64,000 bases of DNA from Chlamydiales bacterium (lineage in GTDB: Bacteria; Chlamydiota; Chlamydiia; Chlamydiales; JACKPQ01). The translations under genes were made by a program, and so were the position numbers. Below the pieces are notes generated by a model, which was not told the DNA's origin, ran no database searches, and worked only from the letters and a program-made list of their open reading frames with translations. The stretch is taken from assembly GCA_024233435.1 (NCBI GenBank), contig JACKPQ010000001.1:660582-724581 (forward strand), given 5' to 3'. Below, piece by piece: positions 1 to 64,000 of this stretch. Each line of letters begins with the position of its first letter. Position 1 is the stretch's first letter.

Positions 1-2
1 AG

Positions 3-833
3 GCACTCGCTGAAGCTGGCTGCGAAGTTATATTAGGTGTCTGGACGCCTATCCTCAAAATCTTCACTATGTCTTGGGAGCAGGGCAAATTTGATGAGTC
101 CCGCAAACTATCTGATGGATCACTTTGGAGCTTTGCAAAGGTGTATGCTTTAGATGCAAGCTTTGATCATCCTGAAGATGTCCCTGAAGAAATTAAAAAC
201 AACAAGCGATACAAAGACGCTGATTCTTATACCATTCACGAAGTTGCAGAGGCAGTCGCTAGTGATTTTGGCAAAATTGATTTCCTCGTTCACTCTTTAG
301 CCAATGGCCCAGAGGTCAAAAAACCTCTTCTTGAAACCTCGCGCCAAGGCTACTTAGCAGCTGTCAGCTCTTCGAGCTACTCTTTTGTCAGCATGCTCCA
401 ACACTTTGGTCCGCACATGAATGAGGGTGGAGCAGCCGTTTGCCTCACTTACCTAGCTTCAGAAAAAGCTGTGCCTGGTTACGGTGGCGGCATGAGCTCT
501 GCAAAAGCTGCCCTCGAGAGCGACACGCGCACACTCGCCTGGGAAGCTGGACGCAAGTGGAATATTCGCACCAACACCATCTCTGCAGGAGCTTTAGCTT
601 CAAGAGCTGCTAAAGCCATCGGCTTTATCGACCAGATGATCAACTACGCCCAAGCTAATGCACCTCTTCAACGCGATATGGAAGCGGAAGATGTCGGCAA
701 TGCTGCCCTATTTCTTCTTTCGCCATTTGCGCAAGCCATCACAGGCGCAACGCTTTATGTCGATAACGGCATGCATGCTATGGGAGTTGCTCCGACTCAT
801 CCCGCATTTGAGGAACAATCAGCCCTTGTTTAA
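3..833 (+). CDS. fabI: Enoyl-[acyl-carrier-protein] reductase (NADH) FabI, 5'-truncated by the window edge
   Basis: The frame is open from nt 3 ([14 protein letters not shown] precedes the first Met at 69). SDR/FabI hallmarks are present: [39 protein letters not shown]. The layout is the plant/chlamydial FabI type. Confidence 0.9.
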
Positions 834-893
834 TTAATGTCGATTAGTTAAATTAATTATATAAAACTAAATTGATTTAACTGTGGGTAAATT

Positions 894-1448
894 ATGCCTA
901 GCGATATTAATATGGAAAAATTAGGCGCCGAAATGGCGATTCTAATTAAACAAGAGGGTCTCATGGATTCTGATATCCTAAGTGGTATCCACTCCGTTTT
1001 CGATGAAATCACCTTACATGCTATCGAAGAAGGTCTTGTCGACCCATCAGAAATCGATCCAAAATTGTCTGAGCTCTACGATGCATATGAAAACTATCTC
1101 AACAAAGCCTCTGATACGCATCTTGACGCGTTTGATAATGCCTTAAAATCAGTGGGAGCATCGCTTGGAAACATTCCACATAAATGGGCAACTCACGCCC
1201 TTAGAGATTCTCTAAAAACAGCCGACCAATGGATCCTTGATCATCCACGTTATGCTGAAGGGATCTACAGCGCTGTCACACTTATTGTTCAACACAGTGA
1301 CTACGTTAAAGAGGCCAAAGGGCATGCCGAAGATTTGATGCTCGGAATTGAAGAGTTAGAAGATGGCAAGACAACAGAAGAGCGCCTCCTCAACGATTCT
1401 AACAAGCTCCTTCATACCCTTGAGCTTCACCAATCAAAAGCAGCATAG
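894..1448 (+). CDS. Hypothetical protein (acidic, predicted helical)
   Basis: 184-aa ORF with an ATG start in an AT-rich spacer after fabI. No motif recognised. Confidence 0.5.
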   Translation: MPSDINMEKLGAEMAILIKQEGLMDSDILSGIHSVFDEITLHAIEEGLVDPSEIDPKLSELYDAYENYLNKASDTHLDAFDNALKSVGASLGNIPHKWATHALRDSLKTADQWILDHPRYAEGIYSAVTLIVQHSDYVKEAKGHAEDLMLGIEELEDGKTTEERLLNDSNKLLHTLELHQSKAA

Positions 1449-1504
1449 CGCTGCTCTGTTGACATAAAAAAACACAGCATATACGTTGCCGATATGACGT
1501 TAAA

Positions 1505-2407
1505 GTGGAGTTTTTTGTGAACGAGCAAAGCAGCAGTAATACGCAATCTCTAACAGAAAAAGCCGTCACTAGAATGGCATGGGAAAAGCCCTATCTTGAA
1601 GCTTTGATCGACCATTTAAATCCTTCCGGCGAAGTACTGGAAGTCGGATTTGCACTCGGTTACTCTTCCAATCGTATTCAAACATTTCATCCAAAGCATC
1701 ATGTAATTATCGAATCTGACCCTGAAATCGCAGCAAAGGCCTTGAAATGGGCAGAGCATAATCCTGCTATCACAGTCATTCATGATACGTGGAAGAATGC
1801 ATTGCCAAATCTAGGAATCTTTGATGCCGTATTTTTTAACGATATTGACCCTGAGCTCGAAGCACAAAAAACGCGCAATCTAAACACTGGAAATATGGTT
1901 ATAAAAAAGGGGCAAGCCCTTATATCACGCATAAAAGAGCAAATACCTCAAATTGCGAGCACCAAGTATACAGACTCCGACCTCGATGTATTTTTTAATC
2001 AAGTGGGCCAATTCCAACCCTCTCAAATGGCCAATTTTCTGCATGATCTTATGAAAAATGAGCAAATTTCTAAAGAATGTTATGAAAGATTGCTCCCAAA
2101 ACACAATCTACAAAAAACCGCGCCTCCAACCACAACGAGTACCGAAAAACACACTGATGTCATGCTTCTTTTCTTGCAGGATTGTCTTCAAAATCATATG
2201 CGCAAGGGCAGCCGGTTTTCTTGCTTCGCAAGCTCTCCTATATCCAAATTTGAAAATCCTGAATTCTTTGATGCAATTATAACAAGCCCAAACTACGACT
2301 ATCAGGAAAGAATGATGCCGGTGGATGTCCCAACATCATGCGAATATTATAAGCATGATGAGGCCCTCATTATGCTTGTCGAAAAGCAAGATCGGGGAAA
2401 CGATTGA
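1505..2407 (+). CDS. Class I SAM-dependent methyltransferase, guanidinoacetate N-methyltransferase (GAMT)/RMT2-like, with an internal insertion
   Basis: MAWEKPYLEALIDHL..GEVLEVGFALGYSSNRIQ...HHVIIESDPEI...LKWAE...DTWKNALPNLGIFDAVFFND parallels, from memory, the GAMT pattern WETPYM.AL...VLEVGFGM...H.IIE.N..V...L..WA....G.WE.V.P.L....FD.I.YD. The start is a non-ATG codon (GTG) at 1505; GTG 1517 is an alternative. Confidence 0.55.
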   Translation: MEFFVNEQSSSNTQSLTEKAVTRMAWEKPYLEALIDHLNPSGEVLEVGFALGYSSNRIQTFHPKHHVIIESDPEIAAKALKWAEHNPAITVIHDTWKNALPNLGIFDAVFFNDIDPELEAQKTRNLNTGNMVIKKGQALISRIKEQIPQIASTKYTDSDLDVFFNQVGQFQPSQMANFLHDLMKNEQISKECYERLLPKHNLQKTAPPTTTSTEKHTDVMLLFLQDCLQNHMRKGSRFSCFASSPISKFENPEFFDAIITSPNYDYQERMMPVDVPTSCEYYKHDEALIMLVEKQDRGND

Positions 2408-3390
2408 TGGTTAATTCAAACGAGGTGCTAAGTCAAAATGAAAAGCCGAAAATAAAAAAGAGTGTTGCACCTCTTCTTGATAATTATTACACCCATCCAA
2501 GCACTTCCCCACTCACCTTTCAATTTGAGTCGCAGCTTTTTGTCTCCTCAGATTTAAGGCTGCAAAGTGCCTCAATTAAGCAAGCCTCCATAGATGAAAA
2601 GCATCTCTATATTATTGACGATTTTTTTCTACCCTCTGAACAAGAAGAGTTGAGGCTTTTCTCCAAAAATGCCAGCTTTAGCCGGAATAGTTATGGAAGT
2701 CCTGAAGCCATTGAAAATGGAGAAAAGCCAGCTCAATCAATGAATGGAAAAGAGCGGTGGCAGTTTTTTTCTCATCCTCCCTCAGGAATCACTGAAGTTT
2801 ATAAACTATTTGCTACACTTGGCGCAAAAATAAACGCAGATATCACAACTCTTCCATGGGAATTGTGCACCCAGTCTTCACATGGATCTCCTGCAGTCAT
2901 TGCAAATAAGCTTACTGAAGCATCTGAAGAGAGCAGAGAATTGGGCAAACATCAGGACTGCAATCCAGAAAACAGGGTGTCTTTTGGAATCCCCGTTCTC
3001 TATTCTGAAGGAAAAGAATTTCACCCTAACAAGTTTGCCAATGGATCAACAGGAAAACCTTGGCTTATCTCAGCTATGGTCTACACAACTGCGGAAGAGT
3101 TTTTGCCAGAGTATCGTTTGGGAACAATATTTTACGATCATCATGGAAACATAGCTTTGAGGGCCAACTGCGTAAATATGCGCTTAGTTTTCTTTGAAGG
3201 GGATTTGTTTCACAGCATTGAAGAATCCAAAATCCCGTCTGAAGTTAAGACATGGCGGACTTCTTATGTATTTAAACTGATCATCAACCCAAAAGATCGA
3301 GACCTCAACGTAAAGGAAGCTTTTGCTGATTTAATGCGTCCATTGTGTCAGGGTGAAAATCTTTCTCTAGGCACACAAGCACGAGGATAG
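2404..3390 (+). CDS. Putative 2OG-Fe(II) oxygenase (prolyl 4-hydroxylase-like)
   Basis: HLYIIDDFFLPSEQEELRLF resembles the N-terminal P4H-type segment. An HxD candidate (HQDCNPE) and a distal His (DLFHSIEES) are present. The likely ATG at 2407 overlaps the upstream TGA by 1 nt. Confidence 0.4.
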   Translation: MMVNSNEVLSQNEKPKIKKSVAPLLDNYYTHPSTSPLTFQFESQLFVSSDLRLQSASIKQASIDEKHLYIIDDFFLPSEQEELRLFSKNASFSRNSYGSPEAIENGEKPAQSMNGKERWQFFSHPPSGITEVYKLFATLGAKINADITTLPWELCTQSSHGSPAVIANKLTEASEESRELGKHQDCNPENRVSFGIPVLYSEGKEFHPNKFANGSTGKPWLISAMVYTTAEEFLPEYRLGTIFYDHHGNIALRANCVNMRLVFFEGDLFHSIEESKIPSEVKTWRTSYVFKLIINPKDRDLNVKEAFADLMRPLCQGENLSLGTQARG

Positions 3391-3399
3391 GCAAAAAAA

Positions 3400-4530
3400 T
3401 CAAAAGCGGCGTAAAGTTACTCTGACCTTAGCTGGACCTTGTTTTTGAACGCAGCGCAGGGCAATGCGCCAGTCGTAGGTCGCAAAGCGATTAGAGCCGC
3501 GTGCTGCTGTTTGTGCTGGGCGGTTTGCCCGACTAATGTGCCCCATAAATGTCCCCTCTCCAAGCGATTCAAAGCATAGTGTAAAGGGTCCGATTCTAAC
3601 GGTTTGATCAATTGCAAAGGCACTCGCTCCCTGATTATCAACAGAAATTGGTCGGGTATGGCTAATGTAAAAACAGAGTTCTTCATCATGATCTGGATAG
3701 GTAAATTCTAGGGTTTGACCATCTTGTGTATTCATCAAAAAATGCTTGGCTTGGCATACTAGATCACAATCGGTGTGATAGTAGCGCATAAGATGAAAAA
3801 ACTTGTCCACCTCTGACGGCATATAGGAGGTATGGTAAAGGCAATCAGGAGCTGATCCTTTTATGGAAATGGGCTGAGCAATGGATGATCGCAAGCAAAT
3901 GGGGTGATCACCAACGCTGTTTCCTAAAAATAGATCCAGCAATGAGAAGACTTGCCGCTTTTCTTCTTGGGGCTCGTAAAGCCCAACAAAGCAGTTAAGG
4001 GTTGGATGAATGTGGCGGCTTAAGTTTTGCAAACAGATCGGGTCGGGACTAGCGCGATAAGCTTGCAAAAGCAGTGACCAGTCACTGCTAGATTCCCCTT
4101 TCCATTCATCTGCATCAATTGGAAGGCCTTTAACAGCTTTTAGCAGAGTTTTATGTGCAGGAGTGACAAAAGCTCTATCAGTAATGCTATCGCAAAAAGC
4201 ATGCAAACGATCGATGACCGGCTTGAAATCTTTAAGAATCGTCCCAAATTGCTTTTGGATAAGATGGAAGGGGGTGAGCAGCTCAAAGGCTGTCAATGAA
4301 TTATAAGTATGAGGATACTCGTGCAGGTAGTGGGGAAAAGCACCAGAGGGCGCTTGAAATGCACATAGCCTGTCTAAAAGAAACTTAGCCTCATAGAGTT
4401 GTTGGGATGATTTTGTTTGTAAGAGCTCGAGAATGTGGCATGCATTTTCAATCACAGGGATTGTATCGTGGCGCCCATCTGTTGAGTGTGGATTAAAATG
4501 AATCCAACCTGTTTGTTTTGATTTTAACAT
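3400..4530 (-). CDS. Hypothetical protein
   Basis: 376-aa ORF that overlaps the stop of the upstream HAD gene by 7 nt, giving an operon-like arrangement. No motif recognised. Confidence 0.55.
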   Translation of the reverse strand: MLKSKQTGWIHFNPHSTDGRHDTIPVIENACHILELLQTKSSQQLYEAKFLLDRLCAFQAPSGAFPHYLHEYPHTYNSLTAFELLTPFHLIQKQFGTILKDFKPVIDRLHAFCDSITDRAFVTPAHKTLLKAVKGLPIDADEWKGESSSDWSLLLQAYRASPDPICLQNLSRHIHPTLNCFVGLYEPQEEKRQVFSLLDLFLGNSVGDHPICLRSSIAQPISIKGSAPDCLYHTSYMPSEVDKFFHLMRYYHTDCDLVCQAKHFLMNTQDGQTLEFTYPDHDEELCFYISHTRPISVDNQGASAFAIDQTVRIGPFTLCFESLGEGTFMGHISRANRPAQTAARGSNRFATYDWRIALRCVQKQGPAKVRVTLRRF

Positions 4531-5360
4531 TGTAAAAGTGCTTGCTCAATACCGGAAATAATTCCCATTTCTGTCGAGGGTGGAGCCATGATTGTTCCAT
4601 GCGCGGTCACATGCTCTGGAGCTCCCCCCATGACGATGGCAATGTCTGCTTCTTTAAACATGGGGATATCGTTTGCATCATCGCCAGCTGCAATGATAGG
4701 GCCTTTGATATCGCATAGCTTTGCAATGCGCTTTAAAGCGCCTCCTTTTTGACCTAGCTCATGAGTGATTAAAATCAAATGGTAAAACCCATCGCTAACA
4801 GGATCTGAAATCAATGATGTTGCAATACCGGGATAACCCTGCAATTTTTCCTCAATTGGATGCATCGATGCGTAACTCCCAACGCATTTGATCAGTGGAA
4901 AAGGCGAATCAATCCCATTGCGCTTTTGCCAAGGCGCATCAGAGAGCTTTTGCAATTTGTCTAAATAAGGATGCATCTGCTCTGGAAATTTTTCAGGGCG
5001 CCAATAGCAAAAATCCCCTTTTTCATAACCGCTATAGATGAGATAGTCTGTCTCTAAATCTGTATAAAGCTGATCAAGATGGTCGAGAATTCCATCTTGC
5101 AAATAGGCGCGATCGATACGCTTTTCCTCGGGCATCGATAAAATATCAGCACCATTTTGAATGCCCAAATAATAGGGAAAATTCATGTTGGCAATGGCGC
5201 GCTTGGCAAACGAATACATCCGACCCGTGATCAGAGCGATCTGCCAGCCACTGTCGTGCAATCCATGGAGGTAATTGACAACCTGATCGGGAATAAGGCG
5301 GCTGCCATCAGTGAGGGTGCCATCGATATCGAGGGCAATTAATCCTTGCTTCTTGCTCAT
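4524..5360 (-). CDS. HAD-superfamily hydrolase, Cof-type (subfamily IIB) phosphatase
   Basis: HAD motif I is LIALDIDGTLTD and motif IV is AAGDDANDIPMF, with a cap-domain-sized insert between them. Confidence 0.85.
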   Translation of the reverse strand: MSKKQGLIALDIDGTLTDGSRLIPDQVVNYLHGLHDSGWQIALITGRMYSFAKRAIANMNFPYYLGIQNGADILSMPEEKRIDRAYLQDGILDHLDQLYTDLETDYLIYSGYEKGDFCYWRPEKFPEQMHPYLDKLQKLSDAPWQKRNGIDSPFPLIKCVGSYASMHPIEEKLQGYPGIATSLISDPVSDGFYHLILITHELGQKGGALKRIAKLCDIKGPIIAAGDDANDIPMFKEADIAIVMGGAPEHVTAHGTIMAPPSTEMGIISGIEQALLQC

Positions 5361-5381
5361 AGAAACAGTATAACAAAGGAC

Positions 5382-5810
5382 ATGAAAATACGAAACTTTT
5401 TACTGATCTTAGCACTTTGCTCCTCTGCTTATGCAGGCAAGGAAATTTTTGAAGAGACGGTAAGTACCCCTCCTCCTGTTGAACATACACACCCAGAGGC
5501 CCCGACTAGTGATCTAACGCAAACCTCATATGGCCACGCGCTCACGAAAATGGTCCTGACCCTTGCAGCTCTTCTAGCTCTTTTTGCACTCTCCTACTGG
5601 CTCTTAAAGAAAGTGGGGCGCCATCGCGTTACAGGCATGAATAACCTTAAAGCCATTAAAATCCGCGAGCGCAGACCCATCAGCCCGAAAACGACACTTT
5701 ACCTTATAGAGCTGGCTGGAAAAGAAATTCTAATCGCTGAGTCGCAACTCGATGTGCGCTCTCTTGCCACTTATGAGTGGCCCGATGAAGACCCTATCCC
5801 AAAAAATTAA
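5382..5810 (+). CDS. FliO/MopB-like small membrane protein
   Basis: A signal-like N-terminus (MKIRNFLLILALCSSAYA) is followed by a TM helix and basic patch (LAALLALFALSYWLLKKVGRH). Then comes LKAIKIRERRPISPKTTLYLIELAGKEILIAES, which parallels E. coli FliO (WLVKRLG...GLKI..S.SLG.RERVVVV.V....LVLGVT). ATG 5382 is preferred over the TTG at 5346. Confidence 0.45.
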   Translation: MKIRNFLLILALCSSAYAGKEIFEETVSTPPPVEHTHPEAPTSDLTQTSYGHALTKMVLTLAALLALFALSYWLLKKVGRHRVTGMNNLKAIKIRERRPISPKTTLYLIELAGKEILIAESQLDVRSLATYEWPDEDPIPKN

Positions 5811-7044
5811 AAATAGTTTCAATTGTGTAATCGATATGCTCATTGGTATGAGCCAATGAGACAAAGGCCGACTCAAAGGGCGATTGAGGCATATAGATAC
5901 CTTTGCTTAAGCAATGGCCAAAGTAGCACTTGAAAAGCTCTTTATCTTGCTGCTTGCTCTGCTCAAAGTTACGCACCTCATCAACTCCCCAAAACAGAGT
6001 GAACATCGCCCCCACTTGGCTCGTGCATACCCTTGAAGATACAGCATCTACAATGCGTTTTGCTTTTGCAGATATAGAATCAAAAACGCCTGGTTTACAT
6101 AATTCTTGCAGAGTAGCATAACCTGAAGCCAAAGCTAGCGGGTTGCTCGATAAGGTCCCTGCTTGATAAACATCTCCTATCGGAGCAAGAAGATCCATAA
6201 TTTCCTTGCGCCCTCCAAAAGCTGCGCATGGCAATCCCCCGCCGATGATTTTTCCAAGGCATGTCATATCAGGCACGACGTTGTAAATGGCTTGTGCTCC
6301 CCCCAAATGAGCTCGGAAACCAGACATCACCTCATCAAAAATAAGAACAGCTCCATACTGCGTGGTTAGCTTTTGCAATAATTGAATAAATTCATCAGTT
6401 GATGGAATCACGCCCATGTTTCCAGCAATTGGCTCGATGATCACAACTCCCACTTCATTTCCACGCTGGTCAAATAGCGCCTGCAAAGCCTCACAATCAT
6501 TGAAGGGAAGCGATATTGTATCTTGAGGGGGAACGCCTTTGGAATCAACGATGCCAGTATGAGCCGAGCCCGCCTTTATCAAAAGTGGATCGCTGTGTCC
6601 GTGGTAATTTCCATCAAATTTAACCAGCAGATTTTTTTTAGCATAGGCTCTAGCAACGCGAATGGCACTCATCGTCGCTTCTGTTCCAGAAGAGACAAAT
6701 CGCAATTTTTCAATGCTTGGCATTTGCTGCACAATAAGCTGCGCCATTTTAAGCTCGAGCTCAAATGAATTGACATAGCAATGCCCCTTAGAGAGTTGCT
6801 CAGTAATTGCAGCAACAACCGCAGGATGGCTGTGTCCCAACATCAAAGCTCCCCAACCGCAGACATAATCGATATAGCTCTTACCATCGACGTCGATCAA
6901 TGTAGCGCCCTTCGATGACGCAATGACGAGAGGATCGTCATCGACTTGCCCAAAGGCTCTAGCAGGGCTGCAAACACCTCCAGGTATATGCTGCTGCAGT
7001 GATTCAAATATTTGCTTGGCTTTTGTTTGGCTTATTGTACTCAT
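5794..7044 (-). CDS. hemL: Glutamate-1-semialdehyde 2,1-aminomutase
   Basis: PGGVCSPARAF, the class III aminotransferase fold and the PLP-lysine context CLGKIIGGGLP. Confidence 0.92.
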   Translation of the reverse strand: MSTISQTKAKQIFESLQQHIPGGVCSPARAFGQVDDDPLVIASSKGATLIDVDGKSYIDYVCGWGALMLGHSHPAVVAAITEQLSKGHCYVNSFELELKMAQLIVQQMPSIEKLRFVSSGTEATMSAIRVARAYAKKNLLVKFDGNYHGHSDPLLIKAGSAHTGIVDSKGVPPQDTISLPFNDCEALQALFDQRGNEVGVVIIEPIAGNMGVIPSTDEFIQLLQKLTTQYGAVLIFDEVMSGFRAHLGGAQAIYNVVPDMTCLGKIIGGGLPCAAFGGRKEIMDLLAPIGDVYQAGTLSSNPLALASGYATLQELCKPGVFDSISAKAKRIVDAVSSRVCTSQVGAMFTLFWGVDEVRNFEQSKQQDKELFKCYFGHCLSKGIYMPQSPFESAFVSLAHTNEHIDYTIETIFNFLG

Positions 7045-7149
7045 AGGTTTGGATATAAACTAATCTCCAATTTCACTCAAGTTGATTTGATTTTTTCCTT
7101 GCAAAAAAATGTCTACGTTGATAAGCTTGAACGTAAGGGAGAGCAAGAT

Positions 7150-8004
7150 ATGTCAGTAGAAGTTAATCACAGTAGCCCAGCCATTCATCAGTCTGAGATA
7201 AGCCAATCAGACTCAGATCAAGCTACTATAAAGGAATTATTTGAATACGCCACGAATCTGATTGCCACTTTGCGGCAGGTAAAGAAGGGCAAAGGCGATA
7301 TTGAGCTTAACTTTAAAGATGAGCAAATCGATCTCCATCAGTTTTTATCGCAAGTTGAGGAGCAGTTGAGCAACGGCGATCACAGCATCGAAGAGCTTCA
7401 AAATATCAATCAATTGCTGCAAAGTGCCATTGATCAGGTAAAGGCAAAGCCGAAAAAAAGATTGGGTTATAACATGGGCATGGCCATGCGACCTCTTGTG
7501 ATCAACCACGATAAAGTTTCAAATACTAACATTCTTAATTTGATTAATGAAGGTAACGCACTTACAACCATCATGAATCGCTCTCGCCAATTAGCAGAAG
7601 ATTTAAGAAATGCAAAGACTGATATTGCAGATGGCAACTACAAGCATGAAGAACTGATCATTAAAATCCAAAGTTATCAAAATTTTATGGATGAGCAAAA
7701 AAGGCAGCATCCAGAACTTCTTAAGGACATCCCCAACCCGATCGAGGATTTACCTTTAGATGAACTCAAGGGCAACTCAAGTTATTTCAACACAAATTAC
7801 GACCAAGTCATAAAGACAATTGACAAAAAGATTGATCAACTTTCTGAAGTGATCACATCAGCTCAAAGTCTAGTGACCAGAGTGACGCTCTATTTGCATA
7901 AGGGTATGAAAGAAAGCGTCATCATTTCCGAAATTTTTCATTGCATCTATAAGTCTATTAATGAACTCATTAAACACATTAATGGAAACAGCAGGGGGGG
8001 CTAA
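7150..8004 (+). CDS. Hypothetical coiled-coil protein immediately upstream of a T3SS class II chaperone (candidate secretion substrate or tip-like protein)
   Basis: ATG 7150 is preceded by AAGGGAGAG. Its stop at 8002-8004 abuts the GTG start of the chaperone gene at 8005. The protein is hydrophilic and helical. The function is inferred from position only. Confidence 0.5.
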   Translation: MSVEVNHSSPAIHQSEISQSDSDQATIKELFEYATNLIATLRQVKKGKGDIELNFKDEQIDLHQFLSQVEEQLSNGDHSIEELQNINQLLQSAIDQVKAKPKKRLGYNMGMAMRPLVINHDKVSNTNILNLINEGNALTTIMNRSRQLAEDLRNAKTDIADGNYKHEELIIKIQSYQNFMDEQKRQHPELLKDIPNPIEDLPLDELKGNSSYFNTNYDQVIKTIDKKIDQLSEVITSAQSLVTRVTLYLHKGMKESVIISEIFHCIYKSINELIKHINGNSRGG

Positions 8005-8463
8005 GTGCAAACATCCATTCAAAAGGCACTCGATCAACTCATCGAGCGACAAATACACGACAAGCCTCTGCTTGACGGAAAAATGACGAGCGAGGATTTG
8101 TCTGTCCTCTACAATCTAGCTCAAGGTCTCTATGACGTTGGCGATTATGCTAAAGCTAGAGAAATATTCCAATATTTGACTCTAAATAAACCATTTGAGT
8201 CCAAACATTGGATGGGACTTGCCTCTGTTTTACAAATGGAAAAAAATTACGCCAATGCTCTAACTGCTTGGTCAATGCTCGCTGTCTTGCTTGGTGAAGA
8301 TCCCCTCCCCCATTTTCATGCTGCAGATTGTCTATGGATGCTCGGTGAGGGCGAAAAAGCAATGCTTGCTCTTGATGAAGCAGAACGGCATTTAGATGGC
8401 TCAACTTATCACCAAGACCTCAAAGAGAAAATTGCGGTTTTAAAAAAACAATGGTCTATATGA
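8005..8463 (+). CDS. Type III secretion class II (translocator) chaperone, LcrH/SycD/Scc-like TPR protein
   Basis: 152 aa with three TPR-like units (LYNLAQGLYDVGDYAKAREIFQYL / WMGLASVLQMEKNYANALTAW / HFHAADCLWMLGEGEKAMLAL). It is followed by hydrophobic translocator-like genes. Confidence 0.8.
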   Translation: MQTSIQKALDQLIERQIHDKPLLDGKMTSEDLSVLYNLAQGLYDVGDYAKAREIFQYLTLNKPFESKHWMGLASVLQMEKNYANALTAWSMLAVLLGEDPLPHFHAADCLWMLGEGEKAMLALDEAERHLDGSTYHQDLKEKIAVLKKQWSI

Positions 8464-9350
8464 TGAATATCAACCCGATAGACCATTTGAAAAGCTCACC
8501 TTCTGCCGACTCAAAAGCAAGTCATGTCAACGCTGCGACCCATCCTCAAGATCGCCTTTCGAAGGCAAATGATAACGGAAGTTCCTATCTCCCATCAAAG
8601 CCGAATCTGAGCAGATGCCCTAATGAAAATAAAGAGCCTGCAGTCATTCGCTTTATCCAGTTTGTTAATGAAATCGAACAGTCGCAAAACAGCATCCTAC
8701 GTTGGCGCATGGGTGAACTTAACACGTTGCAAAAACATCTGACAGACACAACTCTAGAGCACCAGAGAGATAGCCATCGTTTAAAGACTGCCCAAGAAAA
8801 CTGCAGGTGGTGGAGCCAGACTGGATCCATCATAAGTGTAGTTACTGCGGCAACATCAATTGCCACTGGTTTTTCCCTTTTGCCAAACGAGAATATATCT
8901 AGATGGGTTAGCGGAGGCATGATTGCAGCTGGGGTAGGGTCGATTAGTGCAACGACGTTAAGCGGAGCTGGGGTCTTCCCCCAGTTCTCAGCAGCTCTAG
9001 CACTTGCAGCAGGAATCTTGGGAGTTGCCGTTGGAGGCAGCTCTATTGTTAATCAAATGATCTACTCTGAAAATGTTGCTTTAGCAACAATCAGTCAGCT
9101 CTGTAATTGTGTCCGAGCCTCTTCGACTTGCGCCGGCGGGCTAAGAAAGGCTGACCTTATTTGGGAAAATAAAAAATTTGATGAGAGCCGAAATAAGTTA
9201 GGTGATGACCAGAAAAAAATTCGGTCGCAATGCGACGATGCCAATCACTTAGTAGAGGCAATAAATCACTTGCACGAATCGGCAATGAAATTTTTAGAAA
9301 ATCAACTCGAGCTGATGCGCATAGCTAAATCTGTTGCGTCAGCTGCATAA
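8451..9350 (+). CDS. Putative T3SS major translocator (CopB/YopB-like), unusually short
   Basis: Coiled-coil N-terminal half, then Gly/Ala-rich hydrophobic hairpin segments (SIISVVTAATSIATGFSLL, GGMIAAGVGSISATTLSGAG, AALALAAGILGVAVGGSSIV). An in-frame ATG at 8460 forms an ATGA overlap with the chaperone stop. Confidence 0.6.
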   Translation: MVYMMNINPIDHLKSSPSADSKASHVNAATHPQDRLSKANDNGSSYLPSKPNLSRCPNENKEPAVIRFIQFVNEIEQSQNSILRWRMGELNTLQKHLTDTTLEHQRDSHRLKTAQENCRWWSQTGSIISVVTAATSIATGFSLLPNENISRWVSGGMIAAGVGSISATTLSGAGVFPQFSAALALAAGILGVAVGGSSIVNQMIYSENVALATISQLCNCVRASSTCAGGLRKADLIWENKKFDESRNKLGDDQKKIRSQCDDANHLVEAINHLHESAMKFLENQLELMRIAKSVASAA

Positions 9351-9365
9351 CAAAATAGAGGGAAA

Positions 9366-9857
9366 ATGGAAATACAAGCTAAATCACTACCACAAGTTGA
9401 GTCACCAAAACCAGAGAAAAAGCCCACCGGCATTGATGATCCACTAGTTTTGTTTTACGTGGAATACTTAAAATCCAGTCTAGGCTGCAGGAAATTACTA
9501 GAAGTACTGAGCCGTGACCGAAACGAACAGAAAGAAGATTTAGCTAACAAGAAATCAGTTACTGCTTATTTACACCTTGCCTCTAATATTGCGGTTGCTT
9601 CAGCCAGCGGAGCAGCTGGTCTTGTAAATCGTCAAGATGAATCTCAAGCTATCAACCGAATAGGTCTTGGCATTGATTCTATCGCAAATATGCATACCGG
9701 TGAATACCAAGATAAAAGCCAGAAGCTCGACAGAAAGGGCGAATTAACCTCAGCCCTGCAACGCTCTTTACAAGAAGGAGATACCCTGACTTACAGAACT
9801 GTCCAAGACCTTCTAGAAGCTGAAAAAAGGACATACCAACAAGGTATCGGGGCCTAG
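9366..9857 (+). CDS. Putative T3SS minor translocator (CopD/YopD-like), very short
   Basis: 163 aa with a single hydrophobic segment (AYLHLASNIAVASASGAAGLV) and a C-terminal amphipathic region. The call rests mainly on position after the chaperone and CopB-like gene. Confidence 0.4.
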   Translation: MEIQAKSLPQVESPKPEKKPTGIDDPLVLFYVEYLKSSLGCRKLLEVLSRDRNEQKEDLANKKSVTAYLHLASNIAVASASGAAGLVNRQDESQAINRIGLGIDSIANMHTGEYQDKSQKLDRKGELTSALQRSLQEGDTLTYRTVQDLLEAEKRTYQQGIGA

Positions 9858-9898
9858 TACTTGTGCGATAACTGCTTCGCAGCTATGATGCGAAGAAT

Positions 9899-10687
9899 AT
9901 GAATTTATTGCGCGAGCTCTTCGCATTTGTTAATTCTGTGGGTGATTACACCCTTTTTATCTTCGATGCGGTGTTTTCCTCTATTCGGAAACCACCGAAA
10001 TGGTCTCTTATTCGCGAGCAACTCTACGACGTGGGCGTTCAGTCGCTCCCAGTGGTTGCGATGACGGGGTTTTCAACGGGTCTGGTTTTAGCCGCTCAAG
10101 CTTTCTTTCAGTTGAGTGATATGGGCCTTGTTGGGACAACGGGTATCATGGTCGGGAAGGCGATGATCACCGAGCTGGGCCCTGTGCTGACAGCTTTTAT
10201 GATTACAGGCCGGGTGGGTGCTGCCATGTGCGCTGAGTTGGGCACAATGTATGTGACCGAGCAGATTGATGCTCTCAAGTCCATGGCTGTCAATCCAAAC
10301 CGCTACTTGGTAGCACCACGCATCATCGCTGCCACGTTCATGACTCCCCTTCTCACAATTTTTTCTATCTGTATGGGGATTTTTGGTGGCTACTTGATCT
10401 CAGTTTACTTCTTTCATATGTCACCAAATACGTACTTTGACCCTATGCCCCAACACATCACCCTTTTTGACTTGTTCGTAGGTTTTACCAAATCGCTGAT
10501 TTTCGGAATCCAGATCGTGACAATCAGCTGCTATTGGGGAATGACAACACGCGGCGGTGCAGCAGGCGTTGGCAGGTCAACGACAAATTCTGTGGTGATT
10601 TGCTATACGGCAATTCTATTCACAAACTTTTTCATCACACTGGGTCTTAACATGATTCGCAATACGGTGAACCGATGGCTGACGTAA
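9899..10687 (+). CDS. mlaE: Phospholipid/lipid ABC transporter permease MlaE
   Basis: MlaE/YrbE-type polytopic permease (GPVLTAFMITGRVGAAMCAELGTMYVTEQIDAL). It overlaps the mlaF start. Confidence 0.85.
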   Translation: MNLLRELFAFVNSVGDYTLFIFDAVFSSIRKPPKWSLIREQLYDVGVQSLPVVAMTGFSTGLVLAAQAFFQLSDMGLVGTTGIMVGKAMITELGPVLTAFMITGRVGAAMCAELGTMYVTEQIDALKSMAVNPNRYLVAPRIIAATFMTPLLTIFSICMGIFGGYLISVYFFHMSPNTYFDPMPQHITLFDLFVGFTKSLIFGIQIVTISCYWGMTTRGGAAGVGRSTTNSVVICYTAILFTNFFITLGLNMIRNTVNRWLT

Positions 10688-11487
10688 AGGATGATGTGGC
10701 CATCAGGATCCGAAATTTGCACAAGGCTTTTGAGTCCAACCAGGTCATGAAAGGGCTTGATCTCGATGTCATGCGCGGGGAAACCCTTGTGATTTTGGGA
10801 CGATCTGGAGTCGGAAAAAGCGTTTTGCTCAAGCACATTTTAGGTATTTTAAGACCGGATGAGGGCACTGTTGAGGTCGATGGCCAGATGATCTCTGAGC
10901 TGAGAGGAAGGGACCTTTATCGAGCTGTCCACAACATGGGAATGCTCTTTCAAGGAGCTGCTCTTTTTGATTCGATGACGATTGCAGACAATGTTGGCTT
11001 TTATCTAACCGAGCATGTCGATCCCACCACCGGCAAACACTATGAGCCTGGGGAAATCCGAGACCGCGTCGATCACGCTCTGGAGCTTGTTGGTCTGCAA
11101 GGCACCCAAGATAAACTCCCCTCTGATATGTCAGGTGGCATGCGCAAGCGAGCAGGGCTTGCCCGATTGATCGTCTACCGCCCTAAGTTTTTGCTCTATG
11201 ATGAGCCAACAACTGGATTGGATCCGATCACAGCAATGCAAATCAATGAGCTCATTGTGCAAACTCAAGAGGAGCTAAAGGCCACATCGATTGTCGTTAC
11301 ACATGATGTCATCTCAGCCCTTTACGTAGGAGATCGCCTAGCCTTGCACGAAAATGCCGTAATAGCGCATATAGATAAAGCTGAGGCATTCATGAAAATA
11401 GACCATCCGACCATCCACTTTTTATTGCGCACGCTTAAGGAAGATCCGCAAACTTTCAGACGCGAAATCCATGAGGGCAAACAATGA
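10675..11487 (+). CDS. mlaF: Phospholipid/lipid ABC transporter ATP-binding protein MlaF
   Basis: Walker A GRSGVGKS, signature MSGGMRKR, Walker B FLLYDEPTTGLDP. Confidence 0.88.
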   Translation: MADVKDDVAIRIRNLHKAFESNQVMKGLDLDVMRGETLVILGRSGVGKSVLLKHILGILRPDEGTVEVDGQMISELRGRDLYRAVHNMGMLFQGAALFDSMTIADNVGFYLTEHVDPTTGKHYEPGEIRDRVDHALELVGLQGTQDKLPSDMSGGMRKRAGLARLIVYRPKFLLYDEPTTGLDPITAMQINELIVQTQEELKATSIVVTHDVISALYVGDRLALHENAVIAHIDKAEAFMKIDHPTIHFLLRTLKEDPQTFRREIHEGKQ

Positions 11488-12704
11488 AGCTCATGGACAA
11501 AACCAAGAATTTGCTCATTGGCCTTTTTGTTATTGCTGCATGCACGCTTGTTATTTCACTGATACTATTTCTAGAACCTACCGTCGGTGATGGCAAGCAA
11601 TTGCTTACAATCCGCTTTGCCAATATTAACGGTATCGGTGTTGGAACGCGCGTTCTCTTTGCTGGTAAGCCTGTTGGAGAGGTCACAAAAATTGAAGAAA
11701 TCCCCCACGCGCGCGAGCAACCCACAAATGAACTCGGGCAGGTCTATTTTTATCAGCTGATTTTACATGTGGACTCTAGCGTGCGCCTTTATAATACTGA
11801 TGAGGTCACCGTCCAAACATCAGGCCTATTGGGCGAAAAATCAATCGGTATCTTTCCTAAAGCCCCGCCACGCGGTGTTAAACCCGTGCGCATTACTTCT
11901 AAAACGCCTGTTTATGCCGAATCAATTGATCCGCTAGAGAGTGCTTTTAGCGAGCTGGCCACCCTATCCGACAAGGTCGAAGAAACGCTTTGTAAGGTCA
12001 ACAACTGGATCGATGAAAATGGCTCGGCTTTAGGCTCTGCCATTCGCTCATTTGGAGCAGCCATGTCTGAGGTGAGCTGCACGATGCAGCGCGTCAACCA
12101 CCTACGCCTTGTCGATAGCATCAAAGTGGCAATAGAAAACTTTTCTGACACCATGTGCATGATCAATTGCGCCATCAATGAAATGAACGAAGGCAACGTC
12201 TTCTGCAATTTTAGCATCATGATGGACAATTTAAAAGATTCAAGCTTCAATATTGAAACCATCACGAAAGATCTTGCTGATGGGCAAGGCACTCTTGGAA
12301 AACTCATTAAATACGACGATTTCTACTTGCGTATGACAGCTGTGATGAGCAAAGTCAGCACCCTTATGAATGATGTCAATCAATACGGCATTTTCTTTTA
12401 TCTAAATAAACAATGGCAACGCACGCGCCTTAAGCGCGTAACAGCTTTAAATGCTGTCGATACGCCCCAAGAGTTTAAACAGTACTTTGAAGGTGAAGTT
12501 GATCTTATCGTTACCGCTATGGAGCGCCTCTCAATGCTTGTTGACAAAGCCAAGGATAGTCCAGACGCAAAATGCCTCATTCAATCTGAGCTATTCAAGC
12601 AAGACTTTGCAGAAATGATGCGCCAAGTCGATGAGCTCTCTTCCATGCTCAAGCTTTACAACGAACAGCTAGTAGAAAACCCTAACCCTTGCGGGTGTCG
12701 CTGA
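11484..12704 (+). CDS. mlaD: MCE-domain substrate-binding protein (MlaD-like) with a long helical C-terminal extension
   Basis: An N-terminal TM is followed by an MCE-like segment (IRFANINGIGVGTRVLFAGKPVGEVTKI). An ATGA overlap with mlaF completes the mlaEFD order. Confidence 0.75.
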   Translation: MKLMDKTKNLLIGLFVIAACTLVISLILFLEPTVGDGKQLLTIRFANINGIGVGTRVLFAGKPVGEVTKIEEIPHAREQPTNELGQVYFYQLILHVDSSVRLYNTDEVTVQTSGLLGEKSIGIFPKAPPRGVKPVRITSKTPVYAESIDPLESAFSELATLSDKVEETLCKVNNWIDENGSALGSAIRSFGAAMSEVSCTMQRVNHLRLVDSIKVAIENFSDTMCMINCAINEMNEGNVFCNFSIMMDNLKDSSFNIETITKDLADGQGTLGKLIKYDDFYLRMTAVMSKVSTLMNDVNQYGIFFYLNKQWQRTRLKRVTALNAVDTPQEFKQYFEGEVDLIVTAMERLSMLVDKAKDSPDAKCLIQSELFKQDFAEMMRQVDELSSMLKLYNEQLVENPNPCGCR

Positions 12705-13249
12705 TGTCAACACTGAGCTCTGGTCAGTTTCTCATTGCAAGCCCAGACCTCGATGACGAACTTTTCAGCCGCTCGGTTATCCTCCTATGTGAGCATAGTC
12801 AAGTTGGCTCTTTTGGCGTTATTGTTAACAAACCCTTAGAGGGCGGTCTACCTGCAGAGCTTGCCGAGCTTGAAACACAAAGCAGCTTGCTTGCGCGGAT
12901 CGGCGGGCCTATTCAATCAGACCAAATGATGCTTTTGCATACATGCGCTAGCATCCCCGATCAAACGCTTTGTGTCACTGAAGGGGTGTATCTTGGTGGA
13001 GATGGTGATTTTTTACAGAATACACTAACAGAGAATAAACACAGCGCGATCATCTCGTTTGGCTATATGGCCTGGGGTGAAGGCGCCTTAGAAAAAGAAT
13101 TCCTTGCCGGACTTTGGTTTTTGCATCCTGCAACACAAAATCACGTATTCGACACGCAGCCAAGTCAGCTTTGGCGCGCACTTTTGCGAGAAATGGGAGG
13201 CAAATACGCCACCCTTTCGATGATGCCCGATGATTTATCATTAAACTGA
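12704..13249 (+). CDS. YqgE/AlgH family protein (UPF0301)
   Basis: FLIASPDLDDELFSRSVILLCEHSQVGSFGVIVNKP is typical of the family. ATG 12704 overlaps the mlaD TGA (TGATG). Confidence 0.8.
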   Translation: MSTLSSGQFLIASPDLDDELFSRSVILLCEHSQVGSFGVIVNKPLEGGLPAELAELETQSSLLARIGGPIQSDQMMLLHTCASIPDQTLCVTEGVYLGGDGDFLQNTLTENKHSAIISFGYMAWGEGALEKEFLAGLWFLHPATQNHVFDTQPSQLWRALLREMGGKYATLSMMPDDLSLN

Positions 13250-13256
13250 GGAAAAA

Positions 13257-15743
13257 TTGAAACATTCATCCAAGTTCCTGTTTGCTTTTAGCCTTCTTTC
13301 ATCGATAGCCTTATTTCCCAGAGAGGTCCTTGTCCCGTATTTTACACTCAAACACGTTGAAGCTGGTGGTGTTGGCTACCAAGATGGATATACATCTATC
13401 GAAGGAATGCTGAGTTTTTTCCCTTCCCCAAATTGGATCCCATTTATTGATGCTAGAAGACACGTGCTCAACAACGGAGCTACAGCGTTTAATGTCGGTA
13501 CAGGTCTGCGCGCAATGATTGGAAGCTCAAACGTTATATTAGGCGTTAATGCCTACTACGATGAAAGAAGTTCCACGGGAAAAAGTTTTAGGCAAGCCAG
13601 CGGTGGCATAGAAGTGCTCAGCCCTTCTATTGATTTCAGGGCAAATGGCTATTTCCCTATTGACAATCCCAAAGATCTTAGATCAGTTAATCTATTTGGG
13701 TTTGTTGGCAATAATTTACTTTTAACTTTACGTGAGCGCATGGCACTGACAGGCACAGATGCAGAAGTTGGCAGTTACCTGGGCTCTATCAGCGACCTTA
13801 GTTTTTATTTAGCAGCAGGCGGTTACTTTTTCAAAAGGCAACAGTGCAACACAAAAGCTGGATTTCAATCTCGACTAAAAATGGGATGGAACGATAACTT
13901 CTACGCCCAACTGTCAGTTACACATGACAGTCTTTACCAAACCAATGTCCAAGGAACCCTTGGAATCAGCATTCCCTTCTGGAAAAGGCCAACTGTCAAG
14001 TTTAAAAGCTATTTTCCCAGTCTAAAAGCCTACCAATCGCAGCCTGTTCAACGTCAAGAACTCATTGTATTATGCAATCAAAGGCGGCAAGTGGTAGCGA
14101 CGGGACCCAATGGCAACTCAATCGTGTGCTGGTTTGTTAATAATACAAATCCAGGAGGGACTGGAACTTTTCAGAACCCATTCTACACTCTTCTAGAAGC
14201 TCAAAATGCCGCTGGATCCGGTGACTGTATTTATGTTTTCACAGGTGATGGAACCTCATTTAATATGAACCAAGGCCTCATCCTTAAAACTGGTCAATCC
14301 CTACTTGGAGATAGCGTTCCACAAACAATTATCACCCAATATGGGCCCATTGTCTTTCCTGCTCAAAGCTCACAAAACCCTGCCATCTCAAACATTGCAG
14401 GCAACGGCCTTACCCTTGCTGACAACACAACTGTTCGGGGAATCGATATTCTTGCCTCCTCTCTCAATTCCATCTACGGATCGGGGATAGATAACGTATT
14501 AGTTGACCAAGTCAACCTTGTAGAAATGTCAGATGGCAATTATGGAATCTTTTTAGAAGATACAAGCATGGAGTCTGTAAGTTTTACCTTTTCTAACGGC
14601 ACCATCTCTCAAACAATGGGCCTCCCAGGTCAACTTGTCCATGTAGAGCTCAATGACAATGGGAGTTCCTCGCTTCAATTTATCAATAATGACTTCATTA
14701 TGAGAGAGGATATCGAAATTTTGACTTCGAATAACGTCTCTGCCAATATCTCTTTTCTAAATAATGACTTTCGAGTCGTCGACCCCGCATTCTTTGGAGA
14801 TTCTTCTATTTTAATCACAACAGATGATGATTCATCTGTTGTCTTGAATTTCAGCAACAATACTATGACCGAGATGGATGAGGGTGTCCGTTATGAAGCC
14901 TATGGGTCATCTTTAATCGATTTTACATATAACAATAACACCGCTACTGGTGACAACACAAACGCTTTTGACTTGCGCACTTTTGACTCTACTTCTGGGG
15001 TCTACTCTTCACAAAACAACACCTTTACAGGCATTCCCTTTGGCAATCCTTGGAGAATTCAGGCCTTCAATTCCTCTACGGTCTCAGGTATTTTCAGTAA
15101 TAACTCTTGCGACAATACGCTAGCCGTACTGGCCTTCGTGAGTGACAGTGCAAGCGTTGATCTATTAGCAGAAAACAACACACTCCTCAACTCAACCGAT
15201 TTTGGATTTAATTTCAGTACTTTCATAGGAACACCCATTTTAAATGTAACACTAAGAAATAACACCATTGATAGTACAGCAGGAAGCGGAATTTCAATGA
15301 GATCAGAAGGTGGAAATCTTAATGCAACCCTTCTCAGCAACACAGTACAAAATGCAATTTCATCAGGCATTGAAGCCACAGTTGTTGGCGGAACGCTGAC
15401 ACTTACAGCAACAAGCAACCAGGTTAACACTAACGGCGGGAATGGAATTGAGCTCTTTGCAGACACACCGGGGATCATAAATAGCTCAATCAGCAACAAC
15501 ACTCTTAATGGAAACACATTAACTGGATTTTCTGCCGATCAAACCAATGCCTCATCTTTCTGCCTCCTCCTCAGCGGAAACACATCCAGCAATGGCTACT
15601 CACTAACAGCAGACGCAGGAACGCCTGACTTTTCAGCACAATCTCCAGCACCGGTATCCCTAGCAAGCATCCAAGCTGACAACACAGGAACAATTTCAAC
15701 GACTGGGACTATTACTTATGTTCCGATCGGAGGCTGTCCTTAG
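13257..15743 (+). CDS. Inverse autotransporter (intimin/invasin-type N-terminal beta-barrel) with a parallel beta-helix repeat passenger
   Basis: After a signal peptide, FNVGTGLRAMIGSSNVILGVNAYYDERS...QASGGIEVLSPSIDFRANGYFPI resembles the IAT beta-domain pattern (GxG.R......lGvNafyD......r.g.G.E......l..saNgY.P). The C-terminal ~550 aa are Asn/Ser/Thr/Gly-rich with periodic NN(T/N)-type units (NNTL.N, SGIEATVVGG, NGIELFAD). The start is TTG. Confidence 0.65.
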   Translation: MKHSSKFLFAFSLLSSIALFPREVLVPYFTLKHVEAGGVGYQDGYTSIEGMLSFFPSPNWIPFIDARRHVLNNGATAFNVGTGLRAMIGSSNVILGVNAYYDERSSTGKSFRQASGGIEVLSPSIDFRANGYFPIDNPKDLRSVNLFGFVGNNLLLTLRERMALTGTDAEVGSYLGSISDLSFYLAAGGYFFKRQQCNTKAGFQSRLKMGWNDNFYAQLSVTHDSLYQTNVQGTLGISIPFWKRPTVKFKSYFPSLKAYQSQPVQRQELIVLCNQRRQVVATGPNGNSIVCWFVNNTNPGGTGTFQNPFYTLLEAQNAAGSGDCIYVFTGDGTSFNMNQGLILKTGQSLLGDSVPQTIITQYGPIVFPAQSSQNPAISNIAGNGLTLADNTTVRGIDILASSLNSIYGSGIDNVLVDQVNLVEMSDGNYGIFLEDTSMESVSFTFSNGTISQTMGLPGQLVHVELNDNGSSSLQFINNDFIMREDIEILTSNNVSANISFLNNDFRVVDPAFFGDSSILITTDDDSSVVLNFSNNTMTEMDEGVRYEAYGSSLIDFTYNNNTATGDNTNAFDLRTFDSTSGVYSSQNNTFTGIPFGNPWRIQAFNSSTVSGIFSNNSCDNTLAVLAFVSDSASVDLLAENNTLLNSTDFGFNFSTFIGTPILNVTLRNNTIDSTAGSGISMRSEGGNLNATLLSNTVQNAISSGIEATVVGGTLTLTATSNQVNTNGGNGIELFADTPGIINSSISNNTLNGNTLTGFSADQTNASSFCLLLSGNTSSNGYSLTADAGTPDFSAQSPAPVSLASIQADNTGTISTTGTITYVPIGGCP

Positions 15744-17865
15744 ATGGAAAGACACTCACCTCGTTAAAAAGAGGAAAATCGAAGAGTTCACCGCAAGCCT
15801 TCAGCACTTTATTGCGCTCCAATTCTAATTCGGCATTGATACAAGAAAGAGAAGAAACCGTACGAGAAAGGCGCTGCAAATCAATGGGGCGCTCGCGCAC
15901 TGCTAACGCCGGGGCAAAAAGCATCCAGACCAGAAAATCCCTTTCATCCTCTTGCCAATCATAAGATCGACTCATTAGCTTTAAAAAGGCATAAAATCCT
16001 GCAGAGGCTGCCGCCCCCACATCCACAGCATCCTTACATGTAAAGCTTAAGCTATGAGGCTGGACTGATTCGATCATCTTTAGCGTCAGAAAATGATAGA
16101 AAATCTCGATGAAATCAAGTCGATTCTTACGAGAGAGCGCATTTTTGCCACCAAAAAAGGTTTTGTGAATCAATGGAACCGCTTTTGATGTAAAGCTCTC
16201 TGCCTGGATTTGATTAAAAGACTTGGGAAAGAAAAATCCACAAGACTCTCCTCCCTTGACTTGCTCGATGACTGAGTCTAAAAAATCTTCCGCCTGATTC
16301 AATTGCAAGTAGACATCTGATTGAAAGTAAAAATCTGTATATTTTGGCAACGTTGCAACAACCAAATTTGGTGAAAACTCAGCAGATTTTTGTATTTTTT
16401 CAAGGACTTCACAGCGAGCGTGCTCTTCCCAAGAAGTGCGATCTTGCAAGTTGATGATCAAATGCTGATCGCCACGCTTATGCGATGCAAGCTGGCGCAA
16501 AAAAGCCTGAAACTCTTGTGTTATCTCAGCCTTTTGAATGTAGCGCTGCCTTGTTGGTGATGGCAAACGCAGACAGTCAAGGTGGAAGTTACGAAATGAG
16601 ACAATGAAACACTTGCTTGCCAAATTACCTTGCGCGCCAGGATCAAACCCGTGAAAATCTTCATCAGGGTGAAAAACATCTAAAGCCTTAAATAGAGGAC
16701 CGCTTGGAAAATGCTTTAAAAGCCCATAAATCTCTTCATGAACATCGAGCAAGTGATTCCAAAGTGAGCTACTTTCTTTCTTTTGTGAAATCATCCCATA
16801 AATGAAAGAAATTGCCTCTTCTCGGTTACCAATACGCGTAAAAAAAGCATAAGAGAGCGCATGAGCTAGGTGAAGAATAGTTTGGCCTAGCTCATCATCG
16901 GGGTCGAGCTGAACTGAAATCATTCGAGCATAGTCAGTAGAGCTTAAAATCCGCCTCATGTACATTTGAAAATCGCTAAAATATCCCACACAGCTTTTGC
17001 TGCTTGTATTCTGCATCAAATGACGGGGATTAGAGGCAAGCATCAAAGCCATGCAAGCAGAATTCAAATCGCTTACCAATGGCAAATGGCGATTTTTCAT
17101 CGCAAGATGATAAAAAGCATTTAAATCGTAAGAGACATCTTGCCGGATTTGCTTAGCTGAAGCATGCATATCCTTATCATGGACCAAAATGATCTTCGTA
17201 AGTGGATCAAGAGCTTGCAACTCAACAAGAGCATCATCAAAATCCGTGACGAGCCGCAAGTGTCTGAGCAAGTCGCGATTAAAAAAAGCTGAACCATCTT
17301 CCCTGAGGATGTAGAAGAGCTCATAATCACGGTCTTTTTTGACCATCTCTAAACCCTTCAAGCCTCGACGTTTGATGTCAGCCAAATCACTTGGCCCGCT
17401 GCCCCACTCAGGCTGCCACGAAGGATCCTCGCCCTCACTTTGGATGTAGCTGACAATCCGCTTGAGATAATACTCCTGCAGATCGTGGTACTCCTTTAAT
17501 CCAGAGACACTAACGCCACCTAGCAATTCACGGCATTTATCCAGTTGTTTTGCCGCCTCCTTTACAAGGCCCATCATTGCCTGAATACCCCGTTGGGTTT
17601 GCCCCTCCTTCAGAGCCCCCCTTTCCTCAGTATAGTAGTAGTGCAAATACCTTTGGATGACTCCAAAAGTCTTCTTCACATTATCAATTGTCTTATCAGC
17701 ATCCTTTAAATCCAGCCAATAAATGTCCCTAAGAACCTCTTCTCCAGCCTCGATCATTTTAGCTCGAGCCTTCAGATCCTTCAGATCGAGTTCTGTAGCA
17801 TTGGAGAGCAGGTCAACTGCCTCCATAATTGTAAACTCTTCAATAGCGGTTTGTTTTTTAGCCAT
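15712..17865 (-). CDS. Large hypothetical protein (717 aa)
   Basis: Long uninterrupted ORF. Its 3' end overlaps the convergent autotransporter gene by 32 nt. No motif recognised. Confidence 0.6.
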   Translation of the reverse strand: MAKKQTAIEEFTIMEAVDLLSNATELDLKDLKARAKMIEAGEEVLRDIYWLDLKDADKTIDNVKKTFGVIQRYLHYYYTEERGALKEGQTQRGIQAMMGLVKEAAKQLDKCRELLGGVSVSGLKEYHDLQEYYLKRIVSYIQSEGEDPSWQPEWGSGPSDLADIKRRGLKGLEMVKKDRDYELFYILREDGSAFFNRDLLRHLRLVTDFDDALVELQALDPLTKIILVHDKDMHASAKQIRQDVSYDLNAFYHLAMKNRHLPLVSDLNSACMALMLASNPRHLMQNTSSKSCVGYFSDFQMYMRRILSSTDYARMISVQLDPDDELGQTILHLAHALSYAFFTRIGNREEAISFIYGMISQKKESSSLWNHLLDVHEEIYGLLKHFPSGPLFKALDVFHPDEDFHGFDPGAQGNLASKCFIVSFRNFHLDCLRLPSPTRQRYIQKAEITQEFQAFLRQLASHKRGDQHLIINLQDRTSWEEHARCEVLEKIQKSAEFSPNLVVATLPKYTDFYFQSDVYLQLNQAEDFLDSVIEQVKGGESCGFFFPKSFNQIQAESFTSKAVPLIHKTFFGGKNALSRKNRLDFIEIFYHFLTLKMIESVQPHSLSFTCKDAVDVGAAASAGFYAFLKLMSRSYDWQEDERDFLVWMLFAPALAVRERPIDLQRLSRTVSSLSCINAELELERNKVLKACGELFDFPLFNEVSVFPSKDSLRSEHK

Positions 17866-18121
17866 AATTAACCCTATAATTATTATTACATAAAACCAAT
17901 TAATTTATCAAATTTTTATTTTATTCTTATCTTGTTTATCGTCAACTACTTAAGAAATGCCGCGATAGGCGGAGCTTGAACCGTTGCAATGCAACATAGC
18001 TGCACCTCTAAGCATATCGAAATTAATAATTGTCGATACATAATTATATTTATTTAATTGACTATTAATTTAAAATAAATTACAATAGTCGTTAATTAAA
18101 TCAATTTATATAGTTTTATAT

Positions 18122-18835
18122 ATGTTAAAAATAAACGATGCTTCGCTTTTAAACACCGGATATGAATCTCAATATAATTTCGAACTTAAAACATATGAAT
18201 TTAAACAACCTGTAAATCCGGTAACCCGAATCTTCTCAGCAACGAAAGAAGCTGCGCCTCTTCTTTTTTACACTATTATATCAGACATTCTGAAAGAGAA
18301 ATCCAGACCATTCTATCAGCACAGATATAACCTGTTAATTAAATTAAACAACATTGAAAATGTTTCACGTGTTTTTGATAAATCATGTTTTATTATTAGA
18401 AATATTCAAGACATTCAATTTTCATATATAGAAAAATTAATGCCGAAGATCTGTCAGCTTGAAATATACACTTTTTTTTACGCTGCAGCTGAAGAAATTA
18501 CATTTAGACTTTTATTTCAGGAAATTATTTTAAGACGATTACCAAAAATAACTTTAAAAATTTTCGGAGTAAAAAAAGCAGATGAAATTGTAGACCACAC
18601 ATTTGTGAGAGTGATGCGCCTAACAGTATCAGCTGCTTTTTTTGCTTTAATGCATCGTAGTCAATTTCACCCAAACGGCTCCAACGGACTTCCTCAATTT
18701 ATCTTCGGTCTATTCTATGGAATGATATTAGAAAGGGCAAATAGCTCAACTCAAGTAATATTAAATATATTATATACAACTCTAGCTCATACGATGCATA
18801 ACTATATTCTGTATCTGCTCATACTTGGAATGTAG
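18122..18835 (+). CDS. CPBP-family intramembrane glutamic endopeptidase (CAAX protease/Abi-like)
   Basis: Motif 1 EExxxR (AAAEEITFRLLF), motif 2 FxxxH (FFALMH) and motif 3 HxxxN (AHTMHNY) sit on hydrophobic helices. The gene and its flanks are markedly AT-rich. Confidence 0.75.
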   Translation: MLKINDASLLNTGYESQYNFELKTYEFKQPVNPVTRIFSATKEAAPLLFYTIISDILKEKSRPFYQHRYNLLIKLNNIENVSRVFDKSCFIIRNIQDIQFSYIEKLMPKICQLEIYTFFYAAAEEITFRLLFQEIILRRLPKITLKIFGVKKADEIVDHTFVRVMRLTVSAAFFALMHRSQFHPNGSNGLPQFIFGLFYGMILERANSSTQVILNILYTTLAHTMHNYILYLLILGM

Positions 18836-18941
18836 CGCAACAAACCTTTCCTCGTGCGCCGTTCCGATGCTTTAATTCTCTTTTAGGCAAGGGACTTCAA
18901 AATCTCGGAATAGACCACCCGAAGCAATTTGACAAGTCGGG

Positions 18942-20342
18942 CTAATAAATACCAAATGCCCTACACATGCTTCCCAAAAAGCTTTGTGGATCCATAAACA
19001 TTAGAGGGCATCTTGAATCTTCCTTCATATCTTCGATCTTATTGGATAGCCCTTCCTCATTTCTAATACGCGTCAAACGACGTCTGATGGCTTTTCCATT
19101 AGACCCCCTGGAGAAGGTTAATATGCTCTGAACCGCATATTTCCCGTCGAAGTAGGCCGTGACCACACTTTCACAATTTTTGGACAGAACAACAGTCAAC
19201 CCGTTATCAGGGTTACGCAATGTCATAGAATCCCCTGCCTCATTTGCAGTAACTTGCCCAACGTAGAAAGTTTTGAGCAATTCCTCTTTAGAAATAAATC
19301 TTTCGCGCATCCGGAGTTTAGCGTGAGAAGACAAGAGTCTTCTCTCAATAAGGCATCTAGACAGCATTTTGACCTTATTGTTTGGTAGCTGCTTAAAGGT
19401 TTTGGGTTCAGTAGGGTTATAATTGGGGATTGACTTGCAAAACATAAGCATCAAGTCAGCTTTTTCCGCCCTAGCATTCAAGCGAGTTAAGACCCTAGCT
19501 CTCGATAATCCGCGATAATTTTTGCCGGGCTCTCTAGCTTCATTAACTTCTAAAACTCTCTTTCCACAAACCATCTTTCCAAGTTTGGATACGTACCGCG
19601 CAACATCCAATTCCCAGTCCTCAATGCCCAACCATTTTAACTTTGGAAGTTTGCTGATAGTTTCGACAAGTGTTTCATTTAGATACTCAGAACGAAATAC
19701 ATTTGAGCGCAGGTCAAGATAGCGTAAACTCTCTGCTTTTTCGATGCCATCGAAAAAGGCTTGTCCAATATCGTCATACCAGCTATGCGCACTAAAGCCA
19801 AATGCCTTCAGCTTATCTTTTTCCAAAAGTCCAGCGATTGCATATGCATGCTTCATTTTAAAAGAATCTAAATGCAATGAAACCGACTGAAGCTTAATCC
19901 GAGACAGTATATCAACAAGCTTTATGAAAACATCATCTTTTTCGATTTTGACCGCTATTCTAAGGTCCTTTAACCTAGACTGGCTTGTAAGCCCTTGTTT
20001 TAAGATCTCGATGCTACGCTTTGTTAGCGAACGAAAACTTAGGTCTAAGCATACCCAATCCCGCTTGCCCATAAGAAGCTTGAAAACAGCCAGGCCTTTG
20101 CCATTGAGAGTGTCAAAACCTATCCTTAGAGCGCTCAAGGGCTCAGATGCCACCAATTTAATGGTGAGCTGTTTTAGCGCCTTATTACTTAGCCTGTTTC
20201 CAGTGATATCAAGATATTCAACCTTATGCCGTTTAATACAACTGACAAGAAATTGTGTATCTCTTGAAGATAAATGCCCGTTTCTAAAATCTGCGCGCGT
20301 AAAATCGCTATTGTGAAGCGTGGTGATGCTTGATAAAGTCAT
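18942..20342 (-). CDS. RNI-type leucine-rich-repeat protein with a C-terminal DUF4258-like small toxin-type domain
   Basis: The N-terminal ~270 aa have ~28-aa LRR units (LDITGNRLSNKALKQL, LDLSFRSLTKRSIEIL, LDLRSNVFRSEYL). The C-terminus, HAKLRMRERFISKEELLKTFYVGQV...GLTVVLSKNCESVVTAY, parallels the DUF4258 pattern HA..RM.ERGIS.EE......G....l.VV.......viTaY (recalled from memory). Confidence 0.6.
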   Translation of the reverse strand: MTLSSITTLHNSDFTRADFRNGHLSSRDTQFLVSCIKRHKVEYLDITGNRLSNKALKQLTIKLVASEPLSALRIGFDTLNGKGLAVFKLLMGKRDWVCLDLSFRSLTKRSIEILKQGLTSQSRLKDLRIAVKIEKDDVFIKLVDILSRIKLQSVSLHLDSFKMKHAYAIAGLLEKDKLKAFGFSAHSWYDDIGQAFFDGIEKAESLRYLDLRSNVFRSEYLNETLVETISKLPKLKWLGIEDWELDVARYVSKLGKMVCGKRVLEVNEAREPGKNYRGLSRARVLTRLNARAEKADLMLMFCKSIPNYNPTEPKTFKQLPNNKVKMLSRCLIERRLLSSHAKLRMRERFISKEELLKTFYVGQVTANEAGDSMTLRNPDNGLTVVLSKNCESVVTAYFDGKYAVQSILTFSRGSNGKAIRRRLTRIRNEEGLSNKIEDMKEDSRCPLMFMDPQSFLGSMCRAFGIY

Positions 20343-20542
20343 TTTATTTGCTGGTTAACTTTTTGTCTGCGCTATCTTAAAAGACTGAATAAAATCAGTC
20401 AATACGCAATCCAATGCTTTTAGTGAGGAATCTAGATTTTGGTTATAGTTTGGTTGCGCGGGAATTCACGACATACCTTTTGGTAAGCGAAACTACCAAG
20501 AAGCCAAAACACACGAGGGCAACCGTGGCGTTCAGTGAGAAA

Positions 20543-22084
20543 TTACCCTTCTGCCCCGTTGCTGCCTGCCTCGTTGCGGTAAGTGAGGTGAGATATGATG
20601 AGGGCAATGAGAGCGACCGAGAGCGCAAAAATATGCGTGACCACGAAGGCGAAGTGATAAGAGGCATAAAAGGCTGATTTGACAAGCGTTTGAATGTGAG
20701 GCTCTAGGGCATTGAGCTGAGCTAGGGCATCGTGGGCGTTGGCTAGCAATCCCCAGAAAAGCTTGGGTGAGAGCGTAGCGGTGGCGGGGTTTTCGGCAAG
20801 GCGAGATGCAAAGTTAAAGTGACGCACGTTGATAATCATGGATCCAAAGAGAGCGATACCGAGGGTTCCGCCCGTGTAGCGCGCTGTGTAAAACATGCCT
20901 GAGCCTAGCCCTCGCTTACGCGGTGGCAAAATTGCTAATGTCGAGGCGCTATTTGGGGTCATGATCAGCGCCATACTGATCCCATAGAAAAATAGGCCAG
21001 GAATGAGATTTTTCACATTATCGAACTGAAGAAAGATTGCGAACCATCCAAGACAGAACGAGGCGATGGTAAACCCAATTAGAATTGGTAGGCGGGGACC
21101 AAAACGATCTTGCATCCAGCCCGATAGAGGGGCTGAAACAATCACTGGGATTGTCGAGAAAAGTGTCACCGCACCTGCTTGTAGGGGTGAAAGGCCTAAG
21201 GCTTTTTGAAAAAAAATGGGCCAGAAAACCGAAATCATTAACAAAAACTGCACAGCAAATACAATGATGCTCCCACCGAGATAAATCCGCTTTGTATAAA
21301 GCTTAAAGTCTATAAAAGGGTGTTGGGCAATCCGATCTGTAACATATAGCAGAAAGAAGAAAAGCACGGCTATGATAAGGAGCAAAACGATCACTGGAGA
21401 TCCCCATCCCCAAACACGGCCTTGCATAAGCGCTATCGTTAAAGAGGCCAAGGCTGCTGAAAAAGTGATGAATCCAGGAATATCAAAACTCTCTTCTGAT
21501 AAGTCATCAGTCTGTGGCACTGAATATAGAACAAGAGCTATCCCGATGAGGGCAATTGGAAGGTTGAGCCAGAAAATCCATCGCCAAGATAGAAACTCTG
21601 TTAAAAAACCCCCTACTGAAGGCCCCAGGGATAAAAAAATGGAGCTGATGCCAATAAGCAAGCCCATTGCTTTGCCGCGTTCTTTATAAGGGAAAATATC
21701 GATAATAATGGCCCAGCTCGCTGGCCCCATCATGGCTCCCCCAATCCCTTGCAAACAACGAGCACTGATCAGCCAAGTGCTTGTTAGGGCCATCCCACCA
21801 AAGATGGATGCTAAGGCAAAAATGACCATACCAATACTAAAAATACGCCTATGTCCGTACATATCTGCTAATCTTCCGCAGGCTAGAACAAGGGTAGCCA
21901 TCGCTAGAAAGTAGACGTTAATCACCCAATTGATGCCTGTCGAGCTGACTCTTAAGTCGATCTGAATAGTCGGCGTTGCAACGGGTAAAACGGTGGAATC
22001 TAAAAATAACATTGAGACGCCGCACATAAGACCTATGAGGGCAATCCACTTTTTTAAACGCTTTGAACGTTGTACATTCGGCAT
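20543..22084 (-). CDS. MFS transporter, DHA2 (EmrB/QacA, 14-TMS) family
   Basis: About 14 hydrophobic segments and MFS motif A (GRLADMYGHRRIF). The length is typical of DHA2. Confidence 0.8.
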   Translation of the reverse strand: MPNVQRSKRLKKWIALIGLMCGVSMLFLDSTVLPVATPTIQIDLRVSSTGINWVINVYFLAMATLVLACGRLADMYGHRRIFSIGMVIFALASIFGGMALTSTWLISARCLQGIGGAMMGPASWAIIIDIFPYKERGKAMGLLIGISSIFLSLGPSVGGFLTEFLSWRWIFWLNLPIALIGIALVLYSVPQTDDLSEESFDIPGFITFSAALASLTIALMQGRVWGWGSPVIVLLLIIAVLFFFLLYVTDRIAQHPFIDFKLYTKRIYLGGSIIVFAVQFLLMISVFWPIFFQKALGLSPLQAGAVTLFSTIPVIVSAPLSGWMQDRFGPRLPILIGFTIASFCLGWFAIFLQFDNVKNLIPGLFFYGISMALIMTPNSASTLAILPPRKRGLGSGMFYTARYTGGTLGIALFGSMIINVRHFNFASRLAENPATATLSPKLFWGLLANAHDALAQLNALEPHIQTLVKSAFYASYHFAFVVTHIFALSVALIALIISHLTYRNEAGSNGAEG

Positions 22085-22175
22085 ACGGCTTTTTATATAC
22101 CATTTTTGATTTTATAGCTCAACTTGGATCTTCTGTCCCAATTCATTGGGGTGATAGCCCGAAACACAAAAAAGA

Positions 22176-23111
22176 ATGAAAAAATTTTCCCCATGCGTTA
22201 GACTAGGATTGATGAGAAAGTTATTTGTTGTTTTTTTGATAGTGGGGGGCTTTTTTGCTCTGGAGCGCTTATGTCATAAAGCAACAGATGGGTTTGCTCT
22301 CAATAGAATTGCTTATCCACTTGATGTGGAAGTTGTTGAAAGCAACAAACCCCTTTCGGTCGAGCACCAGTTTGCCCTGAATATTCTGCGTACTGAAAAA
22401 TTCTACTACTTAGGAAGTGGCGCGCAAGTCTATGCCTTTTGCACTAAGGATAACCAGTACGTCTTAAAGTTGTTTAAATTCCACCACATGCGCATTCCTC
22501 CGATTGTGAGTAAGCTCCCTTTGACTAAAGGGCTAGAGAAATTGCGCAAAGAAAAAATCGATTTTAAAACAAATATTATCAAAGACGTTTTTAATAGCTT
22601 TACAATCGCCTACAATCACTTGAAAGAAGAGACAGCTCTATTGCTTGTCCACCTAAATCGAACGAACCATCTAAATGGCAGCGTGCACATCGTCGACCGG
22701 ATCAACAATGAATATAATCTCGATCTCGATAACACCTATTTTGTCCTACAGCATTATGCCACGCTTGCCTATGATCAAATTGATACCTGGATGGAGCAGA
22801 AAGAAATCACCAAAGCCCGCAATGGCATACGCTCTTTAGTGAAATTGGCTGCCAAGCGCTGTCAAAAAGGTATCATGGATAAAGATCCTGATTTCAGCAC
22901 TAACTTTGGCTTTATCAACGGTAAAGCCAGGCAAATTGATATTGGTCGATTTGCCCACAATATTAACGAGTGTAAACCCGATATTTACGGGCCCGAGATG
23001 ATCCGAATCACGCGCCCTTTTAGAAATTGGCTCGAAGCGCATCACGAAGCCCTAGTTGAGGTATTAGATGAAGAAGTGGAAAGGATATCCGGGCCGCAGG
23101 CTGGCATTTAA
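22176..23111 (+). CDS. Membrane-anchored protein-kinase-like protein, paralogue 1
   Basis: An N-terminal TM is followed by ERLCHKATDGF. A Gly-rich loop-like YLGSGAQVYAF and YVLKLFK (beta3-Lys-like) are present, then DKDPDFSTNFGF (catalytic-loop-like D....N) and QIDIGRF (DFG-like). Confidence 0.55.
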   Translation: MKKFSPCVRLGLMRKLFVVFLIVGGFFALERLCHKATDGFALNRIAYPLDVEVVESNKPLSVEHQFALNILRTEKFYYLGSGAQVYAFCTKDNQYVLKLFKFHHMRIPPIVSKLPLTKGLEKLRKEKIDFKTNIIKDVFNSFTIAYNHLKEETALLLVHLNRTNHLNGSVHIVDRINNEYNLDLDNTYFVLQHYATLAYDQIDTWMEQKEITKARNGIRSLVKLAAKRCQKGIMDKDPDFSTNFGFINGKARQIDIGRFAHNINECKPDIYGPEMIRITRPFRNWLEAHHEALVEVLDEEVERISGPQAGI

Positions 23112-23937
23112 TGCTCTCATATTTTTCGCTTGTTTTACTCTTGTAGAACGCCTCTGTCATTTGGCTACAGATGGTTTTTCCGTGATGCGTATTTACCCTC
23201 CATTTCAAATAGACTCATTTTTTGATCCTCCTGCACCAAGTCAAGAGGTTTGCAAGCACCTTAATCAAAGCTACCGTTATCTAGGATCTGGGAGTCAAAG
23301 TTTTGCTTTTCTATCTGAAGATGGTCAATACGTCCTTAAATTTTTCAAGCTTAAAACCGGCTACTGGAGAGTTCCAAGCTTATCACGCCCAAAACGCAGG
23401 CGTGAATCTTTCACAGCGGCTTTTCAAAGTTGTTTGATCCACGCAGACACTTTTAAAGATGAATCAGGCGTTGTATATTGTCACTTAAAAGCCTCTAATC
23501 ACAATCTGCCTACAGTCACACTAATTGACCGCAATCGAAGGCTTTTGTCATTAGACCTATCCACCCTTCCTTTTGTTCTTCAAAAGTACGCCGAACCTGT
23601 AGATCAACGATTGCTACGGTTTAAAAAGGCAAATGATCGCAAATCAGCTGAGCAAACAATTGATCAACTTTTCAACGTTCTTCTAAAGCGCTATCACTTG
23701 GGCCTTTCAGACCGTGATCCCAATTTGATCACTAACTTTGGATTCATCGATAATCAAGCCGTTTCAATTGATGTGGGAGGTCTTGTCAATAACAGGCAAG
23801 ACCTCAAAACTTACTTTTGTGAGCACGAAATCCTCAAGGCTAAACATAAATGCAACCGCTGGCTATATAAGCACAACCCAGATCTTGTTGATCACGTAGA
23901 GAAAATTGTTGAAGACATAATTTCTTCAGAGCGTTAG
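23068..23937 (+). CDS. Membrane-anchored protein-kinase-like protein, paralogue 2
   Basis: Same architecture as paralogue 1: TM + ERLCHLATDGF, YLGSGSQSFAF, YVLKFFK, DRDPNLITNFGF, SIDVGG. The annotated start overlaps paralogue 1 by 44 nt. Confidence 0.55.
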   Translation: MKKWKGYPGRRLAFNALIFFACFTLVERLCHLATDGFSVMRIYPPFQIDSFFDPPAPSQEVCKHLNQSYRYLGSGSQSFAFLSEDGQYVLKFFKLKTGYWRVPSLSRPKRRRESFTAAFQSCLIHADTFKDESGVVYCHLKASNHNLPTVTLIDRNRRLLSLDLSTLPFVLQKYAEPVDQRLLRFKKANDRKSAEQTIDQLFNVLLKRYHLGLSDRDPNLITNFGFIDNQAVSIDVGGLVNNRQDLKTYFCEHEILKAKHKCNRWLYKHNPDLVDHVEKIVEDIISSER

Positions 23938-23970
23938 AATGTGAAAGATTAACAACTTTACGGAGCTACT

Positions 23971-25569
23971 ATGAAAAAGATGTGCGTTTTCACTCTATCA
24001 CTGGTCTGTTTGATGCTGAGCGGATGCTCAGAAAAAGAGACCTGCGGCAAAGCGGATCAGAAAATCCTAAAGATTTGTTATGATCACAATCCAACAACGC
24101 CTGATCCTCGCCGCGGTGGGGATATGGTCACAAATGTTTCCTCCTTTATGCTTTTTGAAGGACTGACTGCCACTACTAAAGAAGGTGAGCTTGAGCCATC
24201 TCTTGCGCAAAGCTACGAAATCTCAGAAGATAAAACCGAGTACACCTTTCATCTACGTCCATCTAAATGGTCTGATGGCGTGCCTTTAACCGCTCATGAT
24301 TTCGAATATAGTTGGAAAACGCTTCTCTCACCTGATTTCCCCTCGCCTTGCGCTTTTTTGCTTTACCCAATCAATAACGCCCGCCAAGCTAAGGAGGGAA
24401 ACGTTTCCACTGATGAAATTGGCGTAAAAGCTCTTGACGATCATACTTTGCTAGTCAAATTGGAAAAACCCTGCCCTTACTTCCTTAAGCTTGTCTCTTT
24501 CTATACTTTTTATCCTATCCCTAAACACATAGACATAGCCAACCCTGATTGGGCTTTCCACCCATCTAGCGATACGGTTTCAAATGGCCCTTTCAAAATC
24601 AAATCATGGCAATTTGGCATTGAAATTGATTGTGCGAGAAATGAGAATTACTGGAATGATAAGGCAGTCCACTTAGATGGAATCAATATCAGCATCATTT
24701 CTGATCCTAATACGTCCCTACAAATGTTTGAGCAAGGTAAATTTGACTGGATCGGAGATCCTGTCTCTCCAATCCCTGTTGATGCTCTTGCCAATAGCAA
24801 CTGCGTTTTTTCAAACTCTATTGCAGCTTGTACGTTTGTCCCCTTCAATGTCGACAGATTTCCCTTTAATAACGCTAATATCCGCAAAGCTTTCTCCTAC
24901 GCTATGAACAGGGAAGCAATCACTCAACACATCACACAAATGGATGAAGAACCAGCAACGCGTTTTGTTCCATCTGTTTTTGCTGGCTACGATCAAGAAG
25001 AGCTCATACCAGCTCAAGGCGATAAGCAAAAAGCTTTAGAGTTTTTTGCTCTTGGTTGCCAGGAGTTAGGGATAAATGCCAAAGATTTCCCTACTTTGAC
25101 GCTGATTTCTCCTGTGGCTGGGCATTACAACAAACTTGCACAGGCCCTACAACAACAGCTAAGGGATGTCCTCAATGTAAATATTCAGATCAGCGATAAA
25201 GATCTTAAGCTTGTACTTGATGATCTTGTGAAGCGCAATTACGACTTTGGTCTTGTTATGCTTGTTGCCCAATATCAAGATCCAATGAATATTTTTGAGC
25301 GCTTTATGTTTAAACAAACACCTAAAAACTACTCGGGATTTGAAAATTCCAATTATATCTCTCTTATTGACGCCTCGTTTTACGCAAAATCAGATGGTGA
25401 GCGAAACCAGATCTTTAGTGAAGCAGAAAAGCTTTTAGCTAACGAAATGCCCTACGCACCCCTTTATTTTTATAACTCTCATTCATTAATGAAGCCAAAT
25501 GTAAAAGGGTTATTCATGACACCTGTAAGCACTCTACACTTCCGGGATGTTGATTTCATAGAAGAATAA
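23971..25569 (+). CDS. oppA: Peptide ABC transporter substrate-binding lipoprotein (family 5 SBP, OppA-like), copy 1
   Basis: Lipobox LMLSGC. Family-5 SBP segments DPRRGGD, LFEGLT and WSDGVPLTAHDFEYSW. Confidence 0.85.
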   Translation: MKKMCVFTLSLVCLMLSGCSEKETCGKADQKILKICYDHNPTTPDPRRGGDMVTNVSSFMLFEGLTATTKEGELEPSLAQSYEISEDKTEYTFHLRPSKWSDGVPLTAHDFEYSWKTLLSPDFPSPCAFLLYPINNARQAKEGNVSTDEIGVKALDDHTLLVKLEKPCPYFLKLVSFYTFYPIPKHIDIANPDWAFHPSSDTVSNGPFKIKSWQFGIEIDCARNENYWNDKAVHLDGINISIISDPNTSLQMFEQGKFDWIGDPVSPIPVDALANSNCVFSNSIAACTFVPFNVDRFPFNNANIRKAFSYAMNREAITQHITQMDEEPATRFVPSVFAGYDQEELIPAQGDKQKALEFFALGCQELGINAKDFPTLTLISPVAGHYNKLAQALQQQLRDVLNVNIQISDKDLKLVLDDLVKRNYDFGLVMLVAQYQDPMNIFERFMFKQTPKNYSGFENSNYISLIDASFYAKSDGERNQIFSEAEKLLANEMPYAPLYFYNSHSLMKPNVKGLFMTPVSTLHFRDVDFIEE

Positions 25570-25583
25570 CATTGGAGGTATCC

Positions 25584-27185
25584 TTGAGTGGATATAGAAA
25601 ACAAGCGGCCACTTTCATTGTTGGACTTCTTCTCATCTTGTCAGGGTGCAAAGGGAAAAAAGCCTGTGAGCACCCGCAAGTTCTTAGGTTAAACATGTCT
25701 GCTACACCCTCGACGTTTGACCCACGCCGCAGTGGTGATCTTGTATCAACCTGTCTTCATTTTTTTCTTTTTGAAGGTCTGACGCGTTTGACAGATGTCG
25801 GACCTGGGGAACCCGGAGTTGCAGAAAAGGTAGAGGTGTCCAAAGACGGTCTGACATATCTCTTTTCTCTGCGTCAATCGCTCTGGTCAGATGGCATGCC
25901 GGTGACAGCAAGCGATTTTGAATTTGCTTGGAAATCTATTCTTAATCCAGAGTTTCCCTGTCCTAACGCTCATCTGCTTTATTCAATTAAAAATGCCCAG
26001 CTAGCAAAGCAGGGCCTTGTAGATATTGATGAAGTGGGAATCGAGGTGATCGACCCTCAAACTCTTAAGGTTACATTAGAAACTCCAGCTCCCTATTTTT
26101 TAGAAATCGTTTCTTTTGCAACGCTGCATCCTGTTCCTAAGCACATTGCCCAAAATCAACAGAACTGGTCTGATCAAAATCCACTTGTTGTCAATGGTGC
26201 TTTTAAATTGGACAACTACGTCCGTAGACAGGAAATGGAATTGGTCACAAACGAAAAGTACTGGGATCACAAGCATATTCATCTAGAAAAAATTAAGGTT
26301 AGCTTCATTGAAGATGAGATGACCGCTTTGCAAATGTATGAGAGGGGTGAGCTCGACATTCTAGGGGGATACTACACGCGAATTCCTGAAACTGCAATTA
26401 GTTCATTGAAGAAATCGGGAGATTTGCGCACGTATCCAGTACCTGGCTCTACACATCTTGCGTTTAACTTAAAGCAATGGCCCTTCGATCAAGCATGCTT
26501 TCGAAAAGCTCTTTCAGCTGCTATCGATCGGCAAGAAATTGTTACCGGCATTACTCAACTCAACGAAAGCCCTGCCTACGACCTCATCCCTCCATCACTT
26601 AAAGATGAAATCATGATGCCCTATCATTTAACCCAAGATCCTAAGTCATTATTTGATGAAGCTTTAGATCAAATGAACATCACAAAAGATGAGCTACCCA
26701 CGATTACCCTTTCCTACTCAAAGGCTGCACTCTCCCATAACGTTGCACAGGCCATCCAGCAACAATGGACAGAAACGCTTGGAATCAATGTTCAGCTATC
26801 ATCAACCGAGCACAAACTCCACTTAAACCGTTTAATGAAGCATCAATTCCAGGTGGCCATTTTTAATATTTGGGCTCAGTATAGCGACCCCCTCAGTATC
26901 CTTGAACGCTTTGCTTATGCAGACAACCCTAAAAACTATATGAGTTGGAACAATCCCGATTATAACCTCTGTTTATCTCAACAGCCTAATTTACAGAAAC
27001 GGCGCAGTTTTTTAGCCCAAGCTGAGCGTATTTTACTCAATGAATCACCTATAGCTCCGATTTTTCACTGGCAACACGCAATTTTACAAAAGCCCTATTT
27101 GAAAAATGTTCATATTTCTAGAAGCGGTGGCATTTACTTACATGAGGCTTCAATTGACCTAGACGAAAAAGGTCAATATCGATAG
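25584..27185 (+). CDS. oppA: Peptide ABC transporter substrate-binding lipoprotein (OppA-like), copy 2
   Basis: Paralogue of copy 1 (DPRRSGD, LFEGLT, WSDGMPVTASDFEFAW; lipobox ILSGC). TTG 25584 lies 5 nt after GGAGG; the track start TTG 25572 overlaps that RBS. Confidence 0.85.
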   Translation: MSGYRKQAATFIVGLLLILSGCKGKKACEHPQVLRLNMSATPSTFDPRRSGDLVSTCLHFFLFEGLTRLTDVGPGEPGVAEKVEVSKDGLTYLFSLRQSLWSDGMPVTASDFEFAWKSILNPEFPCPNAHLLYSIKNAQLAKQGLVDIDEVGIEVIDPQTLKVTLETPAPYFLEIVSFATLHPVPKHIAQNQQNWSDQNPLVVNGAFKLDNYVRRQEMELVTNEKYWDHKHIHLEKIKVSFIEDEMTALQMYERGELDILGGYYTRIPETAISSLKKSGDLRTYPVPGSTHLAFNLKQWPFDQACFRKALSAAIDRQEIVTGITQLNESPAYDLIPPSLKDEIMMPYHLTQDPKSLFDEALDQMNITKDELPTITLSYSKAALSHNVAQAIQQQWTETLGINVQLSSTEHKLHLNRLMKHQFQVAIFNIWAQYSDPLSILERFAYADNPKNYMSWNNPDYNLCLSQQPNLQKRRSFLAQAERILLNESPIAPIFHWQHAILQKPYLKNVHISRSGGIYLHEASIDLDEKGQYR

Positions 27186-27196
27186 TCTTAAGCTTT

Positions 27197-29275
27197 ATGG
27201 ACCATCTAGACATCGAGTGCGCTCATCCTTACCCTGCTGGCTATGAGGATATTTTCCCAGAATTTATTGCATATATTAAAAAAGTGATATGCCGCTCCCT
27301 GCCTGATGATTTTATGCATTGCGGGCCAGAAGGTGTCTCTAAGGCCATTGACCAACTAAAAGATAACTTACCAATTGTTGAGTTTTCAAACCCAACATCT
27401 GTACCTTGCACAATCCAACTTAACGTTATCACTTTTAGCAAGGACACCCACGGAGCTGGACGCTTTTTGTGCGACCTTATCAATCGCTGGCTTATCCCAG
27501 GGAAACAGATCCAGATTGGGATTTCCCACTCTCTGATATTTTATTTTAAACAAGCTCCTACCAAAGAGTTTTTTATCCACATCTTAGGTGGTTACATTCA
27601 AGACAATGCTGAGCTTCAAATTGTTAAACGTCAATTTCCAAAGTTAAGAAGTGAAATTCAAACGATTCTCCGCTCGGTTGTTCATGCACGTAAGGTCATT
27701 GCATCTAACGTTATTGGCATTGAACATAAACGCACTTTTATTGAAGAAAATCTGCTCTCATTGCTTGATAGGCCGAAAAAAGATTTGGATCAAACAATGC
27801 ATGACCTCATGCATCAGTTTTTCATTCGTGCATCGTCTGAATACAATATTGAAAAAATCAAAGAAAACTTTGCTCGACTAGTCCACAAGGCCCCCCATCA
27901 AGTTGATCGAGATATCTTTAACGAAATTCAGCACTATGTTCTGCTATTTCGCGATCTTTTTATGGCCGCCAGGACTCGTCACCACCTTTATAGAATCATT
28001 AGTTATAAATACCTCTTTCGTAAATCGATTGCATATGCTGTTCGGGAAAATCCCAATCGTCGCTATATGCCCATAAAGTTTTTACCAGCAGTTCTAGAGG
28101 AAAACCAACGCGTGCTGGGGCTTATTGTCGGGTACAATTCACTGAGTGAAAATGAAGTTTTTGAAGCGCGTCATATTTTAGCTGCTGTACGCACCTATTT
28201 GAGCGATGCGCAAATCGTCCCTAACTCCTACATTGTTGATAATCGCAAAGATGCTCAAGTCCGCACCTGCTATCTGGAAATTACAAATAAAAATCAAATC
28301 CCCCTTACACCAAAAGAGCTTGCCTTACTTCGAAACAAATTACCAAAAGAGCTTCCCTCACGCATTGAATCAATCAGCCACCACCTTTTTGTCCACCGAA
28401 ACGAAGAAGAGGTCATGAGAAATATTCTTATCCTTAGTAAACAGCTTAAATTTGTGCGGGATATCCCTCAGGTTATTATCAACTTTGATAAGCAGACAGA
28501 ATCTACTCTTTGTTTCACTGTTATTTTGCTGCGCTTGATTAAGCCTGATTCTATTCCGCTGCGACAACTGCTAAATAAGGATGAGAATAAGTTTACATTC
28601 TTTGACTATGATGTAAAAATCGTTGGAAATTTACGAAAAAAATACCCTAAAGAAGCTAATGTTTTTGAAATGCGTGTCGATAAACACCTCTATTTGAGAG
28701 GCGATAATTCAATCGATCTCTATCGAGCCCGTCAAGCTGTTATGGGGCAATTGGTTGACCTGGTTGGAGAAGTGCGCGATTACAATGGAGGCATGATTTC
28801 AAAACAAACTGAGGCACTTGAAGAACTACGCTCTCTTTTAAAACCAGAAGCTATTAGCAACGATTTCCTATTAGAAAACTTTTTCTACTCCACAGTTCCA
28901 ACCTACATGCAAAGCGTAATCCCTGTAGACCAGTATCGGACTCTTTTTCTATTTCTTAACACAATCGCTGAAAACCCTTCAAGAGAGCAACCCTATCAAA
29001 TGCAGTATTCCATTAAAGAGGAATTTTGCATCATTGCCATTGGGGCTGTGGATAGCACCTTTAAAGAAAATATTGCCCTAGCCATTGATCAGCTCAACAT
29101 ACGCGCCCCTGAGATTTGCGTGACCTCAGTTAGGATCTACGATCTTTTTTGCGTCGGCTATCTTTATCGGTATGAAAATAAGAAAAGAGCTGAAGAGCTT
29201 ATCAGCGCTGTTAAGCAATCTTTAGCACAATGGGAAACAACCCTTAAAAAATCTGTGGACCTTGTAGCGAGATGA
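27197..29275 (+). CDS. Large hypothetical protein (692 aa)
   Basis: Uninterrupted ORF 11 nt after oppA copy 2. Its stop overlaps the start of the next gene (ATGA). No motif recognised. Confidence 0.6.
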   Translation: MDHLDIECAHPYPAGYEDIFPEFIAYIKKVICRSLPDDFMHCGPEGVSKAIDQLKDNLPIVEFSNPTSVPCTIQLNVITFSKDTHGAGRFLCDLINRWLIPGKQIQIGISHSLIFYFKQAPTKEFFIHILGGYIQDNAELQIVKRQFPKLRSEIQTILRSVVHARKVIASNVIGIEHKRTFIEENLLSLLDRPKKDLDQTMHDLMHQFFIRASSEYNIEKIKENFARLVHKAPHQVDRDIFNEIQHYVLLFRDLFMAARTRHHLYRIISYKYLFRKSIAYAVRENPNRRYMPIKFLPAVLEENQRVLGLIVGYNSLSENEVFEARHILAAVRTYLSDAQIVPNSYIVDNRKDAQVRTCYLEITNKNQIPLTPKELALLRNKLPKELPSRIESISHHLFVHRNEEEVMRNILILSKQLKFVRDIPQVIINFDKQTESTLCFTVILLRLIKPDSIPLRQLLNKDENKFTFFDYDVKIVGNLRKKYPKEANVFEMRVDKHLYLRGDNSIDLYRARQAVMGQLVDLVGEVRDYNGGMISKQTEALEELRSLLKPEAISNDFLLENFFYSTVPTYMQSVIPVDQYRTLFLFLNTIAENPSREQPYQMQYSIKEEFCIIAIGAVDSTFKENIALAIDQLNIRAPEICVTSVRIYDLFCVGYLYRYENKKRAEELISAVKQSLAQWETTLKKSVDLVAR

Positions 29276-30141
29276 AACGCCTCATCCTCATTCCAATTTT
29301 GACTATCCTATTTCTAGCTTACAATACGCACTTCAAAAGAACTAAGGGCTTTTGCGTTGAAAAAGTCAAAGCCTATTCACGCCCGGCTGATTCAAAATAT
29401 GACATGCCACAATCTGACTTTGATGCACAATCTGCTTTAAATCAAACCTTCTACTACTTGTCTAGCGGTGCGAGCATGTATGTCTTTGTCTCAGAGGATC
29501 AGCGCTATGTTTTAAAGCTATTTAAACAACGTCATATGCGGCCGTTTTCTGTTTATGAAAAGTTGATCGGTTATCCACTGATTCCAAGCAAGCAAAGATC
29601 TCTTAATAACCGACTCCAATTTAGAAAAAAAGCCTTTGATAGCTGCTTGATTGCCTATTCAAAATTTCGCGACCAAACTGGTGTGCTCTACATGCATCTT
29701 AACCCCACCTCTCATCTTAATGTCCGTTTGCGCCTTGTTGATCATAAAGGATCCCATCTTTTGCTAAATGCTGACAAGGAAGAATATTATATCCAACGTA
29801 AAGGCGAGGGTATCATCGATTGCATTTGCAAATGGCACAGTGAGGGTGAGCGTGAGACCATCCGCAATGCACTTAAATCTCTTGTGGAGCTTATCATCGC
29901 AAGGTGTGAAAGGGAAATTGGAGATTTTGACAACTGCTCTAAAAACTTTGCCTTTATCGATGGTAAAGCCATAGAAATTGACATCGGTGAATTTTGGAAT
30001 GATCCCGGTGTAAAAGAGCGTGTGCATATCAACGCTCACATCATTACAGCAACGTTTGACTTGAGAAATTACCTTGCAAAGCATTACCCTGAGTTACGCG
30101 ATGATTTAGATGAGATCTTAAGAGAGTATGGCGCAGTATAA
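29272..30141 (+). CDS. Membrane-anchored protein-kinase-like protein, paralogue 3
   Basis: N-terminal TM, YLSSGASMYVF, YVLKLFKQRHMR, DFDNCSKNFAF, EIDIGEF. These are the same motif set as 22176..23111 and 23068..23937. Confidence 0.55.
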   Translation: MKRLILIPILTILFLAYNTHFKRTKGFCVEKVKAYSRPADSKYDMPQSDFDAQSALNQTFYYLSSGASMYVFVSEDQRYVLKLFKQRHMRPFSVYEKLIGYPLIPSKQRSLNNRLQFRKKAFDSCLIAYSKFRDQTGVLYMHLNPTSHLNVRLRLVDHKGSHLLLNADKEEYYIQRKGEGIIDCICKWHSEGERETIRNALKSLVELIIARCEREIGDFDNCSKNFAFIDGKAIEIDIGEFWNDPGVKERVHINAHIITATFDLRNYLAKHYPELRDDLDEILREYGAV

Positions 30142-30577
30142 AACACATGCAAAATTCAACCTATTTATCGCCCTGCCCAGCTTTAGCTTAATTGTCTATT
30201 TCTACTTTACACAAGATGTGCGCCTGCTCAGCATTTTTATTGCTGCATTTGCCTACTCAACCCTTTTCATGAACCCTGATCTTGACCTAGCGCACCAAAT
30301 AAAATTCTTAAGCATTCGCGGAGTTCTAACATCTCCATTTCGCCTCTATTCGAAGATTTTTTCTCACAGAGGATTTTCCCACTCCATCGTCTTTGGCACG
30401 CTCTCGCGTCTTCTATTTTTAGCTGTGCTCGCTCTGCTTTGCATGTGGATCTATACGCAGGCAAACCCTTCTTTAAACGGTGTTTGGAGCTTTATTCTCA
30501 ATCACCAAACACCGCTTCTCTATGCTTTTTCTGGGATATTTTTAGCAGATCTTTCACACTTGGCACTTGATATATGA
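30128..30577 (+). CDS. DUF2227-like putative metal-binding membrane protein
   Basis: STLFMNPDLDL and FSHRGFSHSIVFGTLSRLLFL parallel, from memory, the DUF2227 pattern (GPDLD ... HRS.LSHG...GT..RL.YL). There are 3-4 hydrophobic helices. The gene overlaps both neighbours. Confidence 0.5.
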   Translation: MAQYKTHAKFNLFIALPSFSLIVYFYFTQDVRLLSIFIAAFAYSTLFMNPDLDLAHQIKFLSIRGVLTSPFRLYSKIFSHRGFSHSIVFGTLSRLLFLAVLALLCMWIYTQANPSLNGVWSFILNHQTPLLYAFSGIFLADLSHLALDI

Positions 30578-31458
30578 TGCCTCTTAAGATTGAAAACCTA
30601 TCTAAAAAATATGGCTCATTCTGCGCTGTTAATAATGTCTCTTTTGACTTAAAGCCAGGGGAAGTTTTTGGGCTGCTTGGACCAAATGGTGCTGGGAAAA
30701 CCACCATTATCTCTTGCATCATATCGCTTGTTAAACCTTCCAAAGGATCCATTTCCGTATTTGGAAAATCCAACCCTCAAATTACCAAGCAACAGATTGG
30801 ATTTGTTCCGCAAGAACTCATTAGCCATGGCTATTTTACAGTTGAGGAAGTGATGCACATTCACGCCTCTTACTTTGGCCTTTGGCGATGCTCTGCCCAT
30901 ATTGAATATCTTCTGAAAAAACTTGATTTATGGACCCATCGACACAAACATGTCAAACAACTCTCGGGGGGCATGAAAAGGCGTTTGCTGATCGCTAAAG
31001 CCCTTGTTCATAAGCCAAAACTCCTTTTACTCGATGAGCCTACCGCAGGTGTTGACGTTGAGCTGCGCGCTCAGTTATGGGAATTTGTCCGCGATATGCA
31101 AAAGGAAGGAATGACGATTCTATTGACAACACATTATTTAGAAGAGGCTGAAAAGCTATGCGATCGGGTCGGCATTCTGCACCATGGCCACTTGCGCACA
31201 GTTGGGCATACTCAAGGGCTAATCAAAGAGCTCACTCATCGTGAGATCGTTTTAACCCTCTCAAAAAGCGTGGGCAAAATTCATCATCCTGCCCTTCGCT
31301 TGCAAGACGACCATACCCTTATTTTTCTTGTTCCCAGCTCTTATCAGCTCTGCACATTGCTCTTAGAGCTCAACCTGTCTATTGATTCCATCCAAGACCT
31401 ACATATCCGTGAGGGCAACTTAGAAGATGCTTTTCAGCGCGTTCTGGGGGAAACATGA
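30574..31458 (+). CDS. ABC transporter ATP-binding protein (ABC-2/DrrA-type exporter)
   Basis: Walker A GPNGAGKTT, signature LSGGMKRR, Walker B LLLLDEPTAGVD, H-loop TTHYLEEAE. Confidence 0.88.
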   Translation: MMPLKIENLSKKYGSFCAVNNVSFDLKPGEVFGLLGPNGAGKTTIISCIISLVKPSKGSISVFGKSNPQITKQQIGFVPQELISHGYFTVEEVMHIHASYFGLWRCSAHIEYLLKKLDLWTHRHKHVKQLSGGMKRRLLIAKALVHKPKLLLLDEPTAGVDVELRAQLWEFVRDMQKEGMTILLTTHYLEEAEKLCDRVGILHHGHLRTVGHTQGLIKELTHREIVLTLSKSVGKIHHPALRLQDDHTLIFLVPSSYQLCTLLLELNLSIDSIQDLHIREGNLEDAFQRVLGET

Positions 31459-32234
31459 GTAGATCACCATTTTGGGGCGTATTACTGCGAGAGATCAAAC
31501 GCTATCTCAAAGTGCCCTACCAGACACTTGGAACACCCCTGATCAATTCATTGCTCTATCTCTTTATTTTTGGACTGAGCTTAGGGCAGAGCATCACCTT
31601 GCCCGGCTACCCATCCTACCTATTTTTCCTGATCCCTGGACTCATCATGATGACAACTATAAAAAACGCCTTTGATAACGCCTCCAGCTCTGTGGTTTCA
31701 TCAAAATATTCTGGTGAGCTCATCGACTTGCGCATCACCCCTTTAACCCCCACTCATATCGCATCAGGGTTTTGTCTTGCTGGCCTCTCCCGCGGACTAA
31801 TCGTTGCCATAATCACTTATATCACAAGCGCTCTACTCGTCTACTTCACCCAACCCACAAATCTACCTATCACACACCCCTGGATCCTTTTATACTTCAT
31901 TCTAGTTAGCGGGTGCGGTTTTGCCTCAATGGGGCTTACCATTGGCATGCTTTCGAAAAACTTTGACACACTCAATGCCTTTAGTTCTTTTTTGCTTGTC
32001 CCCCTGATTTATCTAGGAGGTGTTTTCTTCTCGCTCAATTCCCTGCACCCTTTTTGGCAACTTATCAGCCGGTTTAACCCCCTGCTCTATATGATCAGTG
32101 GTGTTCGCTATGGGTTCTTAGGGAAATCTGATGTGAGCGTTTCCCTTGCAATGCTTATCAGCTTTCTATTCCTCTGTTTTTTTTATGCGTGTGCCCTTCT
32201 AACTTTGCGAAAAGGTAAAAATTATCATTGGTAA
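31455..32234 (+). CDS. ABC-2 type transporter permease
   Basis: Six hydrophobic segments and an ATGA overlap with the ATPase gene. The size is typical of ABC-2 permeases. Confidence 0.8.
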   Translation: MSRSPFWGVLLREIKRYLKVPYQTLGTPLINSLLYLFIFGLSLGQSITLPGYPSYLFFLIPGLIMMTTIKNAFDNASSSVVSSKYSGELIDLRITPLTPTHIASGFCLAGLSRGLIVAIITYITSALLVYFTQPTNLPITHPWILLYFILVSGCGFASMGLTIGMLSKNFDTLNAFSSFLLVPLIYLGGVFFSLNSLHPFWQLISRFNPLLYMISGVRYGFLGKSDVSVSLAMLISFLFLCFFYACALLTLRKGKNYHW

Positions 32235-32283
32235 TAAATTCTAAACCAAGTAGGCTCTGAGCAAACTGACTAGGAGGTCCTGT

Positions 32284-32541
32284 ATGTGCCTGCCCTGTGT
32301 GGACAAAAGTAAAGCAAAAAACGTTAAACAAATACCATTTACAACCTTTAATCAATTGAAAAAAGACATCATCTTCGAATATTTAAAGTTAAAAGAAGCT
32401 GGAATTATTAAGCAGCAATATCAAATAGAAAAACGCAGTGTTATTGATCCACCAGATAAAGACTACATCTTAGCCATCACTCATTCTTTGCAAGATATCC
32501 CATTGAGCGAAAAAGAAACCGTACGCATTATTTTTGTTTGA
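32284..32541 (+). CDS. Small hypothetical protein (85 aa)
   Basis: The ORF stop overlaps the ATG of the downstream peptidase (TGATG). No motif recognised. Confidence 0.35.
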   Translation: MCLPCVDKSKAKNVKQIPFTTFNQLKKDIIFEYLKLKEAGIIKQQYQIEKRSVIDPPDKDYILAITHSLQDIPLSEKETVRIIFV

Positions 32542-34229
32542 TGAGACCTCTAAACATCGACACTTTAACGCACAAGGCTCTGCGCTTTGGTCAACTCTGC
32601 ATGGACAGGGGAACGCTTTACTGGACTGAGAGCCGTCCAGATGAAAAAGGGCGCAGCGTTCTCATGACCCTTGAAGGGGAAGTGCTGCCCAAAACCACAA
32701 ATATAAAAAGCCGCGTGCATGAGTATGGGGGAGGTTCCTATCTCGTATCTGGTGGCAATATCATATTTACCAACGACACAGATCAACGCGTCTATTTTAA
32801 CGATCAACCCATCACCACAAAAGAACAGGGAAGATTTGCAGACTTTTGCTTTGACGCTAAGCGCGCTTGTATCTACGCAGTGCGCGAGGTCCAAAGCACA
32901 AACACACTTGCACGCATTGACCTTAATGGCATAGTGACAGATATCGCCACAGGCGCTGACTTTTACGCAGAGCCACGCCTTAGCCCCGACGGCTCTTGCA
33001 TTGTCTGGATCAGCTGGAATCATCCCAATATGCCCTGGGACAACACCACCCTTACTCAATGGGATTTTAGCTCGCCCCCAAAAATTTTAGCAGAAAACGC
33101 CTCCATCCAACACCCCATGTGGACCTTAAACAATACATTGTACTACCTCACAGATCAATCTGGTACCTGGAATTTTCCTAGCTATCCCCTCCCAGCAGAC
33201 CTTGGCTACCCACCATGGCTCCTAAACATGAAGCGCTACTGCTTTCACCAAGACAAAATCGCTGCAATTGCAACCACTAATGCTACAGACACACTTTACC
33301 TCATTGACCTAAAGGATAAAACTCACACAGTTATTGAAACACTCTTCACATCCTTCAATGAAATCGTCTCCGACGGGGTCAACCTTTACACCATTGCCTC
33401 AGGCCCTCACGATCTTCCTACCTTAGTTTCTATCCTGCCACAAACACAAATCAAAACCATCCGCAAAAGTAGCGATATTAACCTTAAGAGCCCCTCCCAG
33501 CCGATCTCAATCAATTATGGCAGTGCACACATGTTCTTTTATCCACCTTCTAATAAGCTCTACGACCTTCCACCGCTGATTGTTTCTCCACACAGCGGGC
33601 CCACAGCTCACTATGCACCCACTTTAAACCTAACCGTTGAGTATTGGACCTCGCGTGGATTTGCCTTTGCCGCAGTGAACTACGCAGGCTCAAGCGGCTT
33701 TGGGAAAGCTTATCGCAACCGTCTTAATGGCCAATGGGGTATTTTAGACGCAGCCGACTGCATCAACGCACGCCAATATTTAAAAGACCAGCAACTCATC
33801 GACTCTACCAAATGCGCCATCATAGGCAGTAGCGCAGGCGGTTTTACAGCCCTTGCAACTATTACACAAACCGATGCCTTTGCAGCCGCTATTTCCCTTT
33901 ATGGCATATGCGATGTTAAAGCTCTTTGCACATGCACACACAAATTCGAGTCACACTACAACAACACTCTCATCGGAACTTATTCCCACTCTCCCATTCA
34001 CCACGTCGATAAAATCCGCACACCTGTTCTTCTCATTCATGGGTCAGAGGACAAAATCGTGCCCCCATCACAGTCTGAAGCCCTTTATAGCGCCCTTAAA
34101 GCAAGAAGCATCCCTTGTGAGTACAAGCTGATCGAAGGTGAAGGGCATGGATTTCGCTCTGCAGATGCCATCAAAACCTCTTTCCTCACTCAAGAAAGCT
34201 ATCTCAAATCAGTGCTTGAACTAAAATAA
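32541..34229 (+). CDS. S9-family serine peptidase (prolyl oligopeptidase/acylaminoacyl-peptidase-like)
   Basis: A beta-propeller-sized N-terminal half is followed by a C-terminal alpha/beta hydrolase with the nucleophile elbow GSSAGG, Asp context HGSEDKIVP and His context GEGHGF. Confidence 0.85.
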   Translation: MRPLNIDTLTHKALRFGQLCMDRGTLYWTESRPDEKGRSVLMTLEGEVLPKTTNIKSRVHEYGGGSYLVSGGNIIFTNDTDQRVYFNDQPITTKEQGRFADFCFDAKRACIYAVREVQSTNTLARIDLNGIVTDIATGADFYAEPRLSPDGSCIVWISWNHPNMPWDNTTLTQWDFSSPPKILAENASIQHPMWTLNNTLYYLTDQSGTWNFPSYPLPADLGYPPWLLNMKRYCFHQDKIAAIATTNATDTLYLIDLKDKTHTVIETLFTSFNEIVSDGVNLYTIASGPHDLPTLVSILPQTQIKTIRKSSDINLKSPSQPISINYGSAHMFFYPPSNKLYDLPPLIVSPHSGPTAHYAPTLNLTVEYWTSRGFAFAAVNYAGSSGFGKAYRNRLNGQWGILDAADCINARQYLKDQQLIDSTKCAIIGSSAGGFTALATITQTDAFAAAISLYGICDVKALCTCTHKFESHYNNTLIGTYSHSPIHHVDKIRTPVLLIHGSEDKIVPPSQSEALYSALKARSIPCEYKLIEGEGHGFRSADAIKTSFLTQESYLKSVLELK

Positions 34230-34251
34230 ATATCATGCAAAACTGACGCTT

Positions 34252-35628
34252 ATGTTTTGCACCGTTGCCTCGATTTTTCTTGCCATCGCTGGTTGTCCAA
34301 ATGCAGATAACCAAGAGTATCCAAACGTCATGATTGAACAAGGTCAAGACGAAGAGGCTACATCTCCCCATCCAGCCATCGACACCATCACTCAGTTCTT
34401 TGGAACGCTTGTAGGATCTGGCCCTTATCCAGGCGTGCGCTCTACTTATGGTGGAACAGAGCTTATGGCCCAGCTTTCTCAAATTAACCAAGACCTCGAT
34501 CTACTTATCGGCCATGGCAGAACAGAAAAATACTACAAAGAGCATAACTTCGCCGTAAAAAGCCCCCATATCTTGCTCAGCGGCAAAATGGAAGGCACGG
34601 GGTTTATTGCGATCGATGCATCAGGCAGGCCCTCATCCAACATTGGCCTTACAGGCGCTGAACTCGATATTTTAGCAGCTTACAAAGCCGTTACAGCTTT
34701 TATGGTTATTCAGTATGAAAACTTCCCTTCGCCCATCATCAACAACCGCATCGCCAACCAAAACCTTTTCTTAGATGTTGCTTTTGTCACCCTTGGAGAT
34801 CTCAATCAGTTTCCAATGTACACCACCATCGGACAAACCTTTGTCCCATTTGGACAGTACAACTCTTACAATGGCTTCAACAACCCTCTCACAGAAATTC
34901 TCTTTCGCACTCTTGCAAATGATGGAACCGTCGGCTTTTATACAGACCACTTCCTCGGCCAATTTTTCTTCTTCAAAGGCAGCTCGCACGCAGATTCTGG
35001 AAACAACATCAACAACTTTGGATTTAACCTTGGCACTCACTTTAAAACCGAGCACACCAAAACACTTTGGCAAGTTTCATTCATCCGCAACGTAGCCGAC
35101 TCCCTCGGAATGCAGCTAGCCTTTGCAAATTCGCGCAATACAAACACTTTAAATCATGTTGTCCCAGGCATCAACACCAACATTAGCTTTGCCGTTGGCG
35201 ATCACTGGCACTTCGTTGGAGAGTACAACGGCTCATTGCGCTCATTTTCTGTAGCAGATATGGGCTACAGCACCAATGGTGGCCGCACATTTTCTGGCGC
35301 CCGCCCCCAAGCCTTTGATATTGAAGCTTCCTACCAATTCCAGATCGGAGAAAGACCCAGCGGCCTATCCCTTGGCTGGAGCCAGACCTTTGAAGCTGTC
35401 GGCTTTAACCTGCCTCGTTGGCGCCTCGATCTCACGTGGGCAACTTACATTTTCAAAAACACACTGCTATCCCTAGAATACATGCACAACAAACTCTACG
35501 GAAAAAACGACATTGCAACAGGCCAGCTTGCCTTTGGCCGCGGCGGCTCCATTCCCTACTACCGCAATCCGATCAACAAGGGCAACAGCGATAACACCCT
35601 CACCCTCGACCTTTCCTTTTATTGGTAG
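34252..35628 (+). CDS. Putative outer-membrane beta-barrel protein/porin (possibly lipidated)
   Basis: Lipobox-like LAIAGC. Alternating beta-strand patterns run throughout, and the C-terminus LTLDLSFYW ends in an aromatic residue, as OMP sorting signals do. Confidence 0.6.
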   Translation: MFCTVASIFLAIAGCPNADNQEYPNVMIEQGQDEEATSPHPAIDTITQFFGTLVGSGPYPGVRSTYGGTELMAQLSQINQDLDLLIGHGRTEKYYKEHNFAVKSPHILLSGKMEGTGFIAIDASGRPSSNIGLTGAELDILAAYKAVTAFMVIQYENFPSPIINNRIANQNLFLDVAFVTLGDLNQFPMYTTIGQTFVPFGQYNSYNGFNNPLTEILFRTLANDGTVGFYTDHFLGQFFFFKGSSHADSGNNINNFGFNLGTHFKTEHTKTLWQVSFIRNVADSLGMQLAFANSRNTNTLNHVVPGINTNISFAVGDHWHFVGEYNGSLRSFSVADMGYSTNGGRTFSGARPQAFDIEASYQFQIGERPSGLSLGWSQTFEAVGFNLPRWRLDLTWATYIFKNTLLSLEYMHNKLYGKNDIATGQLAFGRGGSIPYYRNPINKGNSDNTLTLDLSFYW

Positions 35629-37613
35629 CCAGTCGGCCTTCTATTTAAAACCTCGCTAACAATCACAGACCCTTGCCAAGTTCCCATAGAGACCTGTTTG
35701 ATGGTCGTGGGAAACTTTTTAGCCAATACATCGGTTCTGTCCCAGTTGTCAAATGAAGGGTTCAACCGATTAATTTTTACAATTTCTAACTTAGTTTTCC
35801 TTAAATCAACACGAAATAACCAGTCCTGACTATAATCGCCTCCTACCTCGAGCGTTGTGACATTTGACCCTTCTAAAAAACCCGCTCTTTTAAAACTCAT
35901 ATTTTTGACTACAAGAGCTGTGACTGTGTTTGATTTTAAGTATTGTCCTAAAGCCTTAAAAAATTCTTCGTCCTTGCCACCTATCTCTGGGGAGTCGATT
36001 GTCAAGACAGAGTCAGCTGTCAATCTGGAAAAAATGCTCTCGCATATGCCTTGCCTAATAGCGAGATGAATCAGGTCCTTTTCTAATAGCTGTTCTTGAT
36101 CCGCATGCTCAATCAAAAAGCTAGCCATTCCATCTGGATAGTTAGGCTCAGCAGCTAAGCTCTCATCTGTAATCCAAAATTTCAGTGAACCAGCCTTTTC
36201 CTTTAATTCAGGCAAGTTCCCTGTTACAATTAATTGTTCGAGCTCTATCAGCTTCCTTCTATGTTGAAACAAATCCTCACGCTCTTCATTCTCTTCCAAA
36301 TCAGAGAAACTTCCTGTATAAACTCTCCTAGTGTCTGTGTAATTATAGCCATCCTCATCTATTGCTAATCCATTCATTACAAGACAATTAACTTTTAAAT
36401 CACTGAAGATCTCAGACATTACAGCCTCTGTAAGGCCTGGGTTATCGCTTAGATTTAAATATTCCAGATCACAACGGTCTAAGCTAAGTCTTATAGCAAT
36501 GAAATCACTAAAGTTCAAAAAACTAGAACTTAAATCTAAATAACGAACTTTTGAGGTAGCAACGGCATTTATGCAAGCGTTCAGCAGCTTAGAATTTTTA
36601 CTTCTTAATCTCAAGTGGGTAACATTAAGCTTACCTATGCATAATAGCAAAAGCTCGAGTGCCGAGTCATTTTCCTCTGAAAAGCTAATGATATGCTCTT
36701 CAGGAGGGGCAACTTCAATTTCTAATAATTTAGCCTCACTAATTGCATCATCGGGAAAGCAAAAATTATTTGTGCTGAGTGCTTTGATTAAGAATAGTCT
36801 AATTTCATCTGAAGAACGAACTATTGTGGACGCTCTTATCACCTCCGATAGTGCGTCCTTATTGCCTTTTAAATGGCTTTGAATTGCATCCAAATTATTA
36901 CAGTTTATAGCACCACGAAACTTAGAAAAGTCGTCTCTTAAAATCTTTGAGTTAATAGGTACCAGAGCTATATTATTCCAATAAAATTTAAGTTTTTTCT
37001 CACCCATTTTTATTGCAAATACCTCTATATCCCGTACCGTCAATTTAGTTTCGCTCAAAACGATCGACTGAACAGATGAGTCTTTGATGCATTTTACCAA
37101 GCTGAATAGGTCAGCTTTGCTAAGATTACATTGGCTCAAATCTAACAGCTTGGTCTCAAACATTTTTAGATAATTGCGTAGCAAAAAGGAAAGCTTGTTA
37201 GTATACTCTTGACAATGACCTCCTAGAACGAGTGAGCGTTTATTGCACTTAGCATAATCATCACCTAAATTCTGAAAAATAAGTTGGGCAATCTCTGCTG
37301 AGCAATCCGTTTCAATATAGCCCAACAGCTGCTCACCACACAGTTCACTGAATTCACAAAGTATTTCTCTTAGCTTTTCTACATCCCTCTTATTTATAGC
37401 CTCACGGCACAAACCAGCTTGCTGAGCTAGCAGCCCATCGAGAAGGTAAGGCAGATTTTCATCTTCTTCGACCCGCCGCCGCTTGTATTCCTCCTTACCT
37501 AAGATTTGCCCTGCAGCTTTTCTTGCTTTTGAATCTGTACTGGACCCGTTTGCTGCATTGGGCTGATAGGACCCTAAAAAACGTTCACCACTAGGACCTG
37601 AAACGTTACTCAT
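35619..37613 (-). CDS. Large RNI-type leucine-rich-repeat protein (eukaryote-like, candidate effector)
   Basis: Repeated LDLSQCNLSKADLFSLVKCI, LDLSSSFLNFSDFIAI and LNLSDNPGLTEAVMSEI type units. No signal peptide. The N-terminus is unstructured and Ser/Gly-rich. Confidence 0.7.
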   Translation of the reverse strand: MSNVSGPSGERFLGSYQPNAANGSSTDSKARKAAGQILGKEEYKRRRVEEDENLPYLLDGLLAQQAGLCREAINKRDVEKLREILCEFSELCGEQLLGYIETDCSAEIAQLIFQNLGDDYAKCNKRSLVLGGHCQEYTNKLSFLLRNYLKMFETKLLDLSQCNLSKADLFSLVKCIKDSSVQSIVLSETKLTVRDIEVFAIKMGEKKLKFYWNNIALVPINSKILRDDFSKFRGAINCNNLDAIQSHLKGNKDALSEVIRASTIVRSSDEIRLFLIKALSTNNFCFPDDAISEAKLLEIEVAPPEEHIISFSEENDSALELLLLCIGKLNVTHLRLRSKNSKLLNACINAVATSKVRYLDLSSSFLNFSDFIAIRLSLDRCDLEYLNLSDNPGLTEAVMSEIFSDLKVNCLVMNGLAIDEDGYNYTDTRRVYTGSFSDLEENEEREDLFQHRRKLIELEQLIVTGNLPELKEKAGSLKFWITDESLAAEPNYPDGMASFLIEHADQEQLLEKDLIHLAIRQGICESIFSRLTADSVLTIDSPEIGGKDEEFFKALGQYLKSNTVTALVVKNMSFKRAGFLEGSNVTTLEVGGDYSQDWLFRVDLRKTKLEIVKINRLNPSFDNWDRTDVLAKKFPTTIKQVSMGTWQGSVIVSEVLNRRPTGYQ

Positions 37614-37887
37614 AATTTCCTCTATTTATTGTAATACTTAACATAAGCACGGGGGAGTCTACTATCAATTCGACTTTTTGATCAACTCTTCTGAAACCCA
37701 TCTAGTTCACTTTGGTATAAAGTTTTTGTAAAGAAAAGCAGAGCTTACTGAACTTTATAAAAACAACTTACAGCATTAAACCTTTCACTTTTGATCATTT
37801 TTCGCCATTTTTCACTATTAACTACTAGCTATTTAATTCTCAGGCCAATATGATTGGAAGCGGTGATGCGATAACCGACGGAGAATC

Positions 37888-39423
37888 ATGAAGAAAAAGA
37901 TTTTATTTTTGTTGTCCCTGACAAGCGCCCTTTGCGCAAATCCAATTCGAATTGAAGAACCTCCGCAAAAGCCCGATGATGGCTACATCATCAACTTCAA
38001 CGAAGTCTCGATGGCAGAGTTTGTCCGCTTTGTCAGCCGCATTGCCAAGGTGAACTTTATTTTCGAAGAATCTGAACTTTCATATCCCGTTAACGTTGTT
38101 TCAGGCAAGCCTACCCAACCGAGCGAAGTTCTCGATCTTCTTCTTCATCTGCTAGATAGCTACGGACAAACCGTCGAGAAGAAAAACGGCTATTACCTCA
38201 TCAAAGAAAAAGAAGGTTTTGCTCCCGTTGTTGACGGGGGCCCAAAAATCCAAATTACTCTACCTCCACAACCAGCTGATAAATTCCACGTCTATAAACT
38301 CCAATACCACGAAGGCGCTGAAATCCTTGACACAGTTAAACAAATCGCCCACCAAATTCAAGGCCAGCCAGGCAGCTCTCCACAGCTATTACAAACCATT
38401 AACACGATGCAGTGGGTTAAAGCCACTAACTCAATCCTTTTTTCTGGTCCTCAATCGGCTGTGGATCGCCTATGCACTCTTGTGGACAGCTTGGATACTC
38501 CCTTGCGCCAGGTCTTTATAGAAGTGCTTGTTGTGGAATCTGGCGTGCGCGGCTCGCTAGAATTTGGAGTCGATTGGGCAACAGGCGGCAACTACAAAAA
38601 TCAAGTCGGCTTTGGCGCCGGAGAATTTGGCCTTGGCCCCAAAGGGCGCAGTTTCGCAAACACTTTTCAGGGCGTGAATGCTTCGAATCCCCCATCAGGC
38701 CCTTCTCAAACACCCTTTGGTCGCGGCTTTGACCTCAGCATTATAGGCGATATCATCTTGCATAAAGGGAAAACTTTTTTTACCATCGGCTCACTTGTCA
38801 GCGCCCTTGAAACCGACGGCAAAAGTAAAATTCTACTCAATCAAAAAATCATCACGCAAGATAACAAGCCCTCCCGTATTTTTATGGGTGAAAACATCCC
38901 CTTTCACGGGTCGACAATTGAGACTGTGGGACAAAAGCTTCAAACAACCTCCAACATCGAGTATCGCGATGTTGGAGTCTCCCTTAATATTCGCCCGCGC
39001 CTTGGTAAACAAGACATCATCACATTAGAAATCGAAGAAGAAATTTCCCAAGCCGAACCCAATCGCTTTGCCCGTGGCGATAGCGCAAGCGGCATCCTCA
39101 CCTCAAAGACCAACATGATGACCAATGTACACGTGCCAGACCAAAGCTTTCTTGTTCTATCTGGCATGGTTAAAACCACAGAAATAAAACGCAAAAGCGG
39201 CCTCCCCTGCCTTGGCGGCCTACCTGTTATCGGAGCAGCTTTTGGCAAACAATCCACAGATGAAGATAAAAAAGCTATTCTCGTCTTTGTCCGCCCACAA
39301 ATCATCAACTCCATTGACGACTACAAGCGGATCACCAAGCAGCAGCAAGCCATCTGCACAGACATCGCTCCAGAGCATGACATCTCTAAAGCCCTAGAAA
39401 TACTGCAGCAAGATACGCCATGA
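37888..39423 (+). CDS. Secretin-family outer membrane channel (GspD/PilQ/pIV-like), short form
   Basis: Signal peptide, then an N0-like domain (YIINFNEVSMAEFVRFVSRIAKVNFIFEE), one N1-like domain (VYKLQYHEGAEILDTVKQI) and a secretin core (LRQVFIEVLVVESG ... GLPCLGGLPVIGAAFGKQ ... ILVFVRPQII). Confidence 0.85.
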   Translation: MKKKILFLLSLTSALCANPIRIEEPPQKPDDGYIINFNEVSMAEFVRFVSRIAKVNFIFEESELSYPVNVVSGKPTQPSEVLDLLLHLLDSYGQTVEKKNGYYLIKEKEGFAPVVDGGPKIQITLPPQPADKFHVYKLQYHEGAEILDTVKQIAHQIQGQPGSSPQLLQTINTMQWVKATNSILFSGPQSAVDRLCTLVDSLDTPLRQVFIEVLVVESGVRGSLEFGVDWATGGNYKNQVGFGAGEFGLGPKGRSFANTFQGVNASNPPSGPSQTPFGRGFDLSIIGDIILHKGKTFFTIGSLVSALETDGKSKILLNQKIITQDNKPSRIFMGENIPFHGSTIETVGQKLQTTSNIEYRDVGVSLNIRPRLGKQDIITLEIEEEISQAEPNRFARGDSASGILTSKTNMMTNVHVPDQSFLVLSGMVKTTEIKRKSGLPCLGGLPVIGAAFGKQSTDEDKKAILVFVRPQIINSIDDYKRITKQQQAICTDIAPEHDISKALEILQQDTP

Positions 39424-39842
39424 CAACCATTGAAAGACAACCTGTCACAATTGACAACCTCCCCAAGGAAGCTCACTCTGATTTTGCCGTGCGCATCACC
39501 GAGCACCAAGGAATCCGCGCCGTCCACTCATCTAATAGTACCGCCACGCTCATTACAAAAACCAAACCGCCCAGTCTCATTGCCCTCTTTGGAGATCCCA
39601 ACAGCTCTCCCTCATTTGCTCACTTCTTTGCCCCGCCCCGCTTCCTCGGCTCAGTCTTCCGCAATGCCCTCGTCAATGTCGATTTAGAAGAAGCTCTGAT
39701 CAAGTTAGAGCAAATCACATCCTCTTCTGAAGGTCAAAAGCGGCAGTTCAGATCTATAAATAAATTTCTTGATATTATGGAATTTTTTAATCGCATCTCT
39801 GAAGACATCTGTGCCTTCTGTGCCAAGTACCAAAAAGGTTAA
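39420..39842 (+). CDS. Hypothetical protein translationally coupled to the secretin gene
   Basis: ATGA overlap with the secretin stop. 140 aa, no signal peptide, no motif recognised. Confidence 0.5.
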   Translation: MTTIERQPVTIDNLPKEAHSDFAVRITEHQGIRAVHSSNSTATLITKTKPPSLIALFGDPNSSPSFAHFFAPPRFLGSVFRNALVNVDLEEALIKLEQITSSSEGQKRQFRSINKFLDIMEFFNRISEDICAFCAKYQKG

Positions 39843-41374
39843 TGGGCAGCGCCTAAGTTCACTTCGGTGGTTTTGCGCTTTTTGAACCAAATGGCTAAGA
39901 AGATTAAGGGCAGAAAAAGCCAAGCAGATGTCCAGAAAACATCGTTGGCAGCTAATACCTCTGCTTGCTGCCCAGCCATAAGATTGAGTACTTCTAGACC
40001 TTCTTTTCCCTTGAGCCCCATATGATGCAATTCTTTAAGAGCTGAATCGGCGTGCGGATTAAAAGGGGTTAGCACTTCAATGAGATTAAAGCGGTGAAAG
40101 ACGGTGCGCCGCTCCCAAAGTGTTACGAATAAGGAAGTACCCAAGCCCCCACAAAAAATCCGAAAGAAATGAAAAACACCAGATGCTGAAGTCATCTGAT
40201 TGGAAGGCACGTGCGCAAGTGTAATTGCTGTGAGCGGCGCCATGTAAATGGCAACCGGCAGCCCCACCATGAGACGGGAAATTGCGGCATACGAAAAGCT
40301 GATCTGCGTTGTGATGAAGCTGTAGAAAAGATAAACACCCAAAAAAAGCGCAAAGCTGGCCATGATGACGTATTTAAGGCGCGCTCTTTCCATGATTTTT
40401 GCAACCAGAGGCATCAGTACAAGTGGCAAAATACCCATCGTTGAAACAGCCAGGCCTGCAACTTGAGCTGTGTAGTTCATCGTCTCTTCTAAAAAGAGGG
40501 GGAAAACGACCATGTTGCCGAACATCACTGCAAAAGATGCTGCAGTCACAAAAGTGCCAAGCGCAAAGTTTGGACATTTAAAAACTTTAAAGTCGATCAA
40601 TGGATCTTTTCCCGTAATAGCCCAGATAACAAAGAAAAGAAAGCCAACGAAGCTTGCGATCGCTAATAGGCGAATCGCATCTGATCGAAACCAATCGTAC
40701 TGCTGGCCAAAATCAACGAGCACCTGCAAGCAAGTAACTCCAATGGCAAGAAGAGAAAGACCAATAAAATCGATCCTGCGGCTAATAGGCTTTGAGTCGC
40801 GATCAATGATGAGTTTCCATGTAATAACGCTTGCTAGAATTCCAAACGGAATATTGATATAAAAGATCCAGCGCCAAACGTAGTTATAAGTTAAATATCC
40901 TCCAAGGATGGGACCAAGAACAGGTCCAACAACCACAACTGCGGCCCAAATCACAAGAGCAAGTTTGCGTTTTTCCGGCGGGTAAAAAGCTATGAGCAAG
41001 CTCTGTGAAAGAGGAATCATTGGACCGGCTACAAAGCCTTGACAAAAGCGAGACATCAAAAGCATCGGAAAATTAAACGCCGCTCCGCATGTCCATGAAA
41101 AAAATGTAAATAATACGCAGGCAATAACAAAAGTTTTAACAGCCCCCAGACGATCACTTAAAAAACCAGCCAGTGGCAAGCTGATGGCGTTGCCCGCAGC
41201 AAAACAGGTAATCACCCAGGTGCCATCGGTATCAGAAACACCTAAATCCCCTGCAATATAGGGAACAGAGACGTTAGCAATAGAGTAATCAAGGGCCATC
41301 ATGAATGTGCCAAGAGAAAGCGATAAGGTTAAAAGAGCAAGGGCCAATCCCCTTAGCGGCTTAACGGCGTCCAT
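39839..41374 (-). CDS. MFS multidrug efflux permease, DHA2/EmrB-like (14 TMS)
   Basis: MFS motif A-like GFLSDRLGAVKTF and about 14 hydrophobic segments. It is the last gene of an OMF-HlyD-MFS operon. Confidence 0.85.
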   Translation of the reverse strand: MDAVKPLRGLALALLTLSLSLGTFMMALDYSIANVSVPYIAGDLGVSDTDGTWVITCFAAGNAISLPLAGFLSDRLGAVKTFVIACVLFTFFSWTCGAAFNFPMLLMSRFCQGFVAGPMIPLSQSLLIAFYPPEKRKLALVIWAAVVVVGPVLGPILGGYLTYNYVWRWIFYINIPFGILASVITWKLIIDRDSKPISRRIDFIGLSLLAIGVTCLQVLVDFGQQYDWFRSDAIRLLAIASFVGFLFFVIWAITGKDPLIDFKVFKCPNFALGTFVTAASFAVMFGNMVVFPLFLEETMNYTAQVAGLAVSTMGILPLVLMPLVAKIMERARLKYVIMASFALFLGVYLFYSFITTQISFSYAAISRLMVGLPVAIYMAPLTAITLAHVPSNQMTSASGVFHFFRIFCGGLGTSLFVTLWERRTVFHRFNLIEVLTPFNPHADSALKELHHMGLKGKEGLEVLNLMAGQQAEVLAANDVFWTSAWLFLPLIFLAIWFKKRKTTEVNLGAAH

Positions 41375-42560
41375 TCGGCATATTTTCCTGCATGACCCTG
41401 TTGATCAGCTCTAAGGCACCAGCCTCTTGCTGAGCATAAATGTCTGTTGAGTAAAGTGGTTTTAAAGCGTAGCTAGCAGCTGGAACAACAATCCCTTTCT
41501 CATCTTTTGTATCAACTGTCACTTTCATGGAAAGACCTAAACGCAGCGGGTAGCGACGAAGCTCTTCAGCTTCCAGTTTGATCCGCACGGGCAGGCGTTG
41601 AACAATTTTGATCCAGTTTCCCGTTGCGTTCTGAGGGGGCAGCACAGAAAAAACCGCACCTGTCCCCGCACTCAAGCCCTCGACAATGCCGTTAAAGATC
41701 ACTGAATGTCCATACATATCAGCATGCATTTTGACTGGTTGGCCAATACGAATGCGCTTGAGTTGCGTTTCTTTATAGTTTGCATTCACCCACATTTGCT
41801 CTAAAGGAATGAGAGCACAAAGGGGGTCTGTTGGATTGATCGACTCGCCCACCTGCACCGTGCGCTGATCAATAATGCCATCGACAGGGCAAACAATCTT
41901 TGTGCGCCTTAAATTGACATAGGCCTCTTTTACCATTTGCTGCGCCTGAATGACAAGTGGATGGGTGCGAATTGTCGTGTTTTCTACAAGGGCTTTTGCA
42001 GCCTCTAGAGCCGCTTTATCTTTAATGACTTGAGCTTCTGCTGAGCGCAATTGCGCCTCTGAGTGTTCAAAATCCTCAACGGAAACGCCCCCCATTCCAA
42101 CAACACCTGCTCGATGCTCATAATCTTGCCCAGCTTTAATCAACTCAGCCTCAGATTGGAGCAAATCAGCGCGCCGCTCTTCCACATCATCAAATAAAGT
42201 TGCCACGTACCTAACTTGCTGACCTAAATTAGCCATTTCATGGCGCAAGCGAATTTCAAAATCCGTGGGATCAAGCTCAAAAAGAATCTGATCTTTGAGC
42301 ACAAATTGAGTATCATTGACATTAACGCTGCTTACAATGCCCGAAACTTGGGCCGTGAGCTCTAGCATGTTTCCATGGACGTAAGCATCATCTGTGTAAT
42401 CTTCAATACGAAAGTAAAACCACCAAAGCAAAAAAGCAATAACACCCACTACGATGAGAGAAAACAGCGTCCATGCTAACAGAGGCTTTCGTTTACTTTG
42501 CATTTCTTGCATCTTCGGCCCACTCTTTTTGTTTGTTGGAATGATCGATAAATCCCCCAC
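41361..42560 (-). CDS. HlyD-family membrane fusion protein (EmrA-like)
   Basis: A single N-terminal TM, a lipoyl-like segment (LTAQVSGIVSSVNVNDTQFVLKDQILFELDP), a long coiled coil and a beta-barrel C-terminus. The true start may be Met17 or Met20 (42512 or 42503), which would shorten the overlap with the upstream gene. Confidence 0.85.
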   Translation of the reverse strand: MGDLSIIPTNKKSGPKMQEMQSKRKPLLAWTLFSLIVVGVIAFLLWWFYFRIEDYTDDAYVHGNMLELTAQVSGIVSSVNVNDTQFVLKDQILFELDPTDFEIRLRHEMANLGQQVRYVATLFDDVEERRADLLQSEAELIKAGQDYEHRAGVVGMGGVSVEDFEHSEAQLRSAEAQVIKDKAALEAAKALVENTTIRTHPLVIQAQQMVKEAYVNLRRTKIVCPVDGIIDQRTVQVGESINPTDPLCALIPLEQMWVNANYKETQLKRIRIGQPVKMHADMYGHSVIFNGIVEGLSAGTGAVFSVLPPQNATGNWIKIVQRLPVRIKLEAEELRRYPLRLGLSMKVTVDTKDEKGIVVPAASYALKPLYSTDIYAQQEAGALELINRVMQENMPNGRR

Positions 42561-43956
42561 CCAATGCTTTAATCAAATCCACAACATTTTTTAAACGCTC
42601 ATCGTTGATTTCAATCACCTTTAAGCGTGCATACAAATAATCAACTTCTCGCTCGAGCACTTCGATGCGGTTATTCAAGCCGCTGCGCTCTCTTGCATAG
42701 CTGAGCTCAAAAATCGTTGCCTCATCGCTAGCTACAGCTTTTTCATCCTCTAGACGCAGCGTTGCCGACTCAACTTGGCTGATTTTATCTGCCACATCTT
42801 TGGCCGCTTGCAAAAGCGCTTGATTGTACTCATACACAGCTTCTTCAAATGCTGCAACTCTAGCATCCAAATTAGCGCGCAGCTGACCGCCGACAAAAAT
42901 GGGCAAATGAATCGCAGGATTGAGCGAACCGGCCAAACTATCTTTTGACCACCACTTACTCCAGCTCAAAGATCCCAGCCCCCCTAAAGCCCGTAAATTT
43001 AAATCGGGATAAAAAAGCGCTTGTGCCGCCCGAATATCATGAGCATAACTCTCGACTTGCCAAACGCGGGCGATGATATCCGGGCGTCTAGCAAGCAAAT
43101 CCAACGATAGATGTTCTGGAAGTGGAAAAATTTGATCATAGTGAGCTGTAGGCGTTAGCATTTGCACATCGCTATCTGGGCTAATCCCCATCAACGTGCG
43201 CAAAAAATTCTTACCAAGCTCAATTAACTCTTGGTTGGCGACGATGTCGCGATCAAGGCTACTCACGTGCGCCTCACGTTTTTTCACCTCTCGTAAATCA
43301 ATCAAAGCATTTTCGTAATTGAGGCGACTTAAAGCCAAAAGATCTTTTTCTTTCTCTAAAATTTGCAGGAGCACTTCCTGCTTTTGAATATTTGTTTGCA
43401 AGTCGATGTAGCCACTTGCTGCAGCAGTCGATAGCATCAAATGGGTCTGTGCAGTTTCAGCAGCTGCGCTGCGAGCTTGCCCCAACGCTGCGGCGTACCG
43501 CTGCTTATTCTTACCCCAAAGATCAAAATCATACAAAAGCTCAAGCCCAATTGCTAACTGGTAAATAACAGCTGGCAAAACAGAGGGTGAGATACGATAT
43601 AAATCTTCTTTGCTCAAATGCTGCCAGTTAACGCCTGCCTCAGCTGACAAATGAGGAAAAAGAGCAGCGCGCACAACATAGGCCTCATCGACCGCTTTTT
43701 TTGCTCGCATTTCAGCAGCACCCATCGTCGGGTTATTTTCCAAAACATTTTTGATCAGAAGCGTCAATTGAGGGTCATCAAAACTCATCCACCATTCAGG
43801 ATCAGGCCAATCCCCATGCGTAAAAATACCCGAGTCAATCCCTTCATGAACCGATCTTTCAACAGAAATAGGAGGTGATAGTTTTGCTTGCAAATCCTTT
43901 TTAGGAATGCGCGCACATCCAATTAACAAAACAATTAAAATAAAAATTAAATTCAT
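42493..43956 (-). CDS. Outer membrane efflux lipoprotein, NodT/TolC (OMF) family
   Basis: Lipobox LLIGC, two internally repeated OMF halves, and the first position in the tripartite efflux operon. Confidence 0.85.
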   Translation of the reverse strand: MNLIFILIVLLIGCARIPKKDLQAKLSPPISVERSVHEGIDSGIFTHGDWPDPEWWMSFDDPQLTLLIKNVLENNPTMGAAEMRAKKAVDEAYVVRAALFPHLSAEAGVNWQHLSKEDLYRISPSVLPAVIYQLAIGLELLYDFDLWGKNKQRYAAALGQARSAAAETAQTHLMLSTAAASGYIDLQTNIQKQEVLLQILEKEKDLLALSRLNYENALIDLREVKKREAHVSSLDRDIVANQELIELGKNFLRTLMGISPDSDVQMLTPTAHYDQIFPLPEHLSLDLLARRPDIIARVWQVESYAHDIRAAQALFYPDLNLRALGGLGSLSWSKWWSKDSLAGSLNPAIHLPIFVGGQLRANLDARVAAFEEAVYEYNQALLQAAKDVADKISQVESATLRLEDEKAVASDEATIFELSYARERSGLNNRIEVLEREVDYLYARLKVIEINDERLKNVVDLIKALGGGFIDHSNKQKEWAEDARNAK

Positions 43957-43988
43957 TAGTTAGCCTTATTAATATAAATAAAATACTA

Positions 43989-44018
43989 TTGCTAAAAAAT
44001 CAAGTAATATGGTATACT
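43989..44018 (+). promoter_or_regulatory. Candidate sigma70-type promoter for gshF
   Basis: TTGCTA (43989-43994), an 18-nt spacer, then TATACT (44013-44018). The -10 ends only 7 nt before ATG 44026, which implies a leaderless or very short-leader mRNA if it is used. Confidence 0.3.
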
Positions 44019-44025
44019 TTCGGTT

Positions 44026-46071
44026 ATGTTTTTTGCAGAACTTAAACAATTTAAGATTGGTCTCGAGCGAGAAGCTTTGCGCATGTCTCATTTTAACCAA
44101 CTCGCAAAGACACCTCACCCCGAATCGCTCGGCTCAAAACTCACCCATCCCTACTTCACCACAGATTTTGCCGAATACCAAATCGAGTTTGTTACGCCTC
44201 CCTTCTCCTCAATCAAAAAATCTCTTACATTTTTAGAAACTTTACACCGCGCTTTTTACACATTTGTACCCAACGAAAAACTTTGGCCACATAGCATGCC
44301 ACCCAAAAACCCAAAAAATATCCCCATTGCAGACTTTGGCGTTTCATCAGTGGGCATGAAAAAATACCTTTACCGTATGGGCTTAACACAACGCTATCCT
44401 ATCGAGATGCAGCTCATTTCAGGCATTCACGCCAACTACTCATTTCCAGACGCCGTCTTTAAAAAACTTGGCCTCACCAAAAACGAAGGCTACATGGCCC
44501 TCATTCGCAATTTCCTGCGCCATGGCTGGATTCTGACCTATCTTTTTGGATCCTCCCCTTCTAAAAAATACCCCGACTCCACATCCCTGCGCATGAGCCC
44601 TCTTGGTTATTACTCCTTGGTGCAATCCCAGATAGCCATCTCATTTAACTCTCTTGAAGAATACCTGCACGATCTCAACAAGGCCTGCACAACTCCCCAT
44701 CCAGAATATCAAAAAATTGACCCCTCACTCCAACTCAATGCCAACCTTCTTCAAATCCCTGCCGAGCACTACACCCGCATCCGGCCAAAATCTCAAAGTG
44801 ATAACTTATCTAAAGGCATTGACTATATCGAAGTGCGCAGCCTAGATCTCAACCCCAATTCCCCCATCGGGATCGAGCAAGACGCCCTCGAATTCCTCCA
44901 CATCTTTTTACTTTACTGCCTTCTTGAACCTTCACCTCCCCTCAGCCCACAAGAGCGCAAGCAAATCTGTGATCATCAAGCACACGTTGCCCTCCACGGT
45001 CTGCAAGACACAGACCCAACCCCTCTTCTCACTGCCATGGAGCCACTTGCTGACTACCTCGGCTACAAAAATAAACCCAATCCCAAGCGTGTCCTCACTC
45101 CCCTCACTGCAAGCGAAAAAAACTATTTTACTCAGCTTGCCGAAAAATCCCTCAAAACCCAACAAGAGCTCGAGCTCAAAGAATTTGAGCTCTCAACGCT
45201 TTGCCTGATTGACGCTGCCAAAAAGCGCAACATCTCCATTGAAATCCTCGACAAGACCCATAACATCATTCGCCTAAACAAAAACGTCATCGTTCAGCAA
45301 GCCACATGCACTCACAAAGACACCTACATCGCACCCCTTCTCATGAATAACAAATCGGTTACCAAAAAGCTCCTCACAGAGCACAACCTCAAAACCCCAT
45401 CCAGCCAAACCTTCAACACATTGCAAGAAGCCCTCACTTATAAACCCACAACAAAAATCGTGATCAAGCCCAACACAGCAAACTTTGGAGTTGGAATCAG
45501 CTTCATTCCTCCAAATGAGCCCGCTCAATACAACTGCGCCATCAAAGAAGCTTTCAAACACGCATCATCAGTACTCATCGAGGAGTTTTGCCCCGGTCAT
45601 GAAATCCGCTTCCTTGTCATCGATAGCAAAGTCATAGCCGTAACACTACGCGAACCTGCCAACATCACCGGTGATGGAATCCACACCATGCGGCAACTCA
45701 TCGAAGAAAAGAACCGCACCAAATTCCCCAAAGAACACATCCGCCTTGATAAAACCCTACCCCTATCATCCATTCCTAAAAAAGGGCAAAAAATCTACCT
45801 TCGAGAAAACTCAAACATTTCAACTGGCGGCGATGCCATCGATCTAACCGATATCATCGATCCTTCCTACAAAAAAATCGCTCTCAAGGCCACAGAGGTC
45901 CTTGGTGCTGCCATCTGCGGCGTTGATATGCTCATTCCCAAATACAAAGAGCCTGGCACCTATAACATCATTGAGCTCAACTACAACCCCCAGCTCTCAA
46001 TGCACATCTATCCAACCCAGGGAAAATCCCGCCCCGTTTGCGATGCCTTATTGGAGTACCTAAACCCATGA
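44026..46071 (+). CDS. gshF: Bifunctional glutamate-cysteine ligase/glutathione synthetase (GshF/GshAB)
   Basis: The N-terminal GshA-type domain has GLEREALR and ISGIHANYSF. The C-terminal ATP-grasp domain has VIKPNTANFGVGISF, EEFCPGHEIRFLVIDSKVIAV and ELNYNPQLSMHIYPTQGKSR, which parallel streptococcal/listerial GshF. Confidence 0.85.
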   Translation: MFFAELKQFKIGLEREALRMSHFNQLAKTPHPESLGSKLTHPYFTTDFAEYQIEFVTPPFSSIKKSLTFLETLHRAFYTFVPNEKLWPHSMPPKNPKNIPIADFGVSSVGMKKYLYRMGLTQRYPIEMQLISGIHANYSFPDAVFKKLGLTKNEGYMALIRNFLRHGWILTYLFGSSPSKKYPDSTSLRMSPLGYYSLVQSQIAISFNSLEEYLHDLNKACTTPHPEYQKIDPSLQLNANLLQIPAEHYTRIRPKSQSDNLSKGIDYIEVRSLDLNPNSPIGIEQDALEFLHIFLLYCLLEPSPPLSPQERKQICDHQAHVALHGLQDTDPTPLLTAMEPLADYLGYKNKPNPKRVLTPLTASEKNYFTQLAEKSLKTQQELELKEFELSTLCLIDAAKKRNISIEILDKTHNIIRLNKNVIVQQATCTHKDTYIAPLLMNNKSVTKKLLTEHNLKTPSSQTFNTLQEALTYKPTTKIVIKPNTANFGVGISFIPPNEPAQYNCAIKEAFKHASSVLIEEFCPGHEIRFLVIDSKVIAVTLREPANITGDGIHTMRQLIEEKNRTKFPKEHIRLDKTLPLSSIPKKGQKIYLRENSNISTGGDAIDLTDIIDPSYKKIALKATEVLGAAICGVDMLIPKYKEPGTYNIIELNYNPQLSMHIYPTQGKSRPVCDALLEYLNP

Positions 46072-46175
46072 TCTGCATTTCACGCCTCTCGCACATCCCT
46101 CCAAAATACATCATTCCAGCAGGCTTAGCGGTCATTTCGGTAGCTCTAGCTGCTATCGCCTACCTTGGTTATCGG
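46020..46175 (+). repeat. Direct repeat copy A (gshF 3' end plus 5' end of the coiled-coil gene)
   Basis: On visual alignment it matches 49906-50062 at most positions, with a 49-nt perfectly identical core (46067-46115 = 49953-50001). Confidence 0.85.
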
Positions 46176-47132
46176 CATTATACTACGAAGCAACCCACAC
46201 CAGCCCCCAAACCTAATCAATCACCACTTGCAGCTATCAGAGCCAAAGAAGAACAAACACAAAAACGCGCAACAGACTACAAAAATCTGCTTGATACGAT
46301 CTTTCCTTCATTAGCAAATCTTAGCAAGAAAAGCAGACCCCAATTATCAGCCATGTCGGCTCTATTAACCATTGAGAATGACTATAGACATGGCAAATTT
46401 ACGCAAGCGGTTCTCATTGAAAAACTCCAGAACGTGGAAAAGATCCTTGCCGCAAACACAGCGCAAGAAAATGCAGAGAAAGAAGCTCGATTAAAACGAG
46501 CTCAAGAATTGCATGATGAACAGGCAAAAGCTGATGCAGAAAGGCTAGCTTATGAGCAACGCAAGAGCACATTTCAATCAGTGTTAGACAAAGTTTTTCC
46601 TGATCTAGTCAATTCAAAGGACATAGGTCTATTGGGTATCAAGGACGATTTCATAAATGGCAAGTTCACAAAAGAAATCCTAATTGAAAAACTAAATAAC
46701 CTATCAAAAACTTTAGCCCAAAATGCAAAAATAAAAGCTCAAGAAGAAGCAAAGACTAAAAGACAATTTGAAGACGAAAAGCGCAAAATAGAACACGAGT
46801 TCCAAGAAAACCGACAAAAGATTGATGAAAGCTACCGCATGAAAAAGTATGAGATCGCACAAAATACAAAATTTGAGCTTGCATTCAGCACCCACTGCGA
46901 CAATATCCACAAAGCAACCAAACAGATACAAGAAGGAAAAGTTCCTACTGATCCTTTACTATTTAAACAACTACGCGCCGCTAGAAATAACCTAACTGAA
47001 CTTAAAAATCAGTATCTGGACCCCAACAACCAAATCTCAGATGAGACAGTGACCAATAAAATCAAGGAAATTAACGAGAGTATCACGGCTCTTGGCAAGA
47101 AAACAGCTACAAGAAAGAAAAACCCTTACTGA
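46068..47132 (+). CDS. N-terminally TM-anchored coiled-coil protein with internal repeats
   Basis: ATG 46068 forms an ATGA overlap with the gshF stop. MICISRLSHIPPKYIIPAGLAVISVALAAIAYLGY is a TM anchor, followed by a Lys/Glu/Gln-rich coiled coil with a twice-repeated FP.L.N...GKFT..(V/I)LIEKL.N module. Confidence 0.65.
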   Translation: MICISRLSHIPPKYIIPAGLAVISVALAAIAYLGYRHYTTKQPTPAPKPNQSPLAAIRAKEEQTQKRATDYKNLLDTIFPSLANLSKKSRPQLSAMSALLTIENDYRHGKFTQAVLIEKLQNVEKILAANTAQENAEKEARLKRAQELHDEQAKADAERLAYEQRKSTFQSVLDKVFPDLVNSKDIGLLGIKDDFINGKFTKEILIEKLNNLSKTLAQNAKIKAQEEAKTKRQFEDEKRKIEHEFQENRQKIDESYRMKKYEIAQNTKFELAFSTHCDNIHKATKQIQEGKVPTDPLLFKQLRAARNNLTELKNQYLDPNNQISDETVTNKIKEINESITALGKKTATRKKNPY

Positions 47133-47249
47133 TCCTTTACTATTTAAACAGCTAACCACTGTTATAGAAAACCTAACTGCACTCCGAAAGAATAACCAAG
47201 TAAATAAACAATAGCATCACAGCCACAACATTTTTGATAACGTCCTTTT

Positions 47250-48494
47250 TTATAAAGCATCAAGATAGGACTCTCCTTCCCTATTTAACACATAGCTCAA
47301 GCTGAAATCATAGCTAAGCATCCAATCTACTGACTTTTGATAACCACCACGTACAGCCATGTGAATTGGATAATCCTGTTCAAAATTACCTTGACAGTAG
47401 AGGAGCGTGGGGTCTTTTTCAACGAACAGCTTTATCAGTTCGAGGTGACCCGACTGGGCTGCCTCATGAATGGGAAGCTCACCGTGGCTATTAGGAAGAT
47501 CTAGAAGTTTTGGCGCCTTTTCAAGAATCCACCTGGCCATACGCAGATCCCCATTATATGCAGCAAAGTGTAAACAAGTCTCTCCATGATCAACTTGAAC
47601 TTCCAGCAAGATAGGATCTTTCTCCCACATCCATTTCAGGGCATCAAAATCTCCCTGTTTAGCCGCGCAATGGATAGGCAACCATCCATCTTCATCCTCA
47701 TTGGACAGATAAAGCCTTGAAACACCTCCCTGACGGATAATCTCCCAATCTTTATCCCAATTCTTACCATACAATAATGGTGGTGAGTACTCTATGATGG
47801 AATGGTCCATAGAGGTTTCAAGCTTTGCGCAGAGATCAGAAATTGAGCTAACCTCATGATGCCGCTCCAGATCTGGGTCTAATAACCAACACATCTTGTA
47901 GATCATCGAGATCGCTAAAAGAAGTTCAAACCTTGTAAAAACTAAGGAACGAGTCTGATTAGCCGAATGATTACTCCACAGGCTTACTGCAGCAGAAGAA
48001 AACAAATCGGCCTTTGTTGGATCCTGAAAGAAAGCGATGGCTTTTTTTAGCCAGGTCATGAACATGCCAAGCTCATCTTCGTTCATTAGCTGATTGAGAT
48101 CAAACTCACGGCTACCAAAAGCGCAATGAGTGATAAACTCAGTAAACCGGCCAAAGCAGCCATTAATATTTTTAGAGTCTTGCTCATCAGCAGAGTAAAC
48201 AAATACCTTTCCTGCAGCATTATAAAGATAAATATCCTCTTGGTGTTTGCAAAGAACGATGCCCTTAAGGTTACCTAGGCTTGGTTCAATGTAAATTCTA
48301 TAGCCCCCAAGCTCAAGACTCCCTGTATCAGACACAAAAGCTTTCAAGCTTTCAGACATGGGGCATTGCAATTGCTTTTCTAGAGCAGATGTGTTTTGAG
48401 TGCATTTCGAGTCGTCGATCAGGTAGGGAACACCCGCCCTTTTCATCAGAACTTCAAAATTTGGACGATACCAAGAATTCAACACCGTTTTCAT
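47250..48494 (-). CDS. SUKH (SMI1/KNR4)-like N-terminal domain fused to C-terminal ankyrin repeats
   Basis: The C-terminus has 4-5 ANK units (GWLPIHCAAKQGDFDALKWM, GETCLHFAAYNGDLRMARWIL, GELPIHEAAQSGHLELIKLF, YPIHMAVRGGYQKSVDWML). The N-terminal segment ALEKQLQCPMSESLKAFVSDTGSLELGGYRIY resembles the SMI1/KNR4 motif region, but the match is weak. Confidence 0.65.
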   Translation of the reverse strand: MKTVLNSWYRPNFEVLMKRAGVPYLIDDSKCTQNTSALEKQLQCPMSESLKAFVSDTGSLELGGYRIYIEPSLGNLKGIVLCKHQEDIYLYNAAGKVFVYSADEQDSKNINGCFGRFTEFITHCAFGSREFDLNQLMNEDELGMFMTWLKKAIAFFQDPTKADLFSSAAVSLWSNHSANQTRSLVFTRFELLLAISMIYKMCWLLDPDLERHHEVSSISDLCAKLETSMDHSIIEYSPPLLYGKNWDKDWEIIRQGGVSRLYLSNEDEDGWLPIHCAAKQGDFDALKWMWEKDPILLEVQVDHGETCLHFAAYNGDLRMARWILEKAPKLLDLPNSHGELPIHEAAQSGHLELIKLFVEKDPTLLYCQGNFEQDYPIHMAVRGGYQKSVDWMLSYDFSLSYVLNREGESYLDAL

Positions 48495-48523
48495 ACCTCA
48501 ATAAGTATTATTATTAAAAGCAG

Positions 48524-49786
48524 TCATTTTTCACAACCAGCGTCTGTCTCTTTTACAAGAGTTTGACTGATTTCAAGAGGTAAAAATAGGTACTTAAACG
48601 CCAATAGGCATTCAGATGGCGTCAAAGAATAATCTCGGCCATTTAGCTTAATTCTTGAAGAGGTCCATCCTAAATCGCCCTCTACAGCCTCAGGGTAAAA
48701 AATGATTTCTCCCCCCTTAAAACTAAAATCTCCCTTTTCAACAATCTGCTGCCCATTTTGAATCTGATAATGACAGCTCCCTTCTTTACCTCTTATCAAC
48801 GTCCAAATTTCATCTGTTTGCAGGTTTTCCCACCGGCACTCATCTCCTTCAGTAAAAAATATTGACTCATCACACTTAATGGCTTCCATTTGACGTTCAC
48901 AAGGATAATTGTCCGCCTTTTGCAACATGATAATCCAATCATAGATCGATTGATTTTTTTGCGGGCAGTGGCAAAGGGGCGTCATTGTGCCATCTAACTC
49001 CATCTGCTCATAATCATCATAGGCCGCACTAAGCCACTCATGCCAAGTGGCATGCCCCTTAATCATACCCTCCAGAATATTTTGATGATACTCCTTATCT
49101 TCGGTATGCTCTTGGACAAGCTTGGCATTCCGTGCTACTATATCTTGATATACACAATCGAGATGCGTTAGCAAATGAGCTTCAATTTGATTGGCAAGCC
49201 ATGGATCAAAAGGCCTCTCTTGTCTCAGATGATATAAATTCAATGAAGTGTCTTTCACATTGTTTAGTGAACTCATCCGTTGTGTTTCATTGAATGGAGC
49301 AAAAAGCCCTAAATACCTCTCTCTGATCGTAGCATTACGCCACGGGATCCAACGAGCACCACCATACAGATGGGCTTCATGAACCATGCTTCCGCCAGCT
49401 ACCTGTAAACGCAACATCTGGCCATACGCCCCTTTTAGTCGTTGCCAGACCAACTCTTCGGCTTGTAATTGGCTTGCTCTTTGTTGATAAAATTGCTCTA
49501 AGGCTCCAATGAACTCTTTAGAAACCACCAGCTCATCTGCTCTTGCTTTTTCCTCGAGTGAAACAGCATTTTGATTGAGCCACTCTGTTACGCGCTGATA
49601 AACGTGAGCATAATCCTTATCCAATTCCTCATTGACCGCAAAGAGAGTGTTCCTGTCCAATTTCTGACATCCTAACGCCTCCAACTTCGCACTAGCTCGC
49701 AAATACAAATCACCTCTTGTATCCAGGTATGGGCAATAGCCAATAATGCAGCACGATAATAGAGTCAGACACGGAATCATTTTCAA
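48524..49786 (-). CDS. Hypothetical secreted/lipo-protein (420 aa)
   Basis: Hydrophobic Cys-rich N-terminus (MKMIPCLTLLSCCIIGYC). No further motif recognised. Confidence 0.55.
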   Translation of the reverse strand: MKMIPCLTLLSCCIIGYCPYLDTRGDLYLRASAKLEALGCQKLDRNTLFAVNEELDKDYAHVYQRVTEWLNQNAVSLEEKARADELVVSKEFIGALEQFYQQRASQLQAEELVWQRLKGAYGQMLRLQVAGGSMVHEAHLYGGARWIPWRNATIRERYLGLFAPFNETQRMSSLNNVKDTSLNLYHLRQERPFDPWLANQIEAHLLTHLDCVYQDIVARNAKLVQEHTEDKEYHQNILEGMIKGHATWHEWLSAAYDDYEQMELDGTMTPLCHCPQKNQSIYDWIIMLQKADNYPCERQMEAIKCDESIFFTEGDECRWENLQTDEIWTLIRGKEGSCHYQIQNGQQIVEKGDFSFKGGEIIFYPEAVEGDLGWTSSRIKLNGRDYSLTPSECLLAFKYLFLPLEISQTLVKETDAGCEK

Positions 49787-49905
49787 ATGCTAAACAACTT
49801 GACCGTTAATATCAATTCTTGTTAAGATCTATGGAATGAAGCTTTCTTACAAGCTCTTGAAGAGATCGACAAAATCTACCATGAAGTTTTAGAGAACCTT
49901 TCAAA

Positions 49906-50062
49906 GGGAAAATCCCGCCCTGTTTGCGATATCCTACTGGAGTACTTAAATCCATGATCTGCATTTCACGCCTCTCGCACATCCCTCCAAAATACATCAT
50001 TTCAGCAGGCTTCGCTCTCATTTTAGTAGCACTAGCTGCTATCGCCTATCTGGGATACCAAG
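49906..50062 (+). repeat. Direct repeat copy B (relic of the gshF 3' end plus 5' end of the disrupted coiled-coil paralogue)
   Basis: It encodes GKSRPVCDILLEYLNP* (gshF ends GKSRPVCDALLEYLNP*), followed by the same ATGA junction and MICISRLSHIPPKYII. Confidence 0.85.
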
Positions 50063-50563
50063 CCCAACTAGCACAAAATGCGAGCATCCAAGCGCTCGAA
50101 AAAGCTTTAGCTAAACAACAAGCAGAGTTAAAGGCTCTTAGCCAAATAACCAATCAAATAGCAGACCTAAAAGAGCGCATCCAAGCGCTCGAAAAAGCTT
50201 TGCCTGAACAAAACCCACGATAACCAAATAACCAATCAAATAGCAGACCTAAAAGAGCGCATCCAAGCGCTCGAAAAAGCTTTGCCTGAACAAAACCCCG
50301 AGCTAAATGCTCTTAACCAAATAACCATTCAAATAGCAGACCTAAAAGAGCGCATCCAAGTAACCGAAGAATACCTGTCCACTGAAAATACCATTCTAAA
50401 ATTACAGGTCAGAGGGTGGTTAGAGGAGCAACGTCACACTTCCATTGGACTAGCGCCATTAGAAGCGCATATCCGCGCACTCAAAAAGCAGCTAGCTCCT
50501 AGCGAGCAGGAGGATTTAGAGCTTGAGATACGCCTCGCTAAATTAAAAGAAACAAAGCCTTGA
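49954..50563 (+). pseudogene. Frameshifted paralogue of the 46068..47132 coiled-coil membrane gene
   Basis: It has the same TM-anchor N-terminus. The reading frame stops at 50221-50223 and continues in the +1 frame (track ORF 50282..50563). The break coincides with an 82-nt unit in an otherwise 93-nt tandem repeat. Confidence 0.6.
50086..50360 (+). repeat. 93-bp (31-codon) tandem repeat, about 3 units, one shortened by 11 bp
   Basis: The landmark ATCCAAG recurs at 50086, 50179, 50261 and 50354, giving spacings of 93, 82 and 93 nt. The units encode IQALEKAL(A/P)(K/E)Q..EL(K/N)AL(S/N)QIT(N/I)QIADLKER. Confidence 0.85.
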
Positions 50564-50583
50564 TGATAAAAAGTTGATCATTT

Positions 50584-50625
50584 TGTAGGGTTGAGTATTT
50601 GTAGAGATGGGGAAGTTGCTTGCAT
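50584..50625 (-). pseudogene. Relic of the first ~14 codons of a third ankyrin-like gene copy
   Basis: The reverse complement reads ATGCAAGCAACTTCCCCATCTCTACAAATACTCAACCCTACAA, which matches the 5' ends of the genes starting at 51917 and 53949 (MQATSPSLxxLNPT). Similarity stops abruptly at about 50584. Confidence 0.6.
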
Positions 50626-50750
50626 TTTACCTTCTTTATTCTTTTGTTTTTGATCCTTTTACTTTGCCTAAATAGCCTGGTAGTTCCACGCCTGCCATTT
50701 CAGCAACAAAGTTGCAGAGATCCATCTCTTGCATGCTTAAACTCTACGTA
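50626..50750 (-). repeat. Duplicated flotillin 3' tail plus spacer (copy C), containing a 32-codon mini-ORF (50636..50734)
   Basis: A 76-nt block matches 53950-54025 at nearly all positions. The minus-strand mini-ORF MQEMDLCNFVAEMAGVELPGYLGKVKGSKTKE* keeps the last 22 residues of flotillin (AEMAGVELPGYLGKVKGSKTKE*). Confidence 0.8.
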
Positions 50751-51917
50751 TTAAATAGGGAGGCCTTCAGCAGGACTCTCGCCAGAAACATTTTTCATCT
50801 CTGTAGTGTCTATCCCCAGCATTTGCAGCACCTCTGTTGAAACGCGATTCTCCTCATTGGCTTGTCTTAGCAAATTTGTAAACTTTACCTTAATTGATCC
50901 AGAAGACATGCCATTGAAGACATCCAAAGGACTCTCATCATTTTTTGCCTCAACACCTAACAGCTGCACTGCAAATTCTTTTTGTAGCAGTATGGCCGCT
51001 ACTTTCTCCCATTCTTCTTCCCTGACTTCTTCTGCCATTCTCTTAAATACTATATGCAAAACCGTATTTCCTTCCTCATCAATCGGGCCCTTCCACACCT
51101 CTACTGGAAAGTTATACTCTGTAATGAATTTAGAAAGCTCTTCAGGTTCCTCAAGCAGTCCACACAGAGGGGATACACCTTCCTTGTTCTTAACTTGCAA
51201 TAGATCTGCTGCAAAAGGTTTTTTTAACAGATTACCGATCCAATCATGATATTGAAAATATATAAGCTCTCTATGCAATACCGTGTTCCCTTTGTCATCA
51301 AATGGCATTTTCCATTCATCTAAGCCGATATCATCATTTGATGCAGCACATTCCATAAAGCATTTAAGTTCTATCTTATCATCATTGAAAAGCGATTTAA
51401 AAGCTTGGCATGGCCATATTGCCTTTACAACATTAGGAGCTTTTGGTAGTTGTTCCTTATAATAGAAGAGACAATCTGTTACTTTTTTAGATTTGCCAAA
51501 CACATCAAAAATCGCTTTTGCCATCACAGGATCGTCATTTTTCATTGCCTTTGTAAACTTTATGCATGCCGATTCCTCTGACATAAACAGGCATAGCCAC
51601 ATTGGATGTGCTACATCTTTCGGTAGTGCTTCCTTGTTATTGAGGAGGGTTTCTATTACTTCTTTAGCCTTACAGAACACATCCAAAATCGCTTTTGCCA
51701 TCACAGGATCGTCATTTACAGCCTCTTTAAGTCTTATGCGAGCCGATTCCTCTGACATAAACTGGCATCGTAGCCATGCCTTGCGCTCACTTGATGCTAG
51801 ATAGTAGATTGCCCCCAATGCAACGGTTGCAATGATTGCCAGCAGAGCAGTTTGTTGGCATTTAGGGCTCCAGTTTGTGGGGTTGAGTACTCGTAGAGAT
51901 GGGGATGTTGCTTGCAT
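50751..51917 (-). CDS. TM-anchored ankyrin-like repeat protein (short paralogue)
   Basis: The N-terminus MQATSPSLRVLNPTNW plus a TM (ALLAIIATVALGAIYYL) is shared with 52036..53949. There is a duplicated FMSEES..I....A...DDPVMAKAI.DVF module and ~77-aa units with ANK-like GNTVLH and NKEGVSPL cores. Confidence 0.7.
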   Translation of the reverse strand: MQATSPSLRVLNPTNWSPKCQQTALLAIIATVALGAIYYLASSERKAWLRCQFMSEESARIRLKEAVNDDPVMAKAILDVFCKAKEVIETLLNNKEALPKDVAHPMWLCLFMSEESACIKFTKAMKNDDPVMAKAIFDVFGKSKKVTDCLFYYKEQLPKAPNVVKAIWPCQAFKSLFNDDKIELKCFMECAASNDDIGLDEWKMPFDDKGNTVLHRELIYFQYHDWIGNLLKKPFAADLLQVKNKEGVSPLCGLLEEPEELSKFITEYNFPVEVWKGPIDEEGNTVLHIVFKRMAEEVREEEWEKVAAILLQKEFAVQLLGVEAKNDESPLDVFNGMSSGSIKVKFTNLLRQANEENRVSTEVLQMLGIDTTEMKNVSGESPAEGLPI

Positions 51918-52035
51918 TTTATCTTCCTTATTCTTTTGTTTTTGACCCTTTTACTTTGCCTGGGTAGCCTGGCAGCTCCACGCCTGCCATTTCAGCAACA
52001 AAGTTGCAGATATCCATCTCTTGCATGCTTAAACT
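51918..52035 (-). repeat. Duplicated flotillin 3' tail plus spacer (copy B), containing a 32-codon mini-ORF (51928..52026)
   Basis: Same 76-nt block and spacer as copy C. The mini-ORF stop lies 10 nt upstream of the ATG of the next ankyrin-like gene, as at the authentic flotillin stop. Confidence 0.8.
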
Positions 52036-53949
52036 CTACGTATTAATAGGGAGAGCTTCAGCAGAACTCTCGCCAGAAACATTTTTCACCTCTGTAGTGT
52101 CTATCCCTAGCATTTGCAGCACCTCTGTTGAAACGCGATTCTGCTCATTGGCTTTTCTTAGCAAATCTATAAAATCTATCTTAATTGATCTAGAAGACAT
52201 GCCTTTGAAGACATCCAAAGGACTCTTGCCATTTATTGCCTTAACACCTAATAGCTGCACTGCAAATGGCTTTTCTAGCAGCTTGACTGCTACTTCCGCC
52301 CACTCATTTGGAATCATTATACCCTTTTGATCAAATGCCGCATGCAAAACCGTATTCCCATCCTCATCGATCGGCATCTTCCACACCTCTACTGAAAAGT
52401 CATACTCTTCAATAAGTTCAGAAAGACATTCAGATTGATAATATGTCGAATGCAAAGGGGATACACCTATCCTGTTCTGTACTTGCAATAGCTCTGCTGC
52501 AAAAGGTTTTTGTAATAGTCCATGTTTCACTTCTTTCCATTCTGAGCAAATCGGAGCCTCGTTCATTGCTTTATGCAAAACCGTATTTCCCTCAGCATCA
52601 ATTGGGTTCTTCCACACCTCTACTGGAAAGTCATAATCTATAAGTTTACAAAGACTTTTAGGTTGAGAAAGCAGACTAGACAAAGGAGATGCGCCTTCCT
52701 TGTTCAGGACTTGCAATAGCTCTGCTGCAAATGGCTTTGCTAGCAGCGCAACTACCACTGATTTCCATTCATCTAAATGACATGAGAGATTCATTACTTC
52801 ATGCAACACTGTGTTTCCCCGTTTGTTAATTGAGCTCTTCAATACCTCTGCTGAAATGTCATAGTTATTAATAAAATCACAAGCACTTTTAGCATTAGAA
52901 ATAAGCTCAGACAAGGGACTTTTGCCTTCCTTGTTCAGGACTTGCAACAACTCCTCTGCAAAAGGCTTTGCTAGCAGTTTCACTGCTATTTCCTCCCATT
53001 CATATGACCATCTCCGTTCCATTGCTATTTGCAACACCGTGTTTCCTTCTTCATCGATCGGGCTCTTCCACAGTTTTGCTGAAAAGTCATCCCTTTTCAA
53101 AATGGCTGAAACTGTTTTACTCGTGACACTCCAGCGAGCAAAAGGGCTATTGCCTTTGTTGTTCTTAACTTGCAACAACTCCTCTGCAAAAGGCTTTGCT
53201 AGCAGTTTCACTGCTATTTCCTCGCATTCATCTGACTGTCTCATTCGTTCCATTGCTATTTGCAACACCGTGTTTCCTTCTTCATCGATCGGGCTCTTCC
53301 ACAGTTTTGCTGAAAAGTCATCCCTTTTCAAAATGGCTGAAACTGTTTTACTCGTGACACTCCAGCTAGCAAAAGGGCTATTGCCTTTGTTGTTCTTAAC
53401 TTGCAACAACTCCTCTGCAAAGGGCTTTGCTAGCAGTTTCACTGCTATTTCCTCCCATTCATATGACCATCTCCGTTCCATTGCTATTTGCAACACCGTG
53501 TTTCCTTCTTCATCAAGTGGCATTTTCCATTCTTCCAAGCCGATATCTTCCATTGTTAAAGCGTATTCTATAAGTTTTGAATCATTACTTTGGAAAAGCG
53601 ATATGAAGGCTGGGCCTCGCCATATTGCCTTTACAACTTTAGGGGCTCTTTGTAAATTTTCATGCTCATTGATAAGGCATTCTTTTACTTTTTCAGATCG
53701 ACAAAACACACCCAAAATCGCTTTTGCCATCACAGGGTCGTCATTTTTAACTGCCTCTTTAAATCTTATGCAAGCCGATTCCTCTGACATAAACTGGCAT
53801 CGTAGCCATGCCTTGCTCTCACTTGATGCTAGATAGTAGATTGCCCCCAATGCAACGGTTGCAATGATTGCCAGCAGAGCGGTTTGCCGACATTTAGAGC
53901 TCCAGTTTGTGGGGTTGAGTACTTGTAGAGATGGGGAAGTTGCTTGCAT
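52036..53949 (-). CDS. TM-anchored ankyrin-like repeat protein (long paralogue, six ~77-aa units)
   Basis: Same N-terminus and TM as 50751..51917. Six units follow the pattern WK.PID(E/A)EGNTVL(Q/H).A......EW.E.AVKLLAKPFA.ELLQV.NK.G.SP. It starts 10 nt after the flotillin stop. Confidence 0.75.
   Translation of the reverse strand: MQATSPSLQVLNPTNWSSKCRQTALLAIIATVALGAIYYLASSESKAWLRCQFMSEESACIRFKEAVKNDDPVMAKAILGVFCRSEKVKECLINEHENLQRAPKVVKAIWRGPAFISLFQSNDSKLIEYALTMEDIGLEEWKMPLDEEGNTVLQIAMERRWSYEWEEIAVKLLAKPFAEELLQVKNNKGNSPFASWSVTSKTVSAILKRDDFSAKLWKSPIDEEGNTVLQIAMERMRQSDECEEIAVKLLAKPFAEELLQVKNNKGNSPFARWSVTSKTVSAILKRDDFSAKLWKSPIDEEGNTVLQIAMERRWSYEWEEIAVKLLAKPFAEELLQVLNKEGKSPLSELISNAKSACDFINNYDISAEVLKSSINKRGNTVLHEVMNLSCHLDEWKSVVVALLAKPFAAELLQVLNKEGASPLSSLLSQPKSLCKLIDYDFPVEVWKNPIDAEGNTVLHKAMNEAPICSEWKEVKHGLLQKPFAAELLQVQNRIGVSPLHSTYYQSECLSELIEEYDFSVEVWKMPIDEDGNTVLHAAFDQKGIMIPNEWAEVAVKLLEKPFAVQLLGVKAINGKSPLDVFKGMSSRSIKIDFIDLLRKANEQNRVSTEVLQMLGIDTTEVKNVSGESSAEALPINT
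52925..53560 (-). repeat. Near-identical 228/231-bp intragenic tandem repeats (about 2.7 units)
   Basis: The landmark CTTGCAACAACTCCTCTGCAAA recurs at 52941, 53169 and 53400 (spacings 228 and 231 nt), and only a handful of substitutions are visible between units. Confidence 0.85.
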
Positions 53950-53959
53950 TTTACCTTCT

Positions 53960-55288
53960 TTATTCTTTTGTTTTTGACCCTTTTACTTTGCCTAGGTAGC
54001 CTGGCAGCTCCACGCCTGCCATTTCTGCGACATCGTGCAGGGCTGGGACGGATTTAACCATATTGCTCAAAAAGTTGGAAGTAGTTGTTCCTCTTTTCCC
54101 TTCTTTAGACTCTCCACTATCCCAGACGGTGATCTTGTCAATTTTGATGTTGCGGATTGCCTCGGTTTGTAGGCGCACTACTTCTTCTAGTTTCTCGATG
54201 AGCAACATTGAAGATGTATCATCTCCACAGGCGTCGACAAGCTCTTTAAAGCCTTTAGCTTTGGCTTCAAGGACCTTTTTTAGACCTTCTGATTCGGCTT
54301 GGCGCAGAGCCAAAATTGCATCAGCCTCACCTCGAGCTTCTCTGATGCGTTTTTGCGCTTGAGCATCGGCCTCAATCTCCATCTTCTGTTTGGCAATTTC
54401 TTGTGGAACGATTTGTGAAGCTTTTAAGCGCGAAGTTTCAGCTTCGGCTTTTGCGTTGTGAATCGAAACTTCTGCCACCTGATGGGCAACTTGAGAGCGT
54501 TTTTCAGCTTCAGCTTCTTTTTCCTTAAGAAGGGCATTCGTGGCTGCCATTTCTGCCTTGGCAAGGTTTTCGCCCTCTACAGCTTTAGCATGATGCATTG
54601 CCACCTGAATGCGGCGCTCACGATCAGCTTCAGCTTTACCGATCTCCCCTTTCTTCTCTTCTTCAGCGACATCAATTTTGGCTTGGTTAACAGCAGTTGC
54701 TGCCGCTTTTTTACCAATGCTATCGATGTACTCAGACTCGTCAGTAATGTCTGTGATATTCACGTTGATGAGCGTCAGGCCAATTTTATGGAGCTCTGGC
54801 TCTATGTTATTTTTAATTGCGTCTAAAAACCGCTCGCGATCTTGGTTAATCTCTTCAATTTTAAGCGATGCGACAGTTAAGCGCAGCTGGCCGATGATGA
54901 TCTCGGTTGCCATGCTTTCGATCTCAGCCACACCAAGCCCTAGCATGCGCACAGCAGCATTATGCATCACCTCTGGGGTGATCCCCACAGCAACAGTAAA
55001 GGTGCTAGGCACATTAATGCGGATGTTTTGCTGAGATAATGCACCTTTGAGCGGGATATGTATCGAGCGAGGGGTTAAGTTTAGGTAGGCACTCGCTTGA
55101 ATGAGGGGCCAAACAAACGTGCCTCCCCCGTGGTAGCATTGAACAGAGCGCTTTTGACCCACACGCCCAAAAACAACTAAAATCTGGTTAGAGGGACATC
55201 GACGATATATCTTTGCCAAGAATAGAAATGTTGCAAAAATAAAAGCAGCACCTGCAACAACTGCTGAACTAAAGAATCCACTTACCAT
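53960..55288 (-). CDS. Flotillin-like SPFH/band-7 protein (YqiK-like)
   Basis: N-terminal TM, an SPFH domain (ILVVFGR..., IRINVPSTFTVAV) and a long Ala/Glu/Lys-rich flotillin-type coiled coil (AAATAVNQAKIDVAEEEKKGEIGKAEADRER...). Confidence 0.85.
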   Translation of the reverse strand: MVSGFFSSAVVAGAAFIFATFLFLAKIYRRCPSNQILVVFGRVGQKRSVQCYHGGGTFVWPLIQASAYLNLTPRSIHIPLKGALSQQNIRINVPSTFTVAVGITPEVMHNAAVRMLGLGVAEIESMATEIIIGQLRLTVASLKIEEINQDRERFLDAIKNNIEPELHKIGLTLINVNITDITDESEYIDSIGKKAAATAVNQAKIDVAEEEKKGEIGKAEADRERRIQVAMHHAKAVEGENLAKAEMAATNALLKEKEAEAEKRSQVAHQVAEVSIHNAKAEAETSRLKASQIVPQEIAKQKMEIEADAQAQKRIREARGEADAILALRQAESEGLKKVLEAKAKGFKELVDACGDDTSSMLLIEKLEEVVRLQTEAIRNIKIDKITVWDSGESKEGKRGTTTSNFLSNMVKSVPALHDVAEMAGVELPGYLGKVKGSKTKE

Positions 55289-55848
55289 TTTTTTACCACC
55301 ACTGTTTGTTCATCCAAAATGCGCACTACAGAAATGCGTTCAAAGGATTTTATTTCTTGTTTATCTTCTGCAACTGCTAAAAGCTCATGCAAAACGCCAT
55401 GAACGCTCAAATGCACCTTGCCTGTTCCATTTTCTGCAATCTTAGTATAGACTTGGCCCTCAACTCCGACCATATCTTGGATGTTAAAATCCGCGCCCTT
55501 AGACGTGAGCATCCCCGCTAGCCTAAAAATCCACCCTGTAATGAATAGCATTAAAACCCCTGCTGCAAGAGCAGCCACGCAGCTTAATCCCGCTCCAATA
55601 GCTGTCTGCTTTAAACAGGCCAGTCCAATCCAGCCAAACATCATTGTAAAGCCAGTTAAGGAATGGACAGTGAATAATTTAAAATGTCCGTCATGATCCC
55701 CATCGCTTGCGCTTTGATGATCGTCATGGGCAAGGCCAAAGATCATGAGTCCCAACCTCAACACAAAAAGAAAAGAGCCTCCAATCGCTGCGGCCCAATA
55801 CAAGCGATCTGATTGCAAAAATTGTTCTATAAAGCTGTCCATACCCAA
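55282..55848 (-). CDS. NfeD-like membrane protein (YqiJ-like), partner of flotillin
   Basis: Four to five TM helices and a C-terminal OB-like segment (GVEGQVYTKIAENGTGKVHLSVHGVLHELLAV). It overlaps the flotillin start by 7 nt, the canonical nfeD-SPFH pairing. Confidence 0.75.
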   Translation of the reverse strand: MGMDSFIEQFLQSDRLYWAAAIGGSFLFVLRLGLMIFGLAHDDHQSASDGDHDGHFKLFTVHSLTGFTMMFGWIGLACLKQTAIGAGLSCVAALAAGVLMLFITGWIFRLAGMLTSKGADFNIQDMVGVEGQVYTKIAENGTGKVHLSVHGVLHELLAVAEDKQEIKSFERISVVRILDEQTVVVKKW

Positions 55849-55941
55849 GCATTATAGCTGGCTGCGCTAATTTTTACAATTTCTTCTCACTTCATAATAT
55901 TTATTTATTGCTGGTCTTCCAACGTTGAGATGAAAATTTCT

Positions 55942-55970
55942 TTGACCTTAAAAAATCTCCTGCATATGAT
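55942..55970 (+). promoter_or_regulatory. Candidate sigma70-type promoter for the 55995 gene pair
   Basis: TTGACC (55942-55947), a 17-nt spacer, then TATGAT (55965-55970). AAGGAG at 55983-55988 lies 6 nt before ATG 55995. Confidence 0.4.
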
Positions 55971-55994
55971 GTCGACCTAAACAAGGAGTTTAAC

Positions 55995-56663
55995 ATGCCT
56001 ATTCAACAAGTCAACTATGCGGGTGCTCAAAGCTGCAGGGACGGAAGAAGCCCCAATGAGGACCTTGAGCACGCTGTGAGCACTTGTAACTGGCCAGTTA
56101 CCCTCAATCTTTTACAAAATTACGATTTTGAGGCTTATCCACCTTCAACACTGATGTATGTTGTTCGCAGTGCGGATGATCCCACAAGAAGGACTCTATT
56201 TGAAAGGTTTTTTTCTAATGACAGATGCCCCTTCAATGAAGATGAAATCAGTAAAGCCTTGCTTGTTGCTGCAGCAGGCGGCCATAGAGACATTATGGGC
56301 AGATTAATGGAATTATCCTCCTTTAAAGACACGCCTACAGAGAGGGCAAAGGAGTTCGTTGATTACATTGATAAAGGACCCGATTGGGAAACAACCCTAC
56401 TTAACTGTGCGTGTTGTGGATTGTGGAGGTATGCCAGATTTATTATTGAAAACACTGGCGTTTTCTCTAAAGAGGCCTCTTTAGAGCTGATTGCAGCTAA
56501 CTCCATTTGCCATGTATTAACCGAGGATGGAATGGAGGCAGCTAAAAAGGCTGCAATTGATGAAAAAGCAAATGCACAGAACAGCGAGCAAAGAAATAAT
56601 ATAGAAACGGCAATAAGGGTTGTGCAGGAAGGAATGATACTTGCCGATTGGCAACAACCATGA
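55995..56663 (+). CDS. Hypothetical protein, tandem paralogue A (weakly ankyrin-like helical repeats)
   Basis: It shares NW.(V/T)TL.LLQNYDFE.YPPSTLM.V......R..LF..FF.ND..PF.E.EISKALL.AA with the next gene. Confidence 0.6.
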   Translation: MPIQQVNYAGAQSCRDGRSPNEDLEHAVSTCNWPVTLNLLQNYDFEAYPPSTLMYVVRSADDPTRRTLFERFFSNDRCPFNEDEISKALLVAAAGGHRDIMGRLMELSSFKDTPTERAKEFVDYIDKGPDWETTLLNCACCGLWRYARFIIENTGVFSKEASLELIAANSICHVLTEDGMEAAKKAAIDEKANAQNSEQRNNIETAIRVVQEGMILADWQQP

Positions 56664-56684
56664 ATTCTCTAAGAGGTCTCTAAA

Positions 56685-57395
56685 GTGTCAATTGGCTTAA
56701 TCAGATTACGAGAAGGTTATGCTCAGTGCACAAATGGAAATGGCGACCTAGAGACGGCCCTAAAGAAAGCACTACTTGATCAAAATTGGGAAACCACCCT
56801 CCATCTTTTACAAAATTACGACTTTGAAACTTACCCACCTTCAACGCTCATGCACGTGATTCATAACGCTGACACAGAGATAAGAAAGGACCTTTTTGAT
56901 CAATTTTTTCAAAACGACAAAAACCCATTCGATGAAGAGGAAATCAGCAAAGCCCTGCTTATTGCTGCGACTGATAACCATCAAGACGTTATTGAGTTTT
57001 TAATGAAAAAGCCTTTTGCGACCGAGTCTTCCCCGAATGTAAAAAATGCCGTGAATTATATTCCTAAAGGCCCTGAATGGGGAATTGCTCTTTTTAACTG
57101 TGCCCGCTACGGGTTGGTGACACATGTTCACTTAATTTTTGAAAATACCGGTATATTTTACCCTTCTTATTTTGCTGAAACAGCACCATCTGACCACCAC
57201 TGCCAAGCATTAACCGAAGATGAAATGCGGGCAGCCTTTGACGCAGCGGTTGAAGAGGCTGAGAAGTTACCAGAATATTGCGAACGCCGTACGAATATAG
57301 AAATAGCTACACAAATGATCACAAACAAAATGATCATGAATAAATTGATGCCAGGAGCTCCCGTTAACCCAAATGAATTCTGCCGCACTAACTAA
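56685..57395 (+). CDS. Hypothetical protein, tandem paralogue B
   Basis: GTG start. It is collinear and similar to 55995..56663 along most of its length. Confidence 0.6.
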   Translation: MSIGLIRLREGYAQCTNGNGDLETALKKALLDQNWETTLHLLQNYDFETYPPSTLMHVIHNADTEIRKDLFDQFFQNDKNPFDEEEISKALLIAATDNHQDVIEFLMKKPFATESSPNVKNAVNYIPKGPEWGIALFNCARYGLVTHVHLIFENTGIFYPSYFAETAPSDHHCQALTEDEMRAAFDAAVEEAEKLPEYCERRTNIEIATQMITNKMIMNKLMPGAPVNPNEFCRTN

Positions 57396-57464
57396 CTTTC
57401 TGAGCTTTTGCTTGACATCGGCTCTTCATTGCTCCATACGGGAAAGAAAGAAAGGAGATCAATT

Positions 57465-57893
57465 ATGTCCGAGGCACAAACAGGTAGCACAGTTAAGGTT
57501 CATTACACAGGAAAGCTCACTGATGGAACCGTCTTCGATACTTCTCAACATGTTGAACCGGTTGTGTTTGTTGTAGGATCTGGAGAGATTATTCCAGGCT
57601 TTGAGCAAGCTATTATCGGCATGCAAGCAGGTGAGAGCAAAACGGTGACCATTCCCTGCAATGAGGCCTATGGTCCTAAACGCGATGATCTTGTTGCTGA
57701 AGTCGAAAGAAAAGATTTACCTGATGATATCAAACTTGAAGTTGGCCAAAAGCTGCAAGTGGGTGATGAAAAAGCTGGAACAATCATTGTCTCTGTTGTT
57801 GACTTGGATGATGAACGCGTTAAGCTTGATGCTAACCACCCCCTAGCAGGAGAAGACCTCGTGTTTGACATCGAGGTCTTAGAAGTTAATTAA
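57465..57893 (+). CDS. FKBP-type peptidyl-prolyl cis-trans isomerase (SlyD-like, with IF-domain insert)
   Basis: ATG 57465 lies 7 nt after AAAGGAG. VKVHYTGKLTDGTVFDTS, IPGFEQAIIGM and HPLAGEDLVFDIEVLEV are present. Confidence 0.88.
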   Translation: MSEAQTGSTVKVHYTGKLTDGTVFDTSQHVEPVVFVVGSGEIIPGFEQAIIGMQAGESKTVTIPCNEAYGPKRDDLVAEVERKDLPDDIKLEVGQKLQVGDEKAGTIIVSVVDLDDERVKLDANHPLAGEDLVFDIEVLEVN

Positions 57894-58456
57894 GCGTCTA
57901 CTTTCGCTTCTTCTTTAACGTATGCTTTGATGATCTTTTGTGTTTCCACTGGGCGATCTTGCATGGTTTTTGGCACATTCTCAATCTTTTGAACAACGTC
58001 ATAACCGCTGATGACTCTACCAAAGATCGTGTGTTTATTGTTTAGCCATGGAGTTTCTTTAGTTGTGATGAAAAACTGGCTGCCATTGGTGTTTGGACCG
58101 CGGTTTGCCATCGCTAAAAGGCCTGGCTCTGTAAATTGAACAGCGCTTGTGAATTCATCTTTAAATTCTTTACCCCAGCATGAGCTACCACCAGCACCAG
58201 TGCCTGTTGGATCACCGCACTGTACCATAAAATCTTTAATAACACGGTGGAATGTGACTCCATCATAGTAATGCTTTTCAACAAGCTTGATCATATTTTC
58301 ACAGGCTTTTGGAGCGACTTTTGGCATCAATTGAATCTCAATAATGCCCTGATTTGTTTCAAAAACGATAATGGGGTCTTGTTTCATATTTTCCTCTGCA
58401 GATAGATTAAAGGTGGCTGCTAACACAGTTAGCATCGTCAAAAATAATCCTTTCAT
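57890..58456 (-). CDS. Cyclophilin-type peptidyl-prolyl cis-trans isomerase, secreted/periplasmic
   Basis: ATG 58456 is preceded by AGGAGG. A signal peptide is followed by FHRVIKDFMVQCGDPTGTGAGG and LAMANRGPNTNGSQFFI. Confidence 0.9.
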   Translation of the reverse strand: MKGLFLTMLTVLAATFNLSAEENMKQDPIIVFETNQGIIEIQLMPKVAPKACENMIKLVEKHYYDGVTFHRVIKDFMVQCGDPTGTGAGGSSCWGKEFKDEFTSAVQFTEPGLLAMANRGPNTNGSQFFITTKETPWLNNKHTIFGRVISGYDVVQKIENVPKTMQDRPVETQKIIKAYVKEEAKVDA

Positions 58457-58496
58457 GTTATCCTCCTGGTTGATTAACACCCGAAGTGTAACAGGT

Positions 58497-59516
58497 ATGG
58501 AAAATTTTCTCTACTCCGAATCCATCTGCGCTTTTATTCACCAGGCTCTATCCCATGCAAAAAAAATCTTGCAAGAAGAGATGGGCATTCATGTCCTTCA
58601 GAAGCGCTTTGAGATTAATAGAACTCGCTATCCCCTCCATATCGTTATTTTTGAAGGGCCAAAAATGCTCGGCTACTTTAAGCCCGATCTTTTAGAAATC
58701 GGACTCAATAAACTTTTTCTTTATACCGACGAGCACCTGCTCAACACTCTACGCCATGAGCTAGCCCATTATCTTTGTTGGATTGAGTCGGGAGATTTAA
58801 CGCACGGCAAACTTTTCCGCTCCCTATGCAAGCGCTTTGGTTGGGGTAAAGAGGTCTACGATGCGTGTATGACGCCAGAGGATGATGTCATTGATAAAGC
58901 GCAGAGCCTTGCCAGCAAGGTGCAAAAACTGCTCAACCTTTCGGCCAGCCATCACGAGCATGAAGCAAAAGCGGCGCTGCAAAAAGCTCAAGCCCTACTT
59001 GCAAGATATAAACCTCAAAGCGCTGACGAGCCATTTATGGTGCGCCGCCTGCTTGAACAAAAAAGAGCAATGCCCAAATGGGGGGCTTTAATGGCCATTG
59101 CAAAACAATTTGGGGTCTATCCGATTATCAATCGCGGGCAAGGCATCGCTTATCTTGAAGTCTATGGTTTAAAAGCTCACGTGCTGACAGCAGAGTACAT
59201 CATCCACTTTCTCAATGCAGAATTTGAGCGTCTTTGCAAAGTCCACCGCCCAAAAAACAAAAATACCTTCTTTGACGGCATTGCTAAAGGGTATCTCAAT
59301 GCGTTAAAAAACACAGAAGAGCCTGGACTGATAGCTTTAACAACTGATATGCAAAAGCACCTTTGGATGCCCTACCCTCACCTTTCATCACACACATCAA
59401 CTCGCAAATATTGCGATGCCTCTTACAAAGCTGGGCAAAAAGTGGGCAAAAACCTCAAGATCCGCTCTCCGCTTGCCTCATCAAAGAGCGGCGCTCTAAT
59501 CGGTTGGAAAACATAA
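58497..59516 (+). CDS. SprT-like zinc metallopeptidase domain fused to a DUF2786-like helical domain
   Basis: HExxH in LRHELAHYLCWIESGDLTHGKLF (SprT-like). KVQKLLNLSASHHEHEAKAALQKAQALL matches the DUF2786 pattern recalled from memory. ATG 58497 avoids overlap with the cyclophilin gene. Confidence 0.6.
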   Translation: MENFLYSESICAFIHQALSHAKKILQEEMGIHVLQKRFEINRTRYPLHIVIFEGPKMLGYFKPDLLEIGLNKLFLYTDEHLLNTLRHELAHYLCWIESGDLTHGKLFRSLCKRFGWGKEVYDACMTPEDDVIDKAQSLASKVQKLLNLSASHHEHEAKAALQKAQALLARYKPQSADEPFMVRRLLEQKRAMPKWGALMAIAKQFGVYPIINRGQGIAYLEVYGLKAHVLTAEYIIHFLNAEFERLCKVHRPKNKNTFFDGIAKGYLNALKNTEEPGLIALTTDMQKHLWMPYPHLSSHTSTRKYCDASYKAGQKVGKNLKIRSPLASSKSGALIGWKT

Positions 59517-60675
59517 AAACTAGCCACATCAGTCCACATAGAATGACAAAAGCAAGAGCTGTCTGACGAAGAGAATCTAGGCCAAACCAACTCATAACAA
59601 CAACGCCTAAGAAAGCCAAGCCCACTGTGCATGCGCAAAAGATCGCAGATGCCACAGGTTTGTTCTCAATTGAACCTAAAGCCAAAGCAATAGAATTAGA
59701 ATAGATCAAAGGAATGCCCAAATAGATAAAGGGCATGGGGATGAATAAAGACCAAATATGCAAGCCAACAGACTGGATGAGCCCCCATTTTACAAGTGAT
59801 GCAGAAATACAGATTGTAATACCCCAAGAAATCACCCGATGAGCGGGCACAATTTGGCTTAACTTAGCCGATAGAATACATCCAACAACAGATCCAATAA
59901 ACGGAATGACGCTAACCAAGCCATACATATACGGAGAAGCATCGAGGACATAAATTGTGATCAGCGGAGCAGTTGATGCAAAAATATAGATCACAGTAGT
60001 CGTTAAGGCCCCTAAAAGCGCAAGCAATATAAAGCGACCTTGCTTAAGCACATTTAGATAAGCGTGCAGATTTGATACCTGCCCACTTTTTGCCTCATGG
60101 GTTAATGGAAGGCGAGCAACCAGAATGCTAGCAACAACTGCATACCCAGTTAAGAAATAAAAGCAGCTATGCCAACCCAAAAAGCTTGTCAACATCCCAC
60201 CAATTAAATTAGCAAGCCCAGGAGCAAAAGCTGCTGAGAGCACCAAGTAGGCAAGCACGCGCCTAGCTTCATCAACAGGATAGCAATCGCTGATAATGGC
60301 AAAGGTCATCATCAAGCCTACAGCGCCTCCTAAAGCCATAACAGCCCTTCCAATTAGCAAAAGTTGAAATGTGTGCGTTGTAGCGCAAAAAAGAGCCCCG
60401 ATAGCAAAAACCGCCAGTCCGATATGCAGTGTTTTTTTTCGCCCCAAACGATTGCTCAGCCAGCCATAAGGCAATTGGCCAAGCGCGTAACCTGCCAAAT
60501 AAACTGAGACAGTACCCTGAGCAAGACTTGTGGTGATTGAGAACTCTTCTAGCAATTGAGCAAGCGCGGGAGTAAACAGCACTGCTCCTACCGTAGGGAA
60601 CGAAGCGAGGAGAAAAAGCGTTAACAAGTTCGGCTTTTTTTGCATCCCCCTGGCATAGCATTTCTCACACATCAA
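59455..60675 (-). CDS. MFS transporter (12 TMS, Bcr/CflA-like drug:H+ antiporter)
   Basis: MFS motif A (LSNRLGRKKTLHIG) and about 12 hydrophobic segments. The true start is possibly Met11 (60645). Confidence 0.8.
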   Translation of the reverse strand: MMCEKCYARGMQKKPNLLTLFLLASFPTVGAVLFTPALAQLLEEFSITTSLAQGTVSVYLAGYALGQLPYGWLSNRLGRKKTLHIGLAVFAIGALFCATTHTFQLLLIGRAVMALGGAVGLMMTFAIISDCYPVDEARRVLAYLVLSAAFAPGLANLIGGMLTSFLGWHSCFYFLTGYAVVASILVARLPLTHEAKSGQVSNLHAYLNVLKQGRFILLALLGALTTTVIYIFASTAPLITIYVLDASPYMYGLVSVIPFIGSVVGCILSAKLSQIVPAHRVISWGITICISASLVKWGLIQSVGLHIWSLFIPMPFIYLGIPLIYSNSIALALGSIENKPVASAIFCACTVGLAFLGVVVMSWFGLDSLRQTALAFVILCGLMWLVFMFSNRLERRSLMRQAESGS

Positions 60676-60782
60676 TGTAAACTATAACTATCAACTAAAA
60701 TATCCCCTACCTAGACAGCACAACCTCATCTTTACAAAAACTTATACATTGGAAGAACTTGCTTTAAACTATGCTGCTCCCC

Positions 60783-60863
60783 AAAAAAGAAGGAGCACTG
60801 AGGGACCTAACCCCCGGTTGGTTTCTCAACTTCTGTTTTTAAGTCCGAGAACCCTCATCTGCC
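60783..60863 (-). repeat. Degenerate tRNA-Ser-derived sequence (copy P1)
   Basis: Its core CCCCCGGTTGGTTTCTCAACTTCTGTTTTTAAG matches the variable-arm/anticodon region of the intact tRNA-Ser at 62031-62060 with 2 mismatches. The acceptor stem cannot be formed. Confidence 0.7.
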
Positions 60864-60869
60864 AATGCT

Positions 60870-61076
60870 GTGAATTCAAGGCAATATCAGCTACTTTTAG
60901 GGAGTCAGTGTGAAAATTTGGATCTAAATTTGTGTATTGTGATAGAGTATTCCCTGAGAAATATTCACAAACCCTTAGGGGTGGCTGAATATGAAGCAAA
61001 AATTATTGACTCTCTTCTGGATAACTTTAAGGGGTCATTGTCTACGATACAAGAAATAGAAGAAAACTTGGAATGA
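60870..61076 (+). pseudogene. C-terminal fragment of a YhcG/DUF1016-like PDDEXK nuclease
   Basis: LCIVIEYSLRNIHKPLGVAEYEAKIIDSLLDNFKGSLSTIQEIEENLE parallels the C-terminal consensus recalled for DUF1016 proteins (..VEYAL.....PIGV.EY.L...LP..L...LP(S/T)IEE(L/I)E..L). Only about 68 codons are present, although full-length members are recalled to be much longer. Confidence 0.45.
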
Positions 61077-61082
61077 TTTTTT

Positions 61083-61514
61083 ATGAGTCAACAACCATAC
61101 AAAATAATAGAAGAAACTTTTGATATAGATCTTAAGAAAAGGATTTATGAAGGGTTTAGTGAACATGCATTAGCCTCGGTGGGATCAGATAGCAACATGG
61201 AGGATATTACCTTTATTGCACGTGATTCTGGCATCTTCTTGGGAGCAGTTCATGGAAAAACCTTTTGGGGAGCACTTCATATTAAATACCTTTATGTAAC
61301 CCCTGAAGCTAGAAGAAATGGCATTGGCAAAGCACTCATGCACCGAGCGTTTAAAAAAGGAATTCTCATGGGGTGCCGCTTTGCCTTCATTGAAACCATG
61401 AGTTTCCAGGCTGTCGATTTTTATAAGAATTTAGGCTTCATTGAGGAATATGTGCGCTCCGGGTACGATAAAGGGACTTCCTTTCACTACATGAGGAAAG
61501 ATTTTCATGCTTAA
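61083..61514 (+). CDS. GNAT-family N-acetyltransferase
   Basis: Acetyl-CoA motif A (VTPEARRNGIGKALMHRA), 143 aa, and a typical beta4-alpha3 context. Confidence 0.8.
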   Translation: MSQQPYKIIEETFDIDLKKRIYEGFSEHALASVGSDSNMEDITFIARDSGIFLGAVHGKTFWGALHIKYLYVTPEARRNGIGKALMHRAFKKGILMGCRFAFIETMSFQAVDFYKNLGFIEEYVRSGYDKGTSFHYMRKDFHA

Positions 61515-61906
61515 ATACAGCTAGCTTTACGATCGTTAAAGCCCAGGTTTTGACGCGCCCAGATTCAAATTTATTTCTCAGAATTGGTATAACTACTGGC
61601 TAATAACAGTTAAGAGGAGACAGCTCAGCTTGCAGCGGCCCTTAACGGCTAAACTATCTAGACACTCCCCTACAAACCGCGAAGTCACCCCCTCTGGCAA
61701 AATAGGGCGCAAGTCGAGCTAATACGGAATTCGCTTCGCTTGAGCGCTTCCACATGCTTGCGCTATGCAGCCCTCAGTAAGCATTATTTTTACCTCGAAG
61801 GGCGAGCGAGACAAAATCTAGCCCATTTGAATGACGAACGCCATAGCCCCAGCGCTATGGCTGAGGAAGAAAATGTGCTAGATACAGTCGCAGCCGGCCT
61901 ACGAGC

Positions 61907-61975
61907 AAAAAAGAAGGCGCACTGAGGGCTCTAAACCCCCTCCGGGCGTTCTCATCCCCTCTTTGGTTGCCAGTG
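61907..61975 (-). repeat. Degenerate tRNA-Ser-derived sequence (copy P2, lacking the anticodon/variable arm)
   Basis: It shares AAAAAGAAGG(C/A)GCACTGAGGG(C/A)(T/C)CTAA.CCCCC and a following ...TCTCATC... segment with P1, and lies 33 nt from the intact tRNA. Confidence 0.55.
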
Positions 61976-62007
61976 GTTTTTATAGTTAAAGTTTGTGAGA
62001 GGTAATA

Positions 62008-62092
62008 CGGAAGAGGAGGGATTCGAACCCCCGGTTGGTTTCCCAACTTCTGTTTTCAAGACAGACGCATTCGGCCACTCTGCCACTCTTCC
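62008..62092 (-). tRNA. tRNA-Ser (anticodon UGA)
   Basis: The reverse complement is GGAAGAGTGGCAGAGTGGCCGAATGCGTCTGTCTTGAAAACAGAAGTTGGGAAACCAACCGGGGGTTCGAATCCCTCCTCTTCCG. It has a 7-bp acceptor stem, the anticodon loop CTTGAAA, a long variable arm and the T-loop GGTTCGAATCC. CCA is not encoded. Confidence 0.9.
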
Positions 62093-62188
62093 AGAACCGT
62101 CCATTCTAACAAATAGGGATTTTGTATTCAAGTTTTAGATTTATCGGGAAGCTTTGACAGAATTATAGTAGATCTGTATAGGTTTGGT

Positions 62189-62743
62189 GTGGCACTTGAC
62201 CTACTAAAACTTTTTCCATTTCGGGCTTTTCAATTGAAAATCTTAGCAGATCTTCTGAGATTAAATGTTTGCTCTGTTGCGGAAATTGGGGTCTACCGAG
62301 GTACAAATGCAAAATGCCTGCGCACTCTATTTCCAGAAGCTCAACTCTATTTAATTGATCCATGGATGCTCTCTCCAGAATATGTCAGAGGCGGTGGATG
62401 TATAACCCAAGACCCGACTATAATGAGCAAGGCTTATGAAACAGTCATGGAGTGTTTTGGAAACGATCCTCTTACAAAGGTCATTCGCAAAACTTCTGAA
62501 GACGCAATCCATGATGTTAATTGCGTTGATATTGCTTTTATTGATGGGGATCACAGCTATACATCTGTGATAAGAGATATTGAGCTATGGCAAGGAAAGG
62601 TGCGAGAAGGGGGCATTTTAGCAGGTCATGATTATGGGTATCCAGGGCTTGATGGCGTGAAGCAAGCGGTAGATGAGTGCTTTGGCAATGATGTTATTGT
62701 TGGCTCAGATTACACATGGCTAAAAGTGATTCGCCCCAGCTGA
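62189..62743 (+). CDS. Class I SAM-dependent methyltransferase (Methyltransf_24-like)
   Basis: VAEIGVYRGTNAKCL (motif I-like), IAFIDGDHSYTSVIRDIELW and GGILAGHDY. The start is non-ATG and the start position is uncertain. Confidence 0.65.
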   Translation: MALDLLKLFPFRAFQLKILADLLRLNVCSVAEIGVYRGTNAKCLRTLFPEAQLYLIDPWMLSPEYVRGGGCITQDPTIMSKAYETVMECFGNDPLTKVIRKTSEDAIHDVNCVDIAFIDGDHSYTSVIRDIELWQGKVREGGILAGHDYGYPGLDGVKQAVDECFGNDVIVGSDYTWLKVIRPS

Positions 62744-63686
62744 TATCTGTACGCTCTAGCTTAGCGCAGGCTGAATCATGTAGCTCAACCATATTTGGGT
62801 AAGCTGAATTGCTTTTGACCATGAGGGATTTACTATCCTTGGTCCAAGTAGCGGCTAATACAGCATCGCCATCTGCCCGATCTCTATAATAAAAATCGAT
62901 TTTATCTGCATACTGTAGGTATGTGCCGAGGCGTTGAGGAACAAGCTTCCCCTTTTCATTAACGTCCACTTCTGTAGTTTGCACAAATTCTTTATCTCTT
63001 AAGTGAATTGATTTCCAACGCACAGCATCAGGAGCGCTGACATGAATGAGATGAATTTTATAGCCGTTGTCTTTCAAAAGCTGAAATCGGGCTGCTATAT
63101 CTGAACTTGTAGATGTTGTCCCATAGAAAAAGGCTTTTTTCTCACGGATGAAGTTGCCTAGGATAATATGGGCAGCTGCATTTGATGCTGGACGCCACTT
63201 AGTATATGCGTCCTTGCGCACTTTTAACTCTTCTTTTAGGCACTCTTCATAAGAGCTACATTTAATGGTCCCCACAGACCTAATTAAGTCAGGCAAATAG
63301 GTGTGGCTCATGTTTTTCAAGCAAACTGCATCCGGGTCAATGTAGCCATAACCTTGATATTCATCAAGCTTTAGAAGTTGCTCTAAAAGCACTGTTTTCC
63401 CAGCCCCTGGTGCACCTGCAGATATAACAGCAATTGGCTCTGATACAGTGCCGCAATAACTCTTGTAAATCTCTTCGATATCGATATTAATGGATGATCT
63501 CTCAGATTCTGTATACTCACCGTCGTAATCAAACCCACCACCTTTTAAATAGTCAACGATTGTTGCTTGAGGAAGAAAGTAGGTAAATTTATCATCGTAA
63601 ATGTTGCTTAGTTCGACAATTCCAGCTATGGCTTGAGCTCCTATGATCAATGTGGTTAAAAACATACCCACGCGCATCATAAACAC
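62694..63686 (-). CDS. Zeta-toxin-like P-loop kinase domain protein with an N-terminal signal/anchor sequence
   Basis: Walker A VISAGAPGAGKTVLLEQL is followed by GYIDPDAV (zeta-type Asp motif position). The hydrophobic N-terminus is MFMMRVGMFLTTLIIGAQAIAG. The 3' end overlaps the convergent methyltransferase ORF by 50 nt. Confidence 0.55.
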   Translation of the reverse strand: MFMMRVGMFLTTLIIGAQAIAGIVELSNIYDDKFTYFLPQATIVDYLKGGGFDYDGEYTESERSSINIDIEEIYKSYCGTVSEPIAVISAGAPGAGKTVLLEQLLKLDEYQGYGYIDPDAVCLKNMSHTYLPDLIRSVGTIKCSSYEECLKEELKVRKDAYTKWRPASNAAAHIILGNFIREKKAFFYGTTSTSSDIAARFQLLKDNGYKIHLIHVSAPDAVRWKSIHLRDKEFVQTTEVDVNEKGKLVPQRLGTYLQYADKIDFYYRDRADGDAVLAATWTKDSKSLMVKSNSAYPNMVELHDSACAKLERTDISWGESLLAMCNLSQQ

Positions 63687-63694
63687 CTCCTGCT

Positions 63695-64000
<306 letters not shown>

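Follow-up and report, generated by a model that had tools for sequence, protein, structure and literature searches.

Three related genes, here called K1, K2 and K3, lie on the + strand of the window (the whole stretch of DNA analysed, 64,000 nt); all features described below are on this strand. K1 (22176..23111) encodes 311 amino acids (aa) when read from its first ATG, and a start at Met13 (nt 22212), which gene callers and relatives prefer, yields 299 aa. Its product is a predicted kinase-like (PKL) fold protein with a hydrophobic N-terminal helix. K2 (23068..23937) and K3 (29272..30141) each encode 289 aa. The 3' end of K1 overlaps the start of K2 by 44 nt, and an identical overlap is found in the relative L067. 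The sequence-only reading had described the three frames as paralogues, which BLASTP bore out over nearly the full length of each pair: K1/K3 (E = 4e-43, 35% identity), K1/K2 (E = 1e-41, 31%) and K2/K3 (E = 4e-35, 29%). With pairwise similarity far above chance, the sequences indicate that K1, K2 and K3 are intact paralogues, K3 being the most divergent. A six-frame HMM scan of the window found exactly these three copies and no fragments. The earlier description of a "three-member" family therefore holds for the window but not for the family itself: a cutoff of E<=1e-3 yields 2,582 representative clusters, and one of E<=1e-30 still yields 1,917.

Two genes for OppA-type solute-binding lipoproteins (23971-25569 and 25572-27185; Pfam SBP_bac_5, E 4e-73 and 9e-73) separate K2 from K3, and across the 63 loci compared an equivalent insertion was seen only in those of the Simkaniaceae type. 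They are followed by the gene for a 692-aa conserved hypothetical protein (27197..29275; dN/dS 0.032), which is translationally coupled to K3, its stop overlapping the K3 start by 4 nt. This protein had no match in Pfam, NCBIfam, PDB, PADLOC or PHROGs. In 14 of the 63 loci a homologue sits inside the K array or immediately downstream of it, never upstream, and wherever both neighbours exist it stands between the OppA genes and the distal K genes. The end of K3 overlaps the start of a gene for a DUF2227/YdjM-like membrane protein (30128-30577), after which come an ABC ATPase (30574-31458) and an ABC-2 permease (31455-32234), again with overlapping starts and stops. K1 through the ABC-2 permease thus forms an apparent 10-kb co-directional cluster, whose gene order is identical in L067. 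In Rhabdochlamydiaceae-type loci, a gene for a signal-peptide protein lies directly upstream of the K arrays. The neighbours across the 63 loci (transporters, OppA, hypothetical proteins) gave no clue to a substrate. Effector-like genes encoding LRR and ankyrin proteins abound in the window.

Distribution and evolution of the family

All named sources of family members are Chlamydiota, namely Simkaniaceae, Rhabdochlamydiaceae and other Chlamydiota MAGs, and the family has so far been seen almost only in chlamydiae. A typical member has ~285 aa. The genes form tandem arrays of two to eight copies in 61 of the 63 loci and stand alone in the remaining two. Paralogue type tracks array position across Simkaniaceae-type loci, and synteny, like the order of the paralogues, persists between families of Chlamydiota. 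Measured against L067, dN/dS was 0.066 for K1, 0.084 for K2 and 0.112 for K3, near the values of adjoining genes, which indicates strong purifying selection on the K genes. The paralogues appear to be ancient, judging from array positions kept across genera and a catalytic set retained in all of them.

This degree of conservation makes secreted effector kinases that target host proteins a very improbable explanation. Chlamydiae do secrete many effectors, multigene families are typical of effectors, and the window carries the LRR and ankyrin genes mentioned above. However, a dN/dS of 0.07-0.11 resembles that of the housekeeping neighbours, paralogue order and synteny persist from one chlamydial family to another, type III secretion signals are not hydrophobic N-terminal helices, and a cleavage site is absent in most members.

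Models from Pfam, NCBIfam, PADLOC, PHROGs and PDB sequences gave no match to the K proteins. Extending the Pfam search to 96 members, even at E<=5, recovered none either, including Kdo, WaaY and Pkinase, and no published description of the family was found in the searchable literature. The earlier statement that these proteins fit no named family thus stands: they constitute a new PKL family, unnamed and without a Pfam model.

Predicted fold and active-site residues

Two independent AF2 models, of K1 (pLDDT 94.2, pTM 0.89) and K3 (pLDDT 94.8, pTM 0.90), were compared with PDB and BFVD using Foldseek. Among the best 50 matches listed, only kinases were found, with E values down to 2.6e-5 and a probability of ~1.0. 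The kinase-like fold proposed from the letters alone is therefore corroborated by two confident models, which match PKL folds only among these best 50. The domain of K1 and K3 is accordingly modelled as a bilobal PKL fold, with a beta N-lobe containing one helix and a helical C-lobe. The top match of K1 was AceK (6k5l, E 3.9e-5), and those of K3 were RIO1 (9.7e-5), RIOK3, AceK, RIO2 and PRPK. Overall, the nearest folds were RIO1/2, Bud32/PRPK, AceK, WbdD and UbiB/COQ8, with COQ8A and mycobacterial ABC1-like proteins among the matches of both models. Query-normalised TM-scores were low (0.3-0.45); the highest were obtained with PRPK (0.45 query-normalised, 0.52-0.54 target-normalised). The modelled C-lobe is minimal, with ~55 residues (two helices) after the DFG-like Asp and no activation segment, and two additional strands separate beta4 from the hinge region in the K1 model.

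We examined the putative catalytic residues in 466 distinct family members, using the numbering of K1 (311 aa). The Gly-rich loop, YLGSGAQVYAF in K1 (aa 78-88, nt 22407..22439; equivalents at K2 aa 71-81, nt 23278-23310, and K3 aa 62-72, nt 29455-29487), spans the beta1-beta2 turn. G82, present in 465 of the 466 members, falls in the turn that joins strands 75-81 and 85-90 of the K1 model, and F88 is kept in 464. The VAIK-type Lys98, found in every member (466/466), sits in strand 95-100 within the beta3 strand, YVLKLFK in K1 (aa 95-101, nt 22458..22478; equivalents at K2 aa 88-94, nt 23329-23349, and K3 aa 79-85, nt 29506-29526). We counted ~137 residues from this Lys to the Asp of the catalytic-loop equivalent, fewer than the ~150 first given. 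The loop itself, DKDPDFSTNFGFI in K1 (aa 235-247, nt 22878..22916; K2 aa 215-227, nt 23710-23748; K3 aa 218-229, nt 29923-29958), comes after helix 211-230 and strand 233-235 and contains D235 (90% conserved), D237 (98%) and N243 (~100%). Directly after strand 250-253 follows the DFG-like motif, QIDIG in K1 (aa 253-257, nt 22932..22946; equivalents at K2 aa 233-237, nt 23764-23778, and K3 aa 235-239, nt 29974-29988), with the putative metal-binding Asp255 (99%) and Gly257 (97%). Outside these motifs, Q192 is conserved in ~100% of members. The original interpretation, a Gly-rich loop and Lys followed by an Asp...Asn and DFG-like arrangement, agrees well with these results: the residues fall on the expected secondary-structure elements, and the Lys, Asp, Asn and Asp positions are 98-100% conserved across the 466 homologues and hence beyond this genome.

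A further motif lies next to the N-terminal helix. As had been noticed, ERLCHxATDGF is common to two copies, reading ERLCHKATDGF in K1 (aa 30-40, nt 22263..22295) and having its equivalent in K2 (aa 27-37, nt 23146-23178); K3 lacks ERLCH and has only KRTKGF (aa 22-27, nt 29335-29352), so that T-x-G-F is kept. Conservation among the 466 members is 97% for F40, 88% for G39, 86% for T37 and 70% for C33. The motif is modelled at a pLDDT of ~97 in K1, and ~35 residues separate its TDGF part from strand beta1.

Some features of the active site are unusual. Helix 118-148 has no conserved acidic residue, E152 is 83% conserved and is Gln in K3, and the Asp-to-Asn spacing of the catalytic loop is +6 in most members, which is atypical. 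Such a spacing, together with the failure to identify an alphaC Glu partner for the Lys, is what one might expect of catalytically dead pseudokinases serving as membrane scaffolds. We give this idea hardly any credence, given that conservation of each ATP/Mg-binding position reaches 98-100% over the 466 sequences, all paralogue types included.

Comparison with known kinase families

With hhalign, the K profile aligned collinearly with the AceK kinase-domain profile across 154 columns, and every motif stayed in register. This marginal sequence link (score 25.7, P = 0.011, probability only 3.8%) exceeded the controls (<=20.1 in 20 column-shuffled profiles; 12.9 for a reversed profile). AceK (PF06315) shares with the K proteins the patterns G-x-G...F...V-F/L-K-x-I/F-K and D-x4-5-N-F-G-V/F, with a metal-binding Asp ~12 residues on. 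Specifically, its 'VFKVIKD' pairs with Lys98, D457/N462 of its 'GDMLFKNFGV' with D237/N243, and its D475 with D255. The two differ in Asp-Asn spacing (+5 in AceK, +6 in most K members), share only 12-15% sequence identity, and have different architectures, the K proteins being membrane-anchored, ~285 aa long and chlamydial and lacking the substrate-recognition loop of AceK. We did not assign the K proteins to AceK, as they have neither a Pfam AceK match nor its ~300-aa N-terminal regulatory domain (PF20423).

The minimal C-lobe without an activation segment is shared with RIO1/RIO2/RIOK3 and Bud32/PRPK. In contrast to these universal housekeeping genes, the K genes are not universal, and their products have a membrane anchor plus two additional strands, with neither a winged helix nor a KEOPS context. 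Membership in RIO/Bud32 was likewise rejected, since there is no Pfam RIO1 match, the likeness is structural only and the genomic context consists of transporters and hypothetical proteins. UbiB/COQ8/ABC1 proteins (COQ8A, Rv3197, MSMEG_1954) are membrane-associated PKL ATPases that appear in both Foldseek lists with no sequence match; UbiB proteins are larger, with a KxGQ N-terminal extension and C-terminal anchors.

RIO, Bud32, AceK and COQ8 act largely as ATPases, and as the nearest structural relatives are mostly ATPases, 'kinase' may be the wrong name for the K proteins. They could instead be ATP-driven switches or chaperones, in which mainly ATP hydrolysis, perhaps with a phospho-Asp intermediate, would drive a conformational or lipid-handling step. 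The top structural neighbours (RIO1, RIO2, RIOK3, PRPK/Bud32, AceK, COQ8A and mycobacterial ABC1-like proteins), the small C-lobe ending ~55 residues past the DFG-like Asp with no activation segment, and membrane anchoring like that of UbiB-family proteins are all consistent with this. Nevertheless, chemistry is not dictated by fold neighbours, two of the proteins that also align (WbdD and WaaY) are genuine sugar kinases, and the presence of five to eight diverged copies at a locus (arrays of 2-8) fits substrate diversification better than a single housekeeping switch. We therefore regard a switch as doubtful.

Like the K proteins, WaaY, WaaP, Kdo kinase and WbdD are bacterial PKL enzymes associated with the membrane, where they act on a membrane-bound glycolipid. 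The WaaY catalytic loop 'GDPHRGNFII' and its metal-binding loop align in register with those of the K proteins, although the hhalign match was weak and covered the catalytic loop only (P 0.09). The sequence-only reading had held that bacterial catalytic loops "read differently", a view that these alignments to WaaY and to the AceK loop do not support. One might thus suppose that the K proteins are divergent WaaP/WaaY/KdkA kinases that work on the cytoplasmic side of the membrane and phosphorylate the LPS of chlamydiae or some other glycolipid, given the matching grammar (WaaY GDPHRGNFII...RIIDLSG, K DxDPxxxxNFGFI...IDxG), the membrane-proximal enzyme and the small core. However, hhalign gave no alignment with WaaP, LPS kinases do not form tandem arrays of two to eight copies, and the copy number far exceeds the need of a Kdo-only LPS, so that we find this quite unlikely. 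Formal membership was rejected on the basis that no Pfam Kdo or WaaY match was found in the 96 members (E<=5) and no LPS or glycosyltransferase genes in the 63 neighbourhoods.

Other families were also rejected. Hanks-type kinases gave no Pkinase match in the 96 members (E<=5), and only ~55 residues follow the DFG-like Asp. For APH/choline kinases (PF01636) there was neither a Pfam match nor a structure in the PDB best 50; APH-like and ChoK-like phage proteins were among the BFVD best 50. With Fam20/Fjx1, DIPK/FAM69, POMK, VLK and CotH, the K proteins share only an N-terminal hydrophobic segment and a PKL domain. Membership in these secretory-pathway and CotH families was dismissed because of the missing Pfam match, their absence from the best 50 structures of both models and the lack of an obligatory Cys pair; a search of the K proteins and the family found no conserved cysteine pair. 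The suggested closeness to eukaryotic secretory kinases over bacterial ones could not be maintained, as neither best-50 list contains Fam20, DIPK, POMK or CotH.

Membrane side and proposed activity

The hydrophobic N-terminal stretch is LFVVFLIVGGFFAL in K1 (aa 16-29, nt 22221..22262), with counterparts in K2 (aa 16-26, nt 23113-23145) and K3 (aa 4-17, nt 29281-29322), and K1 aa 6-37 are modelled as one continuous helix. The predicted transmembrane helix is hence present as a hydrophobic helix in all three proteins, but as a transmembrane span it is short, with 11-15 uncharged residues in most members. Family-wide, K+R average 2.5 ahead of the stretch and 2.4 over the 15 aa that follow it. Of 232 members, 167 have a higher net charge on the N-flank than on the C-flank, and 25 show the reverse. 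Two-domain fusions of K proteins carry a single anchor.

A signal-anchor topology with the domain outside is possible. Periplasm-facing kinases, with an uncleaved Sec signal at the N-terminus and a periplasmic PKL domain using ATP that has to be taken in across the outer membrane before it reaches the inner-membrane ATP/ADP translocase, are an unlikely alternative. Their favour comes from the n-/h-region grammar of Sec signals (two or three K/R, then 11-15 hydrophobic residues), the charge bias noted above, and one member (P0097) in which a canonical AXA-type signal, ...PIYAHA|VSS, replaces the anchor and TDGF motif. The operon partners are moreover envelope proteins (the OppA lipoproteins and the upstream signal-peptide protein), and the only phylum in which the family has been seen is one of ATP importers. 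PMC8242063 cites the literature on ATP/ADP translocases. On the other side, K+R is equal on both flanks, the stretch is not long enough to span the membrane stably, and one natural fusion ends in an FAD amine-oxidase domain, which would be expected to fold in the cytoplasm. The missing cysteine pair and the absence of Fam20, DIPK, POMK and CotH from the best 50 structural matches also argue against it. In addition, an Arg follows the stretch by 1-2 residues, and an Arg in this position disfavours Sec translocation. The more specific proposal of extracytoplasmic kinases anchored in the inner membrane, whose three to eight paralogues phosphorylate envelope proteins or lipids from a periplasmic domain, is less likely still. 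If true, periplasmic kinases would give the secretory-pathway kinases of eukaryotes their first bacterial counterpart, an arrangement feasible only since host ATP crosses the periplasm of these energy parasites.

Taken together, the K proteins probably represent a Chlamydiota PKL family of the RIO/Bud32/AceK type, with a short N-terminal hydrophobic helix, a near-invariant T-D-G-F motif beside it and a minimal kinase-like domain, that putatively uses ATP on a membrane-proximal substrate. Because the catalytic residues are 98-100% conserved and dN/dS is 0.07-0.11, we consider it most likely that they are active enzymes at the surface of the inner membrane, either Mg-ATP phosphotransferases or ATPases. 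The Gly-rich loop with G82 and Lys98 would hold the Mg-ATP phosphates, Asn243 and Asp255 would bind metal ions, and Asp237 would be the catalytic base. The gamma-phosphate may then be moved to a substrate, or ATP hydrolysed on substrate binding. This substrate would be located at or in the inner membrane, because the catalytic domain starts directly after the anchor.

Unnamed families have repeatedly been the source of PKL enzymes with unusual chemistry (SelO AMPylation, SidJ glutamylation, Fam20- and CotH-type secretory kinases). The present family, with at least 2,500 clusters, named sources that all belong to an obligate-intracellular phylum, conserved arrays and predicted ATP/Mg-binding residues intact, is yet another without a name or a Pfam model. 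Substrate or site most likely differs between its paralogues, which may act as hetero-oligomers, because neighbouring copies are sometimes fused.

Three paralogues with a predicted kinase-like fold

The three open reading frames singled out by the sequence-only reading, K1 (22176-23111, +), K2 (23068-23937, +) and K3 (29272-30141, +), were confirmed at these coordinates, and a six-frame scan of the 64-kb window with the family HMM detected exactly three copies and zero fragments. Their paralogy was borne out by pairwise comparison (K1/K3: 35% identity, E = 4e-43; K1/K2: 31%, 1e-41; K2/K3: 29%, 4e-35). All motifs quoted in the earlier reading were found in the ORFs, and the distance from the Lys to the Asp came to ~137 residues, versus the ~150 first estimated. 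Gene callers and relatives place the start of K1 at Met13 (nt 22212). A promoter and terminator scan yielded counts equal to the shuffled expectation.

The kinase-like fold suspected from the motifs was recovered by AF2 modeling and Foldseek searches. K1 (96-sequence alignment; pLDDT 94.2, pTM 0.89) and K3 (117 sequences; pLDDT 94.8, pTM 0.90) shared one order of elements, in which an N-terminal helix is followed by three strands, a long helix, more strands, a pair of helices, a short strand and a loop, and then by two further short strands and two long C-terminal helices. Against the PDB, K1 matched AceK (3.9e-5), PRPK/Bud32, the ABC1-like MSMEG_1954/Rv3197, RIO2 and WbdD, followed by ordinary kinases, and its matches among viral predicted structures were essentially kinases alone. 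K3 matched RIO1 (9.7e-5), RIOK3, AceK, RIO2, PRPK, WbdD and COQ8A. Judging by these models, the K proteins very probably adopt a protein-kinase-like (PKL) fold. Since the TM-scores were modest (0.3-0.45 on the query; for K3 and PRPK, 0.45 to query and 0.54 to target), they represent a distant branch of it. RIO proteins appear among the matches of both models, and a RIO/UbiB-like ATPase switch is an alternative that we consider unlikely. The resemblance to eukaryotic secretory-pathway kinases found no support, as Fam20, DIPK, POMK and CotH were absent from the best 50 PDB Foldseek matches of K1 and K3.

A single-sequence search returned 95 homologues, with Simkania negevensis, Neptunochlamydia, Simkaniaceae and Chlamydiia among the source names. 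Every one was 'hypothetical' and none carried a precomputed Pfam domain; the S. negevensis member is listed in UniProt only as an 'uncharacterized protein'. When 1.84 billion representative proteins were searched with a profile, 2,582 clusters passed E<=1e-3 and 1,917 still passed E<=1e-30, a sharp boundary. Scanning GTDB species representatives revealed 63 K loci, mostly labeled Chlamydiota (Simkaniaceae, Rhabdochlamydiaceae, Parachlamydiales). K arrays were also found in MAGs labeled Verrucomicrobia, Verrucomicrobiae or Acidobacteriota (loci L020, L024, L026, L028, L030, L032, L035, L037, L038, L045, L054, L058 and L055). Many of the loci so labeled share chlamydial synteny, most of the set having the gene of the 717-aa hypothetical protein H717, and are probably from mislabeled MAGs; wrong taxon labels, or else contaminated bins, are the probable cause.

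The statement that the proteins fit no named family agreed with searches of Pfam (single proteins and 96 members), NCBIfam, PADLOC and PHROGs, which gave no meaningful match. Such hits as appeared, among them FTA2 on the Gly loop (E = 0.08) and Shigella_OspC in 3 of 96 members, were at chance level. Profiles built from 3 and from 96 sequences retrieved nothing from the PDB sequences beyond a spurious match of 35 residues to KduI and a de novo designed protein. The family is undescribed in the full-text literature searched and in recent surveys of bacterial PKL families. We regard it as a new family-level variant inside the known PKL superfamily, distinguished by its architecture (an anchor, a TDGF motif and a minimal PKL core), its tandem amplification and its apparent restriction to one phylum.

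Predicted catalytic residues and relation to known kinases

In the AF2 models, the Gly-loop, Lys, Asp…Asn and DFG-like residues proposed from sequence sit at kinase positions. By K1 numbering, G82 lies in the beta1/beta2 turn, K98 in beta3, D235-x-D237…N243 in a loop that a short strand links to the long C-lobe helix, and D255-x-G257 after the next two strands. Across 466 distinct family members, K98 is 100% conserved; G82, Q192 and N243 about 100%; D255 99%; D237, D92 and F189 98%; F40 and G257 97%; D174 96%; and D235 90%. The Lys, Asp, Asn and Asp put forward as catalytic thus stand at 98-100% in the homologue alignment, in which no conserved helix-C Glu was identified. The catalytic set is kept in every paralogue class, which argues against pseudokinases, a reading that we find scarcely credible.

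We compared the family with the E. coli AceK, WaaP and WaaY sequences and with an AceK kinase-domain profile of 50 sequences. In hhalign, the AceK profile was collinear with the K family over 154 columns with all motifs in register (score 25.7, P = 0.011), compared with 12.9 for the reversed profile and at most 20.1 for 20 column-shuffled profiles. The Gly loops match, K98 pairs with the Lys of 'VFKVIKD', D237…N243 with 'GD457MLFKN462FGV', and D255 with D475. For WaaY, the alignment was confined to the catalytic and metal loops ('GDPHRGNFII…RIIDLSG', P = 0.09), and WaaP gave none, in single-sequence comparisons that are too weak to rank families; a divergent LPS kinase appears improbable. The AceK and WaaY alignments indicate that the K catalytic loop resembles its counterparts in bacterial atypical kinases, which goes against the earlier view that the loops of the bacterial Hanks, LPS/Kdo or APH kinases read differently. 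The K family is a member of none of these atypical kinase families.

Nucleotide-dependent catalysis by the K proteins is predicted, and we regard it as likely. Held at the inner membrane by their tether, the proteins would work as Mg-ATP-dependent phosphotransferases or perhaps as ATPases; their substrate would be membrane-embedded or membrane-proximal, and ancient paralogues would provide different specificities. This proposal as a whole we favor with moderate confidence. Candidate specificity-determining positions (239, 258, 274 and 278) adjoin the active-site loops, in an underpowered analysis with only 4 K3-type sequences.

The membrane anchor and its orientation

A typical N-terminus reads M-K/R-x…, then 11-15 hydrophobic residues, then E-R-L/F-C-H-x-A/Q-T-D-G-F. 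The N-terminal hydrophobic segment described earlier is present but short, being 14 residues long in both K1 and K3 and 11 in K2; in K1, a single helix is modeled over residues 6-37. T37, G39 and F40 are 86-97% conserved with pLDDT ~97 and, given this conservation and model confidence, the catalytic domain is predicted to be bound to lie on the membrane surface.

The side that it faces is a matter of orientation and leaves the enzyme itself the same. A periplasm-facing 'secretory' kinase would be consistent with the Sec-signal-like grammar of the N-terminus, with the higher upstream net charge in 167 of 232 members, and with P0097, a homologue whose N-terminus is a canonical AXA-type signal peptide in place of the anchor and TDGF motif. 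In favor of a cytoplasmic domain, the two flanks do not differ in their K+R counts, and an Arg comes almost directly after the hydrophobic stretch, which is itself shorter than a normal transmembrane span requires. Nor was a conserved Cys pair found: C33 and C229 co-occur weakly (odds ratio 1.9; C229 is missing in 145 of 328 proteins with C33), and this pattern lends no support to an obligatory disulfide in the periplasm. One natural fusion also speaks for a cytoplasmic domain: at L066 6001-8220 (Logan SRR32022410; P0225), which is of the Simkaniaceae type, the K gene at position 2 runs in frame into a FAD amine-oxidase domain (Amino_oxidase/NAD_binding_8) at the C-terminus, yielding a protein of 739 aa. 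This single case may be a clue to the compartment or the substrate class. ATP is, as a general rule, cytoplasmic, an argument that is weaker for chlamydiae. References cited in PMC8242063 indicate that chlamydiae import host ATP via inner-membrane translocases. Charge counts leave the topology ambiguous and the P0097 and P0225 fusions conflict; we consider the periplasmic orientation rather doubtful.

The inner-membrane-tethered enzymes that we propose also occur as natural K-K two-domain fusions (P0096, P0097, P0256 and P0257). The hydrophobic N-terminus is found on the first domain only, which implies that both domains lie on one membrane side, and the fusions hint that neighboring K proteins act together.

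Arrays, synteny partners and the window cluster

At 61 of the 63 loci, K genes form head-to-tail arrays of 2-8 copies, each contained within 17 kb. Simkaniaceae-type loci are ordered H717(-) … MFS(-), K, K, OppA (1-2 copies), H692 (a 692-aa hypothetical protein), K, K, DUF2227, and in those examined the first copy is K1-like, the second K2-like and the last K3-like. Because paralogue type tracks array position across these loci, the duplications are old. Other chlamydial loci carry 5-8 contiguous copies, with a ~274-aa signal-peptide protein ahead on the same strand. A fourth K type lies between H692 and K3 in several Simkaniaceae-type relatives (e.g., L001 13134-13979 and L002 15157-16005), including the two closest outside L067 (GCA_020440445.1, labeled 'Chlamydiia bacterium'), itself the nearest relative of the window. 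This type has been lost from L067 and from the H692/K3 junction at window position 29272, with no fragment left.

From 22176 to 32234, all window genes lie on the + strand with ends that overlap or nearly abut, in the order K1, K2, two OppA-type binding lipoproteins, H692, K3, a DUF2227/YdjM-like membrane protein, an ABC ATPase and an ABC-2 permease. Gene order in L067 is identical, and dN/dS between the two was 0.066 for K1, 0.084 for K2, 0.112 for K3 and 0.03-0.07 for the neighbors, values that are rough because dS is ~0.8-1.1. The K genes are constrained and functional, neither decaying copies nor fast-evolving effectors, and this constraint makes a role as secreted effectors highly improbable. 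At the array border, L067, the closest relative, carries an IS605 OrfB HTH fragment (1-226, -) directly upstream of K1, at the place of the MFS transporter gene in the window, a local rearrangement.

H692 (27197-29275, +), the stop codon of which shares an ATGA with the start of K3, is syntenic in 14 related loci, between OppA and the distal K genes. It has a dN/dS of 0.032 and no match in Pfam, NCBIfam, PDB, PADLOC or PHROGs, and may have a functional link to the K family. In 40 of 63 chlamydial loci, the K array has H717 (15712-17865, -), a soluble protein with no database match, 2-4 kb upstream, which makes H717 a strongly conserved synteny partner. The ~274-aa signal-peptide protein, with no Pfam match besides a weak DUF6130, adjoins the array in 49 of 63 loci (e.g., L020 7037-7879 and L004 5610-6434), directly upstream on the same strand in Rhabdochlamydiaceae-type loci. 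It is absent from the window, where its place (17866-20542) is taken by a CAAX-protease-like gene (18122-18835) and an LRR/DUF4258 protein (18942-20342, -). Elsewhere, host-interaction and envelope genes of the window encode an 828-aa IAT_beta inverse autotransporter (13257-15743, +), two ankyrin-repeat proteins (47250-48494, -; 52036-53949, -), a GspD-type secretin (37888-39423, +) and a fused glutamate-cysteine ligase/ATP-grasp protein (GshAB-like; 44026-46071, +), a set that is typical of environmental chlamydiae.

Follow-up and report, generated by a model that had tools for sequence, protein, structure and literature searches.

Several described systems each resemble a part of the locus considered here. 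In the Opp importer (OppABCDF), OppA is the best family match of two SBP_bac_5 lipoproteins of the locus, but the gene that follows OppA here encodes a protein of 692 residues, which we call X692, and not a permease. Atypical or minimal enzymes of the protein-kinase-like (PKL) superfamily, namely UbiB/ABC1 proteins (MSMEG_1954, Rv3197, COQ8A), Rio1/Rio2, WbdD, AceK and APH(3'), come closest in fold to K3, one of three kinase-like paralogues of the locus (K1, K2 and K3). K3 likewise has a Gly-rich loop, a β3 Lys, a catalytic-loop Asp...Asn and a DFG-like Asp-x-Gly and, as in small-molecule kinases, lacks a long activation segment; the minimal PKL enzymes are cytoplasmic, however, whereas the K proteins carry predicted export signals. 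Kinase-fold enzymes of the Fam20/CotH type do possess an N-terminal signal or anchor and are active outside the cytoplasm, a concept that the K proteins would share, although no Fam20/CotH match is among the K3 Foldseek hits listed and the K family is much smaller, at ~290 aa. In O-antigen chain termination and export, WbdD, which also carries a methyltransferase domain, does its work at the cytoplasmic face; export by the ABC-2 exporter Wzm/Wzt comes afterwards. The present locus similarly has a kinase-fold gene beside an ABC-2 exporter, but no glycosyltransferase genes, and K genes are not constant neighbours of ABC-2 genes. Escherichia coli YadGH and DrrAB have the same layout as the exporter here, one ATPase gene and one ABC2_membrane gene, and provide its best NCBIfam matches; here, however, a DUF2227 gene precedes the ABC-2 pair and overlaps it. 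Lastly, large (180 kDa) glutamate dehydrogenases such as Mycobacterium smegmatis L-GDH180 have an N-terminal regulatory segment of ~700 residues similar to X692, but X692 stands alone, ending at residue 692 without the GDH catalytic or C-terminal domain, shows no sequence-level relation to these enzymes and no identified PAS domain, and has an OppA-type gene as its genomic partner. A described system that brings all these genes together was not found, in agreement with the initial annotation.

The locus lies in a window of 64,000 nucleotides, the whole stretch of Chlamydiales DNA that was analysed, and all genes given here with coordinates are on the plus strand. X692 (27197-29275) is followed by K3 (289 aa, 29272-30141), a small polytopic membrane protein that is DUF2227/YdjM-like and has conserved His/Asp motifs (149 aa, 30128-30577), a YadG/DrrA-like ABC-2 exporter ATPase (294 aa, 30574-31458) and a YadH-like ABC-2 permease (259 aa, 31455-32234). 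ORF calls and direct reading of the sequence confirmed these five frames and their four overlapping junctions as first annotated: GAGATGAAAC, with ATGA at 29272-29275, between X692 and K3; a 14-nt overlap at 30128-30141 between K3 and the DUF2227 gene; ATATGATGCC, with ATGA at 30574-30577, between the latter and the ATPase gene; and AACATGAGT, with ATGA at 31455-31458, between the ATPase and permease genes. The upstream context was likewise as described. K1 (311 aa, 22176-23111; K-family cluster 2) and K2 (289 aa, 23068-23937), 31% and 28% identical to K3, overlap each other by 44 nt and are followed by two OppA-type substrate-binding lipoproteins, (a) at 23971-25569 and (b) at 25572-27185, each bearing an LSGC lipobox. 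The array of tightly packed co-directional genes extends further than had been claimed, however, spanning 22176-35628; it adds an S9-family (prolyl-oligopeptidase-type) serine peptidase without signal peptide (32538-34229; Pfam Peptidase_S9, E 4e-44) and, as the last co-directional gene, an LbtU-family outer-membrane porin (34252-35628; NCBIfam NF033652, 212.5 bits against a cutoff of 90). Between the permease and the peptidase lies a putative 85-aa ORF (32284-32541) with a strong AGGAGG Shine-Dalgarno sequence and a stop overlapping the peptidase start; it has no Pfam match and no tblastn homologue in the 87 related loci. The array start codons are backed by conserved N-termini of homologues, the K2 start at 23068 being needed to retain a conserved signal/anchor segment, and the true start of OppA-type (b) is likely the TTG at 25584, 3' of a GGAGG. 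The GC content shows no anomaly, and a promoter and terminator scan returned background level only.

With a probability that we would put at roughly 0.45, we propose that the five genes form the central part of a modular, operon-like array in an uncultured Chlamydiia genome, an array that serves the envelope and nutrient uptake and has OppA and a cytoplasmic ligand sensor at its core. Its first module would be an orphan OppA-type gene with X692, its second the three K genes, and its third the DUF2227 gene with the ABC-2 pump. The initial annotation had instead taken the tight coupling as the mark of a stoichiometric unit of five proteins, which might first modify (for instance, phosphorylate) and then transport a substrate that is a peptide or is lipid-linked. 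Four consecutive overlapping junctions speak for such a machine, as does a loose analogy to WbdD with Wzm/Wzt, WbdD being among the K3 fold neighbours. Overlaps are common in this genome, however: as counted with longest-ORF starts, 6 of 11 same-strand adjacent pairs overlap inside the array and 10 of 24 elsewhere in the window, so that four consecutive overlaps are only mildly above expectation (~0.03 if junctions are independent).

Gene order across related loci bears on the same question. The full order X692-K-DUF2227-ABC-ABC-2 was found in only ~7 of 87 loci, all in one of two major clades (clade 1), where X692, one or two K genes, DUF2227, ABC and ABC-2 follow one another on several deep branches (L002, L005, L017, L086); two further loci (L012, L029) keep the order without K. 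This recurrence would favour a five-part machine, but neither the other major clade nor a nested subclade of clade 1 has the block, K is lacking in L012 and L029, and in L017 two opposite-strand genes interrupt the block between DUF2227 and the ABC genes. The DUF2227 gene occurs downstream of X692 in clade 1 only, and in other chlamydiae it stands alone in housekeeping settings, between yicC and rnhB or beside an M16 peptidase gene; the copy number of K genes ranges from 0 to 8, with up to eight in tandem, and they occur in unrelated contexts as well. The predicted compartments also differ, X692 being cytoplasmic, the K proteins exported, and the DUF2227 and ABC-2 proteins embedded in the inner membrane. 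Since the order is rare, the parts separable, the compartments different and the overlaps common, the claim of a stoichiometric five-protein unit does not hold up, and we regard a single machine as improbable. As judged from gene order, the five genes are rather a clade-specific extension of the OppA-X692 pairing.

It is this pairing, taken by the initial annotation as mere upstream context, that is the truly conserved linkage: an OppA gene on the same strand lies directly upstream of X692 in 52 of 71 informative loci (from 78 related loci). The median gap is ~10 nt, 14 loci have a 4-nt overlap, and the other flanking genes vary. In this comparison of loci the first module is an orphan OppA-type gene plus X692, kept in most of the chlamydial lineages sampled and often translationally coupled. 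Both binding proteins of the window match SBP_bac_5 (E 4e-73 and 9e-73; 247 and 246 bits against a Pfam cutoff of 32.4), and OppA is the best NCBIfam match of both, at ~209 bits against an equivalog cutoff of 947 (NF011684), which supports calling them OppA-type and not demonstrated OppA orthologues. OppB, C, D and F are missing from the window ORFs scanned (most ORFs of at least 150 aa) and from L082 and L086; there is no obvious physical link between a periplasmic binding protein and a cytoplasmic X692. The place upstream of X692 is taken in Parachlamydiaceae-like loci by the gene for an aspartokinase-type AA_kinase without the usual ACT domains.

Perhaps, then, the genes share no function at all and simply reflect inherited synteny in compact, overlap-rich genomes, with co-transcription for economy only. 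Much synteny in chlamydial genomes is by descent, making adjacency weaker evidence than in most phyla; the 10 of 24 overlap rate outside the array and the separability of the components across lineages fit this explanation, and in another clade housekeeping genes, for example polA-coaE-rho, are kept beside OppA and X692. Against it, the OppA-X692 pairing persists at X692 identities of 30-40% with both flanks reshuffled, often with a 4-nt overlap, and throughout clade 1 the S9 peptidase recurs downstream of X692 and the porin also stays nearby. We consider the absence of any shared function unlikely, while granting it appreciable weight.

What X692 might do in the proposed array is suggested mainly by its predicted structure. 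Sequence searches of Pfam, NCBIfam and the PDB gave no match to X692, nor did a profile search of the PDB. There are at least 623 homologues; among the top 120, all those with names are labelled chlamydial except one labelled Verrucomicrobia. When 30 members were scanned at E<=5, no Pfam GDH-family match appeared and no family was matched by more than 5 members. The AF2 model (pLDDT 79) has a pTM of 0.49, which leaves the domain arrangement uncertain; its secondary structure consists of repeated ββ-α-ββ-α units, although no internal repeat was found at the sequence level. The sole significant Foldseek match is L-GDH180 (7jsr, E 1.5e-7, probability 1.0), at a global TM-score of 0.18, and the match is much weaker to cryo-EM models without the N-terminal domains. 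Residues 1-701 of L-GDH180 form three ACT-like domains with helical motifs, which have been proposed to be metabolic sensors (PMC8175468), and the X692 topology agrees with the ACT-like domains described there. The X692 model has the ACT-like ββ-α-ββ-α and helical motifs of the large GDH N-terminal region, with the qualification of the low TM-score and pTM. No signal peptide was found, and X692 is predicted to be cytoplasmic. On these grounds the ligand of X692 would be a small metabolite, with amino acids or products derived from peptides as the likeliest candidates, and such binding could tie peptide uptake to metabolism. We note that its 41 invariant residues, mostly charged and clustered in 381-580, would fit an enzyme too and not just a pure sensor.

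For the K proteins, the term 'kinase-like' of the initial annotation is borne out at the level of fold and motif. K1-K3 have no Pfam or NCBIfam match, the family has no Pfam model (14 members scanned at E<=5 gave nothing recurrent), a PDB profile search found nothing relevant, and by sequence K1-K3 fall outside described kinase families such as Pkinase, APH, RIO1, ABC1/UbiB and Kdo/WaaP. The K3 AF2 model (pLDDT 87, pTM 0.82), on the other hand, has a kinase fold in Foldseek, with UbiB-like, Rio, WbdD, AceK and APH neighbours; 16 matches at E<=1e-3 and essentially all of the 50 listed belong to the PKL superfamily, at TM-scores of 0.3-0.43. Near-invariant in 150 K-family representatives are G66 (150/150), K82 (150/150), D220 (147/150), N225 (150/150) and D237 (149/150), and their equivalents are present in all three window copies. 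The K proteins have, as modelled, a bilobal PKL fold with the ATP-binding Lys, the Asp...Asn pair and the metal-binding Asp. The family comprises 2,565 clusters at 50% identity; its few named members come mostly from chlamydial MAGs, and so far it looks confined to chlamydiae. By simple sequence rules alone, which were the means of predicting K topology, 137 of 147 members have an N-terminal hydrophobic segment, and in some a lipobox lies directly before a conserved GF motif; in K1 a positively charged n-region precedes a 15-aa hydrophobic segment, while the charge bias flanking the K3 anchor is ambiguous.

The second module accordingly consists, in the predicted models, of minimal protein-kinase-like folds with the Lys/Asp/Asn/Asp set and Sec-type or lipoprotein signals. 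The K proteins would be active in the periplasm, outside the cytoplasm but tethered to the membrane. They would use host-derived ATP, and their substrate would be a small molecule or an envelope component and not a protein. Chlamydiae import host ATP through Npt1 and Npt2 (PMC13463777). Export could also lead further: the K proteins might be effector kinases secreted into the host cell via Sec and then type II secretion or outer-membrane vesicles, their proximity to OppA-X692 being incidental. Paralogues expanded in tandem to as many as eight copies, a recurrent neighbouring GspD secretin gene and, in the window, ankyrin-repeat proteins typical of effectors would suit such a role, and a cleavable signal peptide is present in at least one K member, where two tandem K domains come after it. 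Most K proteins, however, have an uncleaved-looking anchor or a lipobox, pointing to retention on the bacterial membrane, and the catalytic residues and length are very uniform in the 150 representatives, unlike those of fast-evolving effectors. We accordingly give effector kinases little credence.

The third module of the proposed array, added downstream in one deep clade, is assigned by family membership, and the component calls made earlier proved right in profile scores. The 149-aa protein matches DUF2227 (PF09988, E 3.6e-17, 63.3 bits against a cutoff of 25) over profile positions 4-159 of 169 and scores 25.3 bits on the YdjM model, below the cutoff of 29. The ATPase matches ABC_tran (E 3e-33, 115.8 bits) and the permease ABC2_membrane (E 1.5e-30, 106.8 bits), both above cutoff. 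At the subfamily level the ATPase reaches 233.8 bits on drrA (TIGR01188, cutoff 312.45) and the permease 201.7 bits on YadH (PRK15066, cutoff 225) in NCBIfam, and because of these near misses we call the pair YadGH-like and not a YadGH member. The module would provide an export or efflux function, co-expressed with the first two modules yet separable from them.

YadGH is a reported macrolide efflux pump (PMC13462070), and one might therefore suspect a defence against xenobiotics or antibiotics, in which K would be an aminoglycoside or macrolide phosphotransferase-like enzyme and the YadGH/DrrAB-like pump would export the compound. APH(3') and the macrolide-binding UbiB-like Rv3197 are among the K3 fold neighbours, DrrA and YadH are the best families of the ATPase and the permease, and the window also holds MFS and MFS-HlyD-OEP efflux genes. 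The antibiotic kinases known to date are cytoplasmic enzymes, however, whereas K carries export signals; K does not consistently accompany the ABC-2 pair; and K has no APH or other kinase Pfam match even at E<=5. Antibiotic defence thus seems to us very unlikely.

In the proposed array, the downstream S9 peptidase would cleave imported peptides. The porin next to it admits another thought, a locus for metallophore or metal uptake comprising the LbtU-type siderophore porin, MFS transporters, NikA/CntA-like binding proteins and a 'metal-binding' DUF2227. The LbtU match is above cutoff, both binding proteins have weaker NikA and CntA matches, an MFS gene is divergently adjacent, and metal binding is named in the Pfam text on DUF2227. 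Yet the binding proteins score ~2-fold higher on OppA/PRK09755 than on NikA and far higher than on CntA, and the window ORFs scanned include no siderophore or opine synthesis genes. We hold a metal-uptake function to be highly improbable, the recurrent neighbour being the S9 peptidase.

The initial annotation had described five overlapping genes, encoding the 692-aa protein X692 (27197-29275, +), the 289-aa kinase-like protein K3 (29272-30141, +), a DUF2227 protein, an ABC ATPase and an ABC-2 permease, and had proposed that they form a stoichiometric unit. All of its coordinates were reproduced in our ORF table, and the junctions, ATGA at 29272-29275, 30574-30577 and 31455-31458 and a 14-nt overlap at 30128-30141, could be read directly from the window sequence. 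The same-strand upstream genes are also as described: two paralogues of the 289-aa protein, K1 (22176-23111, +; 31% identity to K3) and K2 (23068-23937, +; 28% identity to K3), whose genes share a 44 nt overlap, followed by two OppA-type (SBP_bac_5) proteins, both with an LSGC lipobox, the second of which probably starts at the TTG at 25584, with a GGAGG ending five bases before it. The tightly packed co-directional array extends past these genes to 35628, with three more ORFs after the ABC-2 permease gene, namely an 85-aa ORF, an S9 peptidase gene and the gene of an LbtU-family porin, which ends at 35628. The 85-aa ORF (32284-32541, +) has a perfect AGGAGG ribosome-binding site and its stop overlaps the S9 peptidase start; tblastn found no homologue of it in 87 related loci and it has no Pfam match, so that as a conserved gene it is unsupported and is either lineage-specific or not a gene.

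The overlaps are thus exact, but their reading as the mark of a stoichiometric unit does not follow from them. Overlapping same-strand neighbours account for 6/11 pairs inside the array and for 10/24 elsewhere in the window, and because overlap is so frequent across the window, the four overlaps by themselves are weak evidence for such a unit. A horizontal-transfer island was rejected on the grounds that GC is 40-46% throughout the window. Scanning for promoters and terminators between 20 and 36 kb gave background-level signals only, and hence no transcript limits, and Rfam returned a single tRNA over the whole window, with no riboswitch ahead of the array.

Gene order was compared in 87 loci by tblastn and clustering of all ORFs, these being the first 87 of a set made up of the loci of the best 80 of 285 X692 matches and 11 more obtained via neighbour look-ups. 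A neighbour-joining tree of 78 X692 sequences contains two major groups, and the DUF2227 gene lies 3' of X692 only in the group that includes the window, across several of its deep branches. The ABC-2 pair is found downstream in the window and in eight related loci (L002, L005, L012, L017, L029, L056, L086 and L039), and K copies follow X692 in the window and in L001, L002, L005, L017, L018 and L086, while a nested subclade of the same group has lost the K, DUF2227 and ABC genes and kept the S9 peptidase. None of the K, DUF2227 and ABC genes was found downstream of X692 in the other major group, of Rhabdochlamydiaceae and Parachlamydiaceae types. The parts also occur elsewhere: DUF2227 as an isolated gene, either flanked by yicC and rnhB or following an M16 peptidase gene, and K genes as single copies in unrelated conserved context, as three-copy arrays on the opposite strand, and, in a Rhabdochlamydiaceae MAG (L089:4343-11046), as eight tandem paralogues (hmmsearch E 1e-72 to 1e-102) adjoining two Legionella_OMP-type porin genes. 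Because the block is patchy on the X692 tree and its parts occur elsewhere, the five-gene order is an old arrangement inside one deep clade, neither phylum-wide nor obligate. Conservation of the order therefore holds over several deep branches of one group and fails in the other, and the modular, clade-restricted behaviour of K, DUF2227 and the ABC-2 pair weakens the proposal of a five-part machine; a single complex, with the exact overlaps and the recurrence within one group on its side, now appears quite improbable to us.

The arrangement that does persist lies on the other side of X692. In 52 of the 71 informative loci the gene immediately 5' of X692, in the same orientation, is of OppA type, with a median gap of about 10 nt and a 4-nt overlap in 14 loci; an independent gene call reproduced the 4-nt OppA/X692 overlap in L082, a relative of the related loci L032 and L036. 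The genes beyond this pair vary by lineage on both sides, and the OppA-X692 coupling is kept in most chlamydial lineages sampled. Set beside the close coupling of this one pair amid varying neighbours, pure inherited synteny is in our view an unlikely explanation of the array, though one that deserves to be taken seriously.

In nine loci of Parachlamydiaceae/Waddliaceae type (L064, L066, L069, L070, L072, L073, L075, L076 and L079), the gene 5' of X692 encodes not OppA but a 260-aa aspartokinase-type AA_kinase (PF00696, E 1e-46; for example L070:7555-8337). Aspartokinase-type enzymes normally carry ACT regulatory domains, and these are absent from the 260-aa protein beside X692; X692, which is predicted to be ACT-like, might act in trans as its regulatory subunit. 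In loci of Rhabdochlamydiaceae type, a PI3/PI4-kinase-like protein of 434-480 aa follows X692 (L032:12061-13398, L040:12073-13386, L048:12145-13533 and L082:12180-13484), with the motifs GxGGAY, DNDAHxxN and IDNG and a Pfam PI3_PI4_kinase match of only E 0.0096. We rejected this protein as a divergent K member (hhalign probability 0.2).

For X692 itself, sequence searches of Pfam, NCBIfam and the PDB gave no match, including with a 30-sequence profile and with each alignment member at E<=5, and the protein has no signal peptide. The AF2 model (mean pLDDT 79, pTM 0.49) has a single significant structural neighbour, the M. smegmatis 180-kDa glutamate dehydrogenase (7jsr; E 1.5e-7, probability 1.0), and for cryo-EM models of the same enzyme without its flexible N-terminal domains the match is poorer by a factor of about 100,000. 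Residues 1-701 of that enzyme comprise three ACT-like domains, a PAS domain and three helical motifs, and have been proposed as metabolite sensors (PMC8175468). The unusual ACT-like domain topology described there is exactly that of the X692 model. From the match to 7jsr and this topology, we read X692 as a stand-alone protein with the predicted architecture of the N-terminal segment of large glutamate dehydrogenases; the likeness is one of structure only, with a low global TM-score, no sequence-level relation and, in X692, no catalytic domain. Comparison of four domain slices by hhalign gave no significant internal repeat. The invariant charged residues of X692 are dense in 381-580, which might point to an enzyme and not to a pure sensor.

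At least 623 X692 homologues are present in the protein collection, and the family is matched in at least 285 GTDB species-representative genomes. All named matches among the top 120 homologues have chlamydial labels except one Verrucomicrobia, and the best 80 of the 285 genome matches include no genuine Chlamydiaceae genome. About a dozen of these 80 records are titled with other phylum names; L082, the only such record whose neighbours were examined with Pfam, has chlamydial-type Pmp-like autotransporters and a polA-coaE-rho region.

For the K family, an exhaustive profile search returned 2,565 clusters at 50% identity (1,842 at E<=1e-30), uniform in length at about 290 aa; the few named among the representatives looked up are chlamydial MAGs, except one labelled Anaerolineae. 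The AF2 model of K3 is confident (pLDDT 87, pTM 0.82), and its 16 structural matches at E<=1e-3, like essentially all of the 50 listed, are protein-kinase-like structures, with TM-scores of only 0.3-0.43 and UbiB/ABC1-like proteins, Rio kinases, WbdD, AceK and APH(3') at the top. Among 150 representatives, the Gly-loop G, the beta3 Lys and the Asn are each conserved in 150, the DFG-like Asp in 149 and the catalytic-loop Asp in 147, from which the K proteins are predicted to be active enzymes and not pseudokinases. None of the described kinase families claims them at the sequence level (Pfam, NCBIfam, PDB profile, members at E<=5). For X692 and K alike, phmmer against the PDB, PDB profile searches, Pfam and NCBIfam gave nothing usable for annotation. 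One representative (P0195) is a fusion of a K domain with a BAAT/acyl-CoA-thioesterase-type hydrolase.

In 137 of 147 K representatives the N-terminus is positively charged and leads into a hydrophobic stretch of about 15-20 residues. In several members a canonical lipobox comes immediately ahead of the conserved 'GF' with which the domain begins (LSLSGC-KRAQGF in one case), the K paralogue directly after X692 in L018 has the lipobox LLIGC, and in another representative (P0138) two tandem K domains follow a cleavable AHA|VS signal peptide. From these N-terminal features we consider it quite likely that the family is exported and membrane-tethered; the charge bias around the anchor of K3 itself is ambiguous. 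Export would also be compatible with secreted effector kinases, which, next to so many apparent membrane anchors, we regard as rather improbable.

The remaining components are members of assigned families, and the names DUF2227, ABC-2 exporter and OppA-type binding proteins used in the initial annotation agree with Pfam and NCBIfam. The DUF2227 protein scores 63 bits against a cutoff of 25 (PF09988), the porin 212 bits against 90, and the S9 peptidase is a well-defined family member; a literature search on DUF2227 returned no papers. The best NCBIfam match of the ABC ATPase is the DrrA subfamily, under that model's cutoff, and that of the ABC2_membrane permease is PRK15066/YadH (201.7 against 225), so that the pair resembles YadGH/DrrAB pumps by near-miss family scores. 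E. coli YadGH is a reported macrolide efflux pump (PMC13462070). A xenobiotic kinase-plus-efflux module could draw on this similarity and on APH(3') among the fold neighbours of K3; given the export signals of the K proteins and the inconsistent linkage of their genes to the ABC-2 pair, we find it very improbable. A metallophore locus, for which one might look to the LbtU-type porin, seems to us scarcely credible. None of the window ORFs scanned (most of those >=150 aa) encodes OppB, C, D or F, and the binding protein is all that the locus shares with Opp importers.

We favour, at a probability of roughly 45%, a composite reading of an X692 regulator, exported K kinases and a separable efflux module, which is firm in what it describes but not in the functions it assigns. 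X692 would act in the cytoplasm as a ligand-binding regulator expressed together with orphan peptide-binding lipoproteins, and amino acids released from imported peptides would be a plausible ligand. Such an amino-acid-sensing theme fits the S9 peptidase staying nearby, the porin, and the fact that in one lineage an ACT-less aspartokinase takes the place of OppA. The K proteins would work outside the cytoplasm, phosphorylating a small molecule or a component of the envelope, and DUF2227 and the YadGH-like pump would form the separable export/efflux module. An ATP-using kinase outside the cytoplasm is unusual for a Gram-negative bacterium, and would be plausible mainly in organisms importing host ATP. 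Extracytoplasmic K kinases are conceivable in chlamydiae because these import host ATP through inner-membrane Npt transporters (PMC13463777), from which we infer usable ATP in the periplasm.

A more ambitious version, in our view a long shot, would have the K proteins act as periplasmic ATP-dependent kinases on incoming peptides, muropeptides or an envelope component, as might be possible in energy parasites whose supply of host ATP passes through the periplasm, with X692 as a stand-alone ACT-type sensor, tied evolutionarily or structurally to the N-terminal region of large glutamate dehydrogenases, reporting the resulting amino-acid supply. The whole would be a chlamydiae-specific nutrient-sensing and envelope-modification system without counterpart in free-living bacteria.

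Chlamydiae rely on host peptides, amino acids and ATP, and much of their conserved gene content has no assigned function. The locus points to two large protein families, X692 and K, without a Pfam or NCBIfam model; both look so far to be confined to chlamydiae, which would make them usable as lineage markers and possible targets. The placement of X692 directly after OppA gives a concrete, testable starting point for asking how peptide uptake is sensed, and X692 offers in compact, free-standing form a model of the N-terminal region, so far unexplained, of large glutamate dehydrogenases; this coupling and the very large, putatively exported kinase-fold family are both worth experimental follow-up. 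Minimal protein-kinase-like enzymes share fold and motifs with the K proteins, which differ from them in family membership and predicted compartment, and WbdD with Wzm/Wzt offers a loose analogy to the locus. In the literature searched, which does not cover all journals, neither the X692 family nor the K family nor the link between them is described, and nothing relevant turned up on an exported kinase family of chlamydiae or on an ACT-type protein partnering OppA. We rate the protein-kinase-like family, the stand-alone ACT-like architecture and the conserved gene pairing as new, and the whole as not a categorically new system.

Several other genes of the window may be described briefly. A 717-aa protein without Pfam match (15712-17865, -) recurs in 23 related loci, where its gene precedes OppA and X692 by a few genes and is oriented opposite to them, as a conserved chlamydial protein without assigned function; a 273-aa family, also without Pfam match (cluster 5, 19 loci), behaves likewise. 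A GspD-type secretin gene (37888-39423, +) is found near X692 in at least 11 related loci. Upstream of the array lie an Mla-type lipid transport operon (MlaE, ABC ATPase and MlaD-domain protein) with an AlgH-like (DUF179) gene after it, every junction overlapping (9899-13249, +), the gene of an 828-aa protein with an inverse-autotransporter beta-domain of the intimin/invasin type (13257-15743, +), and an MFS gene (20543-22084) divergent from K1. This last is a paralogue of the MFS pump gene in a cluster at 39839-43956 (-) that also encodes an outer-membrane efflux protein and a HlyD-type adaptor, which suggests a tripartite efflux system. The window also encodes a glutamate-cysteine ligase fused to ATP-grasp (44026-46071, +), a GshF-like bifunctional glutathione synthetase. 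Three ankyrin-repeat proteins (47250-48494, -; 52036-53949, -; 56685-57395, +) and a 664-aa protein without Pfam match (35619-37613, -), whose gene runs towards the porin gene and overlaps its end by 10 nt, are effector-like and typical of intracellular bacteria. Towards the end of the window, the genes of a SprT-like/DUF2786/DUF7168 protein (58371-59516, +) and a Zeta-toxin/AAA_33-like kinase (62694-63686, -), with a tRNA gene between them (62008-62092, -), may be the remnant of a mobile element.

What the first reader, a model, noticed from the sequence alone, without database searches (positions are those of the whole stretch)
50584..55848. NfeD-flotillin operon extended by a tandemly amplified ankyrin-like gene array that carries the flotillin tail as a conserved mini-ORF
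On the minus strand the order is nfeD, then flotillin (7-nt overlap), ANK-like gene 2 (10 nt after the flotillin stop), a 32-codon mini-ORF, ANK-like gene 1 (10 nt after the mini-ORF stop), a second 32-codon mini-ORF, and a 14-codon relic of a third ANK-like gene. Each mini-ORF ends with AEMAGVELPGYLGKVKGSKTKE*, the exact C-terminal 22 residues of flotillin, and keeps the same 10-nt spacing to the next ATG. The duplication unit therefore ran from the flotillin tail to the end of an ANK gene. The preserved frame, stop and spacing suggest that translational coupling (termination-reinitiation) is needed for ANK expression. A physical or functional link between a bacterial flotillin microdomain scaffold and TM-anchored ankyrin-like proteins has not, to my knowledge, been described.
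Basis: partly seen in the sequence, partly recalled or inferred. Interest (0 to 1): 0.7.

Follow-up and report, generated by a model that had tools for sequence, protein, structure and literature searches.

The report
Ankyrin gene array behind flotillin operon
An uncultured environmental chlamydia has added a fast-changing tandem array of membrane-anchored ankyrin-repeat genes to its nfeD-like/flotillin operon, and the small "flotillin-tail ORFs" between the copies are most likely duplication scars kept uniform by recombination, not functional genes.

Summary
The anatomy is real. On the minus strand the order is nfeD-like, flotillin, ANK2, a 32-codon flotillin-tail relic, ANK1, a second relic, and a 15-codon ANK stub. 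Each ANK ATG lies 10 nt after a stop. Two details need correcting: relic A carries an L>P change, and the stub ORF has 15 codons.

The same design occurs in a sister lineage (flotillin 98% aa identical, dS about 0.9). Relics there are 57 codons long and the spacer is 9 nt.

Copy number differs between strains: 0, 1, 2 or 3 ANK genes. All other flotillin loci examined, including the nearest relatives (79-88% identity), lack the family. It has about six members among 15 billion proteins.

Relics carry their own genome's synonymous flotillin states at 8-10 of 10 diagnostic sites. Between strains they are no more conserved than the dead stub. This points to recent copying or gene conversion from the real flotillin 3' end.

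The ANK ribosome-binding site lies in the flotillin end and spacer, so any translatable duplicate must carry a flotillin fragment. No RNA structure hides the ANK starts. The mini-ORF start codons differ between lineages and lack a Shine-Dalgarno sequence.

Obligatory translational coupling is therefore unsupported, though not excluded. A synonymous excess in the relics remains only partly explained.

The parts
55851..55879 (-). Best sigma-70-like promoter match (TTGTAA-17-TATAAT), directly upstream of the nfeD-like gene; the putative operon promoter.
   Evidence: This is a consensus scan only. No comparable minus-strand site lies between flotillin and the ANK genes.
55282..55848 (-). nfeD-like (YuaF-type) membrane protein gene, 188 aa, overlapping the flotillin start by 7 nt.
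   Evidence: for the ORF. One search shows several hydrophobic segments. The window protein itself has no Pfam or NCBIfam hit. A profile of 15 orthologues hits only PDB 2K14 (YuaF), E 0.16, over the C-terminal domain. One of the 15 hits Pfam NfeD at E 0.0022.
53960..55288 (-). Flotillin (SPFH2/FloT-type), 442 aa.
   Evidence: Pfam Band_7 at 101 bits and Flot at 31.4 bits. NCBIfam FloT partial match. dN/dS against the sister lineage is 0.012/0.90.
53960..54031 (-). Last 23 flotillin codons plus stop; the source of the repeated tail segment.
53950..53959 (-). 10-nt spacer AGAAGGTAAA with an SD-like AGAAGG before the ANK2 ATG.
   Evidence: read directly from the sequence.
52036..53949 (-). ANK2: a single N-terminal TM helix (about residues 23-41) followed by ankyrin-like repeats; 637 aa.
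   Evidence: (Ank_2, 46 bits).
52787..53514 (-). Intragenic tandem repeat inside ANK2. Units are 228-231 nt (76-77 aa, two ankyrin-like repeats); two of the copies are 97% identical.
   Evidence: family D1; TRF: period 231, 2.6 copies, 93% matches.
51928..52026 (-). Mini-ORF A (relic A), 32 codons. The last 23 codons plus stop (51928-51999) derive from flotillin and carry an L>P change. It is in frame with ANK2, separated by a single TAG.
51918..51927 (-). 10-nt spacer GGAAGATAAA before the ANK1 ATG.
50751..51917 (-). ANK1: same N-terminal TM module, an internal duplication of the post-TM helical motif, and ankyrin-like repeats; 388 aa.
50636..50734 (-). Mini-ORF B (relic B), 32 codons. The flotillin-derived part is 50636-50707. 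It differs from the flotillin tail by 7 changes, all synonymous.
50626..50635 (-). 10-nt spacer AGAAGGTAAA before the stub ATG.
50578..50625 (-). Stub of a third ANK gene, MQATSPSLQILNPTK*. It marks the end of the array, 14 nt from the stop of the convergent gene.
   Evidence: The same stub is present in L012 and L013.

Best explanation
This is a clade-specific extension of an nfeD-like/flotillin operon. The added genes form a tandem array encoding single-pass, membrane-anchored ankyrin-repeat proteins.

The first ANK gene starts 9-10 nt after the flotillin stop. Its Shine-Dalgarno sequence lies in the last flotillin codons and the spacer. Any duplication that yields a translatable extra ANK copy must therefore begin inside flotillin. 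This is an inference.

The duplication unit is shown directly. It consists of the last 24 flotillin codons (window lineage) or 57 codons (sister lineage), the spacer and one ANK gene.

After the first illegitimate duplication, unequal homologous recombination and gene conversion act between the repeated 'flotillin tail - spacer - ANK head' modules (130-290 nt, 92-95% identical). These events expand, shrink and homogenise the array. Copy number of 0, 1, 2 or 3 in different strains is shown; the mechanism is inferred from mosaic patterns.

The mini-ORFs are scars of this process. Their frame, stop and spacing persist because they are recent copies of, or are repeatedly overwritten from, the strongly selected flotillin 3' end. 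They do not persist because they must be translated.

The ANK genes are probably co-transcribed with nfeD and flotillin from the promoter upstream of nfeD. This is inferred from the lack of intervening promoter-like or terminator-like sites.

The ANK genes are accessory and fast evolving. A role as clients or partners of the flotillin scaffold is possible, but it rests on gene adjacency alone.
For: 1. Unit and junctions are defined.

2. The same design occurs in independent assemblies of a sister lineage.
- L011: flotillin, ANK 223 aa, relic, ANK 323 aa, relic, ANK 603 aa.
- L010: flotillin, ANK 534 aa, relic, then the contig ends.

3. Copy number varies between strains.
- L001 and L013 overlap by 378 nt at 100% identity. 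Together they give a one-gene array.
- L012 is a distinct haplotype (0.7-1.1% different). Flotillin runs straight into the stub.

4. Mosaicism is evident.
- The window flotillin shares its spacer with relic B.
- Relic A shares its spacer with the L001 and L012 flotillins.
- L010 relic 1 resembles flotillin and relic 2 in its 5' part, and L011 relic 1 in its 3' part.

5. Relics follow their own genome. Ten codons in the tail differ between the two lineages' flotillins. At these, relics carry the own-genome state at 8-10 of 10, synonymous states included. Flotillin dS between the lineages is 0.90, whereas ANK heads within a genome differ by dS 0.07-0.19.

6. Several apparent relic changes are really changes on the flotillin side.
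- L010/L011 relic 1 keeps CCA, GAT and GGC, as in the window-lineage flotillin.
- Relic B keeps GAA and TAT, as in both outgroups.

7. In the window versus L013 comparison, the relic is 94.2% identical. ANK1 is 92.5%, the dead stub 91.7% and the non-flotillin part of the mini-ORF 90%.

8. SD-like AGAAGG or AAGGAAG (window lineage) and AAGGAG (sister lineage) precede every ANK ATG. There is no conserved RNA structure around the starts (-4 kcal/mol, no covariation).

9. Mini-ORF starts differ between lineages: MQEM... versus the native flotillin Met of MVKSV.... They lack an SD, and L013 has lost the first ATG.

10. No minus-strand promoter-like or terminator-like site separates flotillin from the ANK genes.
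Against: - Differences between relics and flotillin tails are skewed to synonymous changes. Relic B shows 7:0, L010 relic 1 shows 5:0, and the window versus L013 relic comparison shows 4:0. Only 25-31% synonymous is expected for random mutations. Flotillin-side changes and conversion explain part of this. They do not clearly explain the private TAT/TTA/GGA changes of relic B.
- All six relics seen keep an open frame, the stop and an unchanged spacer length.
- No transcript or translation data exist for this uncultured organism.
- The L012 zero-copy haplotype comes from a short metagenome contig.
- The sharing of one ancestral junction by the two lineages rests on a weak similarity (p about 0.002-0.02, uncorrected).
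Confidence: 0.6

Rival explanations
1. The mini-ORFs are translated and are needed for termination-reinitiation coupling. Ribosomes finishing the relic ORF 9-10 nt upstream deliver initiation to the next ANK gene. Selection therefore keeps the frame, stop and spacing.
For: The stop-to-ATG distance is constant at 10 nt in six window-lineage copies and 9 nt in five sister-lineage copies. Every relic is an open frame ending at the native flotillin stop. In the window the mini-ORF ATG lies 9-16 nt after the upstream ANK stop, so a relay of coupled ORFs is conceivable.
Against: - Coupling predicts indifference to the peptide sequence, so it does not explain the synonymous excess.
- The ANK starts have their own SD-like motif and no conserved occluding structure.
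- In the sister lineage the mini-ORF ATG is about 70 nt after the ANK stop and has no SD.
- The first ATG is lost in L013.
- The spacer sequence itself is the least conserved segment, at 70% between strains.
- Relic conservation equals that of the dead stub.
Confidence: 0.2
2. The relics encode a functional free peptide, a copy of the conserved flotillin C-terminus. This peptide would modulate flotillin assembly or bind NfeD or the ANK proteins.
For: Synonymous-biased differences occur in the flotillin-derived part: roughly 6-7:1 in the window lineage and 5:0 in L010 relic 1. The upstream, non-ORF part of the long relics shows about 4:5. The motif VPALHDVAEMAGVELPGYLGK is invariant in chlamydial flotillins that are only 88% identical overall.
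Against: - L011 relic 2 has S>F and V>L changes inside the ORF, and relic A has L>P inside the conserved motif.
- There is no SD, and start codons are not conserved.
- Own-genome synonymous states indicate copying rather than independent conservation.
- Numbers are very small; Fisher's test for ORF versus upstream part gives p about 0.07 by my own estimate.
Confidence: 0.06
3. The repeated 'flotillin tail - spacer - ANK head' modules serve as homologous recombination sites. They let strains gain, lose or reorder ANK cassettes behind flotillin, giving contingency-type variation of an envelope protein.
For: Strains with 97-99% identical flotillin DNA have 0, 1 or 2 genes. In the one-copy strain the gene directly behind flotillin is ANK1-like, not ANK2-like. 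The stub plus tail persists at the empty site in L012. ANK proteins diverge about 30 times faster than flotillin at nonsynonymous sites.
Against: The same patterns are expected from passive unequal crossing-over in any tandem array. There is no evidence of benefit or of elevated switching rates, and only a handful of haplotypes are sampled.
Confidence: 0.1
4. The array is an assembly artefact caused by mis-joined or collapsed repeats.
For: Repeats of 130-290 nt and 97% identical 228-nt intragenic units are the kind of sequence that short-read assemblers mishandle.
Against: The copies are diverged (88-95%) and each has private substitutions. The same architecture appears in independent assemblies from NCBI, ENA (a 1.59-Mb contig) and JGI.
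Confidence: 0.02

Closest known systems
NfeD2-flotillin (SPFH2) operons, e.g. Bacillus subtilis yuaF-floT(yuaG)-yuaI (Hinderhofer et al. 2009, PMC2636767)
   Same: A small multi-TM NfeD-like gene overlaps the start of a flotillin gene. In B. subtilis a third, lineage-specific gene (a GNAT acetyltransferase) follows in the operon.
   Different: Here the extra genes are membrane-anchored ankyrin-repeat proteins. They are present as a variable tandem array and carry copies of the flotillin 3' end. This family was not seen in the nearest relatives or in any of the other flotillin loci examined.
Flotillin-associated rhodopsin clusters (PMC10308929)
   Same: A lineage-restricted membrane protein gene sits next to flotillin with a very short spacer (16 nt) and is co-transcribed with it. 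The authors read this as a client of the flotillin microdomain.
   Different: That association is single-copy, spans several phyla and has metatranscriptome support. Here there is no expression evidence, the clade is tiny and the copy number is unstable, including zero.
Lineage-specific tandem expansions of eukaryote-like repeat protein genes in environmental Chlamydiae (Domman et al. 2014, PMC4209131); strain-variable ANK genes of Wolbachia (own knowledge)
   Same: Fast-evolving repeat-protein families, amplified in tandem, in host-associated bacteria. Repeat number varies between strains.
   Different: This family has only about six members in public data. It is tied to one operon, and each non-first copy carries a fragment of the upstream housekeeping gene.
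Orphan toxin/immunity cassettes downstream of cdiA and rhs genes (own knowledge, not tested here)
   Same: Downstream modules are each preceded by a fragment homologous to the 3' part of the main gene. This provides substrates for homologous recombination that changes which module is joined to the main gene.
   Different: There the fragment is in frame with, and becomes part of, the main protein. Here the ANK genes are separate cistrons, and the flotillin protein itself is unchanged by the rearrangements.
Pseudomonas aeruginosa katB-ankB (own knowledge, not tested here)
   Same: A bacterial ankyrin-repeat protein with an N-terminal membrane or export segment, co-transcribed directly downstream of a partner gene.
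   Different: Single copy, a different partner (catalase), and no sequence relationship shown.
Concerted evolution of bacterial paralogues by gene conversion (e.g. tufA/tufB; own knowledge)
   Same: Copies within a genome stay more similar to each other than to orthologues, synonymous sites included.
   Different: Here one partner is a non-functional fragment that is homogenised with the end of a functional gene.

Membership tests
Flotillin / SPFH2 (FloT, YuaG type) | SPFH/Band_7 domain followed by a flotillin coiled-coil region | tested here: met
   Pfam Band_7 at 101.1 bits (cut-off 23.6) and Flot at 31.4 bits (cut-off 27). NCBIfam FloT partial match, E 5e-34.
Flotillin / SPFH2 (FloT, YuaG type) | N-terminal membrane anchor | tested here: met
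   Hydrophobic windows at residues 1-28 with Kyte-Doolittle mean up to 2.2.
NfeD (YuaF/YqiJ-type NfeD2) | C-terminal NfeD (OB-fold) partner-binding domain, PF01957 | tested here: inconclusive
   The window protein has no Pfam or NCBIfam hit. A profile of 15 orthologues has YuaF (PDB 2K14) as its only PDB hit, E 0.16, over positions 119-183. One of the 15 members hits PF01957 at E 0.0022. The literature notes that YuaF-type NfeD proteins are barely detectable by sequence (PMC2636767).
NfeD (YuaF/YqiJ-type NfeD2) | Multi-TM N-terminal half; gene directly upstream of, and overlapping, an SPFH gene | tested here: met
   23 hydrophobic windows across residues about 18-116. A 7-nt overlap with flotillin. 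The same arrangement occurs in all chlamydial relatives examined.
Ankyrin-repeat proteins | Sequence match to ANK repeat profiles above the curated threshold | tested here: met
   ANK2 scores Ank_2 46.0 bits (cut-off 27.3), Ank_4 24.6 (22.7) and Ank 23.8 (21.1). ANK1 has no Pfam hit, but it belongs to the same family (HMM E 4e-177; alignment).
Ankyrin-repeat proteins | Stacked helix-turn-helix repeat solenoid fold | tested here: inconclusive
   The AF2 model of ANK1 has mean pLDDT 75.6 and is all-helical. The best Foldseek PDB hits are ankyrin-repeat proteins (49 of the 50 rows listed; rank 31 is a PUF repeat protein), including DARPins, MIB1, KANK and IkB. However, E is only 4e-3 and TM-scores are 0.2-0.5.
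Chlamydial Inc (inclusion membrane) proteins | Bilobed hydrophobic domain (two adjacent TM segments, about 40 aa) | tested here: not met
   There is only one hydrophobic segment of about 19-21 residues, at 23-41. AF2 predicts one long helix at 18-41.
Translationally coupled (termination-reinitiation) gene pairs | Stop of the upstream ORF within a few nt of the downstream start | tested here: met
   10 nt in the window lineage and 9 nt in the sister lineage, at every copy.
Translationally coupled (termination-reinitiation) gene pairs | The downstream start depends on upstream translation (no usable SD, or the start is buried in structure) | tested here: not met
   SD-like AGAAGG, AAGGAAG or AAGGAG lies 4-12 nt upstream of each ATG. 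The consensus fold is -4.2 kcal/mol, does not involve the start and shows no covariation.
Translationally coupled (termination-reinitiation) gene pairs | The upstream ORF is actually translated | not testable with these tools
   No transcriptome or ribosome profiling exists for this uncultured organism. The mini-ORF starts lack an SD and differ between lineages.
Tandem segmental duplication with concerted evolution | Head-to-tail units with a shared novel junction; copies within a genome more alike than orthologues, synonymous sites included; copy-number polymorphism | tested here: met
   (8-10 of 10 own-genome states).

The most novel reading that the evidence does not exclude
The repeated flotillin-tail/ANK-head module is a selected recombination device. 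It lets this chlamydial clade add, drop or reorder diverse membrane-anchored ankyrin cassettes directly behind a flotillin scaffold gene. The cell would thereby vary which ANK protein is co-produced with, and perhaps recruited to, flotillin microdomains. The relic ORFs would be kept intact either for coupling or because they periodically become the real flotillin end.
Probability: 0.1. Interest if true: 0.65.

Novelty: new variant of a known kind. Interest (0 to 1): 0.4.

Why it matters
Bacterial flotillins are thought to scaffold specific membrane clients, but few clients are known, and none in Chlamydiae. A clade-specific client-like gene fused into the operon gives a concrete candidate partner to test.

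The locus is also a clean natural example of an operon constraint. The downstream gene's ribosome-binding site lies inside the upstream gene, which forces duplicates to carry a fragment of that upstream gene. It also shows how recombination with the functional copy can make such scars look conserved.

This is a caution against reading small conserved ORFs in tandem arrays as functional.

The practical importance is modest. The organism is uncultured, the family is tiny, and at least one strain appears to lack the genes.

Tried and rejected
- **RNA structure hiding the ANK start.** The consensus fold of nine copies is -4.2 kcal/mol, with no covariation, and does not involve the start codon. Rejected.
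- **Known RNA families.** Only one tRNA was found in the window, far from the locus.
- **Own promoters for the ANK genes.** No minus-strand promoter-like site lies upstream of the ANK genes. Site counts do not exceed those in shuffled sequence.
- **Wider family membership.**
  - The full-length search found only four proteins.
  - The N-terminal profile search returned nothing, not even the query proteins, so it is uninformative.
  - An exhaustive HMMER search with the N-terminal 110 aa found the known members, one 131-aa fragment (P0133) and two spurious low-complexity repeat proteins.
- **A family HMM against ORFs of all fetched flotillin loci.** No member was found outside the clade. It found no further member in the window either.
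- **Foreign-DNA signal.** GC of the array (0.39-0.43) is not distinct from the surroundings.
- **Inc-protein reading.** Rejected, because there is a single TM segment.
- **Purifying selection on relic B, inferred from '5 of 5 synonymous'.** Weakened after polarising with outgroups. Some of these states are ancestral flotillin states, or alleles present in other strains' flotillin.

Full report
**1. What is in the window**

All elements lie on the minus strand.
- An nfeD-like gene at 55282-55848.
- A flotillin gene at 53960-55288, overlapping nfeD by 7 nt.
- ANK2 at 52036-53949 (637 aa).
- A 32-codon ORF, relic A, at 51928-52026.
- ANK1 at 50751-51917 (388 aa).
- A second 32-codon ORF, relic B, at 50636-50734.
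- A 15-codon stub at 50578-50625, MQATSPSLQILNPTK*. Its first 14 codons match the ANK starts.

Each ANK or stub ATG lies exactly 10 nt after a TAA. The flotillin tail, spacer and ANK head occur three times at 92-95% identity (E 1e-35 to 1e-37).

Two details of the finding need correction. Relic A carries CTA>CCA (L>P), so only relic B reproduces the 22 flotillin residues exactly. The stub ORF has 15 codons.

Homology to flotillin begins at codon -24. The first ten mini-ORF codons are not flotillin-derived.

**2. What the genes are**

- **Flotillin** is a clear SPFH2/FloT-type protein (Band_7 101 bits, Flot 31 bits).
- **The upstream gene** has the architecture and position of a YuaF-type NfeD. 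By sequence it is only weakly linked. The window protein has no Pfam or NCBIfam hit. A 15-member profile has YuaF (2K14) as its only PDB hit, at E 0.16. One member hits PF01957. This fits the literature on poorly conserved NfeD2 proteins (PMC2636767).
- **ANK2** passes the Pfam ankyrin thresholds.
- **ANK1** does not pass them, but it is a clear paralogue. Its AlphaFold model (pLDDT 75.6) gives ankyrin-repeat structures as the best PDB hits (49 of the 50 rows listed; rank 31 is a PUF repeat protein), weakly (E 4e-3).
- **Both ANK proteins** have one N-terminal hydrophobic helix at residues 23-41. ANK2 also contains a very recent intragenic tandem repeat of 228-231-nt units, up to 97% identical.

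**3. Relatives**

The flotillin is 98% identical in protein to those of two other assemblies. These are L010, titled 'Chlamydiia bacterium Co_bin.61', and L011, a 1.59-Mb ENA contig syntenic with the window. Synonymous divergence is nevertheless large: dS 0.90 and dN 0.012.

Both assemblies have ANK-like genes starting 9 nt after the flotillin stop.
- L011 has three genes (223, 323 and 603 aa).
- L010 has a 534-aa gene and the start of another.

Every non-first gene is preceded by a relic of the flotillin end. Here the relic is 57 codons long and is joined exactly at the stop codon of the preceding ANK gene. It contains a 33-codon ORF that starts at a native flotillin Met.

JGI metagenome contigs add three haplotypes of the window lineage.
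- L001 and L013 overlap by 378 nt at 100% identity. Together they read nfeD-flotillin-ANK1-like-relic-stub, a single gene.
- L012 is a distinct haplotype, 0.7-1.1% different. It reads flotillin-spacer-stub-downstream, with no ANK gene.

By contrast, the next-closest flotillins (88, 87, 82 and 79% identity) are followed by convergent or unrelated genes. A family HMM finds no member in about 80 further flotillin loci.

The family is tiny. A search of 5.8 billion clusters found four proteins. An exhaustive search with the N-terminal module found one additional fragment.

**4. Are the mini-ORFs conserved because they are used?**

Several observations argue that they are scars.

(a) Ten tail codons distinguish the two lineages' flotillins, mostly at synonymous sites. 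At these, relics carry their own genome's state at 8-10 of 10. ANK heads within a genome differ by dS 0.07-0.19, against saturation between lineages. Relics are therefore either recent copies or homogenised with the real flotillin end.

(b) The junction sequence in the window resembles the 3' end of sister-lineage ANK genes: ATGCAAGAGATG...GATATCTGCAACT against ATGCAGGAGATGTCCCGTCTGATATAGGCAACT (p about 0.002-0.02 by shuffling, uncorrected). This hints at one ancestral junction. If so, concerted evolution rather than independent duplication would be the cause.

(c) Mosaic patterns indicate exchange between modules. Examples are the spacer types shared between flotillin and different relics, and the chimeric L010 relic.

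(d) In the orthologous comparison of the window with L013, the relic is 94.2% identical. This is no better than ANK1 (92.5%), the dead stub (91.7%) or the non-flotillin part of the mini-ORF (90%). That last part has lost its first ATG in L013. The spacer is the least conserved segment, at 70%.

(e) Every ANK ATG has an SD-like motif formed by the flotillin end and spacer. No conserved RNA structure occludes it.

(f) The mini-ORF starts are different codons in the two lineages and lack an SD.

Because the ANK ribosome-binding site lies within or immediately after the flotillin coding end, a duplication that yields a translatable copy must begin inside flotillin. The relic is then an expected by-product.

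**5. What remains unexplained**

Differences between relics and flotillin tails are mostly synonymous.
- Relic B: 7:0.
- L010 relic 1: 5:0.
- Window versus L013 relic: 4:0.
- Random mutation would give only 25-31% synonymous changes.

Polarising with outgroups and the other lineage shows that several of these are changes on the selected flotillin side, with the relic keeping the older state. L011 relic 2 looks neutral, at 3-5 synonymous to 4 nonsynonymous.

The private TAT/TTA/GGA changes of relic B are not accounted for. Frequent two-way conversion, with selection acting only when a relic sequence lands in flotillin, would give this pattern. So would a functional peptide. Simple coupling would not, because it is blind to amino-acid identity.

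**6. Operon and function**

The best promoter-like site is directly upstream of nfeD, at 55879-55851. No minus-strand promoter-like or terminator-like site separates flotillin from the ANK genes. One transcript is therefore the likely but unproven reading.

The positive-inside rule gives a tentative topology. It is applied by eye to the flanks of the TM helix, using the sequences. On this reading the N-terminus is cytoplasmic and the ANK domain lies outside the cytoplasm. Flotillin's bulk would be cytoplasmic. This is weak inference.

A scaffold-client relationship is possible, as proposed for flotillin-associated rhodopsins (PMC10308929). The genes are dispensable in at least one haplotype. 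They also evolve about 30 times faster than flotillin at nonsynonymous sites. This fits an accessory, possibly host-interaction role, as for other expanded repeat families of environmental Chlamydiae (PMC4209131). A full-text search found no report of a bacterial flotillin-ankyrin operon.

**7. Verdict**

The duplication-unit inference is right. The flotillin-ANK link is real but confined to a very small clade and is unstable. A requirement for translational coupling is not supported.

This is a new variant of known kinds: an NfeD-flotillin operon with a lineage-specific extra gene, and a tandem repeat-protein expansion with concerted evolution. Interest is moderate.

Noticed in passing
window 52027-52038: The ANK2 stop codon (TAG) is in the same reading frame as mini-ORF A, three codons upstream of its ATG (...ALPINT*SLSMQEMD...). 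A single base change would fuse ANK2 to the flotillin tail. In ANK1 a 1-nt insertion (CCTATTTAA versus CCTATTAAT) gives an earlier TAA and shifts the frame.
   Followed up: partly
window 49924-50563 (+ strand): Two adjacent small ORFs (99 and 93 aa) encode coiled-coil repeats (QITNQIADLKERIQALEKALPEQNP). They are built from 82-93-nt tandem repeats and converge on the end of the ANK array. The alignment with L013 shows 54 gap columns here, so repeat number also varies between strains.
   Followed up: partly
window 55995-56663 and 56685-57395 (+ strand): Two tandem paralogous genes (222 and 236 aa) are transcribed divergently from nfeD. The second has a sub-threshold Ank_2 match (24.5 bits). The syntenic L011 locus has only one copy (235 aa). 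This is a second local tandem duplication of an ankyrin-like gene.
   Followed up: partly
window 47250-48494 (- strand): A 414-aa protein with canonical ankyrin repeats (Ank_4 E 5e-20). It is unrelated to the array family by HMM. Next to it is a 420-aa ORF of unknown function (48524-49786). This stretch is absent from the syntenic L011 region.
   Followed up: no
L011 11853-12389: In the sister lineage a GNAT acetyltransferase gene follows the ANK array on the same strand, 40 nt after it. This recalls yuaI, the GNAT third gene of the B. subtilis yuaF-floT operon (PMC2636767). It is missing from the window.
   Followed up: no
L011 8653-8700 versus L010 3232-3280: L011 relic 1 differs from its L010 orthologue by 8 nt, clustered in 14 codons (-57 to -44). 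The two strains' flotillin genes are 99.7% identical. This looks like a short conversion tract from a divergent donor.
   Followed up: partly
L013 (reverse strand) positions about 1040-1062: The ANK1-like gene of the JGI strain ends about 30 codons earlier than window ANK1 (...EERVSI*), so the C-terminal extension is not conserved even between close strains.
   Followed up: no
tool behaviour: The profile search with the N-terminal alignment returned no hit at all, not even the query proteins. That null result says nothing about the family's distribution.
   Followed up: yes
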